From a virus, in IMG/VR virus record IMGVR_UViG_3300050821_002957, positions 271,192 to 335,191 of that record: a stretch of 64,000 bases of DNA, one strand, 5' to 3'. Made by a program: the position numbers and the translations under genes. Of the stretch, positions 1 to 64,000 are shown in pieces. Positions within the stretch are counted from its first letter, which is position 1, and every line of letters begins with the position of its first letter. The notes beneath the pieces are model-generated. The model saw only the letters and a list, made by a program, of their open reading frames with translations, made no database searches and was not told where the DNA came from.

Positions 1-660
1 ACGGAGCAGAGAAAACAACGGATTTAAGCATGGGTCCAGCGTAACATGAATCCCAAACTTGTCAATCATTTGGGATGTAGATCGTAAAAACTGGAATTGG
101 ACATTGCTTCATGCGTCTGTCGTATTCTTCACACGGCAATTCTTCTTTGCAGGTCGGACATGCTTGGACGTGCTCACGCATGAACATGTAAAAATCGTCA
201 AGTTCCATTTTCTCCCTAAACAAACTTTGCGTAGCTGTCACACGATCTATCAATGTGCCACTTTAGAGCCTCAAGAACGGCAGCATCTTCAGAAGAAACT
301 TCATTCGGATCACCACCGGCATAGATGACATCGTGCTCTACGGCAATGTTGCGGTCGTACTTCATCAAAATTGTAAGACCGGCGATCACTCTCTCGATGG
401 TGCTCATGTTTTCCAATTTTTCCATGTGTCTAGTCCTTTTTAAAAAATGAGTGCGAACGACGGACACCACTCTACCGTCCGCACCCTCGCATGTTACTGC
501 GATGTCTTTGTAGTCATCACAATGATTTCCATTGCATCACTCATTGTGAAGGTGCCGGGAAGAAGCACGCCATTACTGATGATACGCCATGCCTGAAGAC
601 CTTCGTCGAAGACAATGTTATCGGGCAGGCGTTGATTGGAGCGACCAACAAAATCAAACA

Positions 661-960
661 TCATCGGTAACGTCCTGTCTTGCGGAGCCATTCGTCACGT
701 TCTGCTTTGCGTTGGCGCTGAAGAACCGTAGTCGCCATCGGAGCGCAGCGACAGACAGCGAATGCCATGAGTGCGATGATGAACCACGCAGCCAAATGAC
801 CCCAGTGGGAATTGTACGCTGAGAGAATAATGGCAATGAAAGATACAAATACTACGGCAAGTGATCCGTAGTTGATGATGGTCAGAAACCAGAAATAAAA
901 ATCCTGGTCACGAAGACGATTGCCGGGTAGGGTCGGTCCCATATAGTTGTCGATGTCCAT
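661..960 (-). CDS. small two-TM membrane protein (hypothetical)
   Basis: The ORF tail (MDIDNYMGPTLPG...FLTIINYGSLAVVFVSFIAIILSAY...FIIALMAFAV) has two hydrophobic helices. The long N-terminal extension in the ORF track is probably not translated. Confidence 0.3.
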   Translation of the reverse strand: MDIDNYMGPTLPGNRLRDQDFYFWFLTIINYGSLAVVFVSFIAIILSAYNSHWGHLAAWFIIALMAFAVCRCAPMATTVLQRQRKAERDEWLRKTGRYR

Positions 961-1007
961 TTCAAATTGGAAGGGTGAGGCGTTGTTGCGGCCCCACCCA
1001 ATTTGAT

Positions 1008-1913
1008 TTACGCTTCGACTTCGACTTCGTAGACAGCGAGGAACAGTTCGTTCAGTTCGTCGCTGTCGATGACTCCCGCACGATAATCCTTCAGGCCGAA
1101 CAGGAACTTCTGAGCAGGACCCGCAGGCGTATTCTCGATGGTCTCGTCGATCCACTTCTTCACGTCGGCGTCGGTGCGCTTGATCGGCCCGGACACAGCA
1201 GCGCCAATTGCAGAAGCAGCCTTGGCGATACCTGAAGCGGTTGCACGACCATTCGGAGAATCGGCCTTCGCTTTGGCAATGACGGCCTTACGATCCTTGG
1301 TGGCGATCTTGGCGACAGTGTGAACAGCATCGAACTTCATGCCACCAGTAGCGAGTTCTTTCTGCGAATCCACGTCGAGTTCGAGTACCTTGCGACGGTT
1401 GCTGATGAAAGACGCAGGCTTGCCGAGTTTCTTGGCAATTTGAGCATCGGTCAGTCCGCACGGCTCGACCACCTGGAGGAACAGAACGTAATCGGTGTCG
1501 GTCAGATCCTTGCGAGTGGCGTTTTCGATGAAGCTGGCGAAGAGCGCTTCGGCTTCGTTCATCGGCTGGAACATCGCATCGAGCAAAAACGGATTGTCGG
1601 GACCGTAGGCAATCTCGGTCTCTGTGCCGGTTGCCAGATCCAGACGCCATCCCTTCAGCTTCTTCTTGTTGATGATGTCGGCGGCGAGAATACGAGTGTG
1701 GCCGGTGACAGGGACGGCCTTCTCACCATCGCCACGACGCACGGTAATGGGCACCTTCTGTCCACCAGCGAGAAGACTCTGAACCATGTCTTCAATCTGT
1801 TCGTCGGTGCGAGTGACACGTCCGGTGTACTTGGCGAAGTTCTTCTTTAGATCGGCGGGTAAGAAGCGGGGAGCGTCCTTCTTTCCGTAAGTTTCGGTTG
1901 AGAATTTGATCAT
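1008..1913 (-). CDS. ParB-like nuclease/partition-domain protein
   Basis: A ParB/Srx-type motif (VPITVRRGD...GHTRILAA) is followed by an HTH (LTDAQIAKKLGKPASFISNRRKVLEL). Confidence 0.55.
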   Translation of the reverse strand: MIKFSTETYGKKDAPRFLPADLKKNFAKYTGRVTRTDEQIEDMVQSLLAGGQKVPITVRRGDGEKAVPVTGHTRILAADIINKKKLKGWRLDLATGTETEIAYGPDNPFLLDAMFQPMNEAEALFASFIENATRKDLTDTDYVLFLQVVEPCGLTDAQIAKKLGKPASFISNRRKVLELDVDSQKELATGGMKFDAVHTVAKIATKDRKAVIAKAKADSPNGRATASGIAKAASAIGAAVSGPIKRTDADVKKWIDETIENTPAGPAQKFLFGLKDYRAGVIDSDELNELFLAVYEVEVEA

Positions 1914-2005
1914 TTGTTTCGGTGTCCTTTTTTGTTTCGTTTTTACTACTCTGACTTTTCTACTCTAAACTAGGTGCATCTACTTTGTCAATAGCAAACG
2001 CAAAA

Positions 2006-2503
2006 TTATTTCACTAATTCCAACCAGCCCCATTGATTGTTGTCAGTCCACATGGTTTCCCATTCGTAGTCAATGGTGGCATCGAGCAGCACTTCGATAC
2101 GTTGTGCGTCATGACCACCGTATTTCTTTGACGGCCCAGGCATTTCTACGACGGTTCCGATGCGGCCTTCGTTCATCGAATTGCCGCAAATCAGCACACG
2201 ATCACCAACTTTCACGATGGCCGGTGCAGGTACGGGCTTCGGTGTCGGGTTTGATTCTAGTCTTGCCAAAACCTCGTTGACAAAATCAATTTCCTGCCGA
2301 TCACGTTCAGCCAGAACAGTCGGATCAATCAAGGCACGTTCGGCTTCATAAGCGGCCTTTGTAATGGCACACTTATCCAAAAATTCCCGGTGACAAGGCT
2401 TGCAGACACATTTGCGGACATGAGGACCAAAAGGCTTTTCCTCACTGAATGCACCAACATATTCGCCCTCCAGGTAATTCTCGTATTGGCTAGTGTTGAT
2501 CAT
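2006..2503 (-). CDS. hypothetical protein with a C-terminal SH3/KOW-like segment
   Basis: Clean 165-aa ORF. A sigma70-like promoter with the TAGATGTATCTA palindrome lies immediately upstream at 2505-2539. Confidence 0.4.
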   Translation of the reverse strand: MINTSQYENYLEGEYVGAFSEEKPFGPHVRKCVCKPCHREFLDKCAITKAAYEAERALIDPTVLAERDRQEIDFVNEVLARLESNPTPKPVPAPAIVKVGDRVLICGNSMNEGRIGTVVEMPGPSKKYGGHDAQRIEVLLDATIDYEWETMWTDNNQWGWLELVK

Positions 2504-2504
2504 G

Positions 2505-2539
2505 AAACCATCTTACCAGATAGATGTATCTAATGTCAA
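2505..2539 (-). promoter_or_regulatory. sigma70-like promoter with the palindrome TAGATACATCTA in the spacer
   Basis: Minus sense reads TTGACA-ttagatacatctatctgg-TAAGAT-ggtttc-ATG. Confidence 0.45.
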
Positions 2540-2816
2540 CGAGTCACGGCAACTTTTTTTCAAGACGTTTCATCTCGATCAGTTGATGAAACAAGTCGGT
2601 ACAGGTTTTCAACTGATCGAAAAATCGAGGATCGGCTGGCTTTTCTTCGGGATGGAGTGAAACCATTGTCGAAAGCAGCCCATTACAGGCTTCAATTTTG
2701 CGTTCCAACAAAGTGATAGGACTGGGTTTCACAAATACCGGAGCCGGGGGAGGAACGCTCCGTGAAGGAACGTTCCCCAAAGTCGTCAAGAGAAGGATGG
2801 CGACTATCATATCGTT

Positions 2817-3620
2817 TTACAGGGCGAACAGCGTGCCGAGTTTCTGCGTCGATTCCAAGGCTACGTGCGGATGCTTCACGATCTCATCCCGAAAAACTTC
2901 CGTGAAGGCGTTATGCAGAGACCACATGCTGCGTCCCTTGAATTCGTCGTGGCGAGGCTCAAAGTATTCGTGAGCGACAGGCAGCACTTGATTCTGATTG
3001 ATAATGCCACTTTCCAGCGCATCAAAAATCGTCGCTTTCGCTTCGATATCGGTGATCTTTGTTTCCTTCAGCAAATTCACCCGATTGCCCAGGACATCGA
3101 ACTTGAGAATCGCCTTGTCCACGCCGCCGAAGATGGCAGTGCGAGGATTTAAACCAGCAGTATGCTTCCGCCACAGAATTTCCTCATCTCCAGACAAAGC
3201 CATGTTGTCGCAGCAGAAGACACGGAACCCGGCGACCAGACCAACCGCCATCGACTTGTCATTGGCCGCACGCAGACCCATTGCAAAGGCGAAATCGTCT
3301 ACTGCACGCTTCAATACCAGGGTGCCGAAGAGCTTCATTCCGTTGCTCATGACGGCCATTTCACAGCGGTCGATGGAAATTTTGTGGTCGGCCAAACGCT
3401 CTTCGATCAAGTTGATGAAATCGGCGTGAGCGACGGGACGATGGGTAAGGGTGCGTGGCGGGGTATTCAAATTCAGAAGTTCGCCACGAGAAATCCGTAC
3501 TGCGCCCCGGTGGGTACAGAGAGTTGCGCTAACGTTCTTGGCTTCCATTTTGGAACCATCCATTTCTGCCGAGTTCGTCTCGACAAAACAATCATACGCC
3601 AATCTGAATCGAGATGTCAA
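2817..3620 (-). CDS. hypothetical protein, possibly of the DUF932 phage/plasmid-related family
   Basis: 267-aa ORF next to ParB. The family assignment is only a recollection of overall resemblance and is not verified. Confidence 0.3.
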   Translation of the reverse strand: MTSRFRLAYDCFVETNSAEMDGSKMEAKNVSATLCTHRGAVRISRGELLNLNTPPRTLTHRPVAHADFINLIEERLADHKISIDRCEMAVMSNGMKLFGTLVLKRAVDDFAFAMGLRAANDKSMAVGLVAGFRVFCCDNMALSGDEEILWRKHTAGLNPRTAIFGGVDKAILKFDVLGNRVNLLKETKITDIEAKATIFDALESGIINQNQVLPVAHEYFEPRHDEFKGRSMWSLHNAFTEVFRDEIVKHPHVALESTQKLGTLFAL

Positions 3621-3672
3621 TAGCCTGATAAGATTTTTTAGACGCCTATTCAGGTCGGTCTACATAATTGGT

Positions 3673-4920
3673 ATGGCTGCACCTTCTTATACTGGCGATT
3701 TTTCCATCAAAAGCCTCATCCTTACGAACACGACCGGCGAAACGGTTGATTTGCGCTTTGTGATGCTGGAAATCAACGTTTATGAATCGCTTTGGAACAA
3801 CAACACCACTTGCGATATTCTGATCAATGACGCAAACAACCTGATCATGAATATTCCGATGTTTGGATATGAGACGTTGCTGTTAGAATTTCAGACGCCG
3901 AATGGAGAATTATGGTCGAAGACGTTCCGGCTCATGCGAATTACAGATAGAACGTTGACTAAGGAACGAGCCTTGGGATACATTCTCCATTTTGTAACGC
4001 TCGAAGCAATCACAAATTTGAAGACCAGAGTGAGCAAGTCGTACAAAGGCATGTTGATCTCTGATATGGTGGACGATCTCTTCAATAACTGGTTAGATTC
4101 AGACTCCGACATCAACATTGAGACTACAAAAAATCAATTCCATTTTATCATCCCAAACATTCCACCAATTCAGGCAATCAACTGGCTGTCTACGCACGCA
4201 AACTCGACGGGCTATAGTGGATCAAATTATCTTTTCTATGAGGACAAATACGGGTTCAACTTTGTCACGATGGAATCACGAATGGCACAGGATTCGAGTA
4301 AGACGTATTTGTTTCAAGTGGCAAACGTTCGTACCGATCCACCGGCTTTGCTTCCTGACTTCTCGACCAATGACGTGGCGGCACTTTCTTATACTCTCGA
4401 CAGTCAAAGTGACATCGTAGAGAACATGCGAGCAGGAATGTACGGTAACCAACTTCTTACGCACAGCCACTCTCGTAAAATTTGGCGCAGCTATACGTTC
4501 GATTATCCTTCTTCATTCGATAACTATACTCACTTGTACGACAGCAACATGCTAGAATCTCAGGCGACACAGGACACAAACAAACCGGCCAGTCGTCTAA
4601 AACTCTATCCAACTGGAGCCGATCAAGATGGTTATCCCTTTGTGCCTGAGCAGTGGCTTCCGATTCGTATTTCACAGTTACAGCAGTTGCACAACATCAG
4701 ATTCACAATTGCGATTCCTGGCGACTCTCAAAGGACTGTCGGTGAAGTAGTGACATTCAATCTTCCGTCGCCGCAGCAGCCAGTCAATAATCAACAGGTA
4801 AACGACAAATATTATGCTGGTGACTTTTTGGTCCAAAGTGTCCGACACATCATCGACATTGACAAGTATCGGACTGTCCTTGAACTAACCAAAGATTCTA
4901 CGTTGTCGCAATATCCTTAA
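3673..4920 (+). CDS. hypothetical large N/T/Q-rich protein, possibly structural
   Basis: Long clean ORF. The internal Met (MAAPSYTG) was chosen as start so the gene does not overlap the convergent minus-strand gene. Confidence 0.35.
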   Translation: MAAPSYTGDFSIKSLILTNTTGETVDLRFVMLEINVYESLWNNNTTCDILINDANNLIMNIPMFGYETLLLEFQTPNGELWSKTFRLMRITDRTLTKERALGYILHFVTLEAITNLKTRVSKSYKGMLISDMVDDLFNNWLDSDSDINIETTKNQFHFIIPNIPPIQAINWLSTHANSTGYSGSNYLFYEDKYGFNFVTMESRMAQDSSKTYLFQVANVRTDPPALLPDFSTNDVAALSYTLDSQSDIVENMRAGMYGNQLLTHSHSRKIWRSYTFDYPSSFDNYTHLYDSNMLESQATQDTNKPASRLKLYPTGADQDGYPFVPEQWLPIRISQLQQLHNIRFTIAIPGDSQRTVGEVVTFNLPSPQQPVNNQQVNDKYYAGDFLVQSVRHIIDIDKYRTVLELTKDSTLSQYP

Positions 4921-4956
4921 AGCCATAAATACTTTATTTTTCAATAGTTTATAAGT

Positions 4957-5725
4957 TTTGCTTGGAGACCTTATAAATAGATGCGTGACCTATTGTATCT
5001 ACTCCATCACAAACAATTTGAACAGAAAACGTTATATAGGATTTACTGGTAACTTTCGTGTTCGGAAGAATAAACACAAAGACTTGTCTCGACGAGGAAG
5101 CCTTCAGGCAATTCATCATGCTATCCGCAAATACGGTTGGGAAAATTTTTCATGGGAAATTCTCTTTGAATCTAGCGACCGTGAACAGACTCTTAATGTA
5201 AAAGAGCCGGAATTCATAAAGCTCTATCAGACACAAAATCCCAAATATGGATACAACCAAACTGCTGGTGGCGAACACTATGTTTTGTCAGAAGAAGCTC
5301 GTCACAAAATTTCTCTCTCGAAACTAGGAAAGAAGAGACCGCCCCATGTTATTGAAGCTCTGCGACGTGCAAACTTCGGAACCAAACAAAGTGAAGAACG
5401 TAAAGCTAGACAAAGTGAATTACTAAGACACCGTTATGACCACAAGCCAAATCCAATGAAGGGTCGCAAACTGACCGAGCCGCACAAACAAAAACTCAGG
5501 GCAGTACATCCACACTTACCACACACCAAAACATCCAAAGCAAAAATTGCAGAAAAGAACAGCCGCCACTGGACCGTTGTCTTCCCGGATGGGCACCAAG
5601 AACAAATCGTGAACATGGCAAAGTTTTGTAGAGAGCACAATCTCCACCAGTCAAATATGTCAGAGACTCAATCGAATGGGAAGACTTACAAAGGATTTAA
5701 ATGTTGCCGATCCGAAATAACTTAA
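4957..5725 (+). CDS. GIY-YIG homing endonuclease
   Basis: The motifs CIYSITNNLNRKRYIGFTGNFRVR...YGYNQTAGGE are present, with a basic C-terminal DNA-binding region. Confidence 0.75.
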
Positions 5726-6819
5726 GCCTGCTTGCGTCTCGTGCGCTTAACCACTGGAGCCGTCTCTTCGACTTGAGTTCCATCATGATCAGGTAGAAGA
5801 ATCTCGTCACCTTCTTCAGGCGCTTCGATTTCCCATTCAATTTTTCCTTCGACCGCTTTGCAATAGACATACGATCCAGGAGAAATTTTGCCGTCAATAA
5901 AGTCGTCTGCGAGAGGATTGAGAAGGAATCGGTTGATTACTCGCTTTAACTCTCGTGCGCCATACTGAATGCTCGTGCCGGTTTTAGTGAGCAACTCAAG
6001 AGATGGTTCATCATAGTTCATGAAGAAGCCTTTGTTTCCGAGGCGTTCCATAATCTGCGTCTGAATCTTGTTGAGTTCTAGAGTTGTAATCTTTTTTAAC
6101 ATGTCAGGACTTAGCGGTTTGTATGTGACCACTTCATCGACACGATTTGGAAACTCAGGTGGAAATTTGCGTGCTAATGCTCCAAGACCAATTCTCTGAA
6201 TAGCAGCAAAATTATGATCGCTGAATGCATCAGTAGTAATCGGACCTTGAAGTTTGTTGAAACCGAAGCCGCCTGTGAACATTTCCGACATTTCTTTTGC
6301 GCCAAGGTTAGAAGACATGAAAATAACTGTCTTCTGAAAATCTGCGCTGGTATTGTCTCCCAGGCGAAGGGTTGCTTTATCGAGAATACCGAGTAATACT
6401 CTCCAGAGAGACGCACTACCCTTTTCAATTTCGTCGAAGAGAATAATTGAAATAGGAGATTTTTCAGTAGCTACAGCATTGATCTTGGCCTGCGAAAACA
6501 CCGGATGTGTTTCACGATGTCCCAAGTAACCAGGAGGAGCACCGATCAGCTTCGCAACTTCATGTTCCATCTGAAATTCGCCACAATCGATTCTTAGTAC
6601 ATTTTTGTCTGTACCGTGAAGAACTTCTGAAAGTGTCTCAGCAGTTCTGGTCTTACCTGTTCCCGTAGGTCCCATCAAGAAGAAGACACCGACCGGGCGA
6701 CCTGGAGCATTCAATCCAGCCATCGCACGCACAATGTACGGGATGATCTTGTCGATTGCATGATCCTGTCCAACGATCAACTTCTTCCACGCTTCGGCCA
6801 GTTCTTGTGATTTCATCAT
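5722..6819 (-). CDS. Clp/Hsp100-family AAA+ ATPase, single D2-type module (ClpA/ClpB/ClpC C-terminal-like)
   Basis: It carries VGQDHAI...FFLMGPTGTGKTRTAETL (Walker A), ILFDEIEKG (Walker B), a sensor region and a C-terminal small domain. The N-domain and D1 module are absent. Confidence 0.7.
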   Translation of the reverse strand: MMKSQELAEAWKKLIVGQDHAIDKIIPYIVRAMAGLNAPGRPVGVFFLMGPTGTGKTRTAETLSEVLHGTDKNVLRIDCGEFQMEHEVAKLIGAPPGYLGHRETHPVFSQAKINAVATEKSPISIILFDEIEKGSASLWRVLLGILDKATLRLGDNTSADFQKTVIFMSSNLGAKEMSEMFTGGFGFNKLQGPITTDAFSDHNFAAIQRIGLGALARKFPPEFPNRVDEVVTYKPLSPDMLKKITTLELNKIQTQIMERLGNKGFFMNYDEPSLELLTKTGTSIQYGARELKRVINRFLLNPLADDFIDGKISPGSYVYCKAVEGKIEWEIEAPEEGDEILLPDHDGTQVEETAPVVKRTRRKQA

Positions 6820-6855
6820 TCCCTAATTGCCTCGCTTGGATACTGCTGCTACTAC

Positions 6856-7134
6856 TTACAAATTCAACTTGTTCAACATATGTTTGAGTCGATCTGCATC
6901 TTTAGCTTGCATGATGAAACAATCGAAGTGACCATAACGACACTTGTACCCAAACACATATTTCACAGCCACCCACATCCGTTGGAAAAAGTTACGATAA
7001 TGTTGCAGGAACACTTCCGTGTATATGCTATTATCTTCGTCATCCCAAGCAAACCGCAGCGTGTGTTCTGACGAGTGACAAGCACAGTCAAAATATTGCG
7101 GCTCAAATGGCTCAATCATTGGTATCATCTTCAT
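6856..7134 (-). CDS. hypothetical Cys/His-rich small protein
   Basis: 92-aa ORF lying between the Clp ATPase and the sHsp gene. Confidence 0.3.
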   Translation of the reverse strand: MKMIPMIEPFEPQYFDCACHSSEHTLRFAWDDEDNSIYTEVFLQHYRNFFQRMWVAVKYVFGYKCRYGHFDCFIMQAKDADRLKHMLNKLNL

Positions 7135-7217
7135 CGGTATTTAGGGAATCCTTGTATGCCAAAAGAAAAGCCGGAACCTTTCGGCCCCGGCTCTCTTGTT
7201 TGTGAACTATATGACAA

Positions 7218-7751
7218 CTACTTAATCTCGAAAGTGGTTCGAGTTTTTTCTTCTGTTGGTTTTGGCTTTGAAACCACAACCGTCAGAACGCCGTTTTCAG
7301 ACGACACTGATTCGACAATCGCATTTGGTTGAAGGTCAAACGTGCGAACCCAAGCAGCCTTTGAAATTCCTTGGTGGCGATGAACTTCACCTACACCAGG
7401 AGCATTCGTAGACTTGGATGGATGAACGGCATCAGGTGCTTTCAATCCACGAACGATAAGAACATTGCCTTCTTTTTCGACTACAAGTTGACTCTTACTG
7501 TATCCGGCAGCAGCGAGTTCAAGACGAACTTTGCCATCAGCTTGCTCAATAATGTCATAAGGAGGGAAATTTCTTGCGCCGTTGGTAGTGGATGTTAACG
7601 TCACAAAGGGGAAATCGGGGTGCTCGATCAAACTCCAAAAGTCTGACACAACGCCTCGTCCTGACTCAAAAAGACCGAATAGGTCGTCTTTGGATGTACC
7701 AATTGAATACTTCATTTTATTCTCCTGTCTCCTCAATGTAGAGCGAGACAC
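7218..7751 (-). CDS. small heat-shock protein (Hsp20/alpha-crystallin family)
   Basis: Alpha-crystallin-domain-like segments are present (LELAAAGYSKSQLVVEKEGNVLIVRG ... ENGVLTVVVSKPKP). Confidence 0.65.
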   Translation of the reverse strand: MSRSTLRRQENKMKYSIGTSKDDLFGLFESGRGVVSDFWSLIEHPDFPFVTLTSTTNGARNFPPYDIIEQADGKVRLELAAAGYSKSQLVVEKEGNVLIVRGLKAPDAVHPSKSTNAPGVGEVHRHQGISKAAWVRTFDLQPNAIVESVSSENGVLTVVVSKPKPTEEKTRTTFEIK

Positions 7752-7796
7752 TGTTTGTTATAAAGAACCTCAGTTGAGAGCGTTCCTACTCAAGGC

Positions 7797-7804
7797 TATT
7801 TATA
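7797..7804 (-). promoter_or_regulatory. T4-type late-promoter motif TATAAATA
   Basis: An exact TATAAATA on the minus strand lies about 46 nt upstream of the sHsp start. A gp55 late sigma factor is encoded in the same window. Confidence 0.35.
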
Positions 7805-7807
7805 CAG

Positions 7808-8410
7808 CTAATTTGTCCCAGTCGAACCAAATCCACCAATACGATCTGTCTTCTGTGTCGGTTTCGTAGCGGTCTCTTCGACAACATAAGCCATGTCTGG
7901 GATCATCTCTGCTTGTGCAATGCGGTCACCATGAACAACGATAGCAATTTCAGTCGAATCATTCCTGAGTACAACAAAAGTAGGATCGACGTAATCTGCA
8001 TCGACAACACCTTCGTGATTCGCCAGGACCAAACCTTGCTTCAAAGCCAAGCCAGAACGACTGTGAAGACGGACGCTGTAGCCAACTGGAATATCAAAGA
8101 TCAAATTAGTCGGAACCATTACACGAGATCCCGGCTTGATAAAAATACAATTTTGTTCTGTGACTGCTGTCTGAGTTACTTCGACCAAAGTCTTCTTATT
8201 GTCAACATTGTAAGACCAGACTTGTACTCCCAGATCCAGGCAAGCTCGAAGATCAAAGCAGGCTGCATGTTGTGTTCCCCATTGTGGATCAAATGCTGTC
8301 GGAGTGAGCTTATAAAACTTGAGAGGAGGAGCGTCGGGTTGTGTTAATTCCTGATTAAACGGATCAGTAAGTGTAAGTGGTTGCGGTACGAATTTCATAT
8401 TCAATTCCAT
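7808..8410 (-). CDS. dut: dUTPase / dCTP-deaminase-family protein
   Basis: It contains a dUTPase motif-3-like segment (RLHSRSGLALKQGLVLANHEGVVDADYV). Confidence 0.65.
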   Translation of the reverse strand: MELNMKFVPQPLTLTDPFNQELTQPDAPPLKFYKLTPTAFDPQWGTQHAACFDLRACLDLGVQVWSYNVDNKKTLVEVTQTAVTEQNCIFIKPGSRVMVPTNLIFDIPVGYSVRLHSRSGLALKQGLVLANHEGVVDADYVDPTFVVLRNDSTEIAIVVHGDRIAQAEMIPDMAYVVEETATKPTQKTDRIGGFGSTGTN

Positions 8411-8438
8411 TTCATCATGGAATCAAATTCTGTCAAGT

Positions 8439-9215
8439 TTAGTGGGCGCTGTTGATCAGAACACCAATAGGATTGAGGCTTCGGTAAATCGTAGCGCCAG
8501 TCACAGCATAAGTCAGGATTCGGTCGTACCATTTTGGTTTTGTCAGCCGGTCAATGTTCATAGTGATAGAATCGATGTTTGCAGTGATAGGAGGAATAGA
8601 TGTAGCTAAAGTTCCTGAAACCATTGCAACATTCGTCGAGACGGTTCCAATATTTGCTTCGATCTTGGGAAGAGTTTCTGATAGACCGGCCATTGTGGTG
8701 CTGGTTGAGCGGCTCGCATCACGAATTGCAAACATGGTGTCACTAGCTTGGCCTTGAAGACATAGAGAGTTCTGTTTGCAGTTAAAATATAGATCAAAAT
8801 TCTTGTTGTACTGAGCAGCTACATCGGTCGGCACATTGGCATAAGCTGTAACCAAAGTGTTGATCGATTTGTTGGTCTCGCTTAGTTGAGTATTCAAATT
8901 TTTGTTAGCTTCGGCAAGTTGTGTGTTCACTGCCGAGACAAGACCTGACTGAACCAATGCAAGGCGATTATCACTCTTGTCGGCGACTGTATTGACTTCG
9001 GCGGTCAGCTTATCTTGGACTGTATCTATTTTGGCAAGCAATTTATCCTGGACAGTATCGATCTTAGTGAGTACTTTGTCAGGAAGGTTTTTGGCTGTAG
9101 TCTGGACTTCGAGCGTGGTCACAGTGAGTTGATGAAGAAAGAGACAAAGAAAAGCTGCGACGGGAACAACAGAAAGAAGAGCCAAGAGTTTTGCAAGTTT
9201 GATTAGACGATCCAT
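8439..9215 (-). CDS. membrane-anchored coiled-coil protein with internal tandem repeats
   Basis: An N-terminal TM helix is followed by the repeats KIDTVQDKLLAKIDTVQDKLTAEVNTVADK. The underlying 33-bp DNA repeat is visible at 8990-9070. Confidence 0.4.
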   Translation of the reverse strand: MDRLIKLAKLLALLSVVPVAAFLCLFLHQLTVTTLEVQTTAKNLPDKVLTKIDTVQDKLLAKIDTVQDKLTAEVNTVADKSDNRLALVQSGLVSAVNTQLAEANKNLNTQLSETNKSINTLVTAYANVPTDVAAQYNKNFDLYFNCKQNSLCLQGQASDTMFAIRDASRSTSTTMAGLSETLPKIEANIGTVSTNVAMVSGTLATSIPPITANIDSITMNIDRLTKPKWYDRILTYAVTGATIYRSLNPIGVLINSAH

Positions 9216-9691
9216 TGTTTGATACCCGAAAGAAAGGCTTCCTGTGTAACTTCAGATACCACTACTTGACCTTTGACAAATAACATGATTGTCGGGACGG
9301 CTCTGATAGAATACTTCATCGCAAGGTCTGCATTAGTATCTACGTCAACCCTAAGAAATGTTAACTCTGGGTCTTTAGAAAGCGCAGTGATGCCGGGAGC
9401 GTACAAACTAAAATTGAGAGCAATTGCACTGGAAGCTACATTGCTCTTTTGACTCCACAGGACAATGACACTCGTTTTATTTTGAAGGATCGCATCAAAG
9501 ACGGCGGCAATAGTGATATCTGTCATCATGTCCCTATTTAGCTTGACTTTACAGTCATCCTTAAGTATACTGTTTGCACTATGGCTACCAGTAAAGATAA
9601 CACTTTTGTCTGTAGTTTCTGCGATCCCCCAAGAAAATGTGTCAACGCTCAAGGTCTCGCAGCCCATCAACGGTCGGCACACCCAGATCAA
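9203..9691 (-). CDS. thioredoxin-fold protein lacking the CxxC active site
   Basis: The C-terminus is Trx-like (VPTIMLFVKGQVV...FLSGIKQWI). The position corresponding to WCGPC reads WSQKS. The real start is probably the internal MMTD near 9529. Confidence 0.4.
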   Translation of the reverse strand: MIWVCRPLMGCETLSVDTFSWGIAETTDKSVIFTGSHSANSILKDDCKVKLNRDMMTDITIAAVFDAILQNKTSVIVLWSQKSNVASSAIALNFSLYAPGITALSKDPELTFLRVDVDTNADLAMKYSIRAVPTIMLFVKGQVVVSEVTQEAFLSGIKQWIV

Positions 9692-9841
9692 GTCAAATCA
9701 AAATCAACACCTAAAAAGACGCATCACAAAACATATCACAAAAAATCATCAGAGATCTCATTGGCCGATGCGATCAATGCGTTGGAAATCAAACGAGACG
9801 CTTTGGATGAAGTCATTAAAAATTTGAAGGAGATGTTATGA
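9581..9841 (+). CDS. small basic protein with a C2H2-type zinc finger
   Basis: The finger FVCSFC...HQRSAH (C-x2-C...H-x3-H) is followed by a K/H-rich tail. Confidence 0.35.
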   Translation: MATSKDNTFVCSFCDPPRKCVNAQGLAAHQRSAHPDQVKSKSTPKKTHHKTYHKKSSEISLADAINALEIKRDALDEVIKNLKEML

Positions 9842-10140
9842 AACCATTGAGCAGGCGACAAGTCAGTACACTACGCCATTTAAAGATTCATGGAAGCGTC
9901 AGCATAGAGAGCTTGCGGTCCTTCCACCAGGGAACAATCTGGAGCCTTATGTACAAAGGACTCGTAGTCAAATTTGGAGGATCAGATGTAGGATTATCTA
10001 CGGCAGGCGAGGCAGTCCTTCGTGACTACAATTCGACGGCCCCGAGCTATCGCAAACATGATGCCGAATTGACCGACCGAGTTCAACGTCTTCTCGTGCG
10101 AGTGAAAATTCTTCAGATGCGAAAATCTGCGGCAGCTTGA
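9838..10140 (+). CDS. hypothetical protein
   Basis: 100-aa ORF whose start ATGA overlaps the upstream stop codon. Confidence 0.3.
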   Translation: MKPLSRRQVSTLRHLKIHGSVSIESLRSFHQGTIWSLMYKGLVVKFGGSDVGLSTAGEAVLRDYNSTAPSYRKHDAELTDRVQRLLVRVKILQMRKSAAA

Positions 10141-10168
10141 CATTTAGATGCATCTAGTGCTATGCTGG
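10139..10168 (+). promoter_or_regulatory. sigma70-like promoter with the perfect palindrome TAGATGCATCTA in the spacer
   Basis: It reads TTGACA-tttagatgcatctagtgc-TATGCT, immediately upstream of the ATG at 10173. Confidence 0.45.
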
Positions 10169-10172
10169 GTGC

Positions 10173-10361
10173 ATGTCTAATCCTCGTTACAGAATTAGTG
10201 GTGAACACATCGTGGACAATACCACGAACCACATTGTCATGACCCTCTCGTTGCCAAAATGGGAGGCTACGCTTTCATTCGAGTGCAAGGTTCTCAATGG
10301 TGAACTGGTCCCGAAATGGGTGGACGACGTTCTCATTTGGTTACCGCCTGCCGTTTCTTGA
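10173..10361 (+). CDS. small hypothetical protein
   Basis: 62-aa ORF downstream of the promoter at 10139. Confidence 0.3.
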   Translation: MSNPRYRISGEHIVDNTTNHIVMTLSLPKWEATLSFECKVLNGELVPKWVDDVLIWLPPAVS

Positions 10362-10471
10362 CAAGATCGCCAGACGTGGTACAGTTGAGAGGAATTGAAA
10401 CCGTCTCTACATTCTCCTGTGGAGGCTTCTTAGGTGCTGCGGAAGGAAATACCGCAGCACCATTTTTGTTT

Positions 10472-11722
10472 CTAGAGACGCCCGGAACGGATCAGTTCGA
10501 GGGCCTGTTCTTTCGATTTGATGTGACCGGCAAGCTGCCCATTCTCGGCGGCGTCCAGGATTCGTTTGAAATCTGGTCCTGGCTTCATTCCAAGTGCCTT
10601 CAGATCATCCCCATTGACAAATTTTGCCGGATTCAAGTCTTCGGCCTTCATGTTGGCAAACATTTTTGACAACATCTGGAAAGCAGCGATATGGACGTGC
10701 TTGTCCTGAGCCTCTGTACGGCATCCATAGAGCTTCAAGGCGTCGGGGAACAGCTTCTCACGCATCAGGCGTTTCAACACGTCCAGCGTCGTTCCAGCCG
10801 TCACAGAACCGATTCTGGACTGAAGGTCGATGATGCCGGTAATCTGCTTGATCGTGTCGTTAAAAAACTTCAGACGTTTACCAATTTTTTCTGCGCTCCC
10901 TGAAGGCAACATGTACAACGCACCAGCCAAACCCAATGCTGGATTGATGTTGGTGCCGATGAACGAAAGTGTTGCCATCATCTGAGCGTAATCATACGGA
11001 GTCATGTGGGCAACTTCCGGCAGAACATGCTCTAAGATGCCGGTGTTGTTCATTCCCTTGATTGTCTTGTGAGCGTCATGACCCATTGCCTTGGTCAATT
11101 CCTCTGTTATGCGCTCTACGTCCATTTTCGCAATGTTCGGAGCGTGCGCCTGCATTGCCGCCAGTGTCTCTGGGTGGATCTCAAATCCGAGCTTCGCCTG
11201 AAAACGATGTGCCCGAAGCATCCGAAGATGATCCTGTGTAAAACGGTCGTTCGGATTGCCGACACATTTGATGAGGCCGTTTTTTGCATCGGCCTTGCCA
11301 CCATGAAAATCGATGATGTCACCAGTGAACGGGTCCATGTACATTGCATTGACGGTGAAGTCACGCCGGTTGGAATCTTGTTGTTGATCACGAGTGTATT
11401 CGACATCATCTGGACGCCGACCATCAGTGTACTTTCCATCTTTGCGGAATGTGGCAATGTCGATACCGTGGCAGACAACGACACCAAATGATTTTCCTAC
11501 GACACTTGTTCCTGGGAAAAGTTTGAGAACTTCTTCAGGTGTGGCGTCAGTTGCTACGTCAAAATCTTTTGGCTTGTGGCCGGTCAAAAAATCACGAACA
11601 CAACCGCCAGCGAGATAGCCGACAAAGCCGTGTCTGCGAAGCGTAGTGATTACGTCTTTGGCGTCGTCAAGCGTGCCATAGGTGGACTCCCGAAGGAGGG
11701 CGAATTGTGTAAATGAGAGCAC
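10472..11722 (-). CDS. cca: tRNA nucleotidyltransferase (CCA-adding enzyme)
   Basis: The pol-beta head motif of the CCA/poly(A) polymerase family is present (GYLAGGCVRDFLTGHKPKDFDVATDATPEEV). Length is 416 aa. Confidence 0.8.
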   Translation of the reverse strand: MLSFTQFALLRESTYGTLDDAKDVITTLRRHGFVGYLAGGCVRDFLTGHKPKDFDVATDATPEEVLKLFPGTSVVGKSFGVVVCHGIDIATFRKDGKYTDGRRPDDVEYTRDQQQDSNRRDFTVNAMYMDPFTGDIIDFHGGKADAKNGLIKCVGNPNDRFTQDHLRMLRAHRFQAKLGFEIHPETLAAMQAHAPNIAKMDVERITEELTKAMGHDAHKTIKGMNNTGILEHVLPEVAHMTPYDYAQMMATLSFIGTNINPALGLAGALYMLPSGSAEKIGKRLKFFNDTIKQITGIIDLQSRIGSVTAGTTLDVLKRLMREKLFPDALKLYGCRTEAQDKHVHIAAFQMLSKMFANMKAEDLNPAKFVNGDDLKALGMKPGPDFKRILDAAENGQLAGHIKSKEQALELIRSGRL

Positions 11723-11901
11723 CGTATATTTAGTCCTTTAATATGAACATCCAGAGATTGTGATTTTGTTTTTCCTGTCGATCTCTTGACCATCGTTGAA
11801 CCAGCTTACCGACCAATCCGTAGACCACCAGGACAAAGCCGATGATCATTACGTTATTGATGCCGTACTGATTCAAAGCAAACATCACTTAGCCGATCCA
11901 A

Positions 11902-12219
11902 TCATTTTTTGTGCTCCCAGTGAATCACTACGGTTGCGTACATTCCACCGCCATCGTGCGACTCCCGAACACCATATCCAAGCGGTGTCAGCATTGAAGC
12001 TACTTTTGCGACAAATTTTGATGCCGGGTAATAATCAACCCGAAACGAAGCAGCGCCGCTCGACGTGTACTTGACCGGATTGTCAATCATGTCCTCGATC
12101 TTTGGTGCAACGACATTATTGATAAAATTGGTGACCTCGGTCTCAACTTCCTCAGCGTGCTTAATCTCGGCGGCGGCGACGTATTCAGCAGCAGTTTTGA
12201 TGGTCAATCCGTTGTTCAT
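11902..12219 (-). CDS. hypothetical protein
   Basis: The ORF starts at MNNGLTIK. A TTGACA-N18-TATTCT promoter with the AGATGTATCTA palindrome lies at 12226-12255. Confidence 0.35.
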   Translation of the reverse strand: MNNGLTIKTAAEYVAAAEIKHAEEVETEVTNFINNVVAPKIEDMIDNPVKYTSSGAASFRVDYYPASKFVAKVASMLTPLGYGVRESHDGGGMYATVVIHWEHKK

Positions 12220-12261
12220 GAATAAAGAATAGCATGAAGATGTATCTAATGTCAAGGCCCC

Positions 12262-12642
12262 TTAATCCGGCATCGTCATGATGTTCTTTTGATGCGGACG
12301 GGTCATGAAATTTCCATTGCCATCGGGATTCATTTTTGGTTGTGCAGCGTAGCAATAATCAAACGTGACGACTCGACCCGGCTGTTCGTTTTCTGAAGAA
12401 GGATCGGCCCATTCGTCGCCAGCCCAATTGCCACTTGTAATGTGAATTTCGTGAGTGTGTCCGACAGCACCGGGCATTTTGCTGATCGCTTGTCCATAAA
12501 CAGTGTCAGGAGTTCCACGACCACCTTCATGGCGACGACCCATCACAACGTTGTCGTAAGGATTGACATTGCCAGAAGGACCAGACATTGTACGGTTGTA
12601 CATCTGGTTTTGCATAGCGGCAAATTGGGAGAAACTCAACAT
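12262..12642 (-). CDS. hypothetical protein
   Basis: 126-aa ORF. Confidence 0.35.
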   Translation of the reverse strand: MLSFSQFAAMQNQMYNRTMSGPSGNVNPYDNVVMGRRHEGGRGTPDTVYGQAISKMPGAVGHTHEIHITSGNWAGDEWADPSSENEQPGRVVTFDYCYAAQPKMNPDGNGNFMTRPHQKNIMTMPD

Positions 12643-12680
12643 GCTTCTATTTAGATAGGATCACCACGATAAATAAGATC

Positions 12681-12995
12681 ATGTATGCCTCACTCGTGCT
12701 TTACACCGAACCACGGAGACCGCTGATCAATCCAAAGTTCGATTTGTTCGCTTGGTTAGACACTCGACAGGAACCAAATTTATTCCCGGCTCGTGTGGTA
12801 GATAAGGTTCAATTGATGCTTCCAGAGAAGGTAAAGACGATGGATGTTCTGTCGGCAGACATCTTTGACTTCATCTCTTGGCAAGCCGAAGAGAAGGGCT
12901 ATGCCGTCGTCAGAAGCATCGATACGAATTGGATGTACTGGTCGATCCTAGCTGACAAGTACGTACTCCTGGACATGGTTCGAGTGTTGATCTGA
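12681..12995 (+). CDS. hypothetical protein
   Basis: 104-aa ORF. Confidence 0.3.
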   Translation: MYASLVLYTEPRRPLINPKFDLFAWLDTRQEPNLFPARVVDKVQLMLPEKVKTMDVLSADIFDFISWQAEEKGYAVVRSIDTNWMYWSILADKYVLLDMVRVLI

Positions 12996-13458
12996 AATGA
13001 AAAAGGCCGACAGACACTCTCTTAAGTAGAGTATCCATCGGCCCAGTTCTCTGAACGAGTCGGTAGAGTCCTTGCAAGCGTCGATTGGGATGTTCGTAGG
13101 CGCAAGGCCATACATCTGATATCGACGGTTTTTAAACCCTACAAGATTCAGCCCGGTTGCGGTGCCGTTAGCTGATCTCTGCATCACACACTATCTCGTT
13201 AGCAGGATGTACACGTCGCTCACCATTTTTCTAATGATACGAAATCTCTACACTGTCGTGCAAAGTGCGTGTCAACCCTGGCAAACTTGAGTTGGCTTTG
13301 AACCGTCCAGACTTAGACTGGGTTCGCTTTGTCCCGGTCGCATCGTCTGTAACCTCTTGCTCACAAACCAATACTAACAAACCTCTTAGAAGGAGTCAAG
13401 AGAAATTTAAGGTTATTTTTCTATTGACTTCTCCCAAAAAATGTGCTATTCTGAAAGA

Positions 13459-13767
13459 TTACTCTAAAGGAGCACCCCAAATCGCAGCCGCAGAAGGGCC
13501 ACCAGCTTCCATGTAACATCCGTCTTCGCCACACTTCTCGCAAGTCATGTTATCGGCGGTGAATGCACTGGTCGCAGCTTCTCGGAGCCACTTCGCCTTG
13601 TTCAGCCCGGACATGTAGTCTTCATCTTCGGGCAACGTCTCGGCGATCAGCTTCTTGCTGTCAGTGGTGATTCTGAAGTTTACGCCTTCGAGTATTCTAT
13701 CACCGAACTGGTATCCATCCAACAGACAAGCGTCCACCGGCCCACAATCTGGACATACGAGTTTCAT
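13459..13767 (-). CDS. Cys-rich small protein (zinc-ribbon-like)
   Basis: The ORF starts at MKLVCPDCGP, contains a second CEKCGEDGC cluster, and overlaps the upstream gene by ATGA. Confidence 0.3.
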   Translation of the reverse strand: MKLVCPDCGPVDACLLDGYQFGDRILEGVNFRITTDSKKLIAETLPEDEDYMSGLNKAKWLREAATSAFTADNMTCEKCGEDGCYMEAGGPSAAAIWGAPLE

Positions 13768-13949
13768 TTCCACAGCCCTCCTATCGTTCCTATGATGTCT
13801 ACAAACGTGCCCACTGCACAGACAGCGACGATCCAATACATCACCGTCTTGAACGTCTGATTGCGTCCAGGAGCCTTCCAAATGATGAGGGCCAAGAACA
13901 GCGCTACAGCAATCAAAAAGTGCTTGAACACAGATTGTAGTTCGGTCAT
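13764..13949 (-). CDS. small membrane protein
   Basis: Two hydrophobic segments in 61 aa. Confidence 0.3.
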   Translation of the reverse strand: MTELQSVFKHFLIAVALFLALIIWKAPGRNQTFKTVMYWIVAVCAVGTFVDIIGTIGGLWK

Positions 13950-14102
13950 GAAAAATATTGTAGCAGATTTTTGAGGAAAGTAAAATGAGCCGTTGTGGAG
14001 TCGAACTCAGCTTGGGTATATTTGGTCCCTGCGGTGCGGTTGGCAGTCAAAGAGGATGCCTTCGGCAATTGGGGTACAATTCCATATGCAAGGAAAAAAA
14101 TT

Positions 14103-14190
14103 TTGGTGGGACGGGTGTGAGTCGAACACACAGGGTTCCAAGGAACATCCGCTTTACAGGCGGCTCTCGCTCCCTACGAGACTACCATCC
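14103..14190 (-). tRNA. tRNA-Tyr (anticodon GTA), type II with a long variable arm, CCA encoded
   Basis: Hand fold: acceptor GGGATGG/CCGTCCC, anticodon loop CTGTAAA, variable-arm stem GTTCC/GGAAC, T-arm GTGTG-TTCGACT-CACAC, discriminator A, CCA. Confidence 0.6.
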
Positions 14191-14712
14191 CAAGTTTGAA
14201 TGATAGGGCAGGAACGGTTATACTAAAGGCTTAACAGAGTGCTACTGAAGCACGCCGCCGTTCACGCCCAAAGTATAATAATAGAGAGTCATAAAATTTG
14301 ATCTGTGACTCGTCCGGGTAACAACTTCATTCCGGCACCCAGTCACTTCAATATGTATACTAGCACTATTCTTGAGTGCTGTCAAGCTGCTATAGTGCTG
14401 GCAATCTTCTCAAGCTCAACAATGTCTGCTTCGGTAAGAGAGAAACTAAGCACACTATCAAGTAACTGCCATTCTACATCATGCTCAAACAGTGTTGTAT
14501 CGATGCCCTTGAACTTCGCCAAATGACAAAGCAACTTTCGACTCATTCGCATCAATACGGCACCTTGAAGACCAAGTAACCATAGATCCAGACATGCAGG
14601 ATCATGATGTATTCCCAGACAGTCGCCCACGGTTCTGGTGTGAACGACTGCATCAACAGCGTGAACAAAAGAATTTTGAAGACAGAACTTCGTATCTTAT
14701 CGACCGGAGTGT

Positions 14713-15276
14713 TCATTCGCCGCCGTCTCCTCCATCTCCACCGTCTCCTCCGTCACCACCATCGCCATCTCCGCTGTTGTTTGATGACACAGCCGGTGCA
14801 GGATCTTCACGCTCGACCACAACAGTTGGCGTTGTTGCTACCTGAACAACATCTTCGACGATTTCTTCAAAAACCTGAGCAGCTACAAACGGGTCCACGT
14901 AATTGGTGGTGTCATCGGCGTTATAGACGGTTGTCGAATGAGTCCGAGGCACCAAATTGATTGAGCGAGGCGTGTTGCGAATTTGCCGGGGAATGTTGTT
15001 GCCAATCTGATTAGGCGTATTGTTGATCGGGCGAGGCGTTGTTCGCACACTCGGCCACGGAGTTGGGTTTACAGAATCACGAGGCCACGGTGTAGTTGGC
15101 TGTACTTCACGGTCACGATGAGGGAGCGTATCCTTCAACGATAAACTACCAGTCGGATATCGCTTCTCTTTCGGAGCGTCTTCGTACAACAAACTCTTGA
15201 TCGTTTTCCACAATGACATAAAGGGTCCTTCCTTTTCTGTTTTAATTAGGCAACCAAGTGCCCATCCAACTGCCAT
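14713..15276 (-). CDS. Pro/Thr-rich protein with a C-terminal (GDG)n repeat
   Basis: TPWP/NTP-type low-complexity sequence is followed by GDGDGGDGGDGGDGGDGGE. The DNA repeat lies at 14720-14770. Confidence 0.35.
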   Translation of the reverse strand: MAVGWALGCLIKTEKEGPFMSLWKTIKSLLYEDAPKEKRYPTGSLSLKDTLPHRDREVQPTTPWPRDSVNPTPWPSVRTTPRPINNTPNQIGNNIPRQIRNTPRSINLVPRTHSTTVYNADDTTNYVDPFVAAQVFEEIVEDVVQVATTPTVVVEREDPAPAVSSNNSGDGDGGDGGDGGDGGDGGE

Positions 15277-15865
15277 TCAACGACTGATCGATCTTCGGCA
15301 GCAGCTTGCTCAACTTGTGGCCTGGATACGCAGCCCGAAGATCGAGTTCCTGCGTCAATCCTTTCCAAACTTCCCATTCGGTGTATTGCATAGGATTATC
15401 TTACCACATCAATTTGTCTGGTCGTTTTCGTCGTACTCAGAGTTGACAATGCTCTGTGTTACGTTATCTGTCACTCGAATGACAATGCTTCTCCATCCTT
15501 GCCAATCGACCATGATTTGCAGAAGCTCAAGGCCGGTGAAGCCTGAGCGATTACACGCTATTTGAAAATCTTGAATGCGTTGTCGCTTCGTCTTGGTGGT
15601 TCGTCTTCCAGCAGGCATCGTAGTCTCCTATTTTCTGTGGCCGATATGATAGAACGAGCACCACCGGCACTTGTAAGCATCGAATGGGTCCTTCTGTTGG
15701 TCGGCGCATTTCTGTGCTGCTTCCATCGTAAGAAAGTCAATCTTGTTCATGCAACTTCGTACTTTGTCGTACATTGGACCAACCGGCGCAGGCTTCGGAG
15801 GCGTCTCACAAAAAGCAATGTACATGTCCTGAGTCGTAATTTTTGGTGGTTTGTTAGAAGGCATT

Positions 15866-16261
15866 TCAGTTCTCGATACGCTCTTCCCAGATTTTCAGCA
15901 CTTTCATGAACTGTTCATCGAGTTCCGGCGACTCTCCAATGGTAATTTTCCGACCCATGAGCTTACTGACTTCGGCGATACTCTGGTCCATTTTTTTGGT
16001 CGCACGCACAATGTCGAGTTCATGTAGATGATCGAAGTTCTTGGCAGTCTTCCAGATTTCTGCTTCAGCCTTCACGTCTACAATACTACGGTTGATCCAA
16101 TCGAAGATGGCCTTGTACTGACGTTTGTTGCTTCGGCGTTGAACTAGCGCCAACAACTTTTCACGATTGGTCTGAAGTTTACACAAAAGGGAGTGGAGTT
16201 CGATACGTCGAGCAGCCTTGTAAATTTGAAATTGCAACCATGTGCTCATTTCACGTCCCAT
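15866..16261 (-). CDS. hypothetical protein
   Basis: 131-aa ORF in a minus-strand operon. Confidence 0.35.
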   Translation of the reverse strand: MGREMSTWLQFQIYKAARRIELHSLLCKLQTNREKLLALVQRRSNKRQYKAIFDWINRSIVDVKAEAEIWKTAKNFDHLHELDIVRATKKMDQSIAEVSKLMGRKITIGESPELDEQFMKVLKIWEERIEN

Positions 16262-16896
16262 CCTTTCAGGAACAAAGACAAGACTACACGTTCGAGATTT
16301 CGTAAGGCTTCGTTGGAATCGGTAGCAGGCGCAGGATCGAGTTCAATTTTGTCACTGACCACCTGGGGCACATTTGTCGTCGGAACAAATGTTTTGCAAC
16401 GATTAATTGGTTGATGCCAGACGTAGGTCTTTCCCGCAATCTCGACGACGAAACGGTAGCACAGGGTATCTGTCTCAAAGACAAGATTGGAGACGAACCC
16501 ATTATCGTACAGATACCAAATGAAATTGGTTTTTAGGTCGTAGGCTTTATTGTTCGTTGCCGCCGTGAATTTTTTCGCCTTGATGTGCTTGTTCAGATCG
16601 TAGCACGCCTCACACCCGGCAGCGACGACATCTTCAAAAAGCATCCCACCGAGCGCCTCAAGTTCTCGTTCCGCCACCTTACGAAGCTCGACAACAAACT
16701 CAGGAGATTGCTTTGCAGTAGCGATAGCACTCTGCGGAAAGAATACTATGCCCGAGGCATCATTACGTTTGACCGGCGCACCCAACAGAGCGATCATGCC
16801 TTTGGTCCAGTTTTTACCCCGAAACGTATTGATATCGAGTGGATCATTAGTGCCGAAGTGATTGACAGACACCAGATAATTCGGAAACCCTTTCAT
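16246..16896 (-). CDS. hypothetical protein
   Basis: 216-aa ORF. Confidence 0.35.
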   Translation of the reverse strand: MKGFPNYLVSVNHFGTNDPLDINTFRGKNWTKGMIALLGAPVKRNDASGIVFFPQSAIATAKQSPEFVVELRKVAERELEALGGMLFEDVVAAGCEACYDLNKHIKAKKFTAATNNKAYDLKTNFIWYLYDNGFVSNLVFETDTLCYRFVVEIAGKTYVWHQPINRCKTFVPTTNVPQVVSDKIELDPAPATDSNEALRNLERVVLSLFLKGWDVK

Positions 16897-17150
16897 GCCT
16901 TTTTCTCCTCTAAGAATACAGTGTAACCGTATCGGTACATACCAAACAATTGCCCATCTTCATCCGTACCAGTAGAGATCATGTGAAATGCTCTGTCACC
17001 CATCACAATGATCATCGGGATATGGTCTAGCTCGACGGTACGAACTTCGTCATGCAGCCCATCACGAAGATACAGGCGCATCTGTTTTGGTTTCATGCTT
17101 TCACTCCGAAAATCTTTTTCAAAATCCAGACAGGCGGATGATCCAACCAT
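16893..17150 (-). CDS. hypothetical protein
   Basis: 85-aa ORF overlapping the next gene's stop by 4 nt. Confidence 0.3.
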   Translation of the reverse strand: MVGSSACLDFEKDFRSESMKPKQMRLYLRDGLHDEVRTVELDHIPMIIVMGDRAFHMISTGTDEDGQLFGMYRYGYTVFLEEKKA

Positions 17151-17422
17151 GCAAGATCATTGGCAAATGGACATTCATCCTGGCGCAAAGAGGACTCATA
17201 ATACTTGGCAGCGGCAACCGAAATGCTTGTTGATTCCACCCAACCATCACACTTTGAATACGTCATGTGAATGTATTCTAGAGCTTCTTCAGCGGTGCGG
17301 CCTCTGGTGAGCACCGTGCCAATACGGGAATGTGAGAAGCTCCACAGCAAATACTTCTCACCATTCGGAACGTACCGGAATTCAAGTTCTCGGCACTCTT
17401 CTGTTGTAAGCCACTTCATCAT
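17093..17422 (-). CDS. hypothetical protein
   Basis: 109-aa ORF. Confidence 0.3.
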   Translation of the reverse strand: MMKWLTTEECRELEFRYVPNGEKYLLWSFSHSRIGTVLTRGRTAEEALEYIHMTYSKCDGWVESTSISVAAAKYYESSLRQDECPFANDLAWLDHPPVWILKKIFGVKA

Positions 17423-18519
17423 TATTTCACCCCTGCAAATTGTTCGATCATTGCTTGCTGGGAAGGCTGACCGGCCAGCGGATTCGCCGACGAAGGCTTC
17501 ACACCCTTTACCAGCCGCACATTGTGGAACGTCGTCGGATACTGATTGAAGCCTTTTCCGTGGACACTGTAGTTGCAGATCACTTTGTTGCGAACAGTGA
17601 AGCTCGATCCATCGGCGAAGTGAAACACAATCTCGCCCTGAAAGCCTGCGCCATTCACATGACCCTCGATGATTTCGGGAATGACACCGGAACCGAAACC
17701 GCTCATGATCATCTGATTGTCTTTCGCTTCAAGAACGACGGCCAGCTTGGTGACGTTTTTGTAGAGGAACATACGCTGGGCATAATCGGCGTCCTTCTGA
17801 GCGATCTTGCGGAGCAGATCCTTGAAATTTGGAACGAGGCGAGTATAGTTGCCGGTGTGCGAATCCCATCCTTCGCCTACAGTCTGTAACAAGAAATCGG
17901 CAGAGGTCGGCGTATATCGTTCGTTGCGTGTGCGAGGATGGTCCATGCGATATTGAACCGAAGAGACGAAATTGTTGAACAGGATGTCTTCGTACTGGAG
18001 GGTCAGACCGTCTGTCATGTCCTTCAGAACTTTCGTGACGAGGATTGCCGCTTCGGTGGTCGGCATCGGCGGAACGTAATCGTCGGCCTTCTCTTCTTCG
18101 CTGCGCCCGACACGCTTCACAATTTTGTCCTTCAGGAGCATCAGCGCATCATACAGGTCAACGATCTCAGCGCAGACGGCGAACCATTGAGCATTGTCAA
18201 ACTTCTTCTTTTTGGCGAGCTTCACTTTTCCGGCGACTTGATTGCCGTACATGAAAGTCAGATCGAAGGTATAGTTCTCGACCTTGGGAAAATGATAGGC
18301 AGCGCTAAAGGCTTCGCTGTACAGTCCACGATGGCTGTCCTCTGCGATACTGACGACGGTATTGAGTGCTTCTTTGGCGCTCTTGAATTCAGGATTGGGG
18401 ATCGAATCGGTGTAGGTGTTCAGAGCATTGACGACCGTCTGGAGGGCTTTCTTGCCCCAAGACGATTGATTCGCTTGGCAGGCGGCGTTCAACAGCGGGT
18501 ATTGATCTACGCTCTTCAT
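17422..18519 (-). CDS. hypothetical protein
   Basis: 365-aa ORF. A promoter TTGACA-N17-TATTCT preceded by AGATGCATCT lies at 18526-18575. Confidence 0.4.
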   Translation of the reverse strand: MKSVDQYPLLNAACQANQSSWGKKALQTVVNALNTYTDSIPNPEFKSAKEALNTVVSIAEDSHRGLYSEAFSAAYHFPKVENYTFDLTFMYGNQVAGKVKLAKKKKFDNAQWFAVCAEIVDLYDALMLLKDKIVKRVGRSEEEKADDYVPPMPTTEAAILVTKVLKDMTDGLTLQYEDILFNNFVSSVQYRMDHPRTRNERYTPTSADFLLQTVGEGWDSHTGNYTRLVPNFKDLLRKIAQKDADYAQRMFLYKNVTKLAVVLEAKDNQMIMSGFGSGVIPEIIEGHVNGAGFQGEIVFHFADGSSFTVRNKVICNYSVHGKGFNQYPTTFHNVRLVKGVKPSSANPLAGQPSQQAMIEQFAGVK

Positions 18520-18593
18520 GAAACTAGAATAGCAAACCTACCCTACCATGTCAACAGTAGATGCATCTTTTTCTGGAAGGAATATTTTATCTA

Positions 18594-18624
18594 CCTCTTG
18601 ACATATTGACGGCTGGTGCGCTAT
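18594..18624 (+). promoter_or_regulatory. sigma70-like promoter
   Basis: It reads TTGACA-tattgacggctggtgcgc-TATGCTGG. The -10 context TATGCTGG is the same as in the promoter at 10139. Confidence 0.4.
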
Positions 18625-18685
18625 GCTGGTACTGTCAAAGAGAGTCCCATTTTCAACGACTTACGTCCGTTGATAAATACTCTCC

Positions 18686-19090
18686 ATGAAAACCTTCCTC
18701 GAATTTATCTTGACCGAGAATGCCATGTTACCGGGCGTTGCTGGCGTAATGAAACACCAACGGGACAATGGTTTAGCCAAGGTAGGTGTTCATCCCAATT
18801 TTGCTGCCATTAAGAAGCAGCGTGAAGATAGCATCAACAAAGTTGGCACCCATCCAAATTTTGCTGAAATCTTACGTCGGCGTCAAGCAGGTCAAATGTC
18901 GGAAGAAGAAATGAACGAACTGCTTGGTCTATTCAAAAAGAAAAACGATGCAAAACCCTCGCCGTTTGCCAAACCAAAAAACGCAATTGGACATGGTGAC
19001 AAGGCTTATCGCACGAACCACCATTATGGGAACGGTGACATCGAACCATCCACCGTTCCTATTTTCAAACCAACTTGGCAGAATCGTTAG
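18686..19090 (+). CDS. hypothetical protein with an internal duplicated motif
   Basis: The segments VGVHPNFAAIKKQREDS and VGTHPNFAEILRRRQ are repeated. Confidence 0.35.
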   Translation: MKTFLEFILTENAMLPGVAGVMKHQRDNGLAKVGVHPNFAAIKKQREDSINKVGTHPNFAEILRRRQAGQMSEEEMNELLGLFKKKNDAKPSPFAKPKNAIGHGDKAYRTNHHYGNGDIEPSTVPIFKPTWQNR

Positions 19091-19629
19091 AAACGTCTCG
19101 GACACGCTGGCGGCTTCGCACAATCACCGGGTCCACCATTGTCCTTGGTCACTTTTTTGTTGGGAACTTTCTTCGGCTTTTTGACCGGCGACAATTGATG
19201 TGCATCGAAGTATTGAACGTCAGTCAAAATGCCTTCATGCAGTTTTGATGATTGCAGACCGACTCGCTGTGACGACGTAAAAAATTTGGACAATGAAATC
19301 GCAACACCTTCAAAATCTGAAATGCTGTCTTTGTACGTGTCGCCGAGTACGATCATATCCGGCTCTTCTTCATATGAAATCACTGCGGCCCCAGGTTGTT
19401 CTTGGAGAAGCTGTTCGTCAATGTAGAATCCGTCCATCGGCCCACCGTCAGCCTTGAGACCCGGAGGCTGAATTGCCACTCGGACGCACGCATACAGGAA
19501 AGTTGTGCGAGAGACAGCGACACCTTTAAGTCCTGAAATGGGATCTTTGTATGTTCTGCCGAGCGTTGCTACTTCTGTCGCTGCGGTCTTCAAAACGTTT
19601 TCACGATCAATTGGTTTGGAGTTTGCCAT
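19087..19629 (-). CDS. hypothetical protein with a duplicated module
   Basis: The segments YKDPISGLKGVAVSRTTF and YKDSISDFEGVAISLSKF are repeated, and the C-terminal tail is basic. Confidence 0.35.
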   Translation of the reverse strand: MANSKPIDRENVLKTAATEVATLGRTYKDPISGLKGVAVSRTTFLYACVRVAIQPPGLKADGGPMDGFYIDEQLLQEQPGAAVISYEEEPDMIVLGDTYKDSISDFEGVAISLSKFFTSSQRVGLQSSKLHEGILTDVQYFDAHQLSPVKKPKKVPNKKVTKDNGGPGDCAKPPACPRRF

Positions 19630-19674
19630 GTGTCGAGAGTAACATGATGGCTATAGGTGTGTCAATAATTTTAA

Positions 19675-19762
19675 TGGCTGGAGGAGCAGGACTCGAACCT
19701 GCATATGAGCTTTCGCTACGACACATTAACAGTGTGCTGCCTTACCGTTAGGCGACCCTCCA
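19675..19762 (-). tRNA. tRNA with a GTT (Asn) anticodon loop but a long, type-II-like variable arm; CCA encoded
   Basis: Hand fold: acceptor TGGAGGG/TCCTCCA, D-arm GCCT-AACGGTA-AGGC, anticodon loop CTGTTAA, an 18-nt variable region with an AGC-GAAA-GCT hairpin, T-arm GCAGG-TTCGAGT-CCTGC, then G and CCA. Confidence 0.45.
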
Positions 19763-19783
19763 ATATAAATGGATGTATGGCAA

Positions 19784-20217
19784 ATTCACAGAAAGTAAAA
19801 GAATGGCGCAAAAGAACCAAACAACGAATGATTGATGCAATGGGTGGATCGTGTGTAGTCTGTGGCTACACTCGTTGTTCAGCCTCATTAGGATTTCATC
19901 ATCTCGATCCGAGCAAGAAACATTTTGGTTTCGGAGGTCTTCGTGCCAACCCAAAATCTTGGGAGAAGATCAGCGAAGAACTACGAAAATGCGTTCTGAT
20001 TTGCAATCGTTGTCACGGAGAAGTACATGATGGTATAACCATCATTCCCATTAATGCAAAACGGTACGACGAAAGTTATGCTCAGAAATTTGGAAGAAGA
20101 AAAATGGCTCCGGGGACAGGACTCGAACCTGTAACATCCGCTTTAACAGAGCGGCGCTCTACCATTGAGCTACCCCGGAATGAGGTTGCTTCTTTGGTTA
20201 GGGTCACGCCGTTTTAA
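19784..20217 (+). CDS. HNH homing endonuclease
   Basis: Motifs CVVCGY...HHLDP...CNRCHGEVHDG are present. The gene lies between two tRNA genes and its 3' end overlaps the antisense tRNA at 20105-20179. Confidence 0.65.
20105..20179 (-). tRNA. tRNA-Asn (anticodon GTT), CCA encoded
   Basis: Hand fold: acceptor TCCGGGG/CCCCGGA, D-arm GCTC-AATGGTA-GAGC, anticodon arm CCGCT-CTGTTAA-AGCGG, T-arm ACAGG-TTCGAGT-CCTGT, discriminator G, CCA. Confidence 0.65.
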
Positions 20218-20260
20218 AGCGTGACCTACGTATTGTAGGTTGTGTAAGTCATCACAATTC

Positions 20261-20268
20261 TATTTATA
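20261..20268 (-). promoter_or_regulatory. TATAAATA late-promoter-like motif within a conserved 28-mer
   Basis: The 28-mer GTCATCACAATTCTATTTATACCACGGT recurs at 22351-22378. Both copies lie upstream of minus-strand tRNA genes. Confidence 0.35.
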
Positions 20269-20520
20269 CCACGGTGTTTTGAAACTGTCAACCTTTTATT
20301 TTACATTGACTCCGATCATTCGTCATACCGATCCATGAATTCTCTAACGTCATCAATACGAATTACAAACAAAATGATGAACAGAGGACCGCCGATGCAA
20401 AATAACACTCTGGCAGTTTGCTCCATGTCCATTATCATCTCAAAGAACCCCGCAAGAAAAAGCAAAATGAATGCCAGCCGCCAGCAATTCTTCCAGTTGA
20501 TCTTCACATAATCGAACATG

Positions 20521-21456
20521 TTACACCACCAAATCTTTGGGCAAGCGTTCAGTCCGTGCAATCTCTTCTGCGGTCGGTTTGATCACATTGCCGACGATTC
20601 CACCGAAGATTGCTCCGACCGTATCTGTGTCGCCACCGACCTCAATGAAGCTGTTGATGCAGGATGCGAACGAAAGACCTTTTTCCAAAGCCTGATGTGC
20701 CTGCCATAATGCAAAAGGAACTGTATCGACTGCCGTTACTTCTTTGCCGTTTCCAACCTTGCCAATTATTCCCCAATTGGTTTCGTTAAATGCACCCTCA
20801 CTGGCGACCCATTCGATGCGATCACGAAGTTCCCCTGATGGTGTGTATTTGATGATGTTTAACCAGAAGTCTTCCTCAGGTCTTCCATAAGTTACGTTTG
20901 CTGCGGCTATGGCGACCGCTATCGAACCGGCAATAGCATCGACGTGATAATGGGTCACTTCGGCAGATAGACGTGCTTCTTGCGCTACAAGGCCATAGTC
21001 AGGTCCAAAGTGTGCGCCAATGACAGCATCACGCATTGCCGATCCGTTGCCTTTTGAGCCGATGCCCGGTCCCCACCAATTCTTGCTATGCTCAAGCCAA
21101 TTGTCGGAGTCATAGCTATAGGTCGTCAACAAACCACGAGTGCCACGCCCATAACCACGCTGAGGATCAACATGAAAATTACGAGCTAATTCCTGAGCGA
21201 GTTCGAGTTGATTGATCGTATTGAATCGGTACAAAGTTCTAACGACACCAATACCGACATGTGTGTCGTCTGTCCAGGGATAGAGAATGTCAATTTTTGT
21301 GATCCCTCGTTCAGTGGCGACATTCCCAGCCTTGTAATATTCAGCCGGAAGAATCTTCATCTGATTTTCGCCTGCTGCATCGCCTACCGACAAGGCAAGA
21401 AGCGAAAGATAAGTTTCTTTCTTTTTGTACTGCATCGGAGCAAGACAGGGTGTCAT
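20521..21456 (-). CDS. ADP-ribosylglycohydrolase (ARH/DraG family)
   Basis: Several ARH motifs are present: LSVGDAAGE, PWTDDTHVG, GNGSAMR and GGDTDTVGAIFGGIVG. Confidence 0.8.
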   Translation of the reverse strand: MTPCLAPMQYKKKETYLSLLALSVGDAAGENQMKILPAEYYKAGNVATERGITKIDILYPWTDDTHVGIGVVRTLYRFNTINQLELAQELARNFHVDPQRGYGRGTRGLLTTYSYDSDNWLEHSKNWWGPGIGSKGNGSAMRDAVIGAHFGPDYGLVAQEARLSAEVTHYHVDAIAGSIAVAIAAANVTYGRPEEDFWLNIIKYTPSGELRDRIEWVASEGAFNETNWGIIGKVGNGKEVTAVDTVPFALWQAHQALEKGLSFASCINSFIEVGGDTDTVGAIFGGIVGNVIKPTAEEIARTERLPKDLVV

Positions 21457-21463
21457 ATTTCAC

Positions 21464-21676
21464 CTACTTGGTCGGTTTGTGCCAACCATATGCATGTTGA
21501 GCGGTCTTTGGCTCATATCCTAGAACGAGGTTACAGTTGGCAATACATTCGTCAAGATGACCGTCGCCTTTGTGAGTTGGATCTTGCAAAAATTGAAGTG
21601 CATGACGAATTGCTTGGCGTGCAGATCGAGCTTCGTTTTGCAGACGTTGAATTTGTTCTTCTATAGTTTCTACCAT
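21464..21676 (-). CDS. small hypothetical protein
   Basis: 70-aa ORF. Confidence 0.3.
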   Translation of the reverse strand: MVETIEEQIQRLQNEARSARQAIRHALQFLQDPTHKGDGHLDECIANCNLVLGYEPKTAQHAYGWHKPTK

Positions 21677-21999
21677 GTCTTAGTGTTTGTCCTCCACCAC
21701 CCAAACAGATAGCATACCACGGCGTAGATAATTGTCCATTCACCAGCAGTGAGAAAGAATGTGCCGCATCCTATCGTAGGAGTATCGAATGACAAGTTTG
21801 CAAAGAAGGCTTTTCCAAGACAAACAGCGAGACCGCCAAAATAAACAGCGGCAAAGAAGAGTTCACTTGGTCGAGGTACGGTGATATTGGGCCACTTCAT
21901 ATCCACAATGTTCGCACCGATCACCAGGGAAGTCAAGTTTTGCGCCTTGATGTAGATGAGCTTCTTGATTTGGATTGTCGGGCGTGCAGATAGTTTCAA
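21670..21999 (-). CDS. small membrane protein
   Basis: Hydrophobic helices in 109 aa. Confidence 0.3.
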   Translation of the reverse strand: MKLSARPTIQIKKLIYIKAQNLTSLVIGANIVDMKWPNITVPRPSELFFAAVYFGGLAVCLGKAFFANLSFDTPTIGCGTFFLTAGEWTIIYAVVCYLFGWWRTNTKTW

Positions 22000-22101
22000 T
22001 GCCGGTAAACTTTGTGTTTGGATCGAAACTGAAATTTGGATCTAATTTGTAAATCATAGCAAGAAGTATATAGCACTTCTAAGCCAATGAAATTAAGGTT
22101 T

Positions 22102-22175
22102 TGGCAGGAGTGGTAGGAGTTGAACCCACGCTAAAGGTTTTGGAGGCCCTTGTGCTACCGTTACACCACACTCCT
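22102..22175 (-). tRNA. tRNA-Trp (anticodon CCA)
   Basis: Hand fold: acceptor AGGAGTG/CACTCCT, D-arm GTGT-AACGGTA-GCAC, anticodon loop CTCCAAA, T-arm GTGGG-TTCAACT-CCTAC, G and CCA. Confidence 0.6.
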
Positions 22176-22191
22176 GTGATGAGGAAGATTA

Positions 22192-22267
22192 TGGCCGCTG
22201 GTTCCAGTTACGCTCTGGACTCTTCTGTTCTTCAGACAGACGCTTTCACTAGATTAGCTTACCAGCG
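22192..22267 (-). tRNA. tRNA-Phe-like (anticodon loop CTGAAGA) with a non-canonical T-loop
   Basis: Acceptor CGCTGGT/ACCAGCG, then G and CCA. The anticodon arm is TCTGT-CTGAAGA-ACAGA. The T-arm is TCCAG-AGCGTAA-CTGGA and lacks the TTC motif. Confidence 0.45.
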
Positions 22268-22288
22268 GTGTTGTGCTTTGAGAGAGGC

Positions 22289-22327
22289 GCAACGACTGCT
22301 GGTTTCAACAGCAGTCGTTGCGCCCCG
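22289..22327. other. perfect 16-bp inverted repeat (hairpin with a 7-nt loop)
   Basis: It reads GGCGCAACGACTGCTG-gtttcaa-CAGCAGTCGTTGCGCC. It lies between the conserved TATAAATA 28-mer and the tRNA-Phe-like gene. Confidence 0.7.
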
Positions 22328-22369
22328 GTGGTAAATCGCCAATATGTAAAAGTGCGTGTCATCGTAATT

Positions 22370-22377
22370 CTATTTAT
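22370..22377 (-). promoter_or_regulatory. TATAAATA late-promoter-like motif (second copy of the conserved 28-mer)
   Basis: GTCATCGTAATTCTATTTATACCACGAT lies upstream of the tRNA-Phe-like and tRNA-Trp genes. Confidence 0.35.
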
Positions 22378-22553
22378 ACCACGATCATTGCTGTCTGTCA
22401 ACAATGAAATTCTGTGTCGTGAACAAATGGTTCCTCGGATGGGAGCGGTATCATAGGCAGTGATAATCCCACCTGATTCCCCGGCTCACGACAAAATAAC
22501 AAGGCCACTCGGAAGTAGCCAAGATCCCTTGGTACACATGGTAACAGGGTCTA

Positions 22554-22793
22554 CTATTCGTGAATGATTTCGCCTATCACTCGTTCTGGCATTAGCTTCT
22601 CAGGCGGGACACTTCCATTCATAAGGTCAACCATGCGCTGTGCTTGAGCTAGAGTGTGAAAGGTTCCATACGGTGTGACATGTGCTCCACCGTCGCCAGA
22701 ACCTACTTCAACCAAATCATACTTCGTTTCCGTCTTCGGCCAAATCTCGTACCTAATTTTCTGTTCGGTCGATGACTTGTTGACGAATTCCAT
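22554..22793 (-). CDS. small hypothetical protein
   Basis: 79-aa ORF. Confidence 0.3.
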   Translation of the reverse strand: MEFVNKSSTEQKIRYEIWPKTETKYDLVEVGSGDGGAHVTPYGTFHTLAQAQRMVDLMNGSVPPEKLMPERVIGEIIHE

Positions 22794-23735
22794 AAATGTG
22801 TGTCGGTGTTAAGGCACACCGAGCAGGCCGCAAGATTTTGTTACTGATCAATACCTGCTAAGAACCAGGATGTTTAAGAACTTATCCTTGAGAAAGCTCC
22901 GTTGTAGGCGACACGGCTTCCCTGAGAGTCAGAGTTACTTCAGCTACTCCTGATGGTATGGTGACTCAGCTACCCCGACTTTTTAGTGATCGGCTCCATT
23001 CCGGTATTCGATTCGGCAACGACAGATTCCGACTCTGCAACGTTCTGCTTCTTTTCGATGAGAAGCAAAAATCATAAAAACTCAAAATGACCAGAGGACC
23101 CTCAGCAGTGAGCGCAGATCCCACGTTCGCATACAAGCGTCAATGACAAGTTTTATCCAACGAGCCATTGTCTTGTACGTTGGCTCACCGTCGAGTGCGC
23201 TATCCAGTTCGACACACTCACCTGCGGTTCTAATGACTTTCGTCTCCCGCTGGCCCTATCATCGCCTCACACTTCCGTGTGTTTCAACATCCTGGTCATC
23301 TCAAGGGCGACAGCCTTGCGGCCACGACACCCCACCAGCTTTTTTACTGTGTACTGATCACAGGGAGAGCTAGAACGACTTTCGCCGCCCCACACCTACC
23401 GCCACTGGTCGAGACTTCTACATGCGACCAGCCATGTCGCTAAAAGGGGCACTACGAGTAGATGCCCTCCACCACGTTGTTCTTTTACGTCCAACAACGA
23501 AACGACTTAGACCCATAACTCTGACCGGAAATCAGAACTATGATCCACACTCCCCGGTGGAAGCCGGGAAGACTTTGAATGTGAACTAATAATTGACAAG
23601 GGATTATAGCCCCGAAGGACCATTTCACCATTTGAAAGATAACCCTCATCTTCCGGCTCACATCACGAAATACGGCTGCTTGTCCTACCATTAGACGACC
23701 GGATCTGCCGACGCTTTACGCCATGAGAGCAGATT

Positions 23736-24060
23736 GGACTCCGACCGGGACTCGAACCCGGATTTCTCAGCTAGACGAATGACGGAGCATAGTGCGCTCT
23801 ACGTCGGAATTGGTGGATACACATGGGAATTGAACCCATAACCTTCTCGGTGCAAGCGAGTTGCTCTCCCAATTGAGCTAGTGACCCATAACTTTGTACC
23901 TCGAACAAATAAGTATCAGAGGGCTTGTCATTAGGAAAGATAACCCTCTAAATCCGGCTCGAAGCACTACAAAACTTTTGGTGGATCGCCAGGGATTTGA
24001 ACCCTGCTGTTATCCTCGGTGCAAGCGAGGCAAACACCCCAAGCATTTCCGCAACCCACA
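23736..24060 (-). pseudogene. three degenerate tRNA-like elements (tRNA pseudogenes or fragments)
   Basis: One element has a T-arm CCGGG-TTCGAGT-CCCGG with the D-arm GAGC/GCTC but an unfoldable anticodon region. A second has an Ala-like loop CTTGCAC with an acceptor of only 5 of 7 pairs. A third has a clean 3' half (anticodon arm, T-arm, GCGATCC-A-CCA) with no matching 5' acceptor strand. Confidence 0.35.
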
Positions 24061-24278
24061 TTTAAATAGCACGAACAAATAGCGGTAGAAGACTGATAGG
24101 AGACTGCATTTAACGCACCCTCGGATTGGATACCGATCAGATACGCTTCAAACTCCCCTCCTCAAAGTTACGGGCGTCTTTTACTACACGTACAACGAAC
24201 TGCTTTGTGCCCACCAAATACTGCCGGTGAACTTTGTCATGGTTAGGTAACCTTCCAACCAGCGGCTCGTGCTATGTC

Positions 24279-24340
24279 GAAACAGAACGAAACAGAACGA
24301 AACAGAACGAAACAGTGCTCAACGATGCGAAACAGTGCGT
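24279..24340. repeat. 10-bp tandem repeat (CGAAACAGAA)x3 followed by two CGAAACAGTG units
   Basis: Directly visible as cgaaacagaacgaaacagaacgaaacagaacgaaacagtgctcaacgatgcgaaacagtgcg. Confidence 0.8.
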
Positions 24341-24421
24341 TAGGTCAAAGATCGTATTCTTTATCTATACACGCTACAGTTTGCTTTCAATAGCGCCTTT
24401 GACTCTTTCAGTCTAACATCC

Positions 24422-24691
24422 TTAGTATGGGATGTCAAGTGCCACGAACATAATAATTTCATCTTCGTCTTTTTTGCGACGAGCAGCAGCTTCTTTCTCA
24501 GTCAACACCAGAGGAGACGGATTGCCTTCGACTTTGATATTCACTGATAAACCTTGCTGGAGCCATCCAGATACTTCATCGGGCGGCGTCTCGACAAATG
24601 CCTGATCACACGCCTTCTGAATTTCGACATTGCGTATTGCAGCAAGCGGTTTGCCGGATGGCGTCATGATGTCTACGTTACAAAGAAGCAT
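24422..24691 (-). CDS. hypothetical protein
   Basis: 89-aa ORF. Confidence 0.3.
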   Translation of the reverse strand: MLLCNVDIMTPSGKPLAAIRNVEIQKACDQAFVETPPDEVSGWLQQGLSVNIKVEGNPSPLVLTEKEAAARRKKDEDEIIMFVALDIPY

Positions 24692-24693
24692 GT

Positions 24694-25023
24694 TTATCTA
24701 CCAACTGCTACGGCTGAAATTCCGATAACACTTTCAATATTGTACAACAGACGAGCGGCTTCTGACAATTCTGAGCCGGTGCGATCCAGTGTAGCATGGA
24801 CGCCGGTCGGATCAGAATCAGCTTTTGAGTCATCGTCTTCTCCGGTGTATTGAAGAACATCTAACACCGTTTTTAAGCGACGAGCCAACATCCTAGCCAA
24901 TTGCAAATTTGCATCCGAAGAAGATTGAATTGTCGTTGGTTCGTGGTTCTTTTCTGCTGGACCGTCAACAACTAATCCAAACTTCTCTAATAAAACTTTG
25001 TTTCCTTTCTTTCCTGTATTCAT
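24694..25023 (-). CDS. hypothetical protein
   Basis: ORF trimmed to the internal Met (MNTGKKGNK) so that it does not overlap tRNA-Ile. Confidence 0.3.
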   Translation of the reverse strand: MNTGKKGNKVLLEKFGLVVDGPAEKNHEPTTIQSSSDANLQLARMLARRLKTVLDVLQYTGEDDDSKADSDPTGVHATLDRTGSELSEAARLLYNIESVIGISAVAVGR

Positions 25024-25029
25024 AATTTT

Positions 25030-25105
25030 TGGTTGGCCCAGATGGAATCGAACCATCAACCTCAGAATTATCAGTTCTGCGCTCTACCAATTGAGCTATG
25101 GGCCA
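25030..25105 (-). tRNA. tRNA-Ile (anticodon GAT), CCA encoded
   Basis: Hand fold: acceptor TGGCCCA/TGGGCCA, D-arm GCTC-AATTGGTA-GAGC, anticodon arm CAGAA-CTGATAA-TTCTG, T-arm GATGG-TTCGATT-CCATC, discriminator A, CCA. Confidence 0.7.
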
Positions 25106-25190
25106 ACATACTCAGAAGTAGTTATACTAGCGGCGAATCATTAGTGGAGGCCCAATAATCCGCCGCCAGTTTTACAGAATCAACCAAAAA

Positions 25191-26984
25191 CTACTCTTCG
25201 GTCTCTTCTGCGATCCCAGCACTTGAACCACGAATAAAATCCGTAACCAATGCTGGAACATTCGAGTCGAACCCAACGATGTCCAAAGAATACGGGTCCT
25301 TCGGATCTGCGATGGTAAATTGCGTAGAAACCATTCCCATCACGATCAGGCGCACATCATCCTGCCCACGATGCTTACGATACTGCTTGAGAGCCTGCGA
25401 CGGTTGCATTTGTCCAGCCCAAGTCTCATTATCCGTGATCACCATGAAAGCGTCTGCGTCGATGCCAGCCTTTTGAGCGTGAAGCATCGGTGCAGCACAA
25501 TCGGTTCCACCAGCCGACATGCGAGAGGTCTTTGCCAACGCAGTCTTCAGAGTGTCCTTTGCGGTGATGCCAATTTCCTGCATTCCCGTAGAAAATGCAT
25601 AGATAGCGTAATTCGGTTCCGTGCGAGCCACAACCATCGCCATTGCTGCGCCTGCTTGTGCTGCCGTGATTCCGGTGCCTTGGATGATGCTGGACGCCCA
25701 CGACATAGAACCAGAAACGTCCATGCCAATGTACGTAGCCTTACCAGTCGGAATTGCGTTTGCGAATGCCAAGTAGAACGTGTTCTCTAAAGCGTCCACA
25801 ATGGTCGGTACAACGGTCCAGGTCGCATCGCTGCGCTGACCGTGGCCTTGGCCGTAGGTGCCTTGTGCCAACAATACCTGGAGCGGGTGAATCTTGCTCT
25901 TCTTGACGTAGGCTTCATCGTTCAAACGAGACACGACGAGCTTCGATGCTGCCGACAGCGGCTTCAAGAGACCAATCTTCGACATGGTTCCAAGATTACG
26001 AACCATTGCAGTTACCGGCATCTTCTGAAGCAGAGCTTCCCAGACTTCCGGTTGCGTCTTAAACTGCGTCGGAATCATTTCGTGAGTCAATCCACCGTCG
26101 ATGATGCACTTTACGATAGTGCTCGTATCCGTCGCCTTCTTTGCGGTTTCATAGGCGGTGATCAACTTCGGTGCGTTCGATCCGGTCAACAAATCATAAG
26201 CGTTCTGATAGCGAGCACGCTGATTCTGAATTTCCGCAGAAGTCAGATCAGTCGTGCGATGGCTGTTGCCCTGCCACTTCTTGACAGAACGAGTCCAGTT
26301 CTGAGCAGCTTCGTTCAAGGCATCGAGACCACCGAAACGACCCCAAGCCAGCAAAGCACTCTTCATCGGATCAGTCGCCTTGACGTGTGCGAGGCTGACG
26401 AGATCACGAGTGGACCAGCCATCACGCTGTTGATACTTCGCCAACTGATAAGCCAGCGAATCTTCCGTGCGTTCGGTGTACCAGTTGCCGATTGCAGTCT
26501 TTACACCACGACCGTATCCACGCATGGAATCGAGGTACTCGTTGAAGTGGAACATGTGAGTACCGATACGTGCAACCTTGCTCAATTGCGACAGAGCATA
26601 AGCAGCAGTTTCAGCCGAACCAAAATTCGGTGTTGCGGCAACTGCCAGGGCAAACAATGCCGGATCGTTCTTCGGAGCACGGCCTGCTTGCGAAATGTTG
26701 ACGATCATATCGACCGTGCGCTTTCCATCCAACTGCAAGCACGCACGAACGTTCGCTGCGTTGTCTACAGTCATCTTCTTGGCAGATGCATAGTACGTCG
26801 GCGCATCGCTACCGAGAATCAAAAATCGTTCGAGCATCTGGAAGGGAGTGATGGTGAAGGTGTATCCACCAGCGTTGTTCTGCTTCATCTCTGCTTCCCG
26901 GCCCGGAATTGCCTGCGACTGTGATGTCTTCTTGCCGCTTAATACCGTTGCGTAATTGCTCTTTGCTGATCCTGCCTTTGCCAT
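25191..26984 (-). CDS. rsr: Ro60/Rsr orthologue (TROVE domain plus C-terminal vWA domain)
   Basis: The TROVE-like N-region (GGYTFTITPFQMLERFLILGSDAPTYY) is followed by the vWA MIDAS motif YIGMDVSGSM. A GGAGA SD sits 7 nt upstream of the ATG at 26984. The longer ORF start in the track is probably not used. Confidence 0.75.
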   Translation of the reverse strand: MAKAGSAKSNYATVLSGKKTSQSQAIPGREAEMKQNNAGGYTFTITPFQMLERFLILGSDAPTYYASAKKMTVDNAANVRACLQLDGKRTVDMIVNISQAGRAPKNDPALFALAVAATPNFGSAETAAYALSQLSKVARIGTHMFHFNEYLDSMRGYGRGVKTAIGNWYTERTEDSLAYQLAKYQQRDGWSTRDLVSLAHVKATDPMKSALLAWGRFGGLDALNEAAQNWTRSVKKWQGNSHRTTDLTSAEIQNQRARYQNAYDLLTGSNAPKLITAYETAKKATDTSTIVKCIIDGGLTHEMIPTQFKTQPEVWEALLQKMPVTAMVRNLGTMSKIGLLKPLSAASKLVVSRLNDEAYVKKSKIHPLQVLLAQGTYGQGHGQRSDATWTVVPTIVDALENTFYLAFANAIPTGKATYIGMDVSGSMSWASSIIQGTGITAAQAGAAMAMVVARTEPNYAIYAFSTGMQEIGITAKDTLKTALAKTSRMSAGGTDCAAPMLHAQKAGIDADAFMVITDNETWAGQMQPSQALKQYRKHRGQDDVRLIVMGMVSTQFTIADPKDPYSLDIVGFDSNVPALVTDFIRGSSAGIAEETEE

Positions 26985-27059
26985 ATCATTATCTCCTATG
27001 ATACCTAATTTTTTCGACTTCACCAGAATAACACATGCCTGATTGTTGTCAAGCATGTA

Positions 27060-27398
27060 TTATCCAATATCACCTGCTCCATCTTTGTGACGTAAGATCA
27101 CTTCTTCAGCGATCATGTACGCCAAGACTGCAAGCTGTTCGTAATACTTCATGGTCATATCGATGATTTCGTCGATCTGACTACGTGTTGCGATGATACG
27201 AACCGGAATCATTCGTTCCTCAAACAGCGTCTCTTTAAAAATCCACTGTCCTTTCGCAACCGGCATGATCGTCAAACCACCAGAAATTGTACGCACCTTT
27301 TCATCCCAGATTTTGTGGAATCTGGTTCTGATCGGACGACCGTCATTCCGCATTGTCGGAACGAGAATCTCCCACATCGATTTTTTGGTGCTATTCAC
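27060..27398 (-). CDS. hypothetical protein, probably translationally coupled to rsr
   Basis: 112-aa ORF ending about 75 nt upstream of the rsr start. Confidence 0.35.
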   Translation of the reverse strand: MNSTKKSMWEILVPTMRNDGRPIRTRFHKIWDEKVRTISGGLTIMPVAKGQWIFKETLFEERMIPVRIIATRSQIDEIIDMTMKYYEQLAVLAYMIAEEVILRHKDGAGDIG

Positions 27399-27429
27399 AC
27401 ACCCACCATAACATGTAGATGTGTCTTTG

Positions 27430-27681
27430 TCAAACTACCAATTCAAATTGTTCGAGGTCCCCGGTCACATAGCTGCCCGTTTCAAGTTGAGCCGTCCAGT
27501 GATCAGGATGAAGTACGTATGATTCGGAAGTTGGATTCCAAATTTTATACCGCTCAGTTACCACGCCTGCGATTATATAGGCACACTGAAAATTACAGCC
27601 AGGACAACGTTCGGTTTTGGTTCCATCCCAGCCGCCATGATAGAGGATCTTGACGCCGGGTTTCATTTGGTCGAGGATCAT
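27430..27681 (-). CDS. hypothetical protein
   Basis: 83-aa ORF. Confidence 0.3.
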   Translation of the reverse strand: MILDQMKPGVKILYHGGWDGTKTERCPGCNFQCAYIIAGVVTERYKIWNPTSESYVLHPDHWTAQLETGSYVTGDLEQFELVV

Positions 27682-27709
27682 GAAATACTCACACTATCGG
27701 CTAACACCA

Positions 27710-27910
27710 TCAATTCTCATGAGTTTGCCTCTTAATGTCCGGTGCTATCAGTTCTATGAGCTTGTCCAGTTGAGGCCGAATGGTGTCTAGGTCAACTTTC
27801 GTGTAACCCTTTTGCATCATTGCGTCTACCATTTCATATGCCGTAGTTGTGATCTCGTACAATTCTTCTGTCAGATCGCTTTGGTAGACGTACTCGCCCC
27901 AATCTCTCAT
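27710..27910 (-). CDS. small hypothetical protein
   Basis: 66-aa ORF overlapping the upstream stop by 4 nt. Confidence 0.3.
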   Translation of the reverse strand: MRDWGEYVYQSDLTEELYEITTTAYEMVDAMMQKGYTKVDLDTIRPQLDKLIELIAPDIKRQTHEN

Positions 27911-29016
27911 CTGATTTCCCCACCAATCTCTGCAACCAGTTTACGAATTGCATCGCCCTCAGGACCGGCCCAACGGCGCTTCAGGTCTTCGTCAACATCT
28001 TTGGACTTATTACGCCAGTCGTCAATCGCTAATTTTTGTTTTTTAAGAAACGGATTGCCCTTTTTGATTTGTTCCGAAAGACCATCCCAGTCAATCAGGC
28101 CACCGCCGTTGATGTCAAAACTTACTTCAATTGCAATTTTGAAGCGACCATCGGTGTCATCAAGGTATTCTGTGTCGATAGCATCTTTTAGAGATAAGTG
28201 TGTCGGAAGAGAAATGTATCCAAACCGTTCTTCACGAACAATGATGCCTTCGTCAATTCGACTAATATTGAAATACTGGATTTTCCAGCTTGTATCGTCG
28301 CCCCAATAACAACCAGCGACAAATGCGTGCTTCGGAGGAAGAATTACACTCCCATAAGCATAGTCTTTTTTTGGTCCCCAGACCCATCGATATTCATCAC
28401 GTTCGTATGAAGTTCCAGCGTCGTTTATTTTGCCGGTGTACGCCCGGACTCTGGTTCCGTCTTCGTAATAGATGATTTTCCGACCAGACATTTTTGAACT
28501 AATGTCACCGATACGAGCACCTGGAGGAAATTTTTCGAGTAAGTTCTTCCAATCATTCTCCGAATAATCGTCTTCGCTAACATGCTGCCGAATCGTAGGA
28601 ATGTACAACTCGACTGGACAAAACCCATCACTGTCTTTTTCTTCCCCGCCGATGTCTTTGATGCCGACACCAGGAGTGATTTCTAAGACACGAGTGCCGG
28701 TATAGTGTGGAGAGTAGAGAGCATAATACTTGTCGCCTTTCCGAGTGACCGCAAAGGTTTCAGAGAAAGCATGATAGTTGCGTATGTACTCACCGATCAG
28801 ATAAGGATCTTGTCCTTGTGCGTCCTGTTGAAAGACCCCGATCTTCTGATAAGACCAACAGCCTTTACCTTTGTCGATTTGGTCGATTACTTTAGCCGTA
28901 AAGGATGGATATTCTTTTAAATACCCATCCTCATCTTGCGGAGCCACAGGCGTAGGAATCTGAACGGTGACCGAAGGGATCACCGTGTTCGATTTTCTAT
29001 TGAAAGACCAGAACAT
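27907..29016 (-). CDS. hypothetical protein (369 aa)
   Basis: Clean ORF between clpP and the rsr operon with no recognisable motif. Confidence 0.4.
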   Translation of the reverse strand: MFWSFNRKSNTVIPSVTVQIPTPVAPQDEDGYLKEYPSFTAKVIDQIDKGKGCWSYQKIGVFQQDAQGQDPYLIGEYIRNYHAFSETFAVTRKGDKYYALYSPHYTGTRVLEITPGVGIKDIGGEEKDSDGFCPVELYIPTIRQHVSEDDYSENDWKNLLEKFPPGARIGDISSKMSGRKIIYYEDGTRVRAYTGKINDAGTSYERDEYRWVWGPKKDYAYGSVILPPKHAFVAGCYWGDDTSWKIQYFNISRIDEGIIVREERFGYISLPTHLSLKDAIDTEYLDDTDGRFKIAIEVSFDINGGGLIDWDGLSEQIKKGNPFLKKQKLAIDDWRNKSKDVDEDLKRRWAGPEGDAIRKLVAEIGGEIR

Positions 29017-29018
29017 TA

Positions 29019-29618
29019 CTACTCTTCTCTCGGACGAGGCTTGACGATCTTGTCGATGATGCCGTATGCCAGTGCTTCTTCGGCATCCATGATGTAGTCA
29101 CGCTCAAGATCCTTCTCGATGCGCTCAATCGGCTGACTTGTCAAATCAACCATCATGTTGACCAGACGCTTCTTGGTCTTTAAAATATGTTCGGCGTAGA
29201 TCGCAATGTCTGTAGCCTGTCCACCAAGACCGTACATCGACGGCTGGTGAATCATGACCTCAGCACCAGGAAGAGCAAACCGCTTGCCCTTGGTGCCACA
29301 CATCAAGATTGATGCACCCATCGAAGCTGCACGACCGACACAGGTAGTCTTGATATCGACACCGACGAGGTTCATGGTATCAATGATTGCCATGCCTGCG
29401 GAGATCGATCCACCCGGCGAATTGATGTAAATCTGAATGTCTTTCTCAGGATTTTCGGTCGAGAGATAAAGTAACTGTGCGACGACAGCGTTCGCAACAT
29501 AGTCATCAATCGGTGTTCCCAAGAAAATGATATTGTCTTTCAACAGACGTGAGTAAATATCATACGCACGTTCACCCTTGTGATCCGATTCGATTACGAT
29601 TGGAGTAAGCATTGACAT
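29019..29618 (-). CDS. clpP: ATP-dependent Clp protease proteolytic subunit ClpP
   Basis: It has the catalytic Ser context [11 protein letters not shown], the His context MIHQPS and the ClpP N-terminal region [13 protein letters not shown]. Confidence 0.85.
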
Positions 29619-29654
29619 GATGGTTTTTATTGTTCCTTTTTGAAGGGGCGACCG

Positions 29655-29840
29655 TCAAGCCGCCCGTATGAAGCCGAGCGTGACAAAAAACACGGCGAAG
29701 AGCGCAGAGGCCCATCCGTAATTCTCGCCTTCAGCTAAAGCAACAACGACACAGATGGCGACGAAAATTCCGAGCCATACACCGACGAAGGCTAGACTGC
29801 CAAAAGCAACCACGCCTCCCAAAGTCAAAAGTTCTATCAT
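29655..29840 (-). CDS. small membrane protein
   Basis: Two TM helices in 61 aa. Confidence 0.3.
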   Translation of the reverse strand: MIELLTLGGVVAFGSLAFVGVWLGIFVAICVVVALAEGENYGWASALFAVFFVTLGFIRAA

Positions 29841-29856
29841 TTTATTTTCCCTTTCT

Positions 29857-30264
29857 CTACTTCAAATTCAGATCCTTACGAATCTTGTCAATCTTGTTAT
29901 TGGTAACTCGATTGTACTCGGACATGATGCGTTTCATAATCGTCCTGAACGATATCTGCACGATCAAAAAAAACATCGCTAACGGCCAGCAAATGACATC
30001 ATAAGCAATTTCCCCACGAAAATCAATTGCTTTCGGTGGTACAGCTTTTAGACGTATGTTGTTTTTTACATAATTCCGCCATTCATAGATGAGAAACTCT
30101 GGGATATTTTCACCCCGAATCCTATGAAACAACAAGAATCGTGCTCGTTCTGCCTCATAGAATCCAATCTCATCATCGACGTACAGCTTCCACCTGATGA
30201 ACCCCCATAAAAAACCCACGGCTGCATAACCAAACACAGCCAGGACATAGTAAAAAATTTTCAT
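29857..30264 (-). CDS. membrane protein
   Basis: An N-terminal TM helix and a second helix are present in 135 aa. Confidence 0.3.
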   Translation of the reverse strand: MKIFYYVLAVFGYAAVGFLWGFIRWKLYVDDEIGFYEAERARFLLFHRIRGENIPEFLIYEWRNYVKNNIRLKAVPPKAIDFRGEIAYDVICWPLAMFFLIVQISFRTIMKRIMSEYNRVTNNKIDKIRKDLNLK

Positions 30265-30797
30265 TGCGGCTCGAAGAGAATGACGTGTATGTTATCAAGC
30301 TCCTGTAGTCTATCATAAACCAATGCCTTTACGTCAACAAAATTCAGACCACCATTCGCACAACCTAACGCAGGCATCGCAAGAGACTTGATGAGTAAAC
30401 CTGACTTCAGCCGGTCCTTCAAATCATCGAGGCCAGCGGCGATCCATTCTAGTTTTGATCCATTTCTCCAATCGTCTTTCGTCGGAAAATTGATAATGAA
30501 TTCGTTGATCTGAGATGTTTGATAGTGTTCACATCCGCAGGCACACCACAACCCCTGATCATGGGCGTCAAAATCACATTCACAAAGACAGTCAGGGATT
30601 TCATGCCAAACCCAAACCTTACCAGTCTGAATGTACTTGCGAGCGCACAATTTCCTGTATTCGACGTACATGTCAGGATAACGCTGCTTGAACTGGAGTG
30701 CGATACCTTTGCCCATCACGCCGACACAATTCACAGTGTTGACGATAGCTTGTGCGCCGCAGTCGAAGAGGTTACCAGTCGTTCGTGTTTCGATCAT
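30261..30797 (-). CDS. macrodomain protein of the TARG1/DarG type (ADP-ribose hydrolase) with a Cys-rich insertion
   Basis: GNLFDCGAQAIVNTVNCVGVMGKGIALQFKQRYP resembles TARG1 GDLFSCP...CRMGAGIAVLFKKKF. The C-terminal LAMPALGCANGGL resembles LSMPRIGCGLDRL. An insert CLCECDFDAHDQGLWCACGCEH is present. Confidence 0.65.
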   Translation of the reverse strand: MIETRTTGNLFDCGAQAIVNTVNCVGVMGKGIALQFKQRYPDMYVEYRKLCARKYIQTGKVWVWHEIPDCLCECDFDAHDQGLWCACGCEHYQTSQINEFIINFPTKDDWRNGSKLEWIAAGLDDLKDRLKSGLLIKSLAMPALGCANGGLNFVDVKALVYDRLQELDNIHVILFEPQ

Positions 30798-30976
30798 TTT
30801 CTTTTCAGTTTCTTTTCTAGCCTACGAATTTCTTTTCGGGTTTCCGTTTCTTTAGCTTGGTTTCTCAAGTCTTCGAGATACTCTTCGTCGGTCGTATAGG
30901 TGTTGTAGCCACAATCCAGACATGTTTCTGTGTACTGCTGAATTCGATTATGTGGACAATCAAGAAAACTGATCAT
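30794..30976 (-). CDS. small Zn-ribbon-like protein
   Basis: It carries a CPHN...C...CLDCGY cluster and a K/R-rich tail. Confidence 0.3.
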   Translation of the reverse strand: MISFLDCPHNRIQQYTETCLDCGYNTYTTDEEYLEDLRNQAKETETRKEIRRLEKKLKRK

Positions 30977-31224
30977 TCACCTAACTCCACTAGATCGTAA
31001 AGAAGCTGGTTCAACTGATTGACCGGCATCGTCTGACCAAGAATATTATCAACATTCACACCAAAGCCTACGGCCCATTGCCAACGAGCACCGGATGGAG
31101 CTTTCGAGACAATCACACGAAATTTCTTTTCGTCACGAACACTCTCAATAATGTGAAGGTCAATTTCAGAATTCATTTTTATCTCGATAGGTGACAACAG
31201 GCCGAATGCCGCCCAATTCGACAT
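30973..31224 (-). CDS. small hypothetical protein
   Basis: 83-aa ORF. Confidence 0.3.
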   Translation of the reverse strand: MSNWAAFGLLSPIEIKMNSEIDLHIIESVRDEKKFRVIVSKAPSGARWQWAVGFGVNVDNILGQTMPVNQLNQLLYDLVELGE

Positions 31225-31394
31225 TCAACTTCACGCCTTCCGGTTGATCACGTGGCCGCTGACATAGCCGACCGAAATGATTTTATCAACATTGATGTTA
31301 TTGCGCCGCAGGTATTCTTGGAGCGCATCAATCAATTGTTCTTGTGACAGACGAATTTCTGACTGGATTGTAATGGGGTTCTTTTGGGGATACA

Positions 31395-31622
31395 TCATGC
31401 CTCCTCTTCAGTGAGCTTGCGAAAATTTTCTTCATGATAACCGAAGAGCACTCGACCATCTTTTAAAGCAATGGCTACGTGACCCGGCATCTGTTCGATC
31501 TCGCCAAGCATGAGTACAGTGTCGCCATTCTTGAAAGGATAGTCAAAGCCTTCAGGAAGGGCGTTGACCTCGCAAAGATATGGACGTTTGAGTGGCTTGT
31601 GCCTATAATATTTTTCGTTCAT
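31395..31622 (-). CDS. small hypothetical protein
   Basis: 75-aa ORF. Confidence 0.3.
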   Translation of the reverse strand: MNEKYYRHKPLKRPYLCEVNALPEGFDYPFKNGDTVLMLGEIEQMPGHVAIALKDGRVLFGYHEENFRKLTEEEA

Positions 31623-31924
31623 TCTAAACTTCCTATGAGTTCGAGGAACAATGGCAAGCTGTCTTCACACTCGACAATGTATCCGTCATCGTCCAATTTT
31701 CCTTTGAGGATACCAGCTTTGATCAGAGCCGCCTCAGGATCAGATTTCCATCCGCTGTTTCCGAACGGACGTTTCCCAGAGAAGCCTTCTTCTTTGATCA
31801 TCAGTTGGATCAACAATTCTTTCATCCATTCGAGGATCGTCACTTCTCGTTGCAGATCATCAGAATGAAAAAGAAGATACCCCGCTTGCTTCAGCACTTC
31901 CGATGTGTACTTTACGGTCTTCAT
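31619..31924 (-). CDS. small hypothetical protein
   Basis: ORF trimmed to the internal Met MKTVKY so that it abuts the MazG stop. Confidence 0.3.
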   Translation of the reverse strand: MKTVKYTSEVLKQAGYLLFHSDDLQREVTILEWMKELLIQLMIKEEGFSGKRPFGNSGWKSDPEAALIKAGILKGKLDDDGYIVECEDSLPLFLELIGSLE

Positions 31925-32568
31925 ACTTTGGCATCGCTCTCGCCGGTCAGGATTGCAGAGATGAAATGAGTACGGGGTGGCAAATCCGCAATTTGAATGT
32001 CTTCCTTTTCCCGGCCACCTGTCTCTGGATTGGTAATGAAGTCCCGCTGTGAAATCGTGGTCCAGCGGTCTACAAAACATGTTTCGATATCCAACGTATT
32101 TTCGACGCAATAATCACGGCACAAAATAACGATGGTATCAATAACACCTGGATGAATGTTTGCAGCGTAAAGAAATTGATCCGACAAACTTCCCAAATGT
32201 TTGCCAAGCAACAGAAGGATGAGTTCAGATTTTGATGGATTGCCTGGAACGTTAGTAGGAAGACGATACGCAGGGAGTGCTTTTAAATCCCGAAAAATTT
32301 CTGTGAATGTGGCGATCCGACCAACCCGAGCACAGAATTCTGCAAGACCGATGAGCACGTCACCAATTTCTTTTTTCTTTTCGGCCTGCCAGTACTCCCA
32401 GGTTCCCCGAATATTCCCGGATTGCTTCACTTCTACACGTTGAAGTTCGCCAAATTCTTCTCCGATGGCAAGAAGATCATGAGCATCGGTGCCGGTTGGA
32501 TAATTACGAAGATGCCATTGATGCAATTCGTTTACGAGGTCGCTAATGACAATTTTGGTGATGTCCAT
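31921..32568 (-). CDS. MazG-like nucleoside triphosphate pyrophosphohydrolase
   Basis: It carries LLAIGEEFGELQRV...KEIGDVLIGLAEF, which resembles the EExGExxE...E..DxL motifs of MazG. Confidence 0.55.
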   Translation of the reverse strand: MDITKIVISDLVNELHQWHLRNYPTGTDAHDLLAIGEEFGELQRVEVKQSGNIRGTWEYWQAEKKKEIGDVLIGLAEFCARVGRIATFTEIFRDLKALPAYRLPTNVPGNPSKSELILLLLGKHLGSLSDQFLYAANIHPGVIDTIVILCRDYCVENTLDIETCFVDRWTTISQRDFITNPETGGREKEDIQIADLPPRTHFISAILTGESDAKV

Positions 32569-32821
32569 ACACCCTCATTCTACACCAAAAATAGAAAAGC
32601 GCAAGGTCTATTAAACCCTGCGCTTCTGGTGCATTGCGTGTTCCGGTGGTATCGTCACATGCACGTTAGACGTTTCTACGTGTTCGGGTCTTTCTCCCGA
32701 CTAGCCTTTTCCCTGCACCTAGTGACCGTCTCCTAATCCCAGAATATTCTCAAGCGATCAGTAATTAGCTGCGTAGCTCTACCTTTTTCCAGATACGTCC
32801 GTATGACGGCTGCTTGCTCAA

Positions 32822-33103
32822 CTACCGATTCAGTGTAGCAGGTTCTTCAGATTTCTTTTCAAATTTCCGCTTTACCTTGCTGGTAGAATCAACGTAGATG
32901 TTGAGATTCTTTACGTCCCCAACATATTTTGAAACCGCCTGAACCCATTCCCGAGTCGGCGTGGCTCTCAACGTATGAGTTCCCTTCTCGGTGCCCTTAC
33001 GAATTTCTTCCCGAAGGGTCTCAGGAATCATCTGCCAATGCTTCGGGCACAATAATGCTTTGCCCCGAGTGTTTTCGTCGCAAATACGAACGATACATGC
33101 CAT
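32822..33103 (-). CDS. hypothetical protein
   Basis: 93-aa ORF. Confidence 0.3.
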   Translation of the reverse strand: MACIVRICDENTRGKALLCPKHWQMIPETLREEIRKGTEKGTHTLRATPTREWVQAVSKYVGDVKNLNIYVDSTSKVKRKFEKKSEEPATLNR

Positions 33104-33117
33104 GCTAAAAATAGCTC

Positions 33118-33549
33118 CTATGTGATACTGCTACTGAAATTTGTCGAACTACTACATGTCGCCAAATTACTTACAAACGTCGAACCACCGTTCAAATTTT
33201 CATTGACGCTCAGACAACTGCCACCGATGGTATAACTACCGTTGTCAGTCGCCGTCGTCGTTCCTGTGTACGTAATCTGAGTTCCATACGGCCATGTGTT
33301 AGGTGACGTATATGGATAATACGGATAGTAGTTTGGGTAATGATTCTTCGTGCAAGGGTTTTCGATGTAGCGAATCGTTTCCGGCCCAGGAATGAACCTG
33401 ATGGTTTCCTTGTCCGATTCTACTTCGACAACTCGAATTGTTTCTTTTGGCTCCGGGACCGTGATCGTCACCTTTTTGCCGTCTTCTGATACTTTTACCT
33501 GCGCCTCGCCAGGGATTTCAATTTCTATTCCATTTAAGTTTAACGTCAT
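33118..33549 (-). CDS. hypothetical protein with a YPYYPY low-complexity stretch
   Basis: 143-aa ORF. Confidence 0.3.
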   Translation of the reverse strand: MTLNLNGIEIEIPGEAQVKVSEDGKKVTITVPEPKETIRVVEVESDKETIRFIPGPETIRYIENPCTKNHYPNYYPYYPYTSPNTWPYGTQITYTGTTTATDNGSYTIGGSCLSVNENLNGGSTFVSNLATCSSSTNFSSSIT

Positions 33550-33570
33550 GTTGATCTCCTGTCAAGTTCC

Positions 33571-34194
33571 TTACTTATTCAATTCTGCTTCATTGACATC
33601 ACAGGCTAAGTTGCTGGTCATATAGTTTCCACTGAGAGCCGATGACGTATAGGTGCTACGGACAGCGCTCATTGCATTCATCGCCATTCCAGTGTTGGCT
33701 ACGGTATAGTTGACGGCATTCGATACGCCAATATCCTTCGCCGCCGCCCATGCATCTTGATTGGCACCGAAGTAGACGAAGCCCCATTTGTTTTCATCCT
33801 GACGAATTTTGATCAACGTCTGGATTGCTGCACGCTTCCATTCTCTAGAAGCATTTTCACGTCCGTCTGTCATGATTGTAACCATGACATCAGTCTCACC
33901 CCTGGTAGCCGTAGAAATAGTTGCACCAATGGCATCGAACAATGCTGTCCCGCCGTCTGGGGAATATGTGTTTTTGTTAAGTTTTTGAACTTGTGCGAGT
34001 GGAACATCGGTGAATACCTTTTCCACTTTTTCTGAGAACTTGGTGAGAGATACAAGGTAGGTAACTTCACCTGCCTTCTCTTCTTTCGCCATCATTTGTA
34101 ACTGTTCATTGAATCCATCGATTACGACTTGTTGCTGATTGAGCATCGAGCCGGATTCGTCAAGGATAAACTTCTGCTTAATTGTCTTAGCCAT
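33571..34194 (-). CDS. stand-alone von Willebrand factor A (vWA) domain protein
   Basis: It has the MIDAS motif DESGSM and the segments GGTALFDAI and TDGRENAS. An AGGAGG SD lies 9 nt upstream of the ATG at 34194. Confidence 0.65.
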   Translation of the reverse strand: MAKTIKQKFILDESGSMLNQQQVVIDGFNEQLQMMAKEEKAGEVTYLVSLTKFSEKVEKVFTDVPLAQVQKLNKNTYSPDGGTALFDAIGATISTATRGETDVMVTIMTDGRENASREWKRAAIQTLIKIRQDENKWGFVYFGANQDAWAAAKDIGVSNAVNYTVANTGMAMNAMSAVRSTYTSSALSGNYMTSNLACDVNEAELNK

Positions 34195-34899
34195 TCTGTA
34201 GTGGCCTCCTGTATTGAATTGCAAAGTGACGTACTGCATTACCCGCACTTCTGTTTTATATAGACAGGAGATTTTAGACAAAAAGGTGGGATGAAAAAGA
34301 AAAAGCGCAGGGTCCGGGAATGACCATTGCGCCTCTTCTCGACGTTTTCTCCTTGTGCTACCACAGACGCACCGATTAAAGTGCCGGGGCGACGATCCCC
34401 AAAGGAGTTTGGCTTGCGCCTTAAACACGTCCAGAGATTCCCGCTCCAAACGCTTCCACTTCGGTGTAGGTCCGCAGTGGTCAGTTACGCCCTCTCGTCA
34501 AGCGAGTGCGCTCTATTTTTATCGATGTCCGAGACAGGAATTTAACCTGCATACTCCGAAGTTGGATGCTATTCTACGGTGCGGACATGCCCACGATCCG
34601 TTTCAGCTACTTTCGGACAAACTTTATACACGGTGGTGCATCTTATACTTCTTGGATCGAAACCCAAGCGGGGACGGAGTATGCCGCATCGAGAGCATTG
34701 AACGGTTGCAGGACGTTACTCCCTTGGCCTGTATTCTCGACTTCCTTCTGGTCCGTAAGCCCGACTACCAGAAACTCACCAAAACCTACTTGTCGGCGGG
34801 AGGGATTTTTCACTTGCTAAATCCAGTCCGCTTATCCGGTGGGACCTATCCTTTTCAGGGCCGACGAGAAATCCGGGGCGCTTTCGTTAAGCTATCGTT

Positions 34900-35700
34900 C
34901 ATGACCGACCTGGAGTGCCAGGATCTTCCCCGTATCGAAGAACGGAGCACACTGCGCTCGACGTTCAAACTAATTGGAAGAGAGGACTTCACTTATAGTT
35001 GTTCCAACACTCCGACGTTGCAACATCGAAGCCAAGCTGACTTTCCAGCTTCCGTAGTTGACTATCTAGAATTCGTCTAACTCTGCGGAGTCGAACCGCT
35101 CTCGCCCCTCAACGGGGCTGTGCTTCCGTTACACTAAGTGAGCAACTACGTGTCTTCTCTCTTCCAAAAATCCACGGTCACTGCTTGCCTATGGAACCCT
35201 CATCACATTCGACATCTCTGCGATTTGAGGTAGCACTTTCCAGGTGCCCTTTATACCCTTACCGACATGCAGCGACCACTAAAAATTCCGGCTGGACTGC
35301 GCTGAACGAGGCCGGTTCGCTATTTCCTGTTCAACTAGATGATGGTAGCTTACCACCATCACGTCGGCTCTTACGCCGCAAGATTGTGCGCTATTACACT
35401 TCACATGGTGTTTAGTCACAATCCAGCCTAATCGACGAACGGAGCATACTGCGCTCTACGTTCAAAATCCGTAGTGTCCTGCCATTAGACGACCGGAACG
35501 TTACGTTCCGAGAGGGACTCGAACCCCCATTTCCACTATCGGTGCCGTCCTGCCATTAGACGATTTTCAGAGGAGTCGAACCCCATTTGCACCTTCTCCG
35601 CATCTTGGAGGAAGCTACGTGAGTGCTTCACCTATGGGTTTACCAGTGCTCTTTCGAGTTGGTTTCCATGTCTGCCGTCGCACGTCGGTATCAGCCTTTC
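34900..35700 (-). pseudogene. array of degenerate tRNA-like fragments
   Basis: T-arm-like hairpins occur (GGGGG-TTCGAGT-CCCTC and GCGG-TTCGACT-CCGC). The motifs GTCGTCTAATGGCAGGAC and ACGTAGAGCGCAGTATGCTCCGT are shared with the 23.6-23.8 kb region. No complete cloverleaf could be folded by hand. Confidence 0.3.
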
Positions 35701-36106
35701 GGTCCTAACACTCCAAGAAAACTTAAATGTGATGGCCCTTCTACGCCAGTCCTTTTCACGTCTTCTCTAGATCGCAGGCTCTCTCGTCTCAAGGACCATC
35801 ACAAAACAAATTGGTAGCAGGTAACCCTTCGTGCCTTGAAGGATTTTACAGAGTGCTCGTCCAACCTTGCTACCAAAAAATCTACATTTGGCGAAAAACT
35901 GGACCATGCCATTTCCAGGCTTGGCGGCGACTCATCTTGTCTCGACTTCGGGATCGCCCTTCACCCTATCCCATGTTCTTCCGGTTTCTATCCCGGCCTG
36001 TTAAGCACCAAACAAAACTGCGACTTCCAGTCTTTGTAATCCTTTATGGTCGCTGTCCGCTCTGGCTGCTCTGCGCTGCCCTCTCAACAAACCCAGGATA
36101 ACAAAC

Positions 36107-36595
36107 CTACGCTTCCATGTCAATAGCTACATCATCTTTTTTTGAATTATTTTCGACGATCCAGGGAACCTCGATTTTGACCTGTTTTTCTCGTTCCAAC
36201 CAAAACCACGCCATCTTGGTAAGACCGTAGACATGGTTCGTAGGATCGCCACCATTGAGCCTACAGAGCGCTATAGCGAATCGATTTGCATGGACCCAGG
36301 CCCAACCCCATTTTTCGGCACCGGCAAGGTGGAGGGCATTGAGATCCTCAACAGGCCGATCCAAAATAACCAACATATTTTCGCATTGATCAGGTGGGAG
36401 AGAATGGATGCGCTCGCCACAAATAAATTTTGCATGTTCTGAAACTTCAACCGTGGGATCGTTCAAGAATTTAACAGCGGCTTCATTGTCTTCAGCGACA
36501 AACCCCCAAATACCGAAGCCATCGCAAACGGGACAAGTATCAGTTCCTCGAATGCGTCCCGAGCCTTTACATAAATCGCAGGGTCCATAGGTCAT
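36107..36595 (-). CDS. hypothetical protein with a DnaJ-type CxxCxGxG zinc-finger N-terminus
   Basis: The N-terminus carries CDLCKGSGRI and CPVCDGFGI. Confidence 0.35.
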   Translation of the reverse strand: MTYGPCDLCKGSGRIRGTDTCPVCDGFGIWGFVAEDNEAAVKFLNDPTVEVSEHAKFICGERIHSLPPDQCENMLVILDRPVEDLNALHLAGAEKWGWAWVHANRFAIALCRLNGGDPTNHVYGLTKMAWFWLEREKQVKIEVPWIVENNSKKDDVAIDMEA

Positions 36596-36608
36596 GAACC
36601 CATTTAGA

Positions 36609-37382
36609 TCACTTGATTGGAGCGTATCCCATTTCGACAGCGTTGTAGGTCACACCGTTGATAGAAATTTGAACAAAAGTGATCTTAGAAATTGCAGCCA
36701 AGGCAACTGCTGCTGGAATCGCATTCGGTGGAACAACGGCATTGATCTGATAGAGACCCACGAAATCCGGCGATAATCCTGAAAACAAAACTTTAGCAGG
36801 TTCGCCAGCAATCGTGACGGTCGGTATGTCCACTGTATAGGCCAACTGAGTAGCCGACGCAGGTACACCATCTGTCTGTGTGACTGTAACCGGCCCCAGA
36901 CCTGTACAATAAATTTGTATCACTTGCCCAAGAGTTACTGGGTTCGTATAATCAACCAATTTGTAATTCACATCAAGAATTGCGCCTTGCTGGGTCACTG
37001 TATTAGTTTCAAAAATCGAAGCTGCGGTAGATGCAATTGGAAAGAGAGCAGAATTGTTGCCTACGGTGATAAGTGCATTCGGAGAAGAAGTATTGGTCTC
37101 CCACGGAATCTGAAGATTAATCTGAGTAGACGAGACGTAATAAAGAGGCGCTGCAAGGCCATTCACTAAAACTTGAATGCCACCAAGTGTCTTTGGAAGA
37201 GTTGCTGGTGCTACAGTGGTCGGCACACCAGGAAAGGTTCCGTAAATCGTTGCTGCCCCGCCAGGAGCCGCCAGACCATATCCAGTCCCACTTACGAGAC
37301 CTGCAATCGAGTTCTGCGAGAAACTCATCACGGCCATAAAGACCAACATCAAAAACTGCTTCATAATAATAACCTTCCTCAC
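36609..37382 (-). CDS. secreted or surface protein with a C-terminal domain resembling the Acidobacteria-type Soli_cterm motif
   Basis: An N-terminal signal or TM segment is followed by a Thr/Val/Pro-rich body. The C-terminus carries VLFSGLSPDFVGLYQINAVVP. Confidence 0.35.
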   Translation of the reverse strand: MRKVIIMKQFLMLVFMAVMSFSQNSIAGLVSGTGYGLAAPGGAATIYGTFPGVPTTVAPATLPKTLGGIQVLVNGLAAPLYYVSSTQINLQIPWETNTSSPNALITVGNNSALFPIASTAASIFETNTVTQQGAILDVNYKLVDYTNPVTLGQVIQIYCTGLGPVTVTQTDGVPASATQLAYTVDIPTVTIAGEPAKVLFSGLSPDFVGLYQINAVVPPNAIPAAVALAAISKITFVQISINGVTYNAVEMGYAPIK

Positions 37383-37824
37383 TACATCTTATAAATTTCT
37401 ATGGCGTCATCAAGGAGCGCCTGAAGTTGTTCTGCCTTATCATACAACAGAAAGGCTTGTTCAAAAAGTTCTGGGTTTGCTTTAGCTTGTTCTGCTTCTT
37501 GTCGAATACTTGCAATCTGCTGTTCTAGATGCTGTCTAGCTGTCTGTGTTGCTGCTGCGGTAGCATTCATAATGATTAATCAATGTACATGGAAATTCTT
37601 GGAGGAACGCATCCCTCAGGGACATAACAAAAATCGCCGGGACCAAGTTCACCATTCAGTGCTTTGAATAGATCCTTGTCGCCAATGAGTCTTGTCATAT
37701 TAGACCTAGAGTTTGATCCAATGAAAACAGTGTTATCGTAGGAAATCATAAAAAATTTGGCCGAATGAACTTTGCTCAGAAACATCCGGCCCTCTTTCAC
37801 GCATTCATCATTCGTAAAAGAAAT

Positions 37825-38898
37825 TTAGCGTTGCAAGTGACGTTGATTGACTATTGCACGGTACGGAAATTCTTTATTGATTCCCAACCAGTTGCACCAT
37901 GCCTCGAAAGAACCAGCATTGTGGGTATCGAGTGCAATGAGTCCGTCTTGCGGTGCTCTCGGATCGAATAGAAGCTGACGCCCGACACGAGCCATATCCG
38001 GCACATTGTCAGAGTAAGCCTTCCAGTATTCAGGACACCAGTCGAGTGCATCACTTACAACAGATGGTACACCTTCGGCAATTCCATCAGCAGTGACCAT
38101 ATTGAACGATTCGGTGTAACTGCCCTGAATCAACAGGTGCATCTTTCTGACGACATCCCTAAACTGCGGCCATGTTGCCCATCCAAGTTCTTTCAGTGTG
38201 AAACCAGGAATGCCCTGAGTCATCGCACGAACAGAATTCAAAATTGTGTTTCCGCCGCCTTCGGTCCTTCCACCACTGACCCAAAATTCGGTATCAACTT
38301 TGAGTTCTTCGTGAAGTTCTAGTGCTGCACCGGCTGCGCTCATCAAGTTCTTTTGTGGACGAGTTGCACCAAATGCACCGATCTTCAGAACGCCACCGCC
38401 ATAGACAGGCTTGTTCGGTGACACAGTATAGTCGAGATAGTACATGTTCGGTAGGTAGGTGCAGGGAGCTTGATACGCCTGACGGACCCACAGAATAAAC
38501 TTGGAAGAATTTCCTGCGATGTTAAAGTTCAACGAACCCAATTCCAGGTCGATGTACTCACGCATCAATTTTACGCCATTTGTGTCGGCCTGTAAGAATC
38601 CGACATTGCTGTGACAATTTACAGCAAACTGAACATTGTGATACTTATAGGTAATCGCCTGTAACTCTCTCGTAGGAATCCAGGGCGCAGCGATTTCGAC
38701 GTGCGTCACTGTAGGATTCTTGTCAAGAAATGCATCAAGGGCTGCGGAGTTCAAGATTGGGAGCACAGTGCATTTGATTCCGTGCTTGTTTAAAATCTTG
38801 GCGATGTTGAGGGCTGCTACACCAAGCCCTATGTGGGAAATTCCCGCAAAGGCCGCAAAGTTTTTGTAGCAGAGAACTAGATGAACATTAGGTTGCAT
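37825..38898 (-). CDS. hypothetical protein, possibly a glycosyltransferase
   Basis: 357-aa ORF near the sugar-metabolism theme. No firm motif was found, so the call is speculative. Confidence 0.25.
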   Translation of the reverse strand: MQPNVHLVLCYKNFAAFAGISHIGLGVAALNIAKILNKHGIKCTVLPILNSAALDAFLDKNPTVTHVEIAAPWIPTRELQAITYKYHNVQFAVNCHSNVGFLQADTNGVKLMREYIDLELGSLNFNIAGNSSKFILWVRQAYQAPCTYLPNMYYLDYTVSPNKPVYGGGVLKIGAFGATRPQKNLMSAAGAALELHEELKVDTEFWVSGGRTEGGGNTILNSVRAMTQGIPGFTLKELGWATWPQFRDVVRKMHLLIQGSYTESFNMVTADGIAEGVPSVVSDALDWCPEYWKAYSDNVPDMARVGRQLLFDPRAPQDGLIALDTHNAGSFEAWCNWLGINKEFPYRAIVNQRHLQR

Positions 38899-39012
38899 TG
38901 GATACCGTCAAAGGATGAATTTTTCTCTCTGTCAGTAGTTAGCGTAGCATCGATTTTGGATTTGACAAGTCCGCTTACCACTGGAGACTATTTACACCCA
39001 TCAACAGCTTGA

Positions 39013-39255
39013 TCATCCAATGTGAGCCGATACCACATTTCCGTTGACAACTTTAAAATTTATCCGAAAAGCGTTGTGGTCATTGTTGAGTGGTTGAAGC
39101 CCTGAATGTTCAACTTTTACGATGAAACCTGCCTGCTGTGCTTTGCTTTGTGCTTCGTCGATTCTCATCCCGACATATTGTGAAACGTCCATAATTTTAT
39201 ACCTATTGTGACTGACAGGCTTTCCGCCCCGAATTTTTGGTGTTAGGAAATCCAT
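39013..39255 (-). CDS. small protein with a PASTA/BamE-like segment
   Basis: It contains YVGMRIDEAQSKAQQAGFIVKV. Confidence 0.25.
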   Translation of the reverse strand: MDFLTPKIRGGKPVSHNRYKIMDVSQYVGMRIDEAQSKAQQAGFIVKVEHSGLQPLNNDHNAFRINFKVVNGNVVSAHIG

Positions 39256-39557
39256 TATTCCTCGTCGTTAATATCTAGCCAATCGGGAGCTTCCCAGGTT
39301 CGGTGAATAACTCTGACGTAGATTACACCTTCTTCTTCGTCAAGATTCCATTCAAGATCATCGCCAACTTCTATGTTCAATTCACGAACTAATCCATCTG
39401 GCAGTGTCATCATTCCGTTCGGTTGTATGACACAGGCATATGACCTATTACCAAATCCAGAGTTCACCCAGACACCTAAAATGGGTGGTTCATCATTATC
39501 TTCAGTCGGCTCTTCGTCAAAGTCTTCCGGTTCTAGCTCTGCGTAATCTTCAGCCAT
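39255..39557 (-). CDS. AbrB/SpoVT (MazE-like) swapped-hairpin domain protein with an acidic N-terminus
   Basis: It contains MMTLPDGLVRELNIEVGDDLEW. Confidence 0.35.
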   Translation of the reverse strand: MAEDYAELEPEDFDEEPTEDNDEPPILGVWVNSGFGNRSYACVIQPNGMMTLPDGLVRELNIEVGDDLEWNLDEEEGVIYVRVIHRTWEAPDWLDINDEE

Positions 39558-40681
39558 TTTCTTCCTACCCGAATCACTGACATTTCTGGCAACGGTTCTT
39601 TGAGTCTTGGATCGATAACTACACTACCATTTACATTTACGGCTCCGCTCTTCACCAGACGACTGCCCTCTGAGACCGAAGATGCCAAACCCATCAGCAC
39701 CAAGACTCGATCCAGGCGTGTATTGACCGAATGAAAAACCGGAATTCTTACAACTGGAATATCGACCGGCGCTTCACGATCTGAAAATCTCTTTGTCCAT
39801 TCAATTTCAGCGGTGTCTGCTTTTGGTTCGTCATGTAACCAATGAACAATTCGCCATGCCAAATATTTCTTAGATTGAAATGGTTGAGGATGCCAGCCAC
39901 ATTTATTTGGAAACAGAACCTCTTGCCATTGGCGCATTACATCATCAGCAATCGACATAACTTTGCTGAACATTTCAAATGGTTCATCCAGCAAACCAAT
40001 GTGATTACCGAACGACTTGGACATCTTTCGACCGTCCGTACCAAACAACAAAGGAACCGTCGCAATAACCTGAGGTTTCTCACCACGATCATGCATGTAC
40101 ATCCGGCCCATCAGCATGTTGTAAAATTGATCGTTGCCGCCAAGTTCAATATCTACACCTTCTCTGAAAGAGTCATATGCCTGAAGCATGGGGTATAACA
40201 TCTCATGCATAAAGACCGGAGTGTTTGTTACCTTGCGTTCTTTAAAATCGTCACGGCCACCGATTTGACTGAGGGTGAAATGGGACATGAGACGAATTAC
40301 ATCTTGCATCTTCATCTCGTCAAACCATTCGGCATTCTTTTTGACGACGGTTTTGGTTCGATCCAAAATTTTGAAAGCCTGTGTCATATAGCTCCAGGCG
40401 TTCGTATTGATTTCATCGTCAGAAAGCGCAGGCCGAAGCTGATTGCGCCCGGTCGGATCACCAATCGATGCTGTGGTGTTGCCGACGATCATCACAATGG
40501 TGTGCCCAGCATCCTGAAATTCACGCATCTTTTTCAACAGCACAGCATGACCAAGATGTAGGTCTGGTGCTGTGGGATCGAATCCGGCTTTCACACGTAA
40601 CGGATGACCTGACGCAATAAGAGCATCAAACTCCTTTTCGTCGAGGAGTTGCGTAAACCCGGATTTGAGTGATTGTTGCAC
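39533..40681 (-). CDS. tyrS: tyrosyl-tRNA synthetase
   Basis: It has the class I HIGH motif in a TyrRS context (GFDPTAPDLHLGH), the KMSKS motif and a C-terminal S4-like domain (LVKSGAVNVNG). Confidence 0.85.
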   Translation of the reverse strand: MQQSLKSGFTQLLDEKEFDALIASGHPLRVKAGFDPTAPDLHLGHAVLLKKMREFQDAGHTIVMIVGNTTASIGDPTGRNQLRPALSDDEINTNAWSYMTQAFKILDRTKTVVKKNAEWFDEMKMQDVIRLMSHFTLSQIGGRDDFKERKVTNTPVFMHEMLYPMLQAYDSFREGVDIELGGNDQFYNMLMGRMYMHDRGEKPQVIATVPLLFGTDGRKMSKSFGNHIGLLDEPFEMFSKVMSIADDVMRQWQEVLFPNKCGWHPQPFQSKKYLAWRIVHWLHDEPKADTAEIEWTKRFSDREAPVDIPVVRIPVFHSVNTRLDRVLVLMGLASSVSEGSRLVKSGAVNVNGSVVIDPRLKEPLPEMSVIRVGRKWLKITQS

Positions 40682-40704
40682 CCAACTAGTTTAGCATATG
40701 AAAA

Positions 40705-41022
40705 TTAATCGTCAACCACTTTACCGCCTCGGATCACTTGTGCATTGAACGTGACTTTGGCAGTTCCGGCGAAAGGACTCATTGGTTGCGGTCGGCCTTC
40801 AGAATCGGTAAAGACGGGAAGCTGCCGTACAACTTTTTCGGGGATATCAAGTGTCGTAAAAAGTTCGTCAAAAATTTTCTGGATGCCTTTGTTCAACTCT
40901 TCTCTGCTGGCACCGAAAATTTCTTTCTGAAATTTTCCTGGTAGGGCAACATTGGCGACGAATTCCTGGACACCATCTTTGATTCCATAGTCACTAAAAC
41001 GAACAAGTATCACTTCTCTCAT
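40705..41022 (-). CDS. hypothetical protein
   Basis: ORF trimmed to MREVILVRFSDYG. It may have an alpha/beta sandwich fold. Confidence 0.3.
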   Translation of the reverse strand: MREVILVRFSDYGIKDGVQEFVANVALPGKFQKEIFGASREELNKGIQKIFDELFTTLDIPEKVVRQLPVFTDSEGRPQPMSPFAGTAKVTFNAQVIRGGKVVDD

Positions 41023-41102
41023 AACTGCATTTAGACAATAAAAAAAGGAGCAGATCCTAAGACCCACTCCCTTTCTAGACATAAGACTGAACAAAAACTA
41101 TT

Positions 41103-41930
41103 TTAGGCGACCTGAGTGATCTGCCAGAAATCGTCTGCAAGATTTCCATCAAGCAAGTACTCGAACGGCATGTAGAAGTAACCCTTTGCGCCCCAGAAAG
41201 GACCCCAGGAATTACGGACGATGAAAGTACGAGGCGGTGCGCCATTGACTGTCGTGTTGGTTGCATTGTAGCCGACAACCAATACAGCATGTCCACCCAA
41301 TAGATTTTCAGAAGCAGCAGGCATCGGAACAATTCCGGTTGCTGCTACTTGTGCGCTTTCAAAAGAATCATAGACGCTGAATCCGATCACGAACGGGAAA
41401 CCCGATGCGAGGCAGGACTGCATTGCGTTCAATTCTTGTGGAACACTTGCGTATTGAATGGCCTTGCTCTTCAAAGCAGTCGTATAGCAAGAGGCCGGTG
41501 GCTTCTCAGTGAACTTTGAAGTGTTATAAGGCCATGTTGCTTCCGGTGGGACTCCCCAGGTTGCTACGGCTTTGATGCCATCGCTAAGAGTTGCGCCGGA
41601 ATCCGAAGATACAGTGCCTTCTTCGACACGCTCATTGTAATAAATGAACAGGCGAGATGGCATGAAAATCGGAAGTTTCAATTTAATCTGATCGTATTCA
41701 ATTGCGCCTGCGATAGCATTTGCAGTGCATGATCCGAGTTGCTGCTGGTTGTAACAGGCAGGACATCCTGAACGCATGTCTACGAAAGTAGCGATCTTTT
41801 CAGGTGCAATCCGTGCTGCGAAGATTCTTTTGCGATGGTCAGGAAGAGACGGCTTCCAGCCATATTTCTTGCCGAGTGGAGAGAGTTTGTTGCTCATGCT
41901 GCTATTTAGCAGCATAGAAATCGTTGTCAA
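41103..41930 (-). CDS. papain-like (C1 family) cysteine peptidase
   Basis: The catalytic Cys lies in QQQLGSCTANAIAGAI and the His in LGGHAVLVVGYN. A FIVRNSWGPFWGAKGYFYMPFEYL segment follows. Confidence 0.7.
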   Translation of the reverse strand: MTTISMLLNSSMSNKLSPLGKKYGWKPSLPDHRKRIFAARIAPEKIATFVDMRSGCPACYNQQQLGSCTANAIAGAIEYDQIKLKLPIFMPSRLFIYYNERVEEGTVSSDSGATLSDGIKAVATWGVPPEATWPYNTSKFTEKPPASCYTTALKSKAIQYASVPQELNAMQSCLASGFPFVIGFSVYDSFESAQVAATGIVPMPAASENLLGGHAVLVVGYNATNTTVNGAPPRTFIVRNSWGPFWGAKGYFYMPFEYLLDGNLADDFWQITQVA

Positions 41931-41933
41931 CTA

Positions 41934-42314
41934 TCAACAACAACCCACCCCACGATGATCATAACAATAGTCTTCCGGTTTTGGATTTAAAATATCATCC
42001 AAAACTGCCCAGGCCATCGCCACTCGGAACCAACAATGTTCGGCACCGATAATTTCCATGCTCTCAAATAGCGGCGGCGAGTCCAGACGAAAAGTAATCG
42101 CCACTCGGACAGGAACAAAGAAACGTCTTTTGTCAACCCCAAGTTCCGTTGCCAAATCCATCAAAGTTTTCTTGATGGTCTCGGTCGTGAAATCATCTTT
42201 GATGGATAAGAGCGCATTTTTGGTTCGCTCCAACACCAAAACAGATTCTTGGATTGTTCCTTTTTTGGCCGGGATCAACAACAACGGATCGTATTCTTTC
42301 AGACCGGCGCTCAT
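41934..42314 (-). CDS. stand-alone protein resembling the GluRS C-terminal subdomain (YqeY/GatB_Yqey-like)
   Basis: LATELGVDKRRFFVPVRVAITFRLDSPPLFESMEIIGAEH resembles the FMPLRVALTG...LLGKE segment of GluRS. Confidence 0.4.
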   Translation of the reverse strand: MSAGLKEYDPLLLIPAKKGTIQESVLVLERTKNALLSIKDDFTTETIKKTLMDLATELGVDKRRFFVPVRVAITFRLDSPPLFESMEIIGAEHCWFRVAMAWAVLDDILNPKPEDYCYDHRGVGCC

Positions 42315-42892
42315 AATACCAGCTTTCGTTCGATTTCTGCCGCCATACGAAGATCAGTAATTCGCACAATCGGCAACACCCAATTCTGTGTTTCAAGTTT
42401 GTACTTGTTCCGGCGAGCTTCTTCCCACTTGCTCAAATCGGTCACGTTGTCAATCCGGTCACAACCTTTGATGCGGCGAGGACGAGCATCGGCGTGTGTC
42501 AACGTCATATAATATTCATCGTCGGGCCGTTTTGCACGAGCTACCAATTCGCCTGTAATTGGATTGAACGACGGCAATTCTTTGGACAATACGATAATAT
42601 CTTCGTACATTTCTTGCCCGAACAGATTCACTATTACCGAAGTTGGAACATAACAATCTTCGACGATATCATGCCCAAGTCCCAACGCTACATGCATAGC
42701 GTCGGCGTAACCATAAGTCATCGCAACGTCGAATGCAACACGGCGAACGTGCTCAAAATACCGTTCACCAGTCAGACGGCGGCTCTGCTTACGATGCGCT
42801 TCCTTGACCAACCAATACATGCGCTGGACATACGACAGTTCATCAGCATTCAAATACTCAGCCATCGTATTGAAAAATTCTTTACGGTTCAT
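42311..42892 (-). CDS. HD-domain phosphohydrolase (RelA/SpoT-type (p)ppGpp hydrolase-like)
   Basis: The HD motif context is RYFEHVRRVAFDV...HVALGLGHDIVED. The promoter TTGACA-N18-TAGCGT lies upstream. Confidence 0.6.
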   Translation of the reverse strand: MNRKEFFNTMAEYLNADELSYVQRMYWLVKEAHRKQSRRLTGERYFEHVRRVAFDVAMTYGYADAMHVALGLGHDIVEDCYVPTSVIVNLFGQEMYEDIIVLSKELPSFNPITGELVARAKRPDDEYYMTLTHADARPRRIKGCDRIDNVTDLSKWEEARRNKYKLETQNWVLPIVRITDLRMAAEIERKLVL

Positions 42893-43201
42893 GATTTTTA
42901 CGCTATCACAGTAGATACATCGTTGTCAATTCTGGGTAGATGTCATGGAGATTCGCTGTGGCTTGAATCGCCAACAATGACGCCATGCAAAATGAGCCAT
43001 ACCAGCATGACCACACCGAGCACATTTCGTTCTCCAATGCTTTCCTGAGACCCCACGAATAACCCACCAGAGATCGTGATACCAGCGATGTACCGAAACT
43101 TTATGTGGTTCGCTCATTGTAATCCTAAAGCCTTTCTCATTGCGAATTGTGTTTGCAAGACGCCAGCCTCTTCGCCAACCTCTAATGCATTGGTGAGTAA
43201 A

Positions 43202-43630
43202 TCAATGAGCGTATTTCTGTTGATACATCCACTCAACCAAATCTTGTCGTTGAGTGATTTCTGGATACATCCACTCAACCAAAGCAAGAGCCGATGCTAC
43301 AGTTCTAAGCTCGACATCAGTCATCAACAGGCGATACCCATTCAACCGTTTCCCACTTTCAAGATCCATCACCAGATATTGCATTTTGGATGCTAACGAT
43401 ATACCCGGCTCTTCCCGGTCCAGATTTTCTATCCACGGTTTATCGTCTTTAGTCGTGTTGAAAATGATGTCACCTGCCAACCGAAGAATATCAGCCATCT
43501 GGTTTTTCACATGTGCCGAAACTGCATGTAACATCCTAATTTTCCTCGTTATTAAAAATTTGAATTGCCGTAGCGTACTTACGGAACGACAATGAACCAC
43601 AAGACGAAAATCGCATCGAGACGGTAGCAA
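43202..43630 (-). CDS. hypothetical protein with a C-terminal direct repeat
   Basis: The 3' end contains a 19-bp direct repeat (atacatccactcaaccaaa) that encodes LVEWMY twice. Confidence 0.3.
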   Translation of the reverse strand: MLPSRCDFRLVVHCRSVSTLRQFKFLITRKIRMLHAVSAHVKNQMADILRLAGDIIFNTTKDDKPWIENLDREEPGISLASKMQYLVMDLESGKRLNGYRLLMTDVELRTVASALALVEWMYPEITQRQDLVEWMYQQKYAH

Positions 43631-43919
43631 TCTGTTCAGGACCCTCTTCGAGGAAATTATCCAGATCGGACATTGACGTAAAATCGATCATGAAAGTCAT
43701 CCCTTGATCCATTTCTTCAGCAACGAATCCGGCAGCGGTTTTTCACCACGAAGCTGCTGTAAATACTGGACGAACACTCCGTCAACCGCCTTGGCATTAT
43801 TCACATCAGGAATCTTCAATTCCTTTTTTGCATGAAGGCGAGAAAATGATAAATCCCCTGAAGTTGACCAAACTCACCGTTCGTCATTTCAATGGTCTTC
43901 AAAGTCTTGGTCCGTGGCA

Positions 43920-44186
43920 TCACGCCTCTGCTTTCAGGGCCTTCTCTAAGCGTTCAATCACCGCTTCCTCTTTAGAGGCATGTTTTCCGATGAGCGCACC
44001 ATGTTTGATGCCGAGCAGACAGGTTTCGACGATGCTGACATGCCGACGCTTGGCCGATTGGGAAGACGATTTCTTGCTGAGAACTTCGACGGCATTCGCA
44101 GCATGAATATCAGCAAGATAAACGGCGAGATTTTTCCAATTGTCCAATTCGATCTTCAGATCTAGAATCTCGTTCTCAGTCATCAT
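43920..44186 (-). CDS. hypothetical protein
   Basis: 88-aa ORF. Confidence 0.3.
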   Translation of the reverse strand: MMTENEILDLKIELDNWKNLAVYLADIHAANAVEVLSKKSSSQSAKRRHVSIVETCLLGIKHGALIGKHASKEEAVIERLEKALKAEA

Positions 44187-44188
44187 GA

Positions 44189-44488
44189 TTATGCTCCGAT
44201 CTCGATGGTGGGCATTTCCATTCCGGCAGCAAAGCCATGCCGAGTATAAAATGACTTGATAGGGATCATTGCCGTTTTAAAGGACTTTTCAGTACCGTCA
44301 CCGTTCTGAATGAAATGCATCAGCTTTTTCGCAGATCGAATGGGAGCATTCCAATACGCCCAACCATCACTGCAAAGATTGACTTGATCACGAAAATCGG
44401 AGAGGAATTTAGCCGCTTGATAAGTGGGTGTGTCTGGACGATATTTACGAACAGCACTATCGATTTCGTTTTCATTCATGTAGTTCAT
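44189..44488 (-). CDS. hypothetical protein
   Basis: 99-aa ORF. The promoter AGATACATCT-TTGACA-N17-TAGAAT lies 15 nt upstream of its ATG. Confidence 0.35.
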   Translation of the reverse strand: MNYMNENEIDSAVRKYRPDTPTYQAAKFLSDFRDQVNLCSDGWAYWNAPIRSAKKLMHFIQNGDGTEKSFKTAMIPIKSFYTRHGFAAGMEMPTIEIGA

Positions 44489-44727
44489 AAGAAGATTCTA
44501 TCAAATGGATGGTGTCATGTCAAGAGAAGATGTATCTTTTTTTAGAAACGCCAAAAATGAACTGGAATTGGCGTTTCGGCAATGAAAGTTTCGACTGCAT
44601 TTTTAACAGCAAGAAGTGTTTCTTGGTCATGTGGCTCTGGAGAAAGCCAGTATTCACGAATGATTTCACGTATCAGGTTTCATAGTACCATATTACCAGA
44701 ACCTAAATTCATTGTCAATAGATGTAA

Positions 44728-45165
44728 CTAATTTCTATGTTCGTCGAAAAACAATTTTTGACTGATTATTGGCATAAGCTTTTCAAGGGCAACAGGAGAA
44801 ATTCTATCAATGAGATCATATTCTGTGCCGACGAGAGCGCCAAATTCGACTTCATAACTCTCGTAACCGCTTAAGTATCTAATGTATACGTAATCCACCT
44901 TCGGTGACTTCGTAACTCGAAAACGAACACCATCACCCATTGAAACAGGTGTCTGAGCACCCCACATTTTAAAAATTGTATTATTACGGGGATTCGTGAT
45001 GAAATCTTCAATTGAACTAGTAAACTTTGTCTTCATGCCGTCCTTGGTTAGCTGATCCGATGGTCCCCGGAGGGCCTGGATACACACCTTGGAAGGCGGA
45101 AAACAATTGGCGATATGAGGGGTCTGGGATTCGTCCGAAGACGTTTTGGAGGGTGACCGCCTCAA
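44728..45165 (-). CDS. hypothetical protein
   Basis: 145-aa ORF. Confidence 0.3.
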   Translation of the reverse strand: MRRSPSKTSSDESQTPHIANCFPPSKVCIQALRGPSDQLTKDGMKTKFTSSIEDFITNPRNNTIFKMWGAQTPVSMGDGVRFRVTKSPKVDYVYIRYLSGYESYEVEFGALVGTEYDLIDRISPVALEKLMPIISQKLFFDEHRN

Positions 45166-45245
45166 GAATACTCTCTTAGTGTACTACAGAAACTTAAAGA
45201 TTTTCTTTCGCTTCACTTGATATTGTAGCGATTTTCTCAGCGATG

Positions 45246-45725
45246 TCAAGCAACCCTGTAATCCGTGGTATTTGCACCTTTTCCACCGGAACCATTACAA
45301 GGTTTGCAAAGTGGCTGAATGTTGCTGATAAACCCGGTCCCACCTTTGATGATAGGAATAACGTGGTCGGCCTCAAGAGCCTCATCTAGCTCTGATTCAT
45401 GTCGTCCACAACATAAACATCGATGGTCGTATTGAATTTTAAGTTCTCGCCATTCCTTTGCTGTGAAGCTGCCGCCATTTTGTTCTTCACGCAACCTCCG
45501 CTTATTTCGCTCTGCTACGAGTGCTGCATGAATAACGTGTTTATTCTTAGGATCATCCCAATAACGTTTTTGTGATTGCCGGATTTTGATCCGATTGTTC
45601 GTATAATATTTTCTCGAAAATTTCTTTCCATTCAACTGGAAGTACTCTTTATAGCAGGTCACACAATTTCCGCTGACCGGCCAATTTTCGTGGTCCGGGT
45701 TTTCTTTTGAAAGATTTAGCACCAC
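45246..45725 (-). CDS. HNH homing endonuclease
   Basis: Motifs HRCLCCGRHE...ADHVIPIIKGGTGFISNIQPLCKPCN are present. Confidence 0.7.
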   Translation of the reverse strand: MVLNLSKENPDHENWPVSGNCVTCYKEYFQLNGKKFSRKYYTNNRIKIRQSQKRYWDDPKNKHVIHAALVAERNKRRLREEQNGGSFTAKEWRELKIQYDHRCLCCGRHESELDEALEADHVIPIIKGGTGFISNIQPLCKPCNGSGGKGANTTDYRVA

Positions 45726-45755
45726 TCTAAATACTTTCTCAGGTGACCAACACAG

Positions 45756-46325
45756 ATGCCATTCAATCCCGTAATCGGAGCATACCAGAACCAGCCGACC
45801 GATATCAACTTTTTAAACACGCACCGCTTTCGTGTGATTCTGCGGCGCTGTCCTAATGTCGTCTATTGGGTTCAGGAATGCAACCTGCCTGCTATGGGAA
45901 TGGGCAACGCCGTACAGCCGACACCGTTCGTCGATGTGCCACGTCCCGGCGACAAGATTCGGTACGAAGATTTTACGATGTCGTTTCCAGTCGATCAGGA
46001 CATGATGAACTATCGAGAAATCGGAGATTGGATGGTCGGCCTTGGATTCCCTCAAGAGTTTGGACAGTATGCAGACCTCAAATCTTCTTATGATGGCATC
46101 TATTCGGATATCTGGCTCTTGATTTTAGATTCGGACAACAATGTGGCGCATACCGTCAAATTTATTGGTGCTTTCCCTACCTATCTTTCGCAAATTCAGT
46201 TTACGACGACGGTCTCCGATACGATCATTCCAATGGTCTCGGCAACATTCAAATATGCGTACTGGTCGCTGGACGATGTGAACGCTGGATCTTCGACCGT
46301 GACGCTTGGTGATTTCGTCCAGTAG
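45756..46325 (+). CDS. tail-tube-family protein (gp19/gp54-like)
   Basis: Length is 189 aa. The motif spacing F.V.I...C..LP...PV...GD...D.T resembles T4 gp19. The call is by recollection only. Confidence 0.3.
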   Translation: MPFNPVIGAYQNQPTDINFLNTHRFRVILRRCPNVVYWVQECNLPAMGMGNAVQPTPFVDVPRPGDKIRYEDFTMSFPVDQDMMNYREIGDWMVGLGFPQEFGQYADLKSSYDGIYSDIWLLILDSDNNVAHTVKFIGAFPTYLSQIQFTTTVSDTIIPMVSATFKYAYWSLDDVNAGSSTVTLGDFVQ

Positions 46326-46360
46326 CCATTTGCGAGATTTTGTGGTAGACTTTTAGGCGT

Positions 46361-46855
46361 ATGAGATCGTTCAAAGAAATGTGCGCTGAAATCATAGCTG
46401 AAGCCGTAGAACCTCTGACCGAAGCGTCTGTCGAAAAAACCGTCACCATCTTACGTGGAATCTCAGGTGCAGGCAAGAGCACGTACACGGCGAAGCATTT
46501 TCCTGATGCTGTCATATGCAGTGCTGATCATTATTTTGGTCATGGTGCCGACTACAAGTTCGACGGTAGCAAACTCGGCAAAGCGCACGATCAATGTTTC
46601 CAGTTGTTCATGACGGCCTGCAACTCCGGGAAACCGAGCATTGTCGTCGATAATACGAACACCACTTTGCGAGAGTTTTTACGTTACGTCGAATTTGCAA
46701 AGAGCCGTGGATACAAAGTCGATGTCGTTCGTTTGGTGGTTGATCCTAAGATTGCCGCCAAGCGCAATGTTCATGGCGTTCCGGCTGAAAAGGTCCAACA
46801 AATGCAGAATCGTTTCCAGGATTATCGTGGTGAGACCGTAGTCCACAACAACTAA
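46361..46855 (+). CDS. P-loop kinase (AAA_33 / polynucleotide-kinase-like)
   Basis: It has Walker A LRGISGAGKST and a D(x)nT pattern like the T4 Pnk kinase domain. No phosphatase domain is present. Confidence 0.55.
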   Translation: MRSFKEMCAEIIAEAVEPLTEASVEKTVTILRGISGAGKSTYTAKHFPDAVICSADHYFGHGADYKFDGSKLGKAHDQCFQLFMTACNSGKPSIVVDNTNTTLREFLRYVEFAKSRGYKVDVVRLVVDPKIAAKRNVHGVPAEKVQQMQNRFQDYRGETVVHNN

Positions 46856-46988
46856 ACGAACAGGCTATCATTCAACTGGTCGGAATGGAAAGTAAGTTAG
46901 CGGCAGGCCCCGTCAGAAATACCAGTGCGAAGCGTTGCGAAACCTGTTCTCTACTAGACAAAATCTGATTCCATGATGTAATGGGATC

Positions 46989-47501
46989 ATGCACATTGAC
47001 GATCTCATGGCGATGATTGACGCTGATGTCGGTGTTCCATTGCGCCGTGATCATGTCGAATGGGAATCCAGTAGGACCCAGGCGTTACATCAAAAGTATC
47101 GCAAGATTCTCTATTACGAAAAAGTCGAACTGGATCGAATGAAAGCGGCGATTGATCCGCTACGTAAACTCAAGCGTGACTATTACAGCGGCAAGAGTGA
47201 AAAGCCCTCGCCTCTGAAGCCTGACACCAAACTCAAAATCACTACAGAAGAGACGACGGCATCCAAGCGTGTCATCAAAGACGAACTAAGTTTCTGGGTA
47301 GACTGTGATCCAGATGTCATCGCCGCCCGAGACCTCGTTTCTCAGCAGGCGGAAAAAGTAGAGCTTATCAAAGACACTCTTGACGACATCAGAAAGAGAT
47401 CCTTCAGTTTAAGTACAATTTTGAATTCGCAACGGTTTAAACATGGTCTGGAAAATTTGGGCCAAGTGATTGACATGAGCGATCCTGATTACGAAAGATG
47501 A
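46989..47501 (+). CDS. hypothetical coiled-coil protein
   Basis: 170-aa ORF. Confidence 0.3.
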   Translation: MHIDDLMAMIDADVGVPLRRDHVEWESSRTQALHQKYRKILYYEKVELDRMKAAIDPLRKLKRDYYSGKSEKPSPLKPDTKLKITTEETTASKRVIKDELSFWVDCDPDVIAARDLVSQQAEKVELIKDTLDDIRKRSFSLSTILNSQRFKHGLENLGQVIDMSDPDYER

Positions 47502-47986
47502 CTAGCCCTATGATTGATGTCGAAGAAATATTTGCCGTCTGTGCTCAAGAGTTCCCAGATGTCGAAAAGCGAGTCTTCAGCGAGCCTGATTTTTTAAAGA
47601 ATGACGGCAAATACAATTCTAAAAATGAATGGGAAAGATTATGGGAAACACATCATCATCGTGATGCCGTGGTAGAGCATAAAGAAACGGCAGATAAAAT
47701 TGTGGAGATCAGCACCCATGATATTTTCTTTCGTTCTAACATAGGCAAAGGTTCCAAAGGAGAACAAAAGCGAGCTATTGAACCGTGGAAGTATGCGTAC
47801 AGCTACAAGTCCACATCAAGTAACAAAAAGTATCGGTGTGTCGGCGGTCCTCTCGATGGGAAATATTCGACCATTGGAGCCGACAAAAATTACGTCAGCT
47901 ATAACTGTTCCGCCAATTCTCGTTATGGCAAAAAGAAGTATCCAACCGGAATGCTGATTCATACGAGTTTATTAGGAGTCAAATGA
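47498..47986 (+). CDS. hypothetical protein
   Basis: 162-aa ORF whose start ATGA overlaps the upstream stop. Confidence 0.3.
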   Translation: MTSPMIDVEEIFAVCAQEFPDVEKRVFSEPDFLKNDGKYNSKNEWERLWETHHHRDAVVEHKETADKIVEISTHDIFFRSNIGKGSKGEQKRAIEPWKYAYSYKSTSSNKKYRCVGGPLDGKYSTIGADKNYVSYNCSANSRYGKKKYPTGMLIHTSLLGVK

Positions 47987-48171
47987 AAATACCTGTCAAA
48001 TTGAATAAAGAAAAGCAAGCTAAGTTCGACATATTGGTGGCGCAACTGATTGAAGAAGGATTTGATGTTGCTCTGAACAATCAACAACAAACTGTCACAT
48101 TTTATCTAAATCATACTGACTCGATGTATTCTCTCAATCTACACGCCGATGGAACCTGGACATTAGAATGA
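47983..48171 (+). CDS. small hypothetical protein
   Basis: 62-aa ORF overlapped by 4 nt. Confidence 0.3.
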   Translation: MKIPVKLNKEKQAKFDILVAQLIEEGFDVALNNQQQTVTFYLNHTDSMYSLNLHADGTWTLE

Positions 48172-48374
48172 TCGATCCAGAAGATGTATTTCGAGTTTGC
48201 GCTGAAGAGAGAATCATTCCAACTCTCAATCGTGAACCTGTGTATTTCATTACCGAAGAACTGTTCAAGCATCGAATGGAGTGTGCCAGCTATGGAACAG
48301 ATCGCATACCAGAAGTGACGGATGACGACGTAGAAAAGATGGTGAAACAGTTAATCAAGAAAGGCCAAAAATAG
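48168..48374 (+). CDS. small hypothetical protein
   Basis: 68-aa ORF overlapped by 4 nt. Confidence 0.3.
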   Translation: MIDPEDVFRVCAEERIIPTLNREPVYFITEELFKHRMECASYGTDRIPEVTDDDVEKMVKQLIKKGQK

Positions 48375-48392
48375 TGCCTCTACATAGTATTA

Positions 48393-50069
48393 GTGTCAGA
48401 TATTCTTCACATCTCGAAGGCCAACGAGACCTATATTCGTCTCAAAGCCGACCGTCATATTTTGATGGAGCTTTGGGATCATTTTTCCTATCCACATCCT
48501 AATGCTGCATTCATTCCTGCGTTCAGAGAAAAGCGCTGGGATGGCAAAGTTCGTCTCCTCGATTTACGATCTGGCAAGCTCCCTCTCGGTCTTCATCTCC
48601 TAGTCAAAGAATACTGCGATCAGATGGGATACGAAGTTTCCTATGAGGACCCTATTGACGTAGAAAATCCCTTCTCTGTCGAAGAGTTCCGGCGCATGAT
48701 CGAAGCTCTCAAGCCTTCTACCGAAATCGAAGGCGTCCGGGAGATGATCGTTCCACATGATTTCCAGGAACGTGGCATCATTCATGCGATCCAAGCCAAT
48801 CGATCCCTTCTCTTGAGCGCAACCGCCAGCGGCAAGTCTTTCATGATTTACGTTCTGCTGCGCTATTACCTCGCCAGGACCAAAGGAAAAATTTTGATCA
48901 TTGTTCCGACCACTGCTTTGGTAAGTCAACTTTACGATGATTTTATCGACTATGCCCATTACGTAGATTTCAATGTCGAAGCCAACTGTCACAAGGTCTA
49001 CGATGGCGGCGAGAAGCGTACAGACAAACGTGTGACGATTTCTACGTGGCAGGCGTTAGCAGTGAAGGAGCGCCTCCCTAAAGAGATCCTGGACGAACTG
49101 AAGGCTGAAAAGACACCGGCACAGGTCAAGGCCATCGTCAAGAAGTGGAACAAGCAAGCTCCGTACATTTTGGAAGAAGAGTTCTTTCACGAGTTCAAAG
49201 TGGTCTTCGGCGACGAATGCCACAAATTTTCTTCGCAAGATCCAGGTGGCGGCGGTGAGCTAGAAGAAATCATGTCGAAACTGATCAATGCCCGTTATCG
49301 GATCGGGACGACAGGAACACTCAGGGACGCCAAAATTCATCACATGGTTCTCGAAGGTATTTTCGGCAAGGTCTACAAGGTTGTCACCACCAGAGAATTG
49401 ATCGACCAGAAGAAGGCCGCAGAGCTTTACATCAAGTGTCTACAATTTCAGTATTCAGATGCAGAGCGGAAGATGATGAAGAAAAAATCCTATCCCGAAG
49501 AGATGGAATTTCTTCAGTCACATCAACATCGTAATCGGTTCGTCAGAGATCTCGCTTTGTCGCTGGACGGGAATACATTGGTCCTGTTTGAAAAGATCGA
49601 CAAACACGGCAAAATTTTGTTCGACATGATCAAGGACAACATTGCGCCGGGAAGAAAACTGTTTTTTGTCTATGGAAAAACGCCGACCGAAGATCGCAAT
49701 CAGGTTCGGAAAATCACAGAAGGGGAAAAGGACGCCATTATCGTTGCCTCTTATGGAACGTTTGCCGAAGGCGTAAATATTCGCAACATTAATAGCATCA
49801 TTTTTGCTTCACCGACCAAGGCAAAAGTCCGGGTACTCCAGTCGATTGGTCGTGGCTTACGCCTGTCCCGGAGGAAGACGATGGTGACCCTGTACGATTT
49901 GGCCGACGATCTGTCTATTTGGAACAAAAGTGGAACGATGGTTCATGATAACTATTCGCTCCAGCACTTTACGGAAAGGATCAATTTTTACAACACCGAG
50001 CAGTTCGATTACAAGCTGTACAAATGTTGGTTGGAGCCGAATGAAGTTCAAGGACTATCAGGAACATAA
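48393..50069 (+). CDS. uvsW: UvsW-type SF2 DNA/RNA helicase
   Basis: It is alignable by eye to T4 UvsW: RWDGKVRLLD, Walker A SATASGKS, KILIIVPTTAL, Walker B DECH, plus helicase C motifs. Confidence 0.85.
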   Translation: MSDILHISKANETYIRLKADRHILMELWDHFSYPHPNAAFIPAFREKRWDGKVRLLDLRSGKLPLGLHLLVKEYCDQMGYEVSYEDPIDVENPFSVEEFRRMIEALKPSTEIEGVREMIVPHDFQERGIIHAIQANRSLLLSATASGKSFMIYVLLRYYLARTKGKILIIVPTTALVSQLYDDFIDYAHYVDFNVEANCHKVYDGGEKRTDKRVTISTWQALAVKERLPKEILDELKAEKTPAQVKAIVKKWNKQAPYILEEEFFHEFKVVFGDECHKFSSQDPGGGGELEEIMSKLINARYRIGTTGTLRDAKIHHMVLEGIFGKVYKVVTTRELIDQKKAAELYIKCLQFQYSDAERKMMKKKSYPEEMEFLQSHQHRNRFVRDLALSLDGNTLVLFEKIDKHGKILFDMIKDNIAPGRKLFFVYGKTPTEDRNQVRKITEGEKDAIIVASYGTFAEGVNIRNINSIIFASPTKAKVRVLQSIGRGLRLSRRKTMVTLYDLADDLSIWNKSGTMVHDNYSLQHFTERINFYNTEQFDYKLYKCWLEPNEVQGLSGT

Positions 50070-50508
50070 AGAGGAAATCTCAATCCGATTGATAAAGTTG
50101 GTAAGCGGCGAAAGCATCATCTGTCGAGCGCCGGAATGTGAAGGATCGCTGCTGACGATTTTCTGTCCAATGCAGGTGACCGAGATCAGTACGACGGACC
50201 TTTCGACCAATGAAAGCATCTATCTGATGACGCCCTGGATTCCGTTCGCTGTCGATCAGACATTGCAACTAAATAAAACCACCATCATGCTGCTTACGGA
50301 AGTGCATGAAGATATGGCGCAAGCGTACCTGGAGCGGGTCGATGTATTTGTGAATGGAGGAGAAGAAGAAACAGAAGAACCGCAGAGAGTGCTAAAAGAA
50401 CGTCGGCTTTGCAAACATCAGCGATCTACCAGTATGGATGCGGATGAAGAAACGGAGCCGCCAACGAACCAAAAAGCACGATCCCGAAGAAAATCAAAAT
50501 CAACTTGA
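50041..50508 (+). CDS. hypothetical protein (position of UvsW.1-like ORFs)
   Basis: The ORF overlaps the uvsW 3' end by 29 nt and has an acidic, then basic C-terminal tail. Confidence 0.3.
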   Translation: MKFKDYQEHKEEISIRLIKLVSGESIICRAPECEGSLLTIFCPMQVTEISTTDLSTNESIYLMTPWIPFAVDQTLQLNKTTIMLLTEVHEDMAQAYLERVDVFVNGGEEETEEPQRVLKERRLCKHQRSTSMDADEETEPPTNQKARSRRKSKST

Positions 50509-50644
50509 TGATCAGGATCGCCACAAGGACTTTGACCATAAACCAGACGAATTTGGTGATGCCAACTGCGCCTTTGGCGGCAAGATAGATCACCGCAATT
50601 AGTATCAAAAGAAAGAAAAAAGGCATACGAGCACACAGTACCAT
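50426..50644 (-). CDS. small hydrophobic membrane protein
   Basis: 72 aa made almost entirely of TM segments. It is antisense to the neighbouring genes. Confidence 0.25.
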   Translation of the reverse strand: MVLCARMPFFFLLILIAVIYLAAKGAVGITKFVWFMVKVLVAILIIKLILIFFGIVLFGSLAAPFLHPHPYW

Positions 50645-50768
50645 GTTTAGATGTAGATGTCAAGTTGACAGATCCAGAAAGCATGGTGAAATAGACACAT
50701 GACGGCACAGCACCAGTTTCAGCAAAAGCGTGGTTCCAGGCCGTTAAATTTGGAGAACCACAGAAAGG

Positions 50769-51437
50769 ATGACAGATACCAAAGAACTAGAAATTACGCC
50801 ACCCAAAAAGGCTACGACTCACTACGTTGACAACAAGAAATTATTTGCTGCACTAGTCGAATGGCAGAAGGATTTAAAGCGAGCGCACCGGAAGAAAGAA
50901 CCGAAGCCGCAACTTCCCGAATACGTCGCCGAGTGCATGATGAAGATGGCGAATCGACTTTCTCAGAAGGCCGGATTCGTGAACTATACGTATCGAGAAG
51001 ACATGGTAGGCGATGCCCTCGAATCATGTCTACGTTATATTCACAATTTCAATCCTGCAAAAAGTAACAACGCCTTTGCTTACATTACGCAAATTATTCA
51101 TAATGCATTTATTAGGAGAATCCAGAAAGAACAGAAGCAGCTTTACGTCAAAATGCGTATTGTAGACGATGCTGACTTCGTAGGTTCGTATGAAAGGCAG
51201 GAAGGAGACTCGACACAGTACAACAACTCTTATGTGACTTATCTACAGGAAAATAAGGGCGACGTGATTTCCAAATTTGAAAGTTGGAAAGAGTCGAAGA
51301 AGACCAAGGCAAATGCAAAGAAGAAAGAGGCAAAGCTGCTGGCTGGATTGTTTGTCGAAGAAGAGCCAGATGCAGCGGTTGTCGTGACAGTTACACCGAA
51401 AAAGAAAAAAGCGAAGGTAGCAAAGGCAAAGAAATGA
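50769..51437 (+). CDS. 55: late-transcription sigma factor gp55
   Basis: It is alignable to T4 gp55: YVDNKKLFAALVEWQ, LHNFNP and AFAYITQIIHNAFIRRIQKEQK. Confidence 0.8.
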   Translation: MTDTKELEITPPKKATTHYVDNKKLFAALVEWQKDLKRAHRKKEPKPQLPEYVAECMMKMANRLSQKAGFVNYTYREDMVGDALESCLRYIHNFNPAKSNNAFAYITQIIHNAFIRRIQKEQKQLYVKMRIVDDADFVGSYERQEGDSTQYNNSYVTYLQENKGDVISKFESWKESKKTKANAKKKEAKLLAGLFVEEEPDAAVVVTVTPKKKKAKVAKAKK

Positions 51438-51709
51438 TCACAATTGATTACATCATCAGCGATATTGAAAGGCAGGACGGAAAGGTTTTGTTGTGGTTGA
51501 CACGTCCGTTCGGGCCGATCCCAGAAGAACAAGCGGGAGATCTGAAGGAAGGCGACGAGATGACCATTAACATTGCATTCCCCGGCGACATTCCACCAGA
51601 TGCACCCACTGACGAAAACCAATTGAATTTGTTCGACGGGCATGAAGTTGTAAGCGACAATGGTGAGACTGTCCTAAGGGAAGAATGCGAACATGGAATT
51701 TACTCCTGA
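51434..51709 (+). CDS. small hypothetical protein
   Basis: Its start ATGA overlaps the gp55 stop. Confidence 0.3.
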   Translation: MITIDYIISDIERQDGKVLLWLTRPFGPIPEEQAGDLKEGDEMTINIAFPGDIPPDAPTDENQLNLFDGHEVVSDNGETVLREECEHGIYS

Positions 51710-52283
51710 GTTTATTGCAGCAGCGAAGAAGGCGGCAAAAGAGACTGCCGACAGTTTCACTCTTCTTAATGCACCAAAGGCCGATCCGTTGGCTTTATTT
51801 CCTTCTGAAAACGAAGTATCTGAAGAAGAAGAAAAAGTACTGGCAATCATCAAAGAGATAGAACAAGTACCGAGTGCTTACGACAGGATAAATCATCGGC
51901 GACTAATCAACTCGATCACAGAGTTTGTTCGACACGCTTTAATAGAGTCATTGTTTGAATATCCAGAAGATATTCCGCCGTTTGTAACTCGTATGATCGG
52001 TCTTTATCTTGATCATCTTCAAGAAAAGGAATCAATAGAAAGCTATTCGGTAGTCTGTGACACACGAAACAACACCGATGGAGTATATGACACGACCGAA
52101 TTGGTGGTCGATGTCTACATTACGCCGACCAAGGCGATGGAATACATTCAACTCAATTTTGTTCTGACCGAAAAGGGTGTTGGATTTGATGAAGTCACCG
52201 GATCGTTTGACAGCGAATCTGATGGTTCTGAATATGACAACGGTCTAGATTGGCCGAATGATTTTTGTCCCGAATACGAATGA
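51693..52283 (+). CDS. acidic hypothetical protein
   Basis: 196-aa ORF. Confidence 0.3.
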   Translation: MEFTPEFIAAAKKAAKETADSFTLLNAPKADPLALFPSENEVSEEEEKVLAIIKEIEQVPSAYDRINHRRLINSITEFVRHALIESLFEYPEDIPPFVTRMIGLYLDHLQEKESIESYSVVCDTRNNTDGVYDTTELVVDVYITPTKAMEYIQLNFVLTEKGVGFDEVTGSFDSESDGSEYDNGLDWPNDFCPEYE

Positions 52284-52618
52284 CTTCCGATAACGACCAA
52301 TACGAAGTAACAGCAGTCAGTGATCATAGACGATGCTTCTCGAAGTTCATCTTTGACATGACGAACGTCGAAGGCTCTCCCGGCATCGGCTGCACCTGCA
52401 AGACAGACACAATAGAGACACGAATTGTCGGTACACAGTCATATCGTAACTGGCAATTCCCAAAGGGCCGCAACCCGTTCAAGGTTGGTCAGATTGTCAC
52501 ACTTGAAAATTTGAAGACTGGTCGAACCACCGGAGCCATTCAAGAAGCTGAGGCGAAGTTAGCAGAACGCCGCAAGAAAATACAACAGGATAAGGAAGCT
52601 GAGAAAGGGAAGTCATGA
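52265..52618 (+). CDS. hypothetical protein
   Basis: 117-aa ORF. Confidence 0.3.
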   Translation: MSRIRMTSDNDQYEVTAVSDHRRCFSKFIFDMTNVEGSPGIGCTCKTDTIETRIVGTQSYRNWQFPKGRNPFKVGQIVTLENLKTGRTTGAIQEAEAKLAERRKKIQQDKEAEKGKS

Positions 52619-52953
52619 CAAGAGAACTGAGAAGGAAGTTGATAAAGGCAGCACATGAGAAGTATGTGGCAGCACGCTCTGAGTTATACAGAAAATGTCA
52701 TGAAGAACTGATGGCAATTAAGGACGAAATTTACGCTCCGCTTGACCTTATAGAAATCGATGATAAGCTGGTTTTGAGCAGGAAGCCCACCCGATGGCGT
52801 AGTAACGGTAATGATGACATCTGCAACATAGGAGAACTATGTCTACGTCATCATCAAGAGCCGAAGAACTGCGAGAGGCTTACGAATTACTCTCTCAACA
52901 CGCCCGATTTAGCAAGAAATTCTTCACTGATCAATACACAAAATTTGGCATGA
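52615..52953 (+). CDS. hypothetical protein
   Basis: 112-aa ORF. Confidence 0.3.
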   Translation: MTRELRRKLIKAAHEKYVAARSELYRKCHEELMAIKDEIYAPLDLIEIDDKLVLSRKPTRWRSNGNDDICNIGELCLRHHQEPKNCERLTNYSLNTPDLARNSSLINTQNLA

Positions 52954-52987
52954 GAGGCATCAGACAGTTGATTGCTTTACTTGTGTT

Positions 52988-53602
52988 ATGAATTACCACA
53001 TGAACAGAGTGAAGGCTGTTGAAAAAGGAGAGCACTGTTACGAGGGCAACCCTTGTAAATACGGACACACACTCAAAAGTATTGGGAAGCGGGATCGTTG
53101 TATCCCATGCAGGCAAAAGGATGAAAAACAACGAAACTCCACTGAGAAAGCTCGTAAACGAAGAAGTGAGGCCCAACGTCGATTCCGACGAACTGAACAC
53201 GGCCAAGTCTATTTCAAAATCCTAGAGAAATCATTAGAACGTCGTGAAAGAAAACGGGCAAGAGAACAAACCGCCGACAGTAGAGAGAAGAAACGCCATT
53301 ATCACAGAAAAGCAAAATACGGTATTGATCGACAAAATTTTGAGATGTGGTTAGCAATTCAAGAACATGTATGTCCAATTTGTCGGGAACCCTTGTATGA
53401 GGGTGTAACCGGAAGTGAGCAGTTGTGTGTAGATCATGATCACAATTGTTGTCCAGGAAATCATACTTGTGGAAAATGTGTTCGTGGATTTTTGCATCGA
53501 CGCTGTAATACTCTTTTGGGATTGACAGAAAAATATCCAGGAACATGGAGTGAAAACACTAGGCGATATTTGACTAGCAAAGGGATGGGTAGAATTATAT
53601 GA
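52988..53602 (+). CDS. Endonuclease-VII-family (T4 gp49-like) nuclease, probably a homing endonuclease
   Basis: It has an N-terminal Cys cluster, then CPICREPL...LCVDHDHNCC...CGKCVRGFLHRRCN. A basic KR-rich linker is present. Confidence 0.6.
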   Translation: MNYHMNRVKAVEKGEHCYEGNPCKYGHTLKSIGKRDRCIPCRQKDEKQRNSTEKARKRRSEAQRRFRRTEHGQVYFKILEKSLERRERKRAREQTADSREKKRHYHRKAKYGIDRQNFEMWLAIQEHVCPICREPLYEGVTGSEQLCVDHDHNCCPGNHTCGKCVRGFLHRRCNTLLGLTEKYPGTWSENTRRYLTSKGMGRII

Positions 53603-54261
53603 CCTATCGTTGTTATCTCATCACGAATACAGTGAATCGCAAGCAATACGTCGGGTACACCAAGTATTCACTCATCACTCGTCTAACGGCACACTTTTCT
53701 AAAGCTAAGACTGGTAGCCCCTCGACACTTCATGCAGCGATGCGGAAGTATGGCCGGGAGTCATTCAAGATTGAATTACTGTCCTTATCTAGAAGTCTTG
53801 ATAGAGTAAGGTTCCGTGAACGGGGTTGGATCAAGACTTATAATACTTTCGACCAAGGATATAACATGTCCATTGGTGGAGAAACGTCGGCTCCTTCCAC
53901 TAAAGTCTATTCTGAAGTGCGTCGTCAAAAAATAGCTGCTAGAACGAAAGCATATTGGGCATCAGAAGAAGGTCAAGCAAAACGAAGGCGTCTCCAAATA
54001 CGAAATAGACGTATTCAATCTAATCGGATGAAGGTTCGTTGGGCAAATCCTACTGAAGCTCAACTGAAGGCACGTCGTCCAGGCCGACCCAAAGGTTCAA
54101 AAAACATCTGGCCGCTTCCATTTAAGTGCAAGCCAGTACAACACAACGATAAAATTTACAACAGCGCCAAAGAAGCCGCCGTAGAGTTTGGAGTAGTCGT
54201 TAGGACAATCCATGCTTGGTGTGCGGCCCATAAGAATGGCTGGAGACATCCTTGGAAATAG
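53599..54261 (+). CDS. GIY-YIG homing endonuclease
   Basis: Motifs YRCYLITNTVNRKQYVGYT...R...YNMSIGGE are present, with a basic C-terminal region. Confidence 0.75.
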   Translation: MTYRCYLITNTVNRKQYVGYTKYSLITRLTAHFSKAKTGSPSTLHAAMRKYGRESFKIELLSLSRSLDRVRFRERGWIKTYNTFDQGYNMSIGGETSAPSTKVYSEVRRQKIAARTKAYWASEEGQAKRRRLQIRNRRIQSNRMKVRWANPTEAQLKARRPGRPKGSKNIWPLPFKCKPVQHNDKIYNSAKEAAVEFGVVVRTIHAWCAAHKNGWRHPWK

Positions 54262-55346
54262 CATTGATCGGAGACACACACGCAGGGCATAAGAACGATA
54301 GCCTTCTGTTTCAGGACTACTTCAAGCGCTTTTACGATCAGGTGTTTTTTCCTGAATTGGAAAAGCGTAGTATCTCAACCATTATCCATGTGGGGGACGT
54401 ATTTGACCGCCGTAAGTATGTCAATTTTCATATTCTTCAGCGAACGAGAGTTGATTTCTTGGAAAAATTGGCCGACTACGATACCCATTTCCTTTGTGGG
54501 AATCATGACGTTTATTTTAGGGACTCCAATGAGACAAATGCCTTAAGAGAGCTTGTCTATGGACGCTATTCTAAGATTCACATCTACGAAGAGCCACAGG
54601 AGCTTGTCATTGATGGTCTAAAAATCCTGCTTATGCCGTGGCTCAATCCTACGAACATGGACACTGGTCTCAGCATGATCGAACGTAGCACTGCATCGGT
54701 TTTGATGGGTCATTTAGAAATTGCTGGGTTCAAATTTGATCAGACTCAGGTGTGTGAGCATGGAATGGACAAGAACATTTTCGGCAAATTCAAGAAGGTG
54801 TTTTCCGGTCACTTCCATCATGCCTCAGAAGAAGGTCCGATCCGTTATCTTGGTGCGCCCTACGAATACACCTTTGCAGATCTGAACGATCCCAAAGGCT
54901 TCTACATCTTTGACACCGATACTTTAGAGCTTGAGTTCATTCAGAATCCAGAGCGAATGTTCTATCGAGTGATCTATGACGACCGGGAAGAAGATGCCGC
55001 CGAGAAGTTGCTGGGAATGGACTTCAGTGAGTTTGAAGGCAAGATGGTTCGGATCATTGTGCCATACAAGAACAATCCGGTCCTGTACGAGCAGTGGATC
55101 GACAAGCTGATTCAGAACAATCCATCTGAGTGGTCCATCAAGGAACAACTGTCTCTTGAAGTGGATGGCGAAATCGAAGAGATGATGTTCGAGGAATTCA
55201 AGGTTGAAGGTGGTCAGGTCGTTCATGGCGGCACCGCTGAGATCCTGGACAAGTACATTGATGCTCTAGAAACCGATGTGAATAAAGACCGGCTTAAGGG
55301 TGTGCTGAGAGAATTGTTGGTCGAGGCTACGGCGTCTGTAAGTTGA
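54252..55346 (+). CDS. 47: recombination endonuclease subunit gp47 (Mre11/SbcD-like)
   Basis: It carries the T4 gp47-like motifs IGDTHAG, HVGDVFD, GNHD, SGHFH and DLNDPKGFYIFDTDT. Confidence 0.85.
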   Translation: MEIALIGDTHAGHKNDSLLFQDYFKRFYDQVFFPELEKRSISTIIHVGDVFDRRKYVNFHILQRTRVDFLEKLADYDTHFLCGNHDVYFRDSNETNALRELVYGRYSKIHIYEEPQELVIDGLKILLMPWLNPTNMDTGLSMIERSTASVLMGHLEIAGFKFDQTQVCEHGMDKNIFGKFKKVFSGHFHHASEEGPIRYLGAPYEYTFADLNDPKGFYIFDTDTLELEFIQNPERMFYRVIYDDREEDAAEKLLGMDFSEFEGKMVRIIVPYKNNPVLYEQWIDKLIQNNPSEWSIKEQLSLEVDGEIEEMMFEEFKVEGGQVVHGGTAEILDKYIDALETDVNKDRLKGVLRELLVEATASVS

Positions 55347-55376
55347 CAAAAACCTGCTCCGTGGTGTAATAGGTCT

Positions 55377-55634
55377 ATGAGTAAGATGCCTGACGTGCTC
55401 CGGGAATTTTTGTGGTCTTTGACAGAAGCCGAAGCGAACGAAATTCTGGACTGGATGGCAGCTACTCCACAGGTTGCACGAGGCAGTCAAATCACGGATA
55501 TTGTGTACCGAGAGCCGATCAAGCAGGTTACGCAAGTGAATTATCCATATGTGCCTGTCGCCGACCCATACTACAGTCATGAGTGTGTTCAGTGTTGGTT
55601 GCCGAAGTACTTGTGCATGTGTCCAGGAAAATAA
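55377..55634 (+). CDS. small hypothetical protein
   Basis: 85-aa ORF. Confidence 0.3.
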   Translation: MSKMPDVLREFLWSLTEAEANEILDWMAATPQVARGSQITDIVYREPIKQVTQVNYPYVPVADPYYSHECVQCWLPKYLCMCPGK

Positions 55635-55635
55635 T

Positions 55636-56076
55636 ATGAGTCATCAAACATACGTCGCCGGGTTCCTCTTCGACAGCACCTATGAGCACGTCGCCCTGAT
55701 CAAAAAAGAGAAACCAGCATGGCAGAAGGGAAAGTTGAATGGTATCGGCGGAAAGATTGAGCCGGGTGAAACTTCTATTGATGCCATGCGCCGAGAGTTC
55801 AGGGAAGAGACCGGAGTTGACATTCAAGAATGGAACCAATACATTCAACTTTCGGGTGATGAATTTGCTGTCGAATTCTTTTACGCCATCGGTGATCCTT
55901 TCCTAGTCCAGACGACTACGGAAGAAGTGGTGAACGTCTATGCCACCGGCTACTTGCCTCAGCTTGATACTATTCCAAATTTGCAGTGGCTCATCCCAAT
56001 GGCAATGACGATGGAATTTGAATCGGCTGGAAAGTTTTTGATGAAAGAGATCCCAAAAGTCCAGGTAGGAAATTAA
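55636..56076 (+). CDS. Nudix hydrolase
   Basis: The Nudix box is GGKIEPGETSIDAMRREFREETGV. The ATG was chosen at 55636. Confidence 0.7.
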   Translation: MSHQTYVAGFLFDSTYEHVALIKKEKPAWQKGKLNGIGGKIEPGETSIDAMRREFREETGVDIQEWNQYIQLSGDEFAVEFFYAIGDPFLVQTTTEEVVNVYATGYLPQLDTIPNLQWLIPMAMTMEFESAGKFLMKEIPKVQVGN

Positions 56077-56438
56077 TATGGAATGTAAACACACCGACGA
56101 ACACATTTGCGACTGTCCGTGTCATGCGACGACTGAGACCGGCGAACCAGCCGTCCTCCACATGATCCCTTGCTGTGACATCTGTAGCGTCTGCAAGCGG
56201 TACATCGACCAGTACAAGAGCGTATCCATCAACGCATGAGAACATTCCGAGTGCGGGGAGATCGCAAAGACTGTACGTATGATTTATGGAAGCACCTGCC
56301 TATTAACGATGGTGACACATTACAATTTGATGATGGTGACTCTCAATTTATAGCTGGCTATGGCTGGAAGTTCACACCAATAAATCGTAATTTTGTAGTT
56401 TCGGTTCCGTTTCACATCATCCAACAACTTCAACAACA

Positions 56439-56876
56439 ATGACAATGCGCCGATGCCCTGCATGTAAACAGGATAAAGAAGATACGTTGGATAACTTTTA
56501 TAAGAGAACTGGAACGAGTAGAGTACATACCTACTGTAAACCATGTTATGCAGCGAGAGGAGTGGCTTATAGAAAGACAGTCAAAGACACCCCGGAGTTT
56601 AAATCGAAACGCAGATTTGAGCAAAGAAAACGTAGGATGGGAATCGATAAAGATACTTTTTGGAAGATGTTTGAATTTCAATCGGGTATTTGTCCTATAT
56701 GTAAATTATCGTTAGAAGAAGGTACAGGAAAGGTTCATGTAGATCATGATCACAAGACTGGGAAAATACGAGATTTATTGTGTCGCCGATGCAATATCAT
56801 GATAGGGTTGGCACAAGACAATCGTGAAATTCTAGCGGCAGCGATTCGATATTTGGAGAAACATGATTGTATTTAA
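56439..56876 (+). CDS. Endonuclease-VII-family nuclease (second copy), probably a homing endonuclease between genes 47 and 46
   Basis: It carries CPACKQ...CKPCY...CPICKLSL...VHVDHDHKTG...LCRRCN. Confidence 0.6.
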   Translation: MTMRRCPACKQDKEDTLDNFYKRTGTSRVHTYCKPCYAARGVAYRKTVKDTPEFKSKRRFEQRKRRMGIDKDTFWKMFEFQSGICPICKLSLEEGTGKVHVDHDHKTGKIRDLLCRRCNIMIGLAQDNREILAAAIRYLEKHDCI

Positions 56877-58794
56877 AGAACTGTCTTGGCGAAATTTTTT
56901 GAGCACTGGTAATGTGCCAACAGTAATCCGGCTCAATACATCACCAACCACACTTATTCTTGGATATAACGGTTCTGGCAAATCAACTTTTCTTGATGCA
57001 ATTTGTTACGCACTGTTCAAGAAGCCATTCCGCAAGATCAAGAAAGATCAGATCGTCAACACTATCAACGGCAGTGATTGTGAAGTCAGGATTGATTTCT
57101 CTATTGGCACCCATGACTATACTGTGCGCCGGGGAATCAAGCCTGACTTCTTTGAGATCATCATGCCGGATGGAGAACCACGTAAGAAGGCCGCAGGAGC
57201 CAAGGACGATCAGGCATTCTTGGAAGAAGACATTCTGAAGGTCAACTACGAATCGTTTACTCAGGTCGTCATTCTCGGTAATGCTGCCTACACGCCTTTC
57301 ATGCAGTTGAAGGCAGCACAACGGAGAGAATTCATCGAGCACATTCTAGACATCGGTGTCTTCAGTAGCATGAACGAAATTCTGAAGAAGAAGCAGACCA
57401 CGGTCACAACTTCTTTGGCAACGCTCAACAAAGACATTGATCTTCAAAAAGAAAAGCTCACTCTGGTCAAGGGCTTCATCGACAAGTTGGAAGCAGATCG
57501 AAAGAAGGCCAATAAAAATATCATCGCTCAGATGGCCGAACAGAATGCCATCATCGACGAATTGGAGCCGGTCGCTGATAATCTACAAAAAGAAATCACG
57601 GCGTTGCATGAACAGTTGCAATCGAAGACAAAGGAATTGAACGCTGCTTCGGTGAAAGAAATTGATGCACTTACCGATCAGATGGAAGATAGTCTGGATG
57701 CGCTTCGGGAAAAGATCGTCGATACGTCTGCCATTGAGAACCGGCTTCGTACTATGTCTCCACTGCGTACCGGCATTCTGAACAACATCAAGAATACCAA
57801 GGCGTCTATTTTATTTTACGAAGACAATGACTCCTGCAAGACCTGTAAGCAAGGTATTGAACAACAGTTTCGGTCGAACATCATTGAGCAAAAGCAAAAA
57901 CAGATTGAAGAGTACGAAGTCGGTCTCGCCAAGTTGGACAAAGAAGTAGAAAAGCAACAAGCACGTCTTACCGAACTGAACGAAAGCAATCGTAAGTTAG
58001 AAGAGCAAATTAGTAAGGCTCAATCGGCACATCAAGTCACTGTCCGTAAGATGATGCATGAGAATACGGCGAACATTGCGGAGATGACGGCAGAGTTACA
58101 GGCTGATCTCAAATTTCTCAATGCCAAACATAGCACACACTCTGCAACCCTTAGTGGCGCACGTCAACTCGTAAAGAAGATGGAGGCCGACAAGAAGGCA
58201 GCGGAGTCATCCAAGAACATCGACGAACAGTACAAGAAACGTGACGAAATTGTAGAAAAGGCCGATAAGCTAGAATCGACCAAGGCAGATGCAATCGAGA
58301 CCCGGCATTTTTATGAGATCGCCGCCGTCCTGTTGAAAGATTCCGGCATCAAGGCAGCGATCATCAAGCAGTATTTGCCGATGATCAATAAGCTGGTCAA
58401 TAAGTATCTGGTCGAGCTTGACTTTTATTTGCTGTTTGCCCTGGACGAAAATTTCGACGAGACATTCAAGAGTCGGCATCGGGACACGCTTCAGTATTAT
58501 TCATTTTCTGAAGGTGAGAAACTCCGTATCGACTTAGCGTTGCTGTTTTGTTGGAGAGACATTGCCAGGATGAAAAATTCCTGTGCTTGTAATTTGCTAA
58601 TTTTAGACGAAGTAATAGACGGTTCAATGGATCACAATGGAACCGATTTTTTCATCAAATTGATCAATGAGCTTGGAACTGGTTCTAATGTATTCGTGAT
58701 TTCGCACAAACAAGACTCGTCGCTAGATAAGTTTAAAGATGTTTTGCGTTTTGAAAAGGTGAAAAATTTCAGTCAGTTGGCGGTGAATCTATGA
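56863..58794 (+). CDS. 46: recombination endonuclease subunit gp46 (Rad50/SbcC-like ATPase)
   Basis: Walker A is GYNGSGKST and a long coiled coil follows. The segments SGIKAAIIKQYLPMINK, FSEGEKLRIDLALLF, LILDEVIDGSMD and VFVISHK are alignable to T4 gp46. Confidence 0.9.
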   Translation: MIVFKELSWRNFLSTGNVPTVIRLNTSPTTLILGYNGSGKSTFLDAICYALFKKPFRKIKKDQIVNTINGSDCEVRIDFSIGTHDYTVRRGIKPDFFEIIMPDGEPRKKAAGAKDDQAFLEEDILKVNYESFTQVVILGNAAYTPFMQLKAAQRREFIEHILDIGVFSSMNEILKKKQTTVTTSLATLNKDIDLQKEKLTLVKGFIDKLEADRKKANKNIIAQMAEQNAIIDELEPVADNLQKEITALHEQLQSKTKELNAASVKEIDALTDQMEDSLDALREKIVDTSAIENRLRTMSPLRTGILNNIKNTKASILFYEDNDSCKTCKQGIEQQFRSNIIEQKQKQIEEYEVGLAKLDKEVEKQQARLTELNESNRKLEEQISKAQSAHQVTVRKMMHENTANIAEMTAELQADLKFLNAKHSTHSATLSGARQLVKKMEADKKAAESSKNIDEQYKKRDEIVEKADKLESTKADAIETRHFYEIAAVLLKDSGIKAAIIKQYLPMINKLVNKYLVELDFYLLFALDENFDETFKSRHRDTLQYYSFSEGEKLRIDLALLFCWRDIARMKNSCACNLLILDEVIDGSMDHNGTDFFIKLINELGTGSNVFVISHKQDSSLDKFKDVLRFEKVKNFSQLAVNL

Positions 58795-58994
58795 AAATGA
58801 AAGAATGTCCGACATGTGAAGGTGAGAAGACAGAGCCTTGTGAATTGTGTGATGGCAGCGGAACCTGTCAGCACTGTAATGATGGTCAGTGTCCCGATTG
58901 CTACGGCGACGGATACCAAGACTGTTTTGAATGTGACGGGGAAGGTCAGGTCGAAGATGACGATGCACCAGAGGAAGACGAAGAAAGTGAATGA
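58791..58994 (+). CDS. Cys-rich protein with five CxxCxGxG-type repeats and an acidic tail
   Basis: It carries CPTCEGE, CELCDGSG, CQHCNDGQ, CPDCYGDG and CFECDGEG. Confidence 0.4.
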   Translation: MKMKECPTCEGEKTEPCELCDGSGTCQHCNDGQCPDCYGDGYQDCFECDGEGQVEDDDAPEEDEESE

Positions 58995-59265
58995 ATGCCT
59001 TGATTTTCGAGATAAGCCACTGAAGAAAGGCGATTGGGTGATTCGGGCCGTCAGCTATGGGTCAACCAGCGCATGGCTTGTCTATTCTCGTCTTGAAGAA
59101 GATCCTCAACCAAATCCGAAAAAGGGTGGCTGGGCCTTTTGGATCAGGACTTATAGGCACGGTATTTTTGGTGGACGAGGTAAGGCAGAAAATCATACCA
59201 CCATGATTCGTATTGAAGAATCTGAAGTTCCAAAAGAAATTTTAGAAGCGGCATCGAAGTTATAA
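58987..59265 (+). CDS. hypothetical protein (GTG start inferred)
   Basis: The ORF continues in frame 1 after the Cys-rich gene, and no in-frame ATG lies downstream of that stop. Confidence 0.25.
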   Translation: MNECLDFRDKPLKKGDWVIRAVSYGSTSAWLVYSRLEEDPQPNPKKGGWAFWIRTYRHGIFGGRGKAENHTTMIRIEESEVPKEILEAASKL

Positions 59266-59273
59266 GTACGGAT

Positions 59274-60611
59274 ATGACCCTACAAGAGAAAATTGAAACC
59301 AGGACTGCTCGGATCGGAATCATTGGTCTTGGGTATGTCGGCTTGCCTCTCGCCGTCGAATTTGGAAAGGCCGGATTTCATGTACATGGATTTGATCTTG
59401 ACGAGGAAAAGGTTACCAACATCAAGACTGGATTTAATTATATTCCTGATGTCGATCCAGACGAACTTCGTAAGCTGTGTGATGCACATTTTGAAAACGT
59501 CAATCAAAGACCACAACTGGGCGGAAGTTTGACGGCATCTTCAGTCTTTACTCCTTTAGCTGACATGGACGCAGTGATTATTTGTGTTCCTACTCCGCTC
59601 AAAAAGACAAAAGATCCCGATATTCAATACATTGTTGCGGCCTGTGAATCGATTGCACGACATCTTCATTCGCCGATGCTGATTTCTCTTGAATCCTCGA
59701 CCTATCCTGGGACCACGGATGAATTGATGTTGCCGATGTTCCAACGAGAAGGATTTGAAGTCGGCAAGGATTTCTTCTTGTGCTTCTCGCCGGAAAGAGT
59801 CGATCCGGGCAACAAAGATTTTCATACCAAAAACATTCCCAAGGTCATCGGCGGTATCACTCCAGAATGCACTAGACTGGGCCAACTGTTGTATGAAACT
59901 GCCATTCAGACGATCATTCCGGTCCAAGGCACACGCACGGCAGAGATGGTGAAGCTGCTTGAGAACACATTCCGCATGGTCAATATCGGATTGGTCAACG
60001 AACTGGCGATCATGTGCGACAAGATGAACATCAACATCTGGGAAGTGATCGATGCCGCAAAGACCAAGCCATTCGGGTTCATGCCTTTCTATCCAGGTCC
60101 AGGTCTTGGTGGTCATTGTATTCCTATTGATCCGTTTTATTTTTCCTGGAAGGCCAAGCAATATGGATGTGAACCACGCTTCATTGAGACAGCAGGCTAC
60201 GCCAACGCTCAGATGCCTCACTATGTCGTCCAGAAGGTCCAGGACGCATTGAACAAAGAGAAGAAGGCTATCAATGGGTCCAAGATTCTGATCCTAGGAA
60301 TGGCGTACAAACGTGACATTGACGACGTGCGTGAATCCCCGGCGCTTGACGTTGCTCATTTACTATTGGACAAGGGCGCAGAGCTTCAATATTTCGACAT
60401 GTACATTCCTAAAGCTAGGGTGAATGGATATCATCTGGAAAGCCTTAGAGTTGATCAAATTGACGATGCCGTAGATAACGCAGATTGCATCGTCATTACC
60501 ACCGATCACAGCTACATGGATTACAAAGATGTGGTCGAGCACTGCAAACTGATTGTCGATACCAGGAACGCTTTGAAAGGATTGAATGATCCTAAAATTG
60601 TTCGGATATGA
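59274..60611 (+). CDS. nucleotide-sugar dehydrogenase (UDP-glucose / UDP-N-acetylmannosamine dehydrogenase family)
   Basis: It has an N-terminal Rossmann motif (IGIIGLGYVGLPLAVEF) and a central catalytic region with a GGHCIP-type Cys. Length is 445 aa. Confidence 0.75.
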   Translation: MTLQEKIETRTARIGIIGLGYVGLPLAVEFGKAGFHVHGFDLDEEKVTNIKTGFNYIPDVDPDELRKLCDAHFENVNQRPQLGGSLTASSVFTPLADMDAVIICVPTPLKKTKDPDIQYIVAACESIARHLHSPMLISLESSTYPGTTDELMLPMFQREGFEVGKDFFLCFSPERVDPGNKDFHTKNIPKVIGGITPECTRLGQLLYETAIQTIIPVQGTRTAEMVKLLENTFRMVNIGLVNELAIMCDKMNINIWEVIDAAKTKPFGFMPFYPGPGLGGHCIPIDPFYFSWKAKQYGCEPRFIETAGYANAQMPHYVVQKVQDALNKEKKAINGSKILILGMAYKRDIDDVRESPALDVAHLLLDKGAELQYFDMYIPKARVNGYHLESLRVDQIDDAVDNADCIVITTDHSYMDYKDVVEHCKLIVDTRNALKGLNDPKIVRI

Positions 60612-60692
60612 AAAAAAGAGAAGATTTTTGGATCAATGCCGTAGAATTGTTAGAAACTTGACAGATCCCAAAATCGTGCGAATCTAGTTGTC

Positions 60693-60938
60693 ATGGAAAA
60701 GGTGAAGATTTTTAGTCATTGTGATTTTCTGGAAAAACAGGTCAATGATTGGATTGCTGCAACAAAACCTAAAATTACGAGGGTCTTGCAGACACAAGCA
60801 GGAGACTATGGTACTTACGTCATTCTGACCATCTTTTACGAGGACACGGTGGATACGATGCAGGATGAGCTTTACCGCTCCGACATAAGAAGAGCATATA
60901 TTCCACCCAGCATTATGGATTTGGAAGTAAATGTGTGA
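60693..60938 (+). CDS. small hypothetical protein
   Basis: 81-aa ORF. Confidence 0.3.
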   Translation: MEKVKIFSHCDFLEKQVNDWIAATKPKITRVLQTQAGDYGTYVILTIFYEDTVDTMQDELYRSDIRRAYIPPSIMDLEVNV

Positions 60939-61318
60939 TAGAACTTTCTGAAGCTCATTTTGTCGAAGTGCTTGAGGCGCTCCATCGTGATCAGACCGGC
61001 CTTGCTGATGCTTTGCTGGCCGTCAGGAAACTTGCACTGTCCCGATCATGGATTGTAGAAGGCCGTGGTAGCTACGAATGGGATGATGATCGCTACCAAG
61101 AGGAATTTGGAGCCTTTCTTACAGAAATAGTTGAGGAAATTGACAAGGCTCTCCATAAAAGCAGTCGAGCGCATCAAATTTGCTGTGGAACTTATCGGCA
61201 TCTAGCAATTCATGATAAAGGTCCGGTCCAGATGAGATTAAATTTTGGGATGGCAGCGTATGAAGATTATGCGGACTTCGTAGAGCATGTCATCAAGGTG
61301 TCCTCACTTGAAGTTTGA
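60935..61318 (+). CDS. hypothetical protein
   Basis: 127-aa ORF. Confidence 0.3.
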   Translation: MIELSEAHFVEVLEALHRDQTGLADALLAVRKLALSRSWIVEGRGSYEWDDDRYQEEFGAFLTEIVEEIDKALHKSSRAHQICCGTYRHLAIHDKGPVQMRLNFGMAAYEDYADFVEHVIKVSSLEV

Positions 61319-61465
61319 ATATAAAACAGTTCCGTCTAATTGGATGTATCGAGAGCAGTGGCTTGACCTTTTAAACAAGGAAGGTCAAGATGGATGGGAA
61401 ATTGTAGAAACTCGCCAAGGTCCATCTGGGTTTTTGACTTTCAAGAGGCAGATCGACGAAGGAAT

Positions 61466-61705
61466 ATGGGATACCACAAAGTAGAGATTAAAAGAGGCGT
61501 TCTTGGAGAGATCAGTAAAATCCAGGAAGAGCTTGACGAACTACAAGACGCTGAAGGGCAGCATGTTCGTCTTTTGATGTTGTGTGAACTGGCGGATTTG
61601 GTAGGAGCCATTGACCACTATCTCAGAGTAAATTTTCCAGATTGGGGCATTAACGATTTGCATCATATGGCATTGCTTACACAAGAGCACAAAGAGGGGA
61701 GATGA
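61466..61705 (+). CDS. MazG-like all-alpha NTP pyrophosphatase (small form)
   Basis: It carries LGEISKIQEELDELQDA...ELADLVGAIDHY. Confidence 0.4.
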   Translation: MGYHKVEIKRGVLGEISKIQEELDELQDAEGQHVRLLMLCELADLVGAIDHYLRVNFPDWGINDLHHMALLTQEHKEGR

Positions 61706-62064
61706 GTAGAACAATTAACGATCACGTAGTACAGGGCGATACTGCTCGACAATTAATCATTGAAGTCTTGGATGAACCCGGACAAGGCGGCGCAAATCAT
61801 TTGTACGCTATTAGGAATGGCCTAGATTTTTTGTGCAGCGTCAGATTTCAAAATGGTCCGATTAAGGAATTTGGTGTGAATGGCATCACTCAAGAAGCGT
61901 TGTTGGCAATCGTCATCGACCGGCTGCGTTGTTTTCAGGCAGGACCGTTCGCCGGGGAACACAATGCCATTGCTCTTGAAAAGTGTGAAGATGCCCTGAA
62001 TCACTTACAGGCACGAACCAGAGATCGTATTGCTCGTGGTGTCGAAGGAACAAGCACAAAATGA
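61702..62064 (+). CDS. hypothetical protein
   Basis: 120-aa ORF. Confidence 0.3.
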   Translation: MSRTINDHVVQGDTARQLIIEVLDEPGQGGANHLYAIRNGLDFLCSVRFQNGPIKEFGVNGITQEALLAIVIDRLRCFQAGPFAGEHNAIALEKCEDALNHLQARTRDRIARGVEGTSTK

Positions 62065-62798
62065 TGAAACACTGCATGATCGATTATGGCTTGGTAGGAC
62101 AGGCTCAGACGTTCTATAAGGCGTTGGGATACATTAACCTCGACTTACCTTGGTTGGTCAGTCCGCAGGCGATTGTAGCCACACTACCGGCTGGCAAGAA
62201 GATATTTCAAAGCAATTTCGGATGTCTGGTTGGTTCCGGCGAGCAGAGCTTTATTCAGATGATGATGGATGGTACTTTGAAACCCGGAAAGTATCAGACT
62301 ACGACGCCTTGTTTCCGTGATGAAGAACCTATTTCCGAATTTTCACGGTTGAATTTTTTGAAGACAGAATTGATTTGGTACATGCCGGATGTCGAATTGA
62401 AAGTAGCATACGATAAAGTTTTGAACGATGCTCTTTCGTGCTTTTTTGAAATTTCTCATGCTGACACATTGGATGCGGTTCAAACATCTGAAGGATTTGA
62501 CATTTGCTGCAACGGAATCGAGCTAGGAAGCTACGGCGTGCGGAAAATGGGCGAACATACCTGGGTCTTTGGGACCGGCCTTGCAGAGCCACGATTCTCC
62601 ATGACTGTAAATCGTCGTCTCACTCCCGAAATCTTGGAAAAGCAGCGTGCAGATGAATTGGAACAAGAACGTCTAGAGCATGAAGCAATGCATCTTGCTG
62701 GTCATGCACATTCTCACGATCCAAACGGGATTTTGTTGGATCACAATCATGAACCGATCAGCGAGCAGGAAGAGACTTCCGTCGCACAAGAATCTTAA
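62061..62798 (+). CDS. class-II aminoacyl-tRNA-synthetase-like catalytic core paralogue (AsnA/EpmA/HisZ-like)
   Basis: It has a motif-2-like segment (TPCFRDEEPISEFSRLNFLKTE) and a motif-3-like segment (GTGLAEPRFSM), with no anticodon-binding domain. A His-rich tail follows. Confidence 0.4.
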   Translation: MMKHCMIDYGLVGQAQTFYKALGYINLDLPWLVSPQAIVATLPAGKKIFQSNFGCLVGSGEQSFIQMMMDGTLKPGKYQTTTPCFRDEEPISEFSRLNFLKTELIWYMPDVELKVAYDKVLNDALSCFFEISHADTLDAVQTSEGFDICCNGIELGSYGVRKMGEHTWVFGTGLAEPRFSMTVNRRLTPEILEKQRADELEQERLEHEAMHLAGHAHSHDPNGILLDHNHEPISEQEETSVAQES

Positions 62799-63117
62799 TA
62801 GGGATTCCGTGTTCGTACATCACTTTTCCTTCATAATCTTTCCGGCGTAAGGCTTCATTTCCAGGATGATTTTCTGAAGTCAGTTCTACCCATTCACTAC
62901 GACTGCCGACACCTTTGTTCGCCGGGTCGGAAAGATTCTCTGCGTTATTGAGCCAGCGTTTGTTCATGACGACTTGTTTCATCCTCTTCGCCGTAGACCA
63001 ATGCTGTATCGTGGGTTTGAAGGAAACTGTACGTTCGGCGGTGGCAGTTTCTTCATCGTCTCCAGGGATGTTGAATGCGCCCAAGCCATCACCCAGCCAC
63101 CAATGTAGCCCATACAT
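62758..63117 (-). CDS. hypothetical protein
   Basis: 119-aa ORF. Confidence 0.3.
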   Translation of the reverse strand: MYGLHWWLGDGLGAFNIPGDDEETATAERTVSFKPTIQHWSTAKRMKQVVMNKRWLNNAENLSDPANKGVGSRSEWVELTSENHPGNEALRRKDYEGKVMYEHGIPIKILVRRKSLPAR

Positions 63118-63136
63118 ACTGAAGTTGGAATGCCCA

Positions 63137-63787
63137 TTAGAATTCGATTTCCTTTGCTGGTTTGTATTTGAGTAGGGCGGCGAGTTCGACCATTAATTCA
63201 TTGAAGTCGGACGGTTTTTCTTCCATCTTGTATCGCTTTGCAATTGGTTGGATTCGACGATCTTCATCGCTTCGAGCTTCATCTTTATACCAATACGTCT
63301 TGGCTTCACGGTCGATATCGTAGCAGCCTCGTTTTTCGTAGTGGGCACAAATGTCAGCGTGCATTTCCTTTAAGGCGTTGAGCGTCTTGATTCGAGCCAC
63401 TCGTTGTTTTTCAGGGCGCTCGATTTCATCACGCATGTTATGATCGGTCTCACGTTGAAGTTGTTTGAGCCGCTCTGATGCCATCTCCCAGTTCATATAG
63501 ATCATGCGTTGAATCCACCACTTATTTTCAAGTAGGACTTTGAGCCGGGTTTCTTCTTCTGCTGGTGTGTGCGTCGGAGTGATCCATTTTTTGGTGACTG
63601 GATCACGTCGTCCTTCTGTCCACTTCTTCTTGCCGTAAGGATGGTAAGGAGATTCTTCAATATCACGAGGAATCGGTTCAAAATTCAGCACGTTGGATTC
63701 CTGGCGTGAATTATCTACCAGCCGCACGAGGACACATGCATCATTGTCTTCATCGACACCAAAGCGCCGGATGGCTTCTTCCTGCAT
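63137..63787 (-). CDS. hypothetical protein
   Basis: 216-aa ORF. Confidence 0.3.
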   Translation of the reverse strand: MQEEAIRRFGVDEDNDACVLVRLVDNSRQESNVLNFEPIPRDIEESPYHPYGKKKWTEGRRDPVTKKWITPTHTPAEEETRLKVLLENKWWIQRMIYMNWEMASERLKQLQRETDHNMRDEIERPEKQRVARIKTLNALKEMHADICAHYEKRGCYDIDREAKTYWYKDEARSDEDRRIQPIAKRYKMEEKPSDFNELMVELAALLKYKPAKEIEF

Positions 63788-64000
63788 CTCGTCGTAAAAT
63801 TTTTGCAGTTTTTTTGGATCAGGGCATCGTCGTCAGCAACGTGCGAAGGCCATCGGTATTGAAAGACTGAAGCGTACCAACAGCAGTTTCTTCAAGGAAA
63901 ATATCCGACAATGCTGGAACGATCATCGTCTTTCCGTTGACCTTGATTCTTGCTGGTCTCATGTAAAATTCGATGACATCAGATGGTGAATAGGGAGCTT

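Follow-up and report, generated by a model that had tools for sequence, protein, structure and literature searches.

Does a phage protein that has the catalytic motifs of an aminoacyl-tRNA synthetase (aaRS), but lacks what a synthetase needs to select its tRNA, still work in translation? The question is raised by a 245-residue protein encoded in the window analysed here, a 64-kb stretch of jumbo phage DNA (Table 1). Members of its family are labelled histidyl-, seryl- or aspartyl-tRNA synthetase in public records, these names are applied routinely, and the gene is taken for a translation enzyme in at least one genome paper. The identical 245-residue protein has already been called on public contigs, and our literature search found no paper that characterises the family or its pairing with a pyrophosphatase. 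The evidence below leads us to a different reading as the best explanation of the whole, with a probability of roughly 50%: the protein would be the ligase half of a two-protein phage enzyme, together with a HisE/MazG-type partner and with a nucleotide-type acceptor.

Table 1 Features of the module in the window (residue numbers refer to the respective protein).
Feature	Position	Strand	Details
HisE/MazG-like all-alpha NTP pyrophosphohydrolase (putative), phrog_6408	61466..61705	+	79 aa; phrog_6408 E = 1.4e-24
Partner metal-binding signature E21-E22-x-x-E25 ... E41-x-x-D44	61526..61597	+	EExxE-x15-ExxD
Tad1 (Thoeris anti-defence 1) homolog	61702..62064	+	120 aa; between partner and core
Mini class II aaRS-like gene, phrog_4806	62061..62798	+	ORF ATG..TGA, 245 aa; stop codon 62796-62798
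Conserved catalytic core, aa 6-186	62076..62618	+	class II aaRS fold; helices flank antiparallel sheet
Motif 1 region, aa 24-34 YINLDLPWLVS	62130..62162	+	P30 346/354, W31 353/354
S59-G-E61-Q62-S-F loop	62235..62258	+	S59 352/354, E61 353/354, Q62 350/354
Motif 2, aa 83-104 PCFRDE...FLKTEL	62307..62372	+	ATP alpha-phosphate arginine R86
Mg2+/substrate strand, aa 147-161 DICCNGIELGSYGVR	62499..62543	+	D147, E154, S157, R161
Motif 3, aa 171-180 GTGLAEPRFS	62571..62600	+	ATP-binding arginine R178
Lineage-specific C-terminal tail, aa 187-245	62619..62795	+	predicted helix 189-212, then disorder
H207-E-x-x-H211-x-x-G214-x-x-H217 within tail	62679-62711	+	

Over its first ~185 residues the protein is a minimal class II aaRS catalytic core, whose nearest neighbour, both by profile and by structure, is SerRS. 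Residues 6-186 match positions 4-187 of the 190-position phrog_4806 profile (E = 9.6e-43), which, like the number of homologs given below, lies well outside what chance would produce; motifs 1-3 are conserved, and the AF2 model (pLDDT 90) has the antiparallel beta-sheet and flanking helices of the class II superfamily. The class II assignment of the original prediction is thereby confirmed, and the strings on which it drew all lie in the protein: CFRDE at residues 84-88, FLKTE at 99-103, GTGLAEPRF at 171-179 and HLAGHAHSHDPNG at 211-223. Its spacing of motif 3, G-x-G-x-x-x-R, is one residue too short, the actual pattern being G-x-G-x-x-x-x-R (G171, G173, R178). Neither a BPL/LPL nor a GNAT fold emerged in its place, and the motif-2 arginine is retained. 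The protein starts 8 residues ahead of the motif-1 helix, and neither its sequence nor the model nor the family alignment contains an N-terminal domain or an anticodon-binding domain, so that the predicted lack of a tRNA-binding domain is correct for the 245-residue protein. Matches to established families stay below threshold, with 15.9 bits for Pfam tRNA-synt_2 (cut-off 25) and 15.4 for the AspRS model PRK00476 (cut-off 443), and no member of the core family reaches the curated cut-offs for SerRS or any other aaRS family in Pfam and NCBIfam.

We counted residue conservation across 354 collected homologs. Motif 1 aligns with the motif-1 strand of SerRS and AspRS and contains the invariant proline of this dimer-interface strand (P30). 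The S59-G-E61-Q62-S-F loop aligns with the T-[AS]-E-[VQ] loop of SerRS and the S-P-Q-L-F loop of AspRS, counterparts that we take to touch the alpha-amino group of the amino acid. Motif 2 aligns with TPCFRSE...FDKVE in SerRS and CFRDE in AspRS (P83 conserved in 353 homologs, C84 in 353, R86 in 346, K101 in 348 and E103 in 351), and motif 3 with GSGLAVGR in SerRS (G171 in 337, T172 in 352, G173 in 349, P177 in 351 and R178 in 352). R86 and R178 are the two ATP-binding arginines of the superfamily, which the original prediction had singled out for inspection. On the strand between these motifs, D147 is kept in 350 homologs, E154 in 347, S157 in 353 and R161 in 346. Judged by its residues, the core keeps all that class II enzymes need for binding ATP-Mg2+ together with an alpha-amino acid and for forming an aminoacyl-adenylate, and it is very likely an active adenylate-forming enzyme.

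These residues bear directly on the possibility that the protein is a HisZ-like sensor or regulatory subunit, which would bind an amino acid, an aminoacyl-AMP or an uncharged tRNA without net catalysis and control its partner allosterically, the NTP-pyrophosphatase partner then being the real effector, for example in nucleotide-pool remodelling. HisZ has lost the ATP-binding arginines and Mg-binding acids that are almost invariant in the 354 homologs, no hisG-like gene is conserved near the core, and SerRS ranks above HisZ in a structural search with a second family member, all of which makes such a subunit quite unlikely. Membership in HisZ itself, the partner of HisG with degenerate catalytic residues, is rejected on the retained arginines and acids and the absence of a HisG gene nearby; nor does the histidine pathway, with HisZ/HisG and HisE, contain a complex of such a core with a pyrophosphatase. 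The histidyl-tRNA synthetase label of PHROG and RefSeq is likewise rejected, because HisRS is not the closest relative and the anticodon-binding domain is absent.

Behind the core, the His-rich C-terminal tail that had been pointed out is present, but it is lineage-specific and missing from the rest of the family: only the three closest relatives (P0002, P0003 and P0004) also have the tail with its HExxHxxGxxH motif. The AF2 confidence declines along the tail, with a pLDDT of about 88 in the helix and of about 57-66 at the C-terminal end. The motif is real in these four close relatives and the tail has a sub-threshold match to archaemetzincin, but we reject a metzincin-type protease, for which the tail is too short.

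A further distinction from known synthetases is the company that the core keeps. It had been described as stand-alone, which holds only insofar as this phage encodes it unfused: 356 nt upstream lies the gene of an obligate partner, phrog_6408. A search for partner genes in related phages, as the original prediction had advised, found phrog_6408 adjoining the core on the same strand in 80 of 80 viral contigs, in 25 of 27 genome contigs and in all six annotated phages that were compared (phi92, CR8, CcrColossus, MP1, Lazarus and Phab24); the two genome loci without a detectable partner are both at contig ends. Both gene orders are seen, usually with overlaps of 1-4 nt, and 54 of the 354 homologs are core-partner fusions, again in both orders, in which the linker measures only 6-8 residues. 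Core and partner are a widespread two-part phage unit, adjacent, co-oriented and usually translationally coupled, and we are highly confident that they work as a physical and functional complex.

The partner appears to belong to a HisE/MazG-like superfamily, as suggested by sub-threshold profile matches together with its motif. The ORF finder starts the gene at 61394, and the conserved protein begins at M(61466)GYH, behind GAAGGAAT. None of 38 partners deviates at the five acidic positions (E21, E22, E25, E41 and D44), which fall on consecutive helices, 199-215 and 218-239 in the model of a fusion protein. Pfam PRA-PH matches 34 of the 38 partners (best E = 1.6e-4) and MazG 8, while the NCBIfam phosphoribosyl-ATP diphosphatase model TIGR03188 matches 22, all of them below curated cut-offs. 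A partner profile retrieves the PDB entries 1vmg, 2a7w and 7bgm at E = 0.16-0.8, hhalign matched neither E. coli HisI nor E. coli MazG significantly when each was used as a single sequence, and the depositors of the phi92 and Lazarus records name the orthologs MazG-like. Further domains are fused to some partners, ~200 residues at the N terminus in three loci (L013, L028 and L065) and 125-160 residues at the C terminus in Acinetobacter phages, and have no Pfam or PDB match; the same is true of several extensions of the core in relatives.

The pair travels as a self-contained cassette whose flanks vary widely. Across 81 loci there is no third conserved gene, the best neighbour family being present in at most 10, and a PHROG census of 149 flanking proteins found only sparse RNR, RNA ligase and PNK. 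Neither a carrier protein nor HisG, EF-P/EpmB, a tRNA-binding factor or a queuosine-related gene is conserved beside the module in this set, and we reject a Bll0957-type amino acid:carrier-protein ligase, as no carrier-protein gene is conserved next to the core across these loci. The family itself is essentially confined to viruses, with very diverse hosts. A search of 5.8 billion proteins returned 530 core homologs, and an exhaustive search gave 1,673 clusters at 50% identity. Among phage genomes on deposit, 276 of 50,697 encode a member; these include phi92-like coliphages and T4-like phages of Acinetobacter baumannii. Other carriers are phiCbK-like and Ma-LMM01-like phages and many jumbo phages, and the module looks stably inherited in whole phage subfamilies rather than sporadic.

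With both genes in view, the conventional reading can be weighed: a small but genuine synthetase, for serine or another amino acid, that keeps translation going by charging tRNA of the host or the phage. This is what the GenBank and PHROG annotations and the RXM phage paper, in which the gene is taken as SerRS, assume, and the proximity to SerRS and the intact catalytic residues agree with it. So does the size of the carriers, which are without exception large phages of the kind that usually have tRNA genes. This window contains 7 tRNAs, but tRNA-Ser is not among these seven. SerRS, a class IIa enzyme, binds the variable arm of tRNA-Ser through an N-terminal coiled coil, whereas the phage core starts at motif 1 without that arm, and E. 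coli SerRS deprived of it still activates serine, with very poor charging of tRNA. Compared with the E. coli enzyme, the core also has a motif-2 loop shorter by 6 residues and lacks a hairpin of ~24 residues before motif 3; together with the unreached aaRS cut-offs and the missing anticodon-binding domain, this argues against a synthetase. Two occasional associations could speak for a tRNA substrate, namely an RNAP alpha-CTD-like, nucleic-acid-binding domain fused to the core in phiCbK-like phages and a YqeY-like gene, of tRNA-binding type, that adjoins the module in phi92. As YqeY is found at no locus other than phi92, it is rejected as a general tRNA-binding helper. Above all, a tRNA synthetase would leave the obligate and often fused NTP-pyrophosphatase partner unexplained, and SerRS is not known to have such a MazG/HisE-like companion. 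We therefore consider a minimal synthetase unlikely.

The original prediction had instead proposed kinship with AsnA, EpmA and HisZ, and with it an AsnA- or EpmA-type enzyme whose acyl-adenylate would serve for the amidation of a small molecule or for the modification of a host protein, for example EF-P. The kinship stands for the class II core as such, and GenX and AsnA are among the structural neighbours, but SerRS is nearer. AsnA shares the architecture of a class II core without an anticodon-binding domain. Features of class IIb are also present: motif 2 contains the identical CFRDE of AspRS, and the Mg2+/substrate strand DICCNGIELGSYGVR matches E. coli AspRS YDMVINGYEVGGGSVR without gaps, its D-x6-E-x6-R pattern corresponding to D475/E482/R489, while its match to REISS of SerRS is of low stringency. 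The Pfam subclass signals of individual members conflict, with the class IIb family tRNA-synt_2 as the commonest match (39 of 61) versus 12 of 61 for the Ser-containing family. On the other side, EpmA/GenX/PoxA, defined by a LysRS-like core of about 325 residues that works on EF-P together with EpmB, does not accommodate the protein. EpmA/GenX, Bll0957 and GluQRS are truncated aaRS paralogues with non-canonical acceptors, namely EF-P for lysylation, a carrier protein, and tRNA queuosine for glutamylation, but the phage core is roughly 100-140 residues smaller, none of the three has a pyrophosphatase partner, and GluQRS belongs to class I. An AsnA- or EpmA-type activity seems highly improbable.

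In the phage studied here, the module holds an additional gene. The protein encoded between partner and core is, by sequence, a homolog of Tad1, the anti-Thoeris sponge: over residues 20-120, phmmer finds the structurally characterised Tad1 entries 8kbb_A (E = 4.2e-17) and 7uav_A (E = 2.3e-16) in the PDB, and the record of the identical public contig lists PF24729 (Acb2_Tad1_hairpin). Consecutive ATGA overlaps join all three genes; since the Tad1 gene is translationally coupled to both module genes, the three are probably expressed together, as accessory genes for host takeover or counter-defence. This lends some substance to the idea that the pair itself is a counter-defence enzyme, which would make, trap or destroy a nucleotide-amino acid conjugate or repair toxin-modified tRNA 3' ends, and so counteract immune signalling by the host or abortive-infection toxins directed at tRNA. 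An autonomous cassette that is essentially viral and spans very diverse hosts is consistent with such a role, and an aminoacyl-AMP pocket next to a pyrophosphatase would suit ligands composed of an amino acid plus an ADP-ribose-like or nucleotide group. Against it, Tad1 lies beside the module in this lineage only and in 0 of 80 related loci, which also rejects it as a general module neighbour; a PADLOC and anti-defence family search gave no matches; and inheritance is stable within whole subfamilies. A dedicated counter-defence enzyme is, in our judgement, improbable.

We thus return to a two-protein ligase with a nucleotide-type acceptor. Core and partner would assemble into a hetero-oligomer in which the core forms an acyl-AMP from an amino acid. 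The leading candidate is a small polar residue such as serine, an assignment that we make tentatively, and an acidic substrate is kept as an option because R161 is AspRS-like. The partner would bind or hydrolyse a nucleoside-triphosphate moiety, and since it would act on such a moiety, the chemistry would be aimed at a nucleotide-type acceptor or product: a free nucleotide, or an RNA end such as the CCA end of tRNA or a 5'-triphosphate, rather than a tRNA chosen by its anticodon or variable arm. For the acceptor to be a nucleotide or RNA end we see an even chance. The alpha-CTD-like fusion and the YqeY-like neighbour in phi92 are equally compatible with a conventional tRNA substrate.

Two known systems offer partial parallels. 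In Z-genome phages, the MazZ-PurZ pair likewise joins, by genetic coupling, a small MazG-type NTP pyrophosphohydrolase and a ligase that consumes ATP and an amino acid. PurZ, however, is homologous to PurA and does not have a class II aaRS fold, the DatZ and DpoZ genes of Z-genome phages have no counterparts linked to the core-partner module, and nothing points to modified DNA in the phages that carry it. The class II LysRS LysU carries out Ap4N synthesis and Np4 RNA capping, in which an NTP, or an RNA with a 5'-triphosphate, attacks the aminoacyl-AMP through its terminal phosphate. Purely by analogy, a partner holding an NTP-like moiety beside the adenylate site would suit such chemistry, but LysU is a full-length synthetase that is not known to have a pyrophosphatase partner. 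That the pair is a so far unrecognised, virus-specific two-component enzyme, turning aaRS adenylate chemistry on a nucleotide-type substrate, we regard as rather doubtful. Such an enzyme might make or destroy an amino acid-nucleotide conjugate, act on RNA ends by capping or by repair, for instance of a tRNA CCA end modified by a toxin, or inactivate an immune signal derived from a nucleotide.

The analysis corrects the annotation of a family whose core is one half of an obligate pair, and defines a compact unit of two genes, or of one fused gene, that is easy to express. The Tad1 sponge gene inside the module of this jumbo phage is a concrete lead. Once solved, the reaction could show that viruses put aaRS chemistry to a new use outside translation, be it in counter-defence or in the metabolism of nucleotides or RNA ends. 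A two-component enzyme with a nucleotide substrate, if true, would add a new class to the functions by which phages take over the host or counter its defences.

Searching 5.8 billion proteins, we found 530 homologues of the 245-residue synthetase-like core, one of them identical and encoded on a 405,631-bp contig, and an exhaustive HMMER scan returned 1,673 clusters at 50% identity with E ≤ 1e-3 (1,241 with E ≤ 1e-30). The gene is real, and its product matches the PHROG family phrog_4806 over residues 6–186 (E = 9.6e-43) and contains every string cited in the original prediction of a class II aminoacyl-tRNA synthetase (aaRS) core: CFRDE (residues 84–88), FLKTE (99–103), GTGLAEPRF (171–179) and HLAGHAHSHDPNG (211–223). 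Curated libraries hardly detect the protein: for Pfam tRNA-synt_2 the score is 15.9 bits, below the cut-off of 25, NCBIfam yields only sub-threshold fragments and phmmer finds no relevant match among PDB sequences. An AlphaFold2 model built on a 61-sequence alignment reaches a pLDDT of 90.3 overall and about 95–99 over residues 6–186, and Foldseek matches it to the catalytic domains of pyrrolysyl- and seryl-tRNA synthetases (SerRS) in the PDB (E about 1e-9).

Conservation was counted in an alignment of 354 collected homologues (see table). Both ATP-binding arginines, R86 and R178, which had been singled out for inspection, are present and, being near-invariant, are by this measure under strong purifying selection, which argues for an active adenylate-forming core and against a degenerate scaffold.

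Signals for the closest synthetase conflict between SerRS and class IIb. A family profile ranks SerRS first among PDB sequences (6hdz, E = 1e-4), with one AspRS also among the matches, and hhalign pairs the core with Escherichia coli SerRS at 91–92% probability (LVGSGEQS/LIPTAEVP, TPCFRDE...FLKTE/TPCFRSE...FDKVE, IELGS/REISS and GTGLAEPR/GSGLAVGR); T172 and E103 are likewise SerRS-like. E. coli AspRS reaches 76% and shares motif 2 CFRDE identically, and the core strand FDICCNGIELGSYGVR aligns gap-free with its YDMVINGYEVGGGSVR (D475/E482/R489). R161 lies where AspRS binds the side-chain carboxylate. Scanned individually with Pfam, 61 members match the Asp/Lys/Asn family 39 times, the Phe family 25 times and the Gly/His/Pro/Ser/Thr family 12 times. 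We conclude that the core is a deep-branching class II protein, structurally nearest to SerRS, and that homology is insufficient to assign an amino acid. That it is a true mini-SerRS, as these rankings might suggest, is unlikely: the core lacks the N-terminal coiled-coil tRNA-binding arm of SerRS, its motif-2 loop is shorter by six residues and it has no hairpin ahead of motif 3. It also has no anticodon-binding domain of any type, as had been predicted, and the analysis establishes that this is a class II core whose catalytic residues are intact and which has no module for tRNA selection; adenylating activity is predicted for it.

The description of this core as ‘stand-alone’ does not hold. 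When 80 related viral contigs were searched with every neighbouring protein of the window, the sole conserved neighbour was a small protein of phrog_6408 (‘unknown function’), answering the suggestion to look for partner genes in related phages. This partner lies on the same strand as the core in 80/80 viral loci, upstream in 55 and downstream in 25, most commonly with a 1–4-nt overlap, and accompanies it in 25 of 27 loci from 185,579 species genomes, mostly on contigs of metagenome-assembled genomes; both partner-less loci are at contig ends. The counts are not fully independent, since there is slight overlap between the locus sets and some contigs are near-identical. It also occurs in phi92, Cronobacter phage CR8, CcrColossus and Morganella phage MP1. 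Reciprocal tblastn against 50,697 phage genomes gave the same per-genus counts for partner and core (Escherichia 113 versus 112, Caulobacter 13/13, Pectobacterium 10/10, Cronobacter 8/8, Microcystis 8/8). Acinetobacter is only seemingly an exception: its phages Lazarus and Phab24 encode the partner in extended form, as the N-terminal domain of the product (207 and 246 aa) of an upstream gene that overlaps the core gene (hhalign 99.4%, E about 1e-21). Three ‘Campylobacter phage’ records of about 146–151 kb (MG065689, MG065650 and MG065656) match both genes with the identities and E values of phi92-like and Phapecoctavirus-like coliphages, and their host labels may be wrong.

Core and partner form one chain in 54 of the 354 collected homologues, a count enriched by one search that had a fusion as query; in an unbiased profile search, fusions make up 10 of the top 150 representatives. 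The core precedes the partner in 53, where some 6–8 linker residues at most separate the two (for example, ...AEPRFSQVLSKTPKGYS...), and follows it in one (P0292). AlphaFold2 on 47 natural fusions (pLDDT 95.4, pTM 0.88) predicts that the two domains pack into one compact unit, in which an extended, ordered segment and then three helices make up the partner, and no solved chain aligns with more than about 204 residues of this 265-residue model. Both gene orders, both fusion orders and translational coupling are together a classic indication that two proteins form a physical and functional complex.

The partner is probably, though not with proof, a MazG/HisE-type NTP pyrophosphohydrolase. Its invariant residues are Y3, H4, I8, G11, G14, S17, K18, E21, E22, E25, E41, D44, A48 and T72, among which E21-E22-x-x-E25...E41-x-x-D44 matches EExxE...ExxD, given in PMC9503650 (citing Moroz et al. 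2005) as the metal-binding signature of all-alpha NTP pyrophosphohydrolases (MazG, HisE and dimeric dUTPases). Among 38 partners, sub-threshold Pfam matches are to PRA-PH (HisE) in 34 and MazG in eight, and NCBIfam TIGR03188 (phosphoribosyl-ATP diphosphatase) matches 22. MazG-like 1vmg, HisE 2a7w and HisIE 7bgm are within the top eight PDB matches of the partner profile, and a MazG-type fold was independently annotated for the orthologues in phi92 and Lazarus by those who deposited these genomes; hhalign gave no significant match to E. coli HisI or MazG, each used as a single sequence. Longer partners occur in jumbo-phage and Acinetobacter phage contigs, and the partner gene of the closest viral relative (L004, IMGVR_UViG_3300047539_000049) has an in-frame TAA at a near-invariant Gln (CAA) position, which may reflect a sequencing error, pseudogenization or recoding of the stop codon.

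Beyond the partner, ORF clustering across 81 loci places the next commonest neighbour family in at most 10, and a PHROG census covering 149 flanking proteins picks up only ribonucleotide reductase, RNA ligase and polynucleotide kinase, all of them sparsely. Neither set has a conserved carrier protein, HisG, EF-P-related gene or general tRNA-binding factor. A YqeY/GatB-tail-like protein directly downstream of the module in phi92 (gp195; PF09424, E = 5e-7) was found at no other locus and is rejected as a general neighbour. The genomic evidence presents an obligate, MazG/HisE-like partner, often fused to the core, with no third component. The near-invariant arginines speak against a HisZ-like sensor subunit controlling the pyrophosphatase, which we consider quite unlikely; an AsnA- or EpmA-type function is very unlikely.

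We favour, with a probability of about 0.5, a composite explanation in which the core would make an aminoacyl-AMP, the partner would bind or hydrolyse a nucleoside-triphosphate moiety and the acceptor would most plausibly be a nucleotide or RNA end, because it must be universal and host-supplied. The module is nearly restricted to viruses with very diverse hosts, including Proteobacteria and Cyanobacteria, and also occurs on contigs binned with CPR bacteria and DPANN archaea. Precedents for such chemistry include GluQRS, EpmA and aa:CP ligases, which are truncated synthetases acting on non-canonical acceptors; LysU-type Ap4N synthesis and Np4 capping, where an NTP or 5'-ppp RNA attacks aa-AMP; and MazZ–PurZ, which couples a MazG-like enzyme to an amino-acid-using ligase in phage nucleotide metabolism.

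Features of the module, its surroundings and related loci (residue counts out of 354 homologues)
Feature	Sequence	Position	Strand	Detail
Seven tRNA genes	window	14104-25105	-	Tyr, Asn x2, Trp, Ala x2, Ile
Upstream block	window	54252-60611	+	SbcD-like and SbcC-like nuclease subunits, NUDIX protein, endonuclease VII (calls on identical contig)
Cys-rich ORF	window	58791-58994		67 aa; in upstream block
UDP-sugar 6-dehydrogenase	window	59274-60611		in upstream block
Partner	window	61466-61705	+	phrog_6408
Tad1 homologue	window	61702-62064	+	120 aa
Core	window	62061-62798	+	245 codons, ATG start, TGA stop
Tail motif	window	62679-62711	+	H207-E-x-x-H211-x-x-G214-x-x-H217
Motif 1	core	P30, W31		346, 353
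S-G-E-Q loop	core	S59, E61, Q62		352, 353, 350
Motif 2	core	P83, C84, F85, R86, K101, E103		353, 353, 340, 346, 348, 351
Mg/substrate strand	core	D147, E154, G156, S157, Y158, G159, R161		350, 347, 353, 353, 350, 350, 346
Motif 3	core	G171, T172, G173, P177, R178		337, 352, 349, 351, 352
Partner with TAA	L004	5759-6004		TAA at 5852
Long partner	L013	5175-6002		extra ~200-aa N-terminal domain, H-x-H-x-Y conserved, no Pfam match
Long partner	L028	5072-5977		as L013
Long partner	L065	5049-5954		as L013
Long partner	L118 (Acinetobacter phage)	3336-3959		125-160 aa more at C-terminus
Long partner	L119 (Acinetobacter phage)	3259-3999		as L118
YqeY-like gp195	L084 (phi92)	7595-8029
Alpha-CTD–core fusion	L001	3758-4612		Caulobacter phages CcrColossus, CcrPW (with next row)
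Alpha-CTD–core fusion	L017/L027	5758-6624

Residues 187–245 of the core fall outside the family alignment, and this tail is common only to its three closest relatives (P0002–P0004). All four tail-bearing proteins keep HExxHxxGxxH, the exact metzincin zinc signature, absent from the rest of the family, which accounts for a sub-threshold archaemetzincin match in NCBIfam. A tail of roughly 60 residues cannot form a protease domain; it may bind metal. Other homologues carry Cys-rich, zinc-ribbon-like extensions (P0043, P0130 and P0145) or large N- or C-terminal ones with no Pfam match (P0190, 443 aa; P0166, 320 aa; P0139, 297 aa; P0236, 300 aa).

The likeliest start of the partner in the window is 61466, in the context GAAGGAAT-ATG and with the N terminus MGYH of most homologues. 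Between it and the core lies a gene whose product is clearly, by sequence, a homologue of Thoeris anti-defence 1 (Tad1; PDB 8kbb, E = 4.2e-17; 7uav, E = 2.3e-16; PF24729 on the identical contig). Tad1 acts as a sponge, by which phages sequester the signalling molecules of Thoeris. Both junctions are ATGA stop/start overlaps and no promoter- or terminator-like signal interrupts the plus strand across the three genes, so all three are probably translated from a single transcript. Only this lineage has the insertion: none of 80 related loci has a Tad1 homologue beside the module, and in L004 partner and core overlap directly with no gene between. A dedicated counter-defence role for the module, which PADLOC did not match, is unlikely, and would overlap the composite explanation as its biological purpose. 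Of the upstream block, only the SbcC-like protein and the dehydrogenase were seen conserved, in L004 only. The window's seven tRNA genes include none for Ser, Asp or His; tRNA-Tyr and one tRNA-Asn are unusually long (88 nt each).

The fold assignment is not new, as the family is already in PHROGs, GenBank and RefSeq, under inconsistent names: histidyl-, seryl- or aspartyl-tRNA synthetase, ‘RNAP alpha CTD protein’ and hypothetical. In phiCbK-like phages a bona fide RNAP alpha-CTD-like domain of roughly 80 residues (PF03118, E = 2.7e-7) is fused N-terminally to the core, which explains the odd annotations as ‘RNAP alpha subunit CTD’. One genome paper files ‘SerRS’ with protein metabolism and nearby ‘MazG’ genes with nucleotide metabolism, treating them as unrelated, and our literature search found no characterization of the core protein or of its pairing. 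An obligate module of a mini-synthetase and a pyrophosphatase has apparently not been described before.
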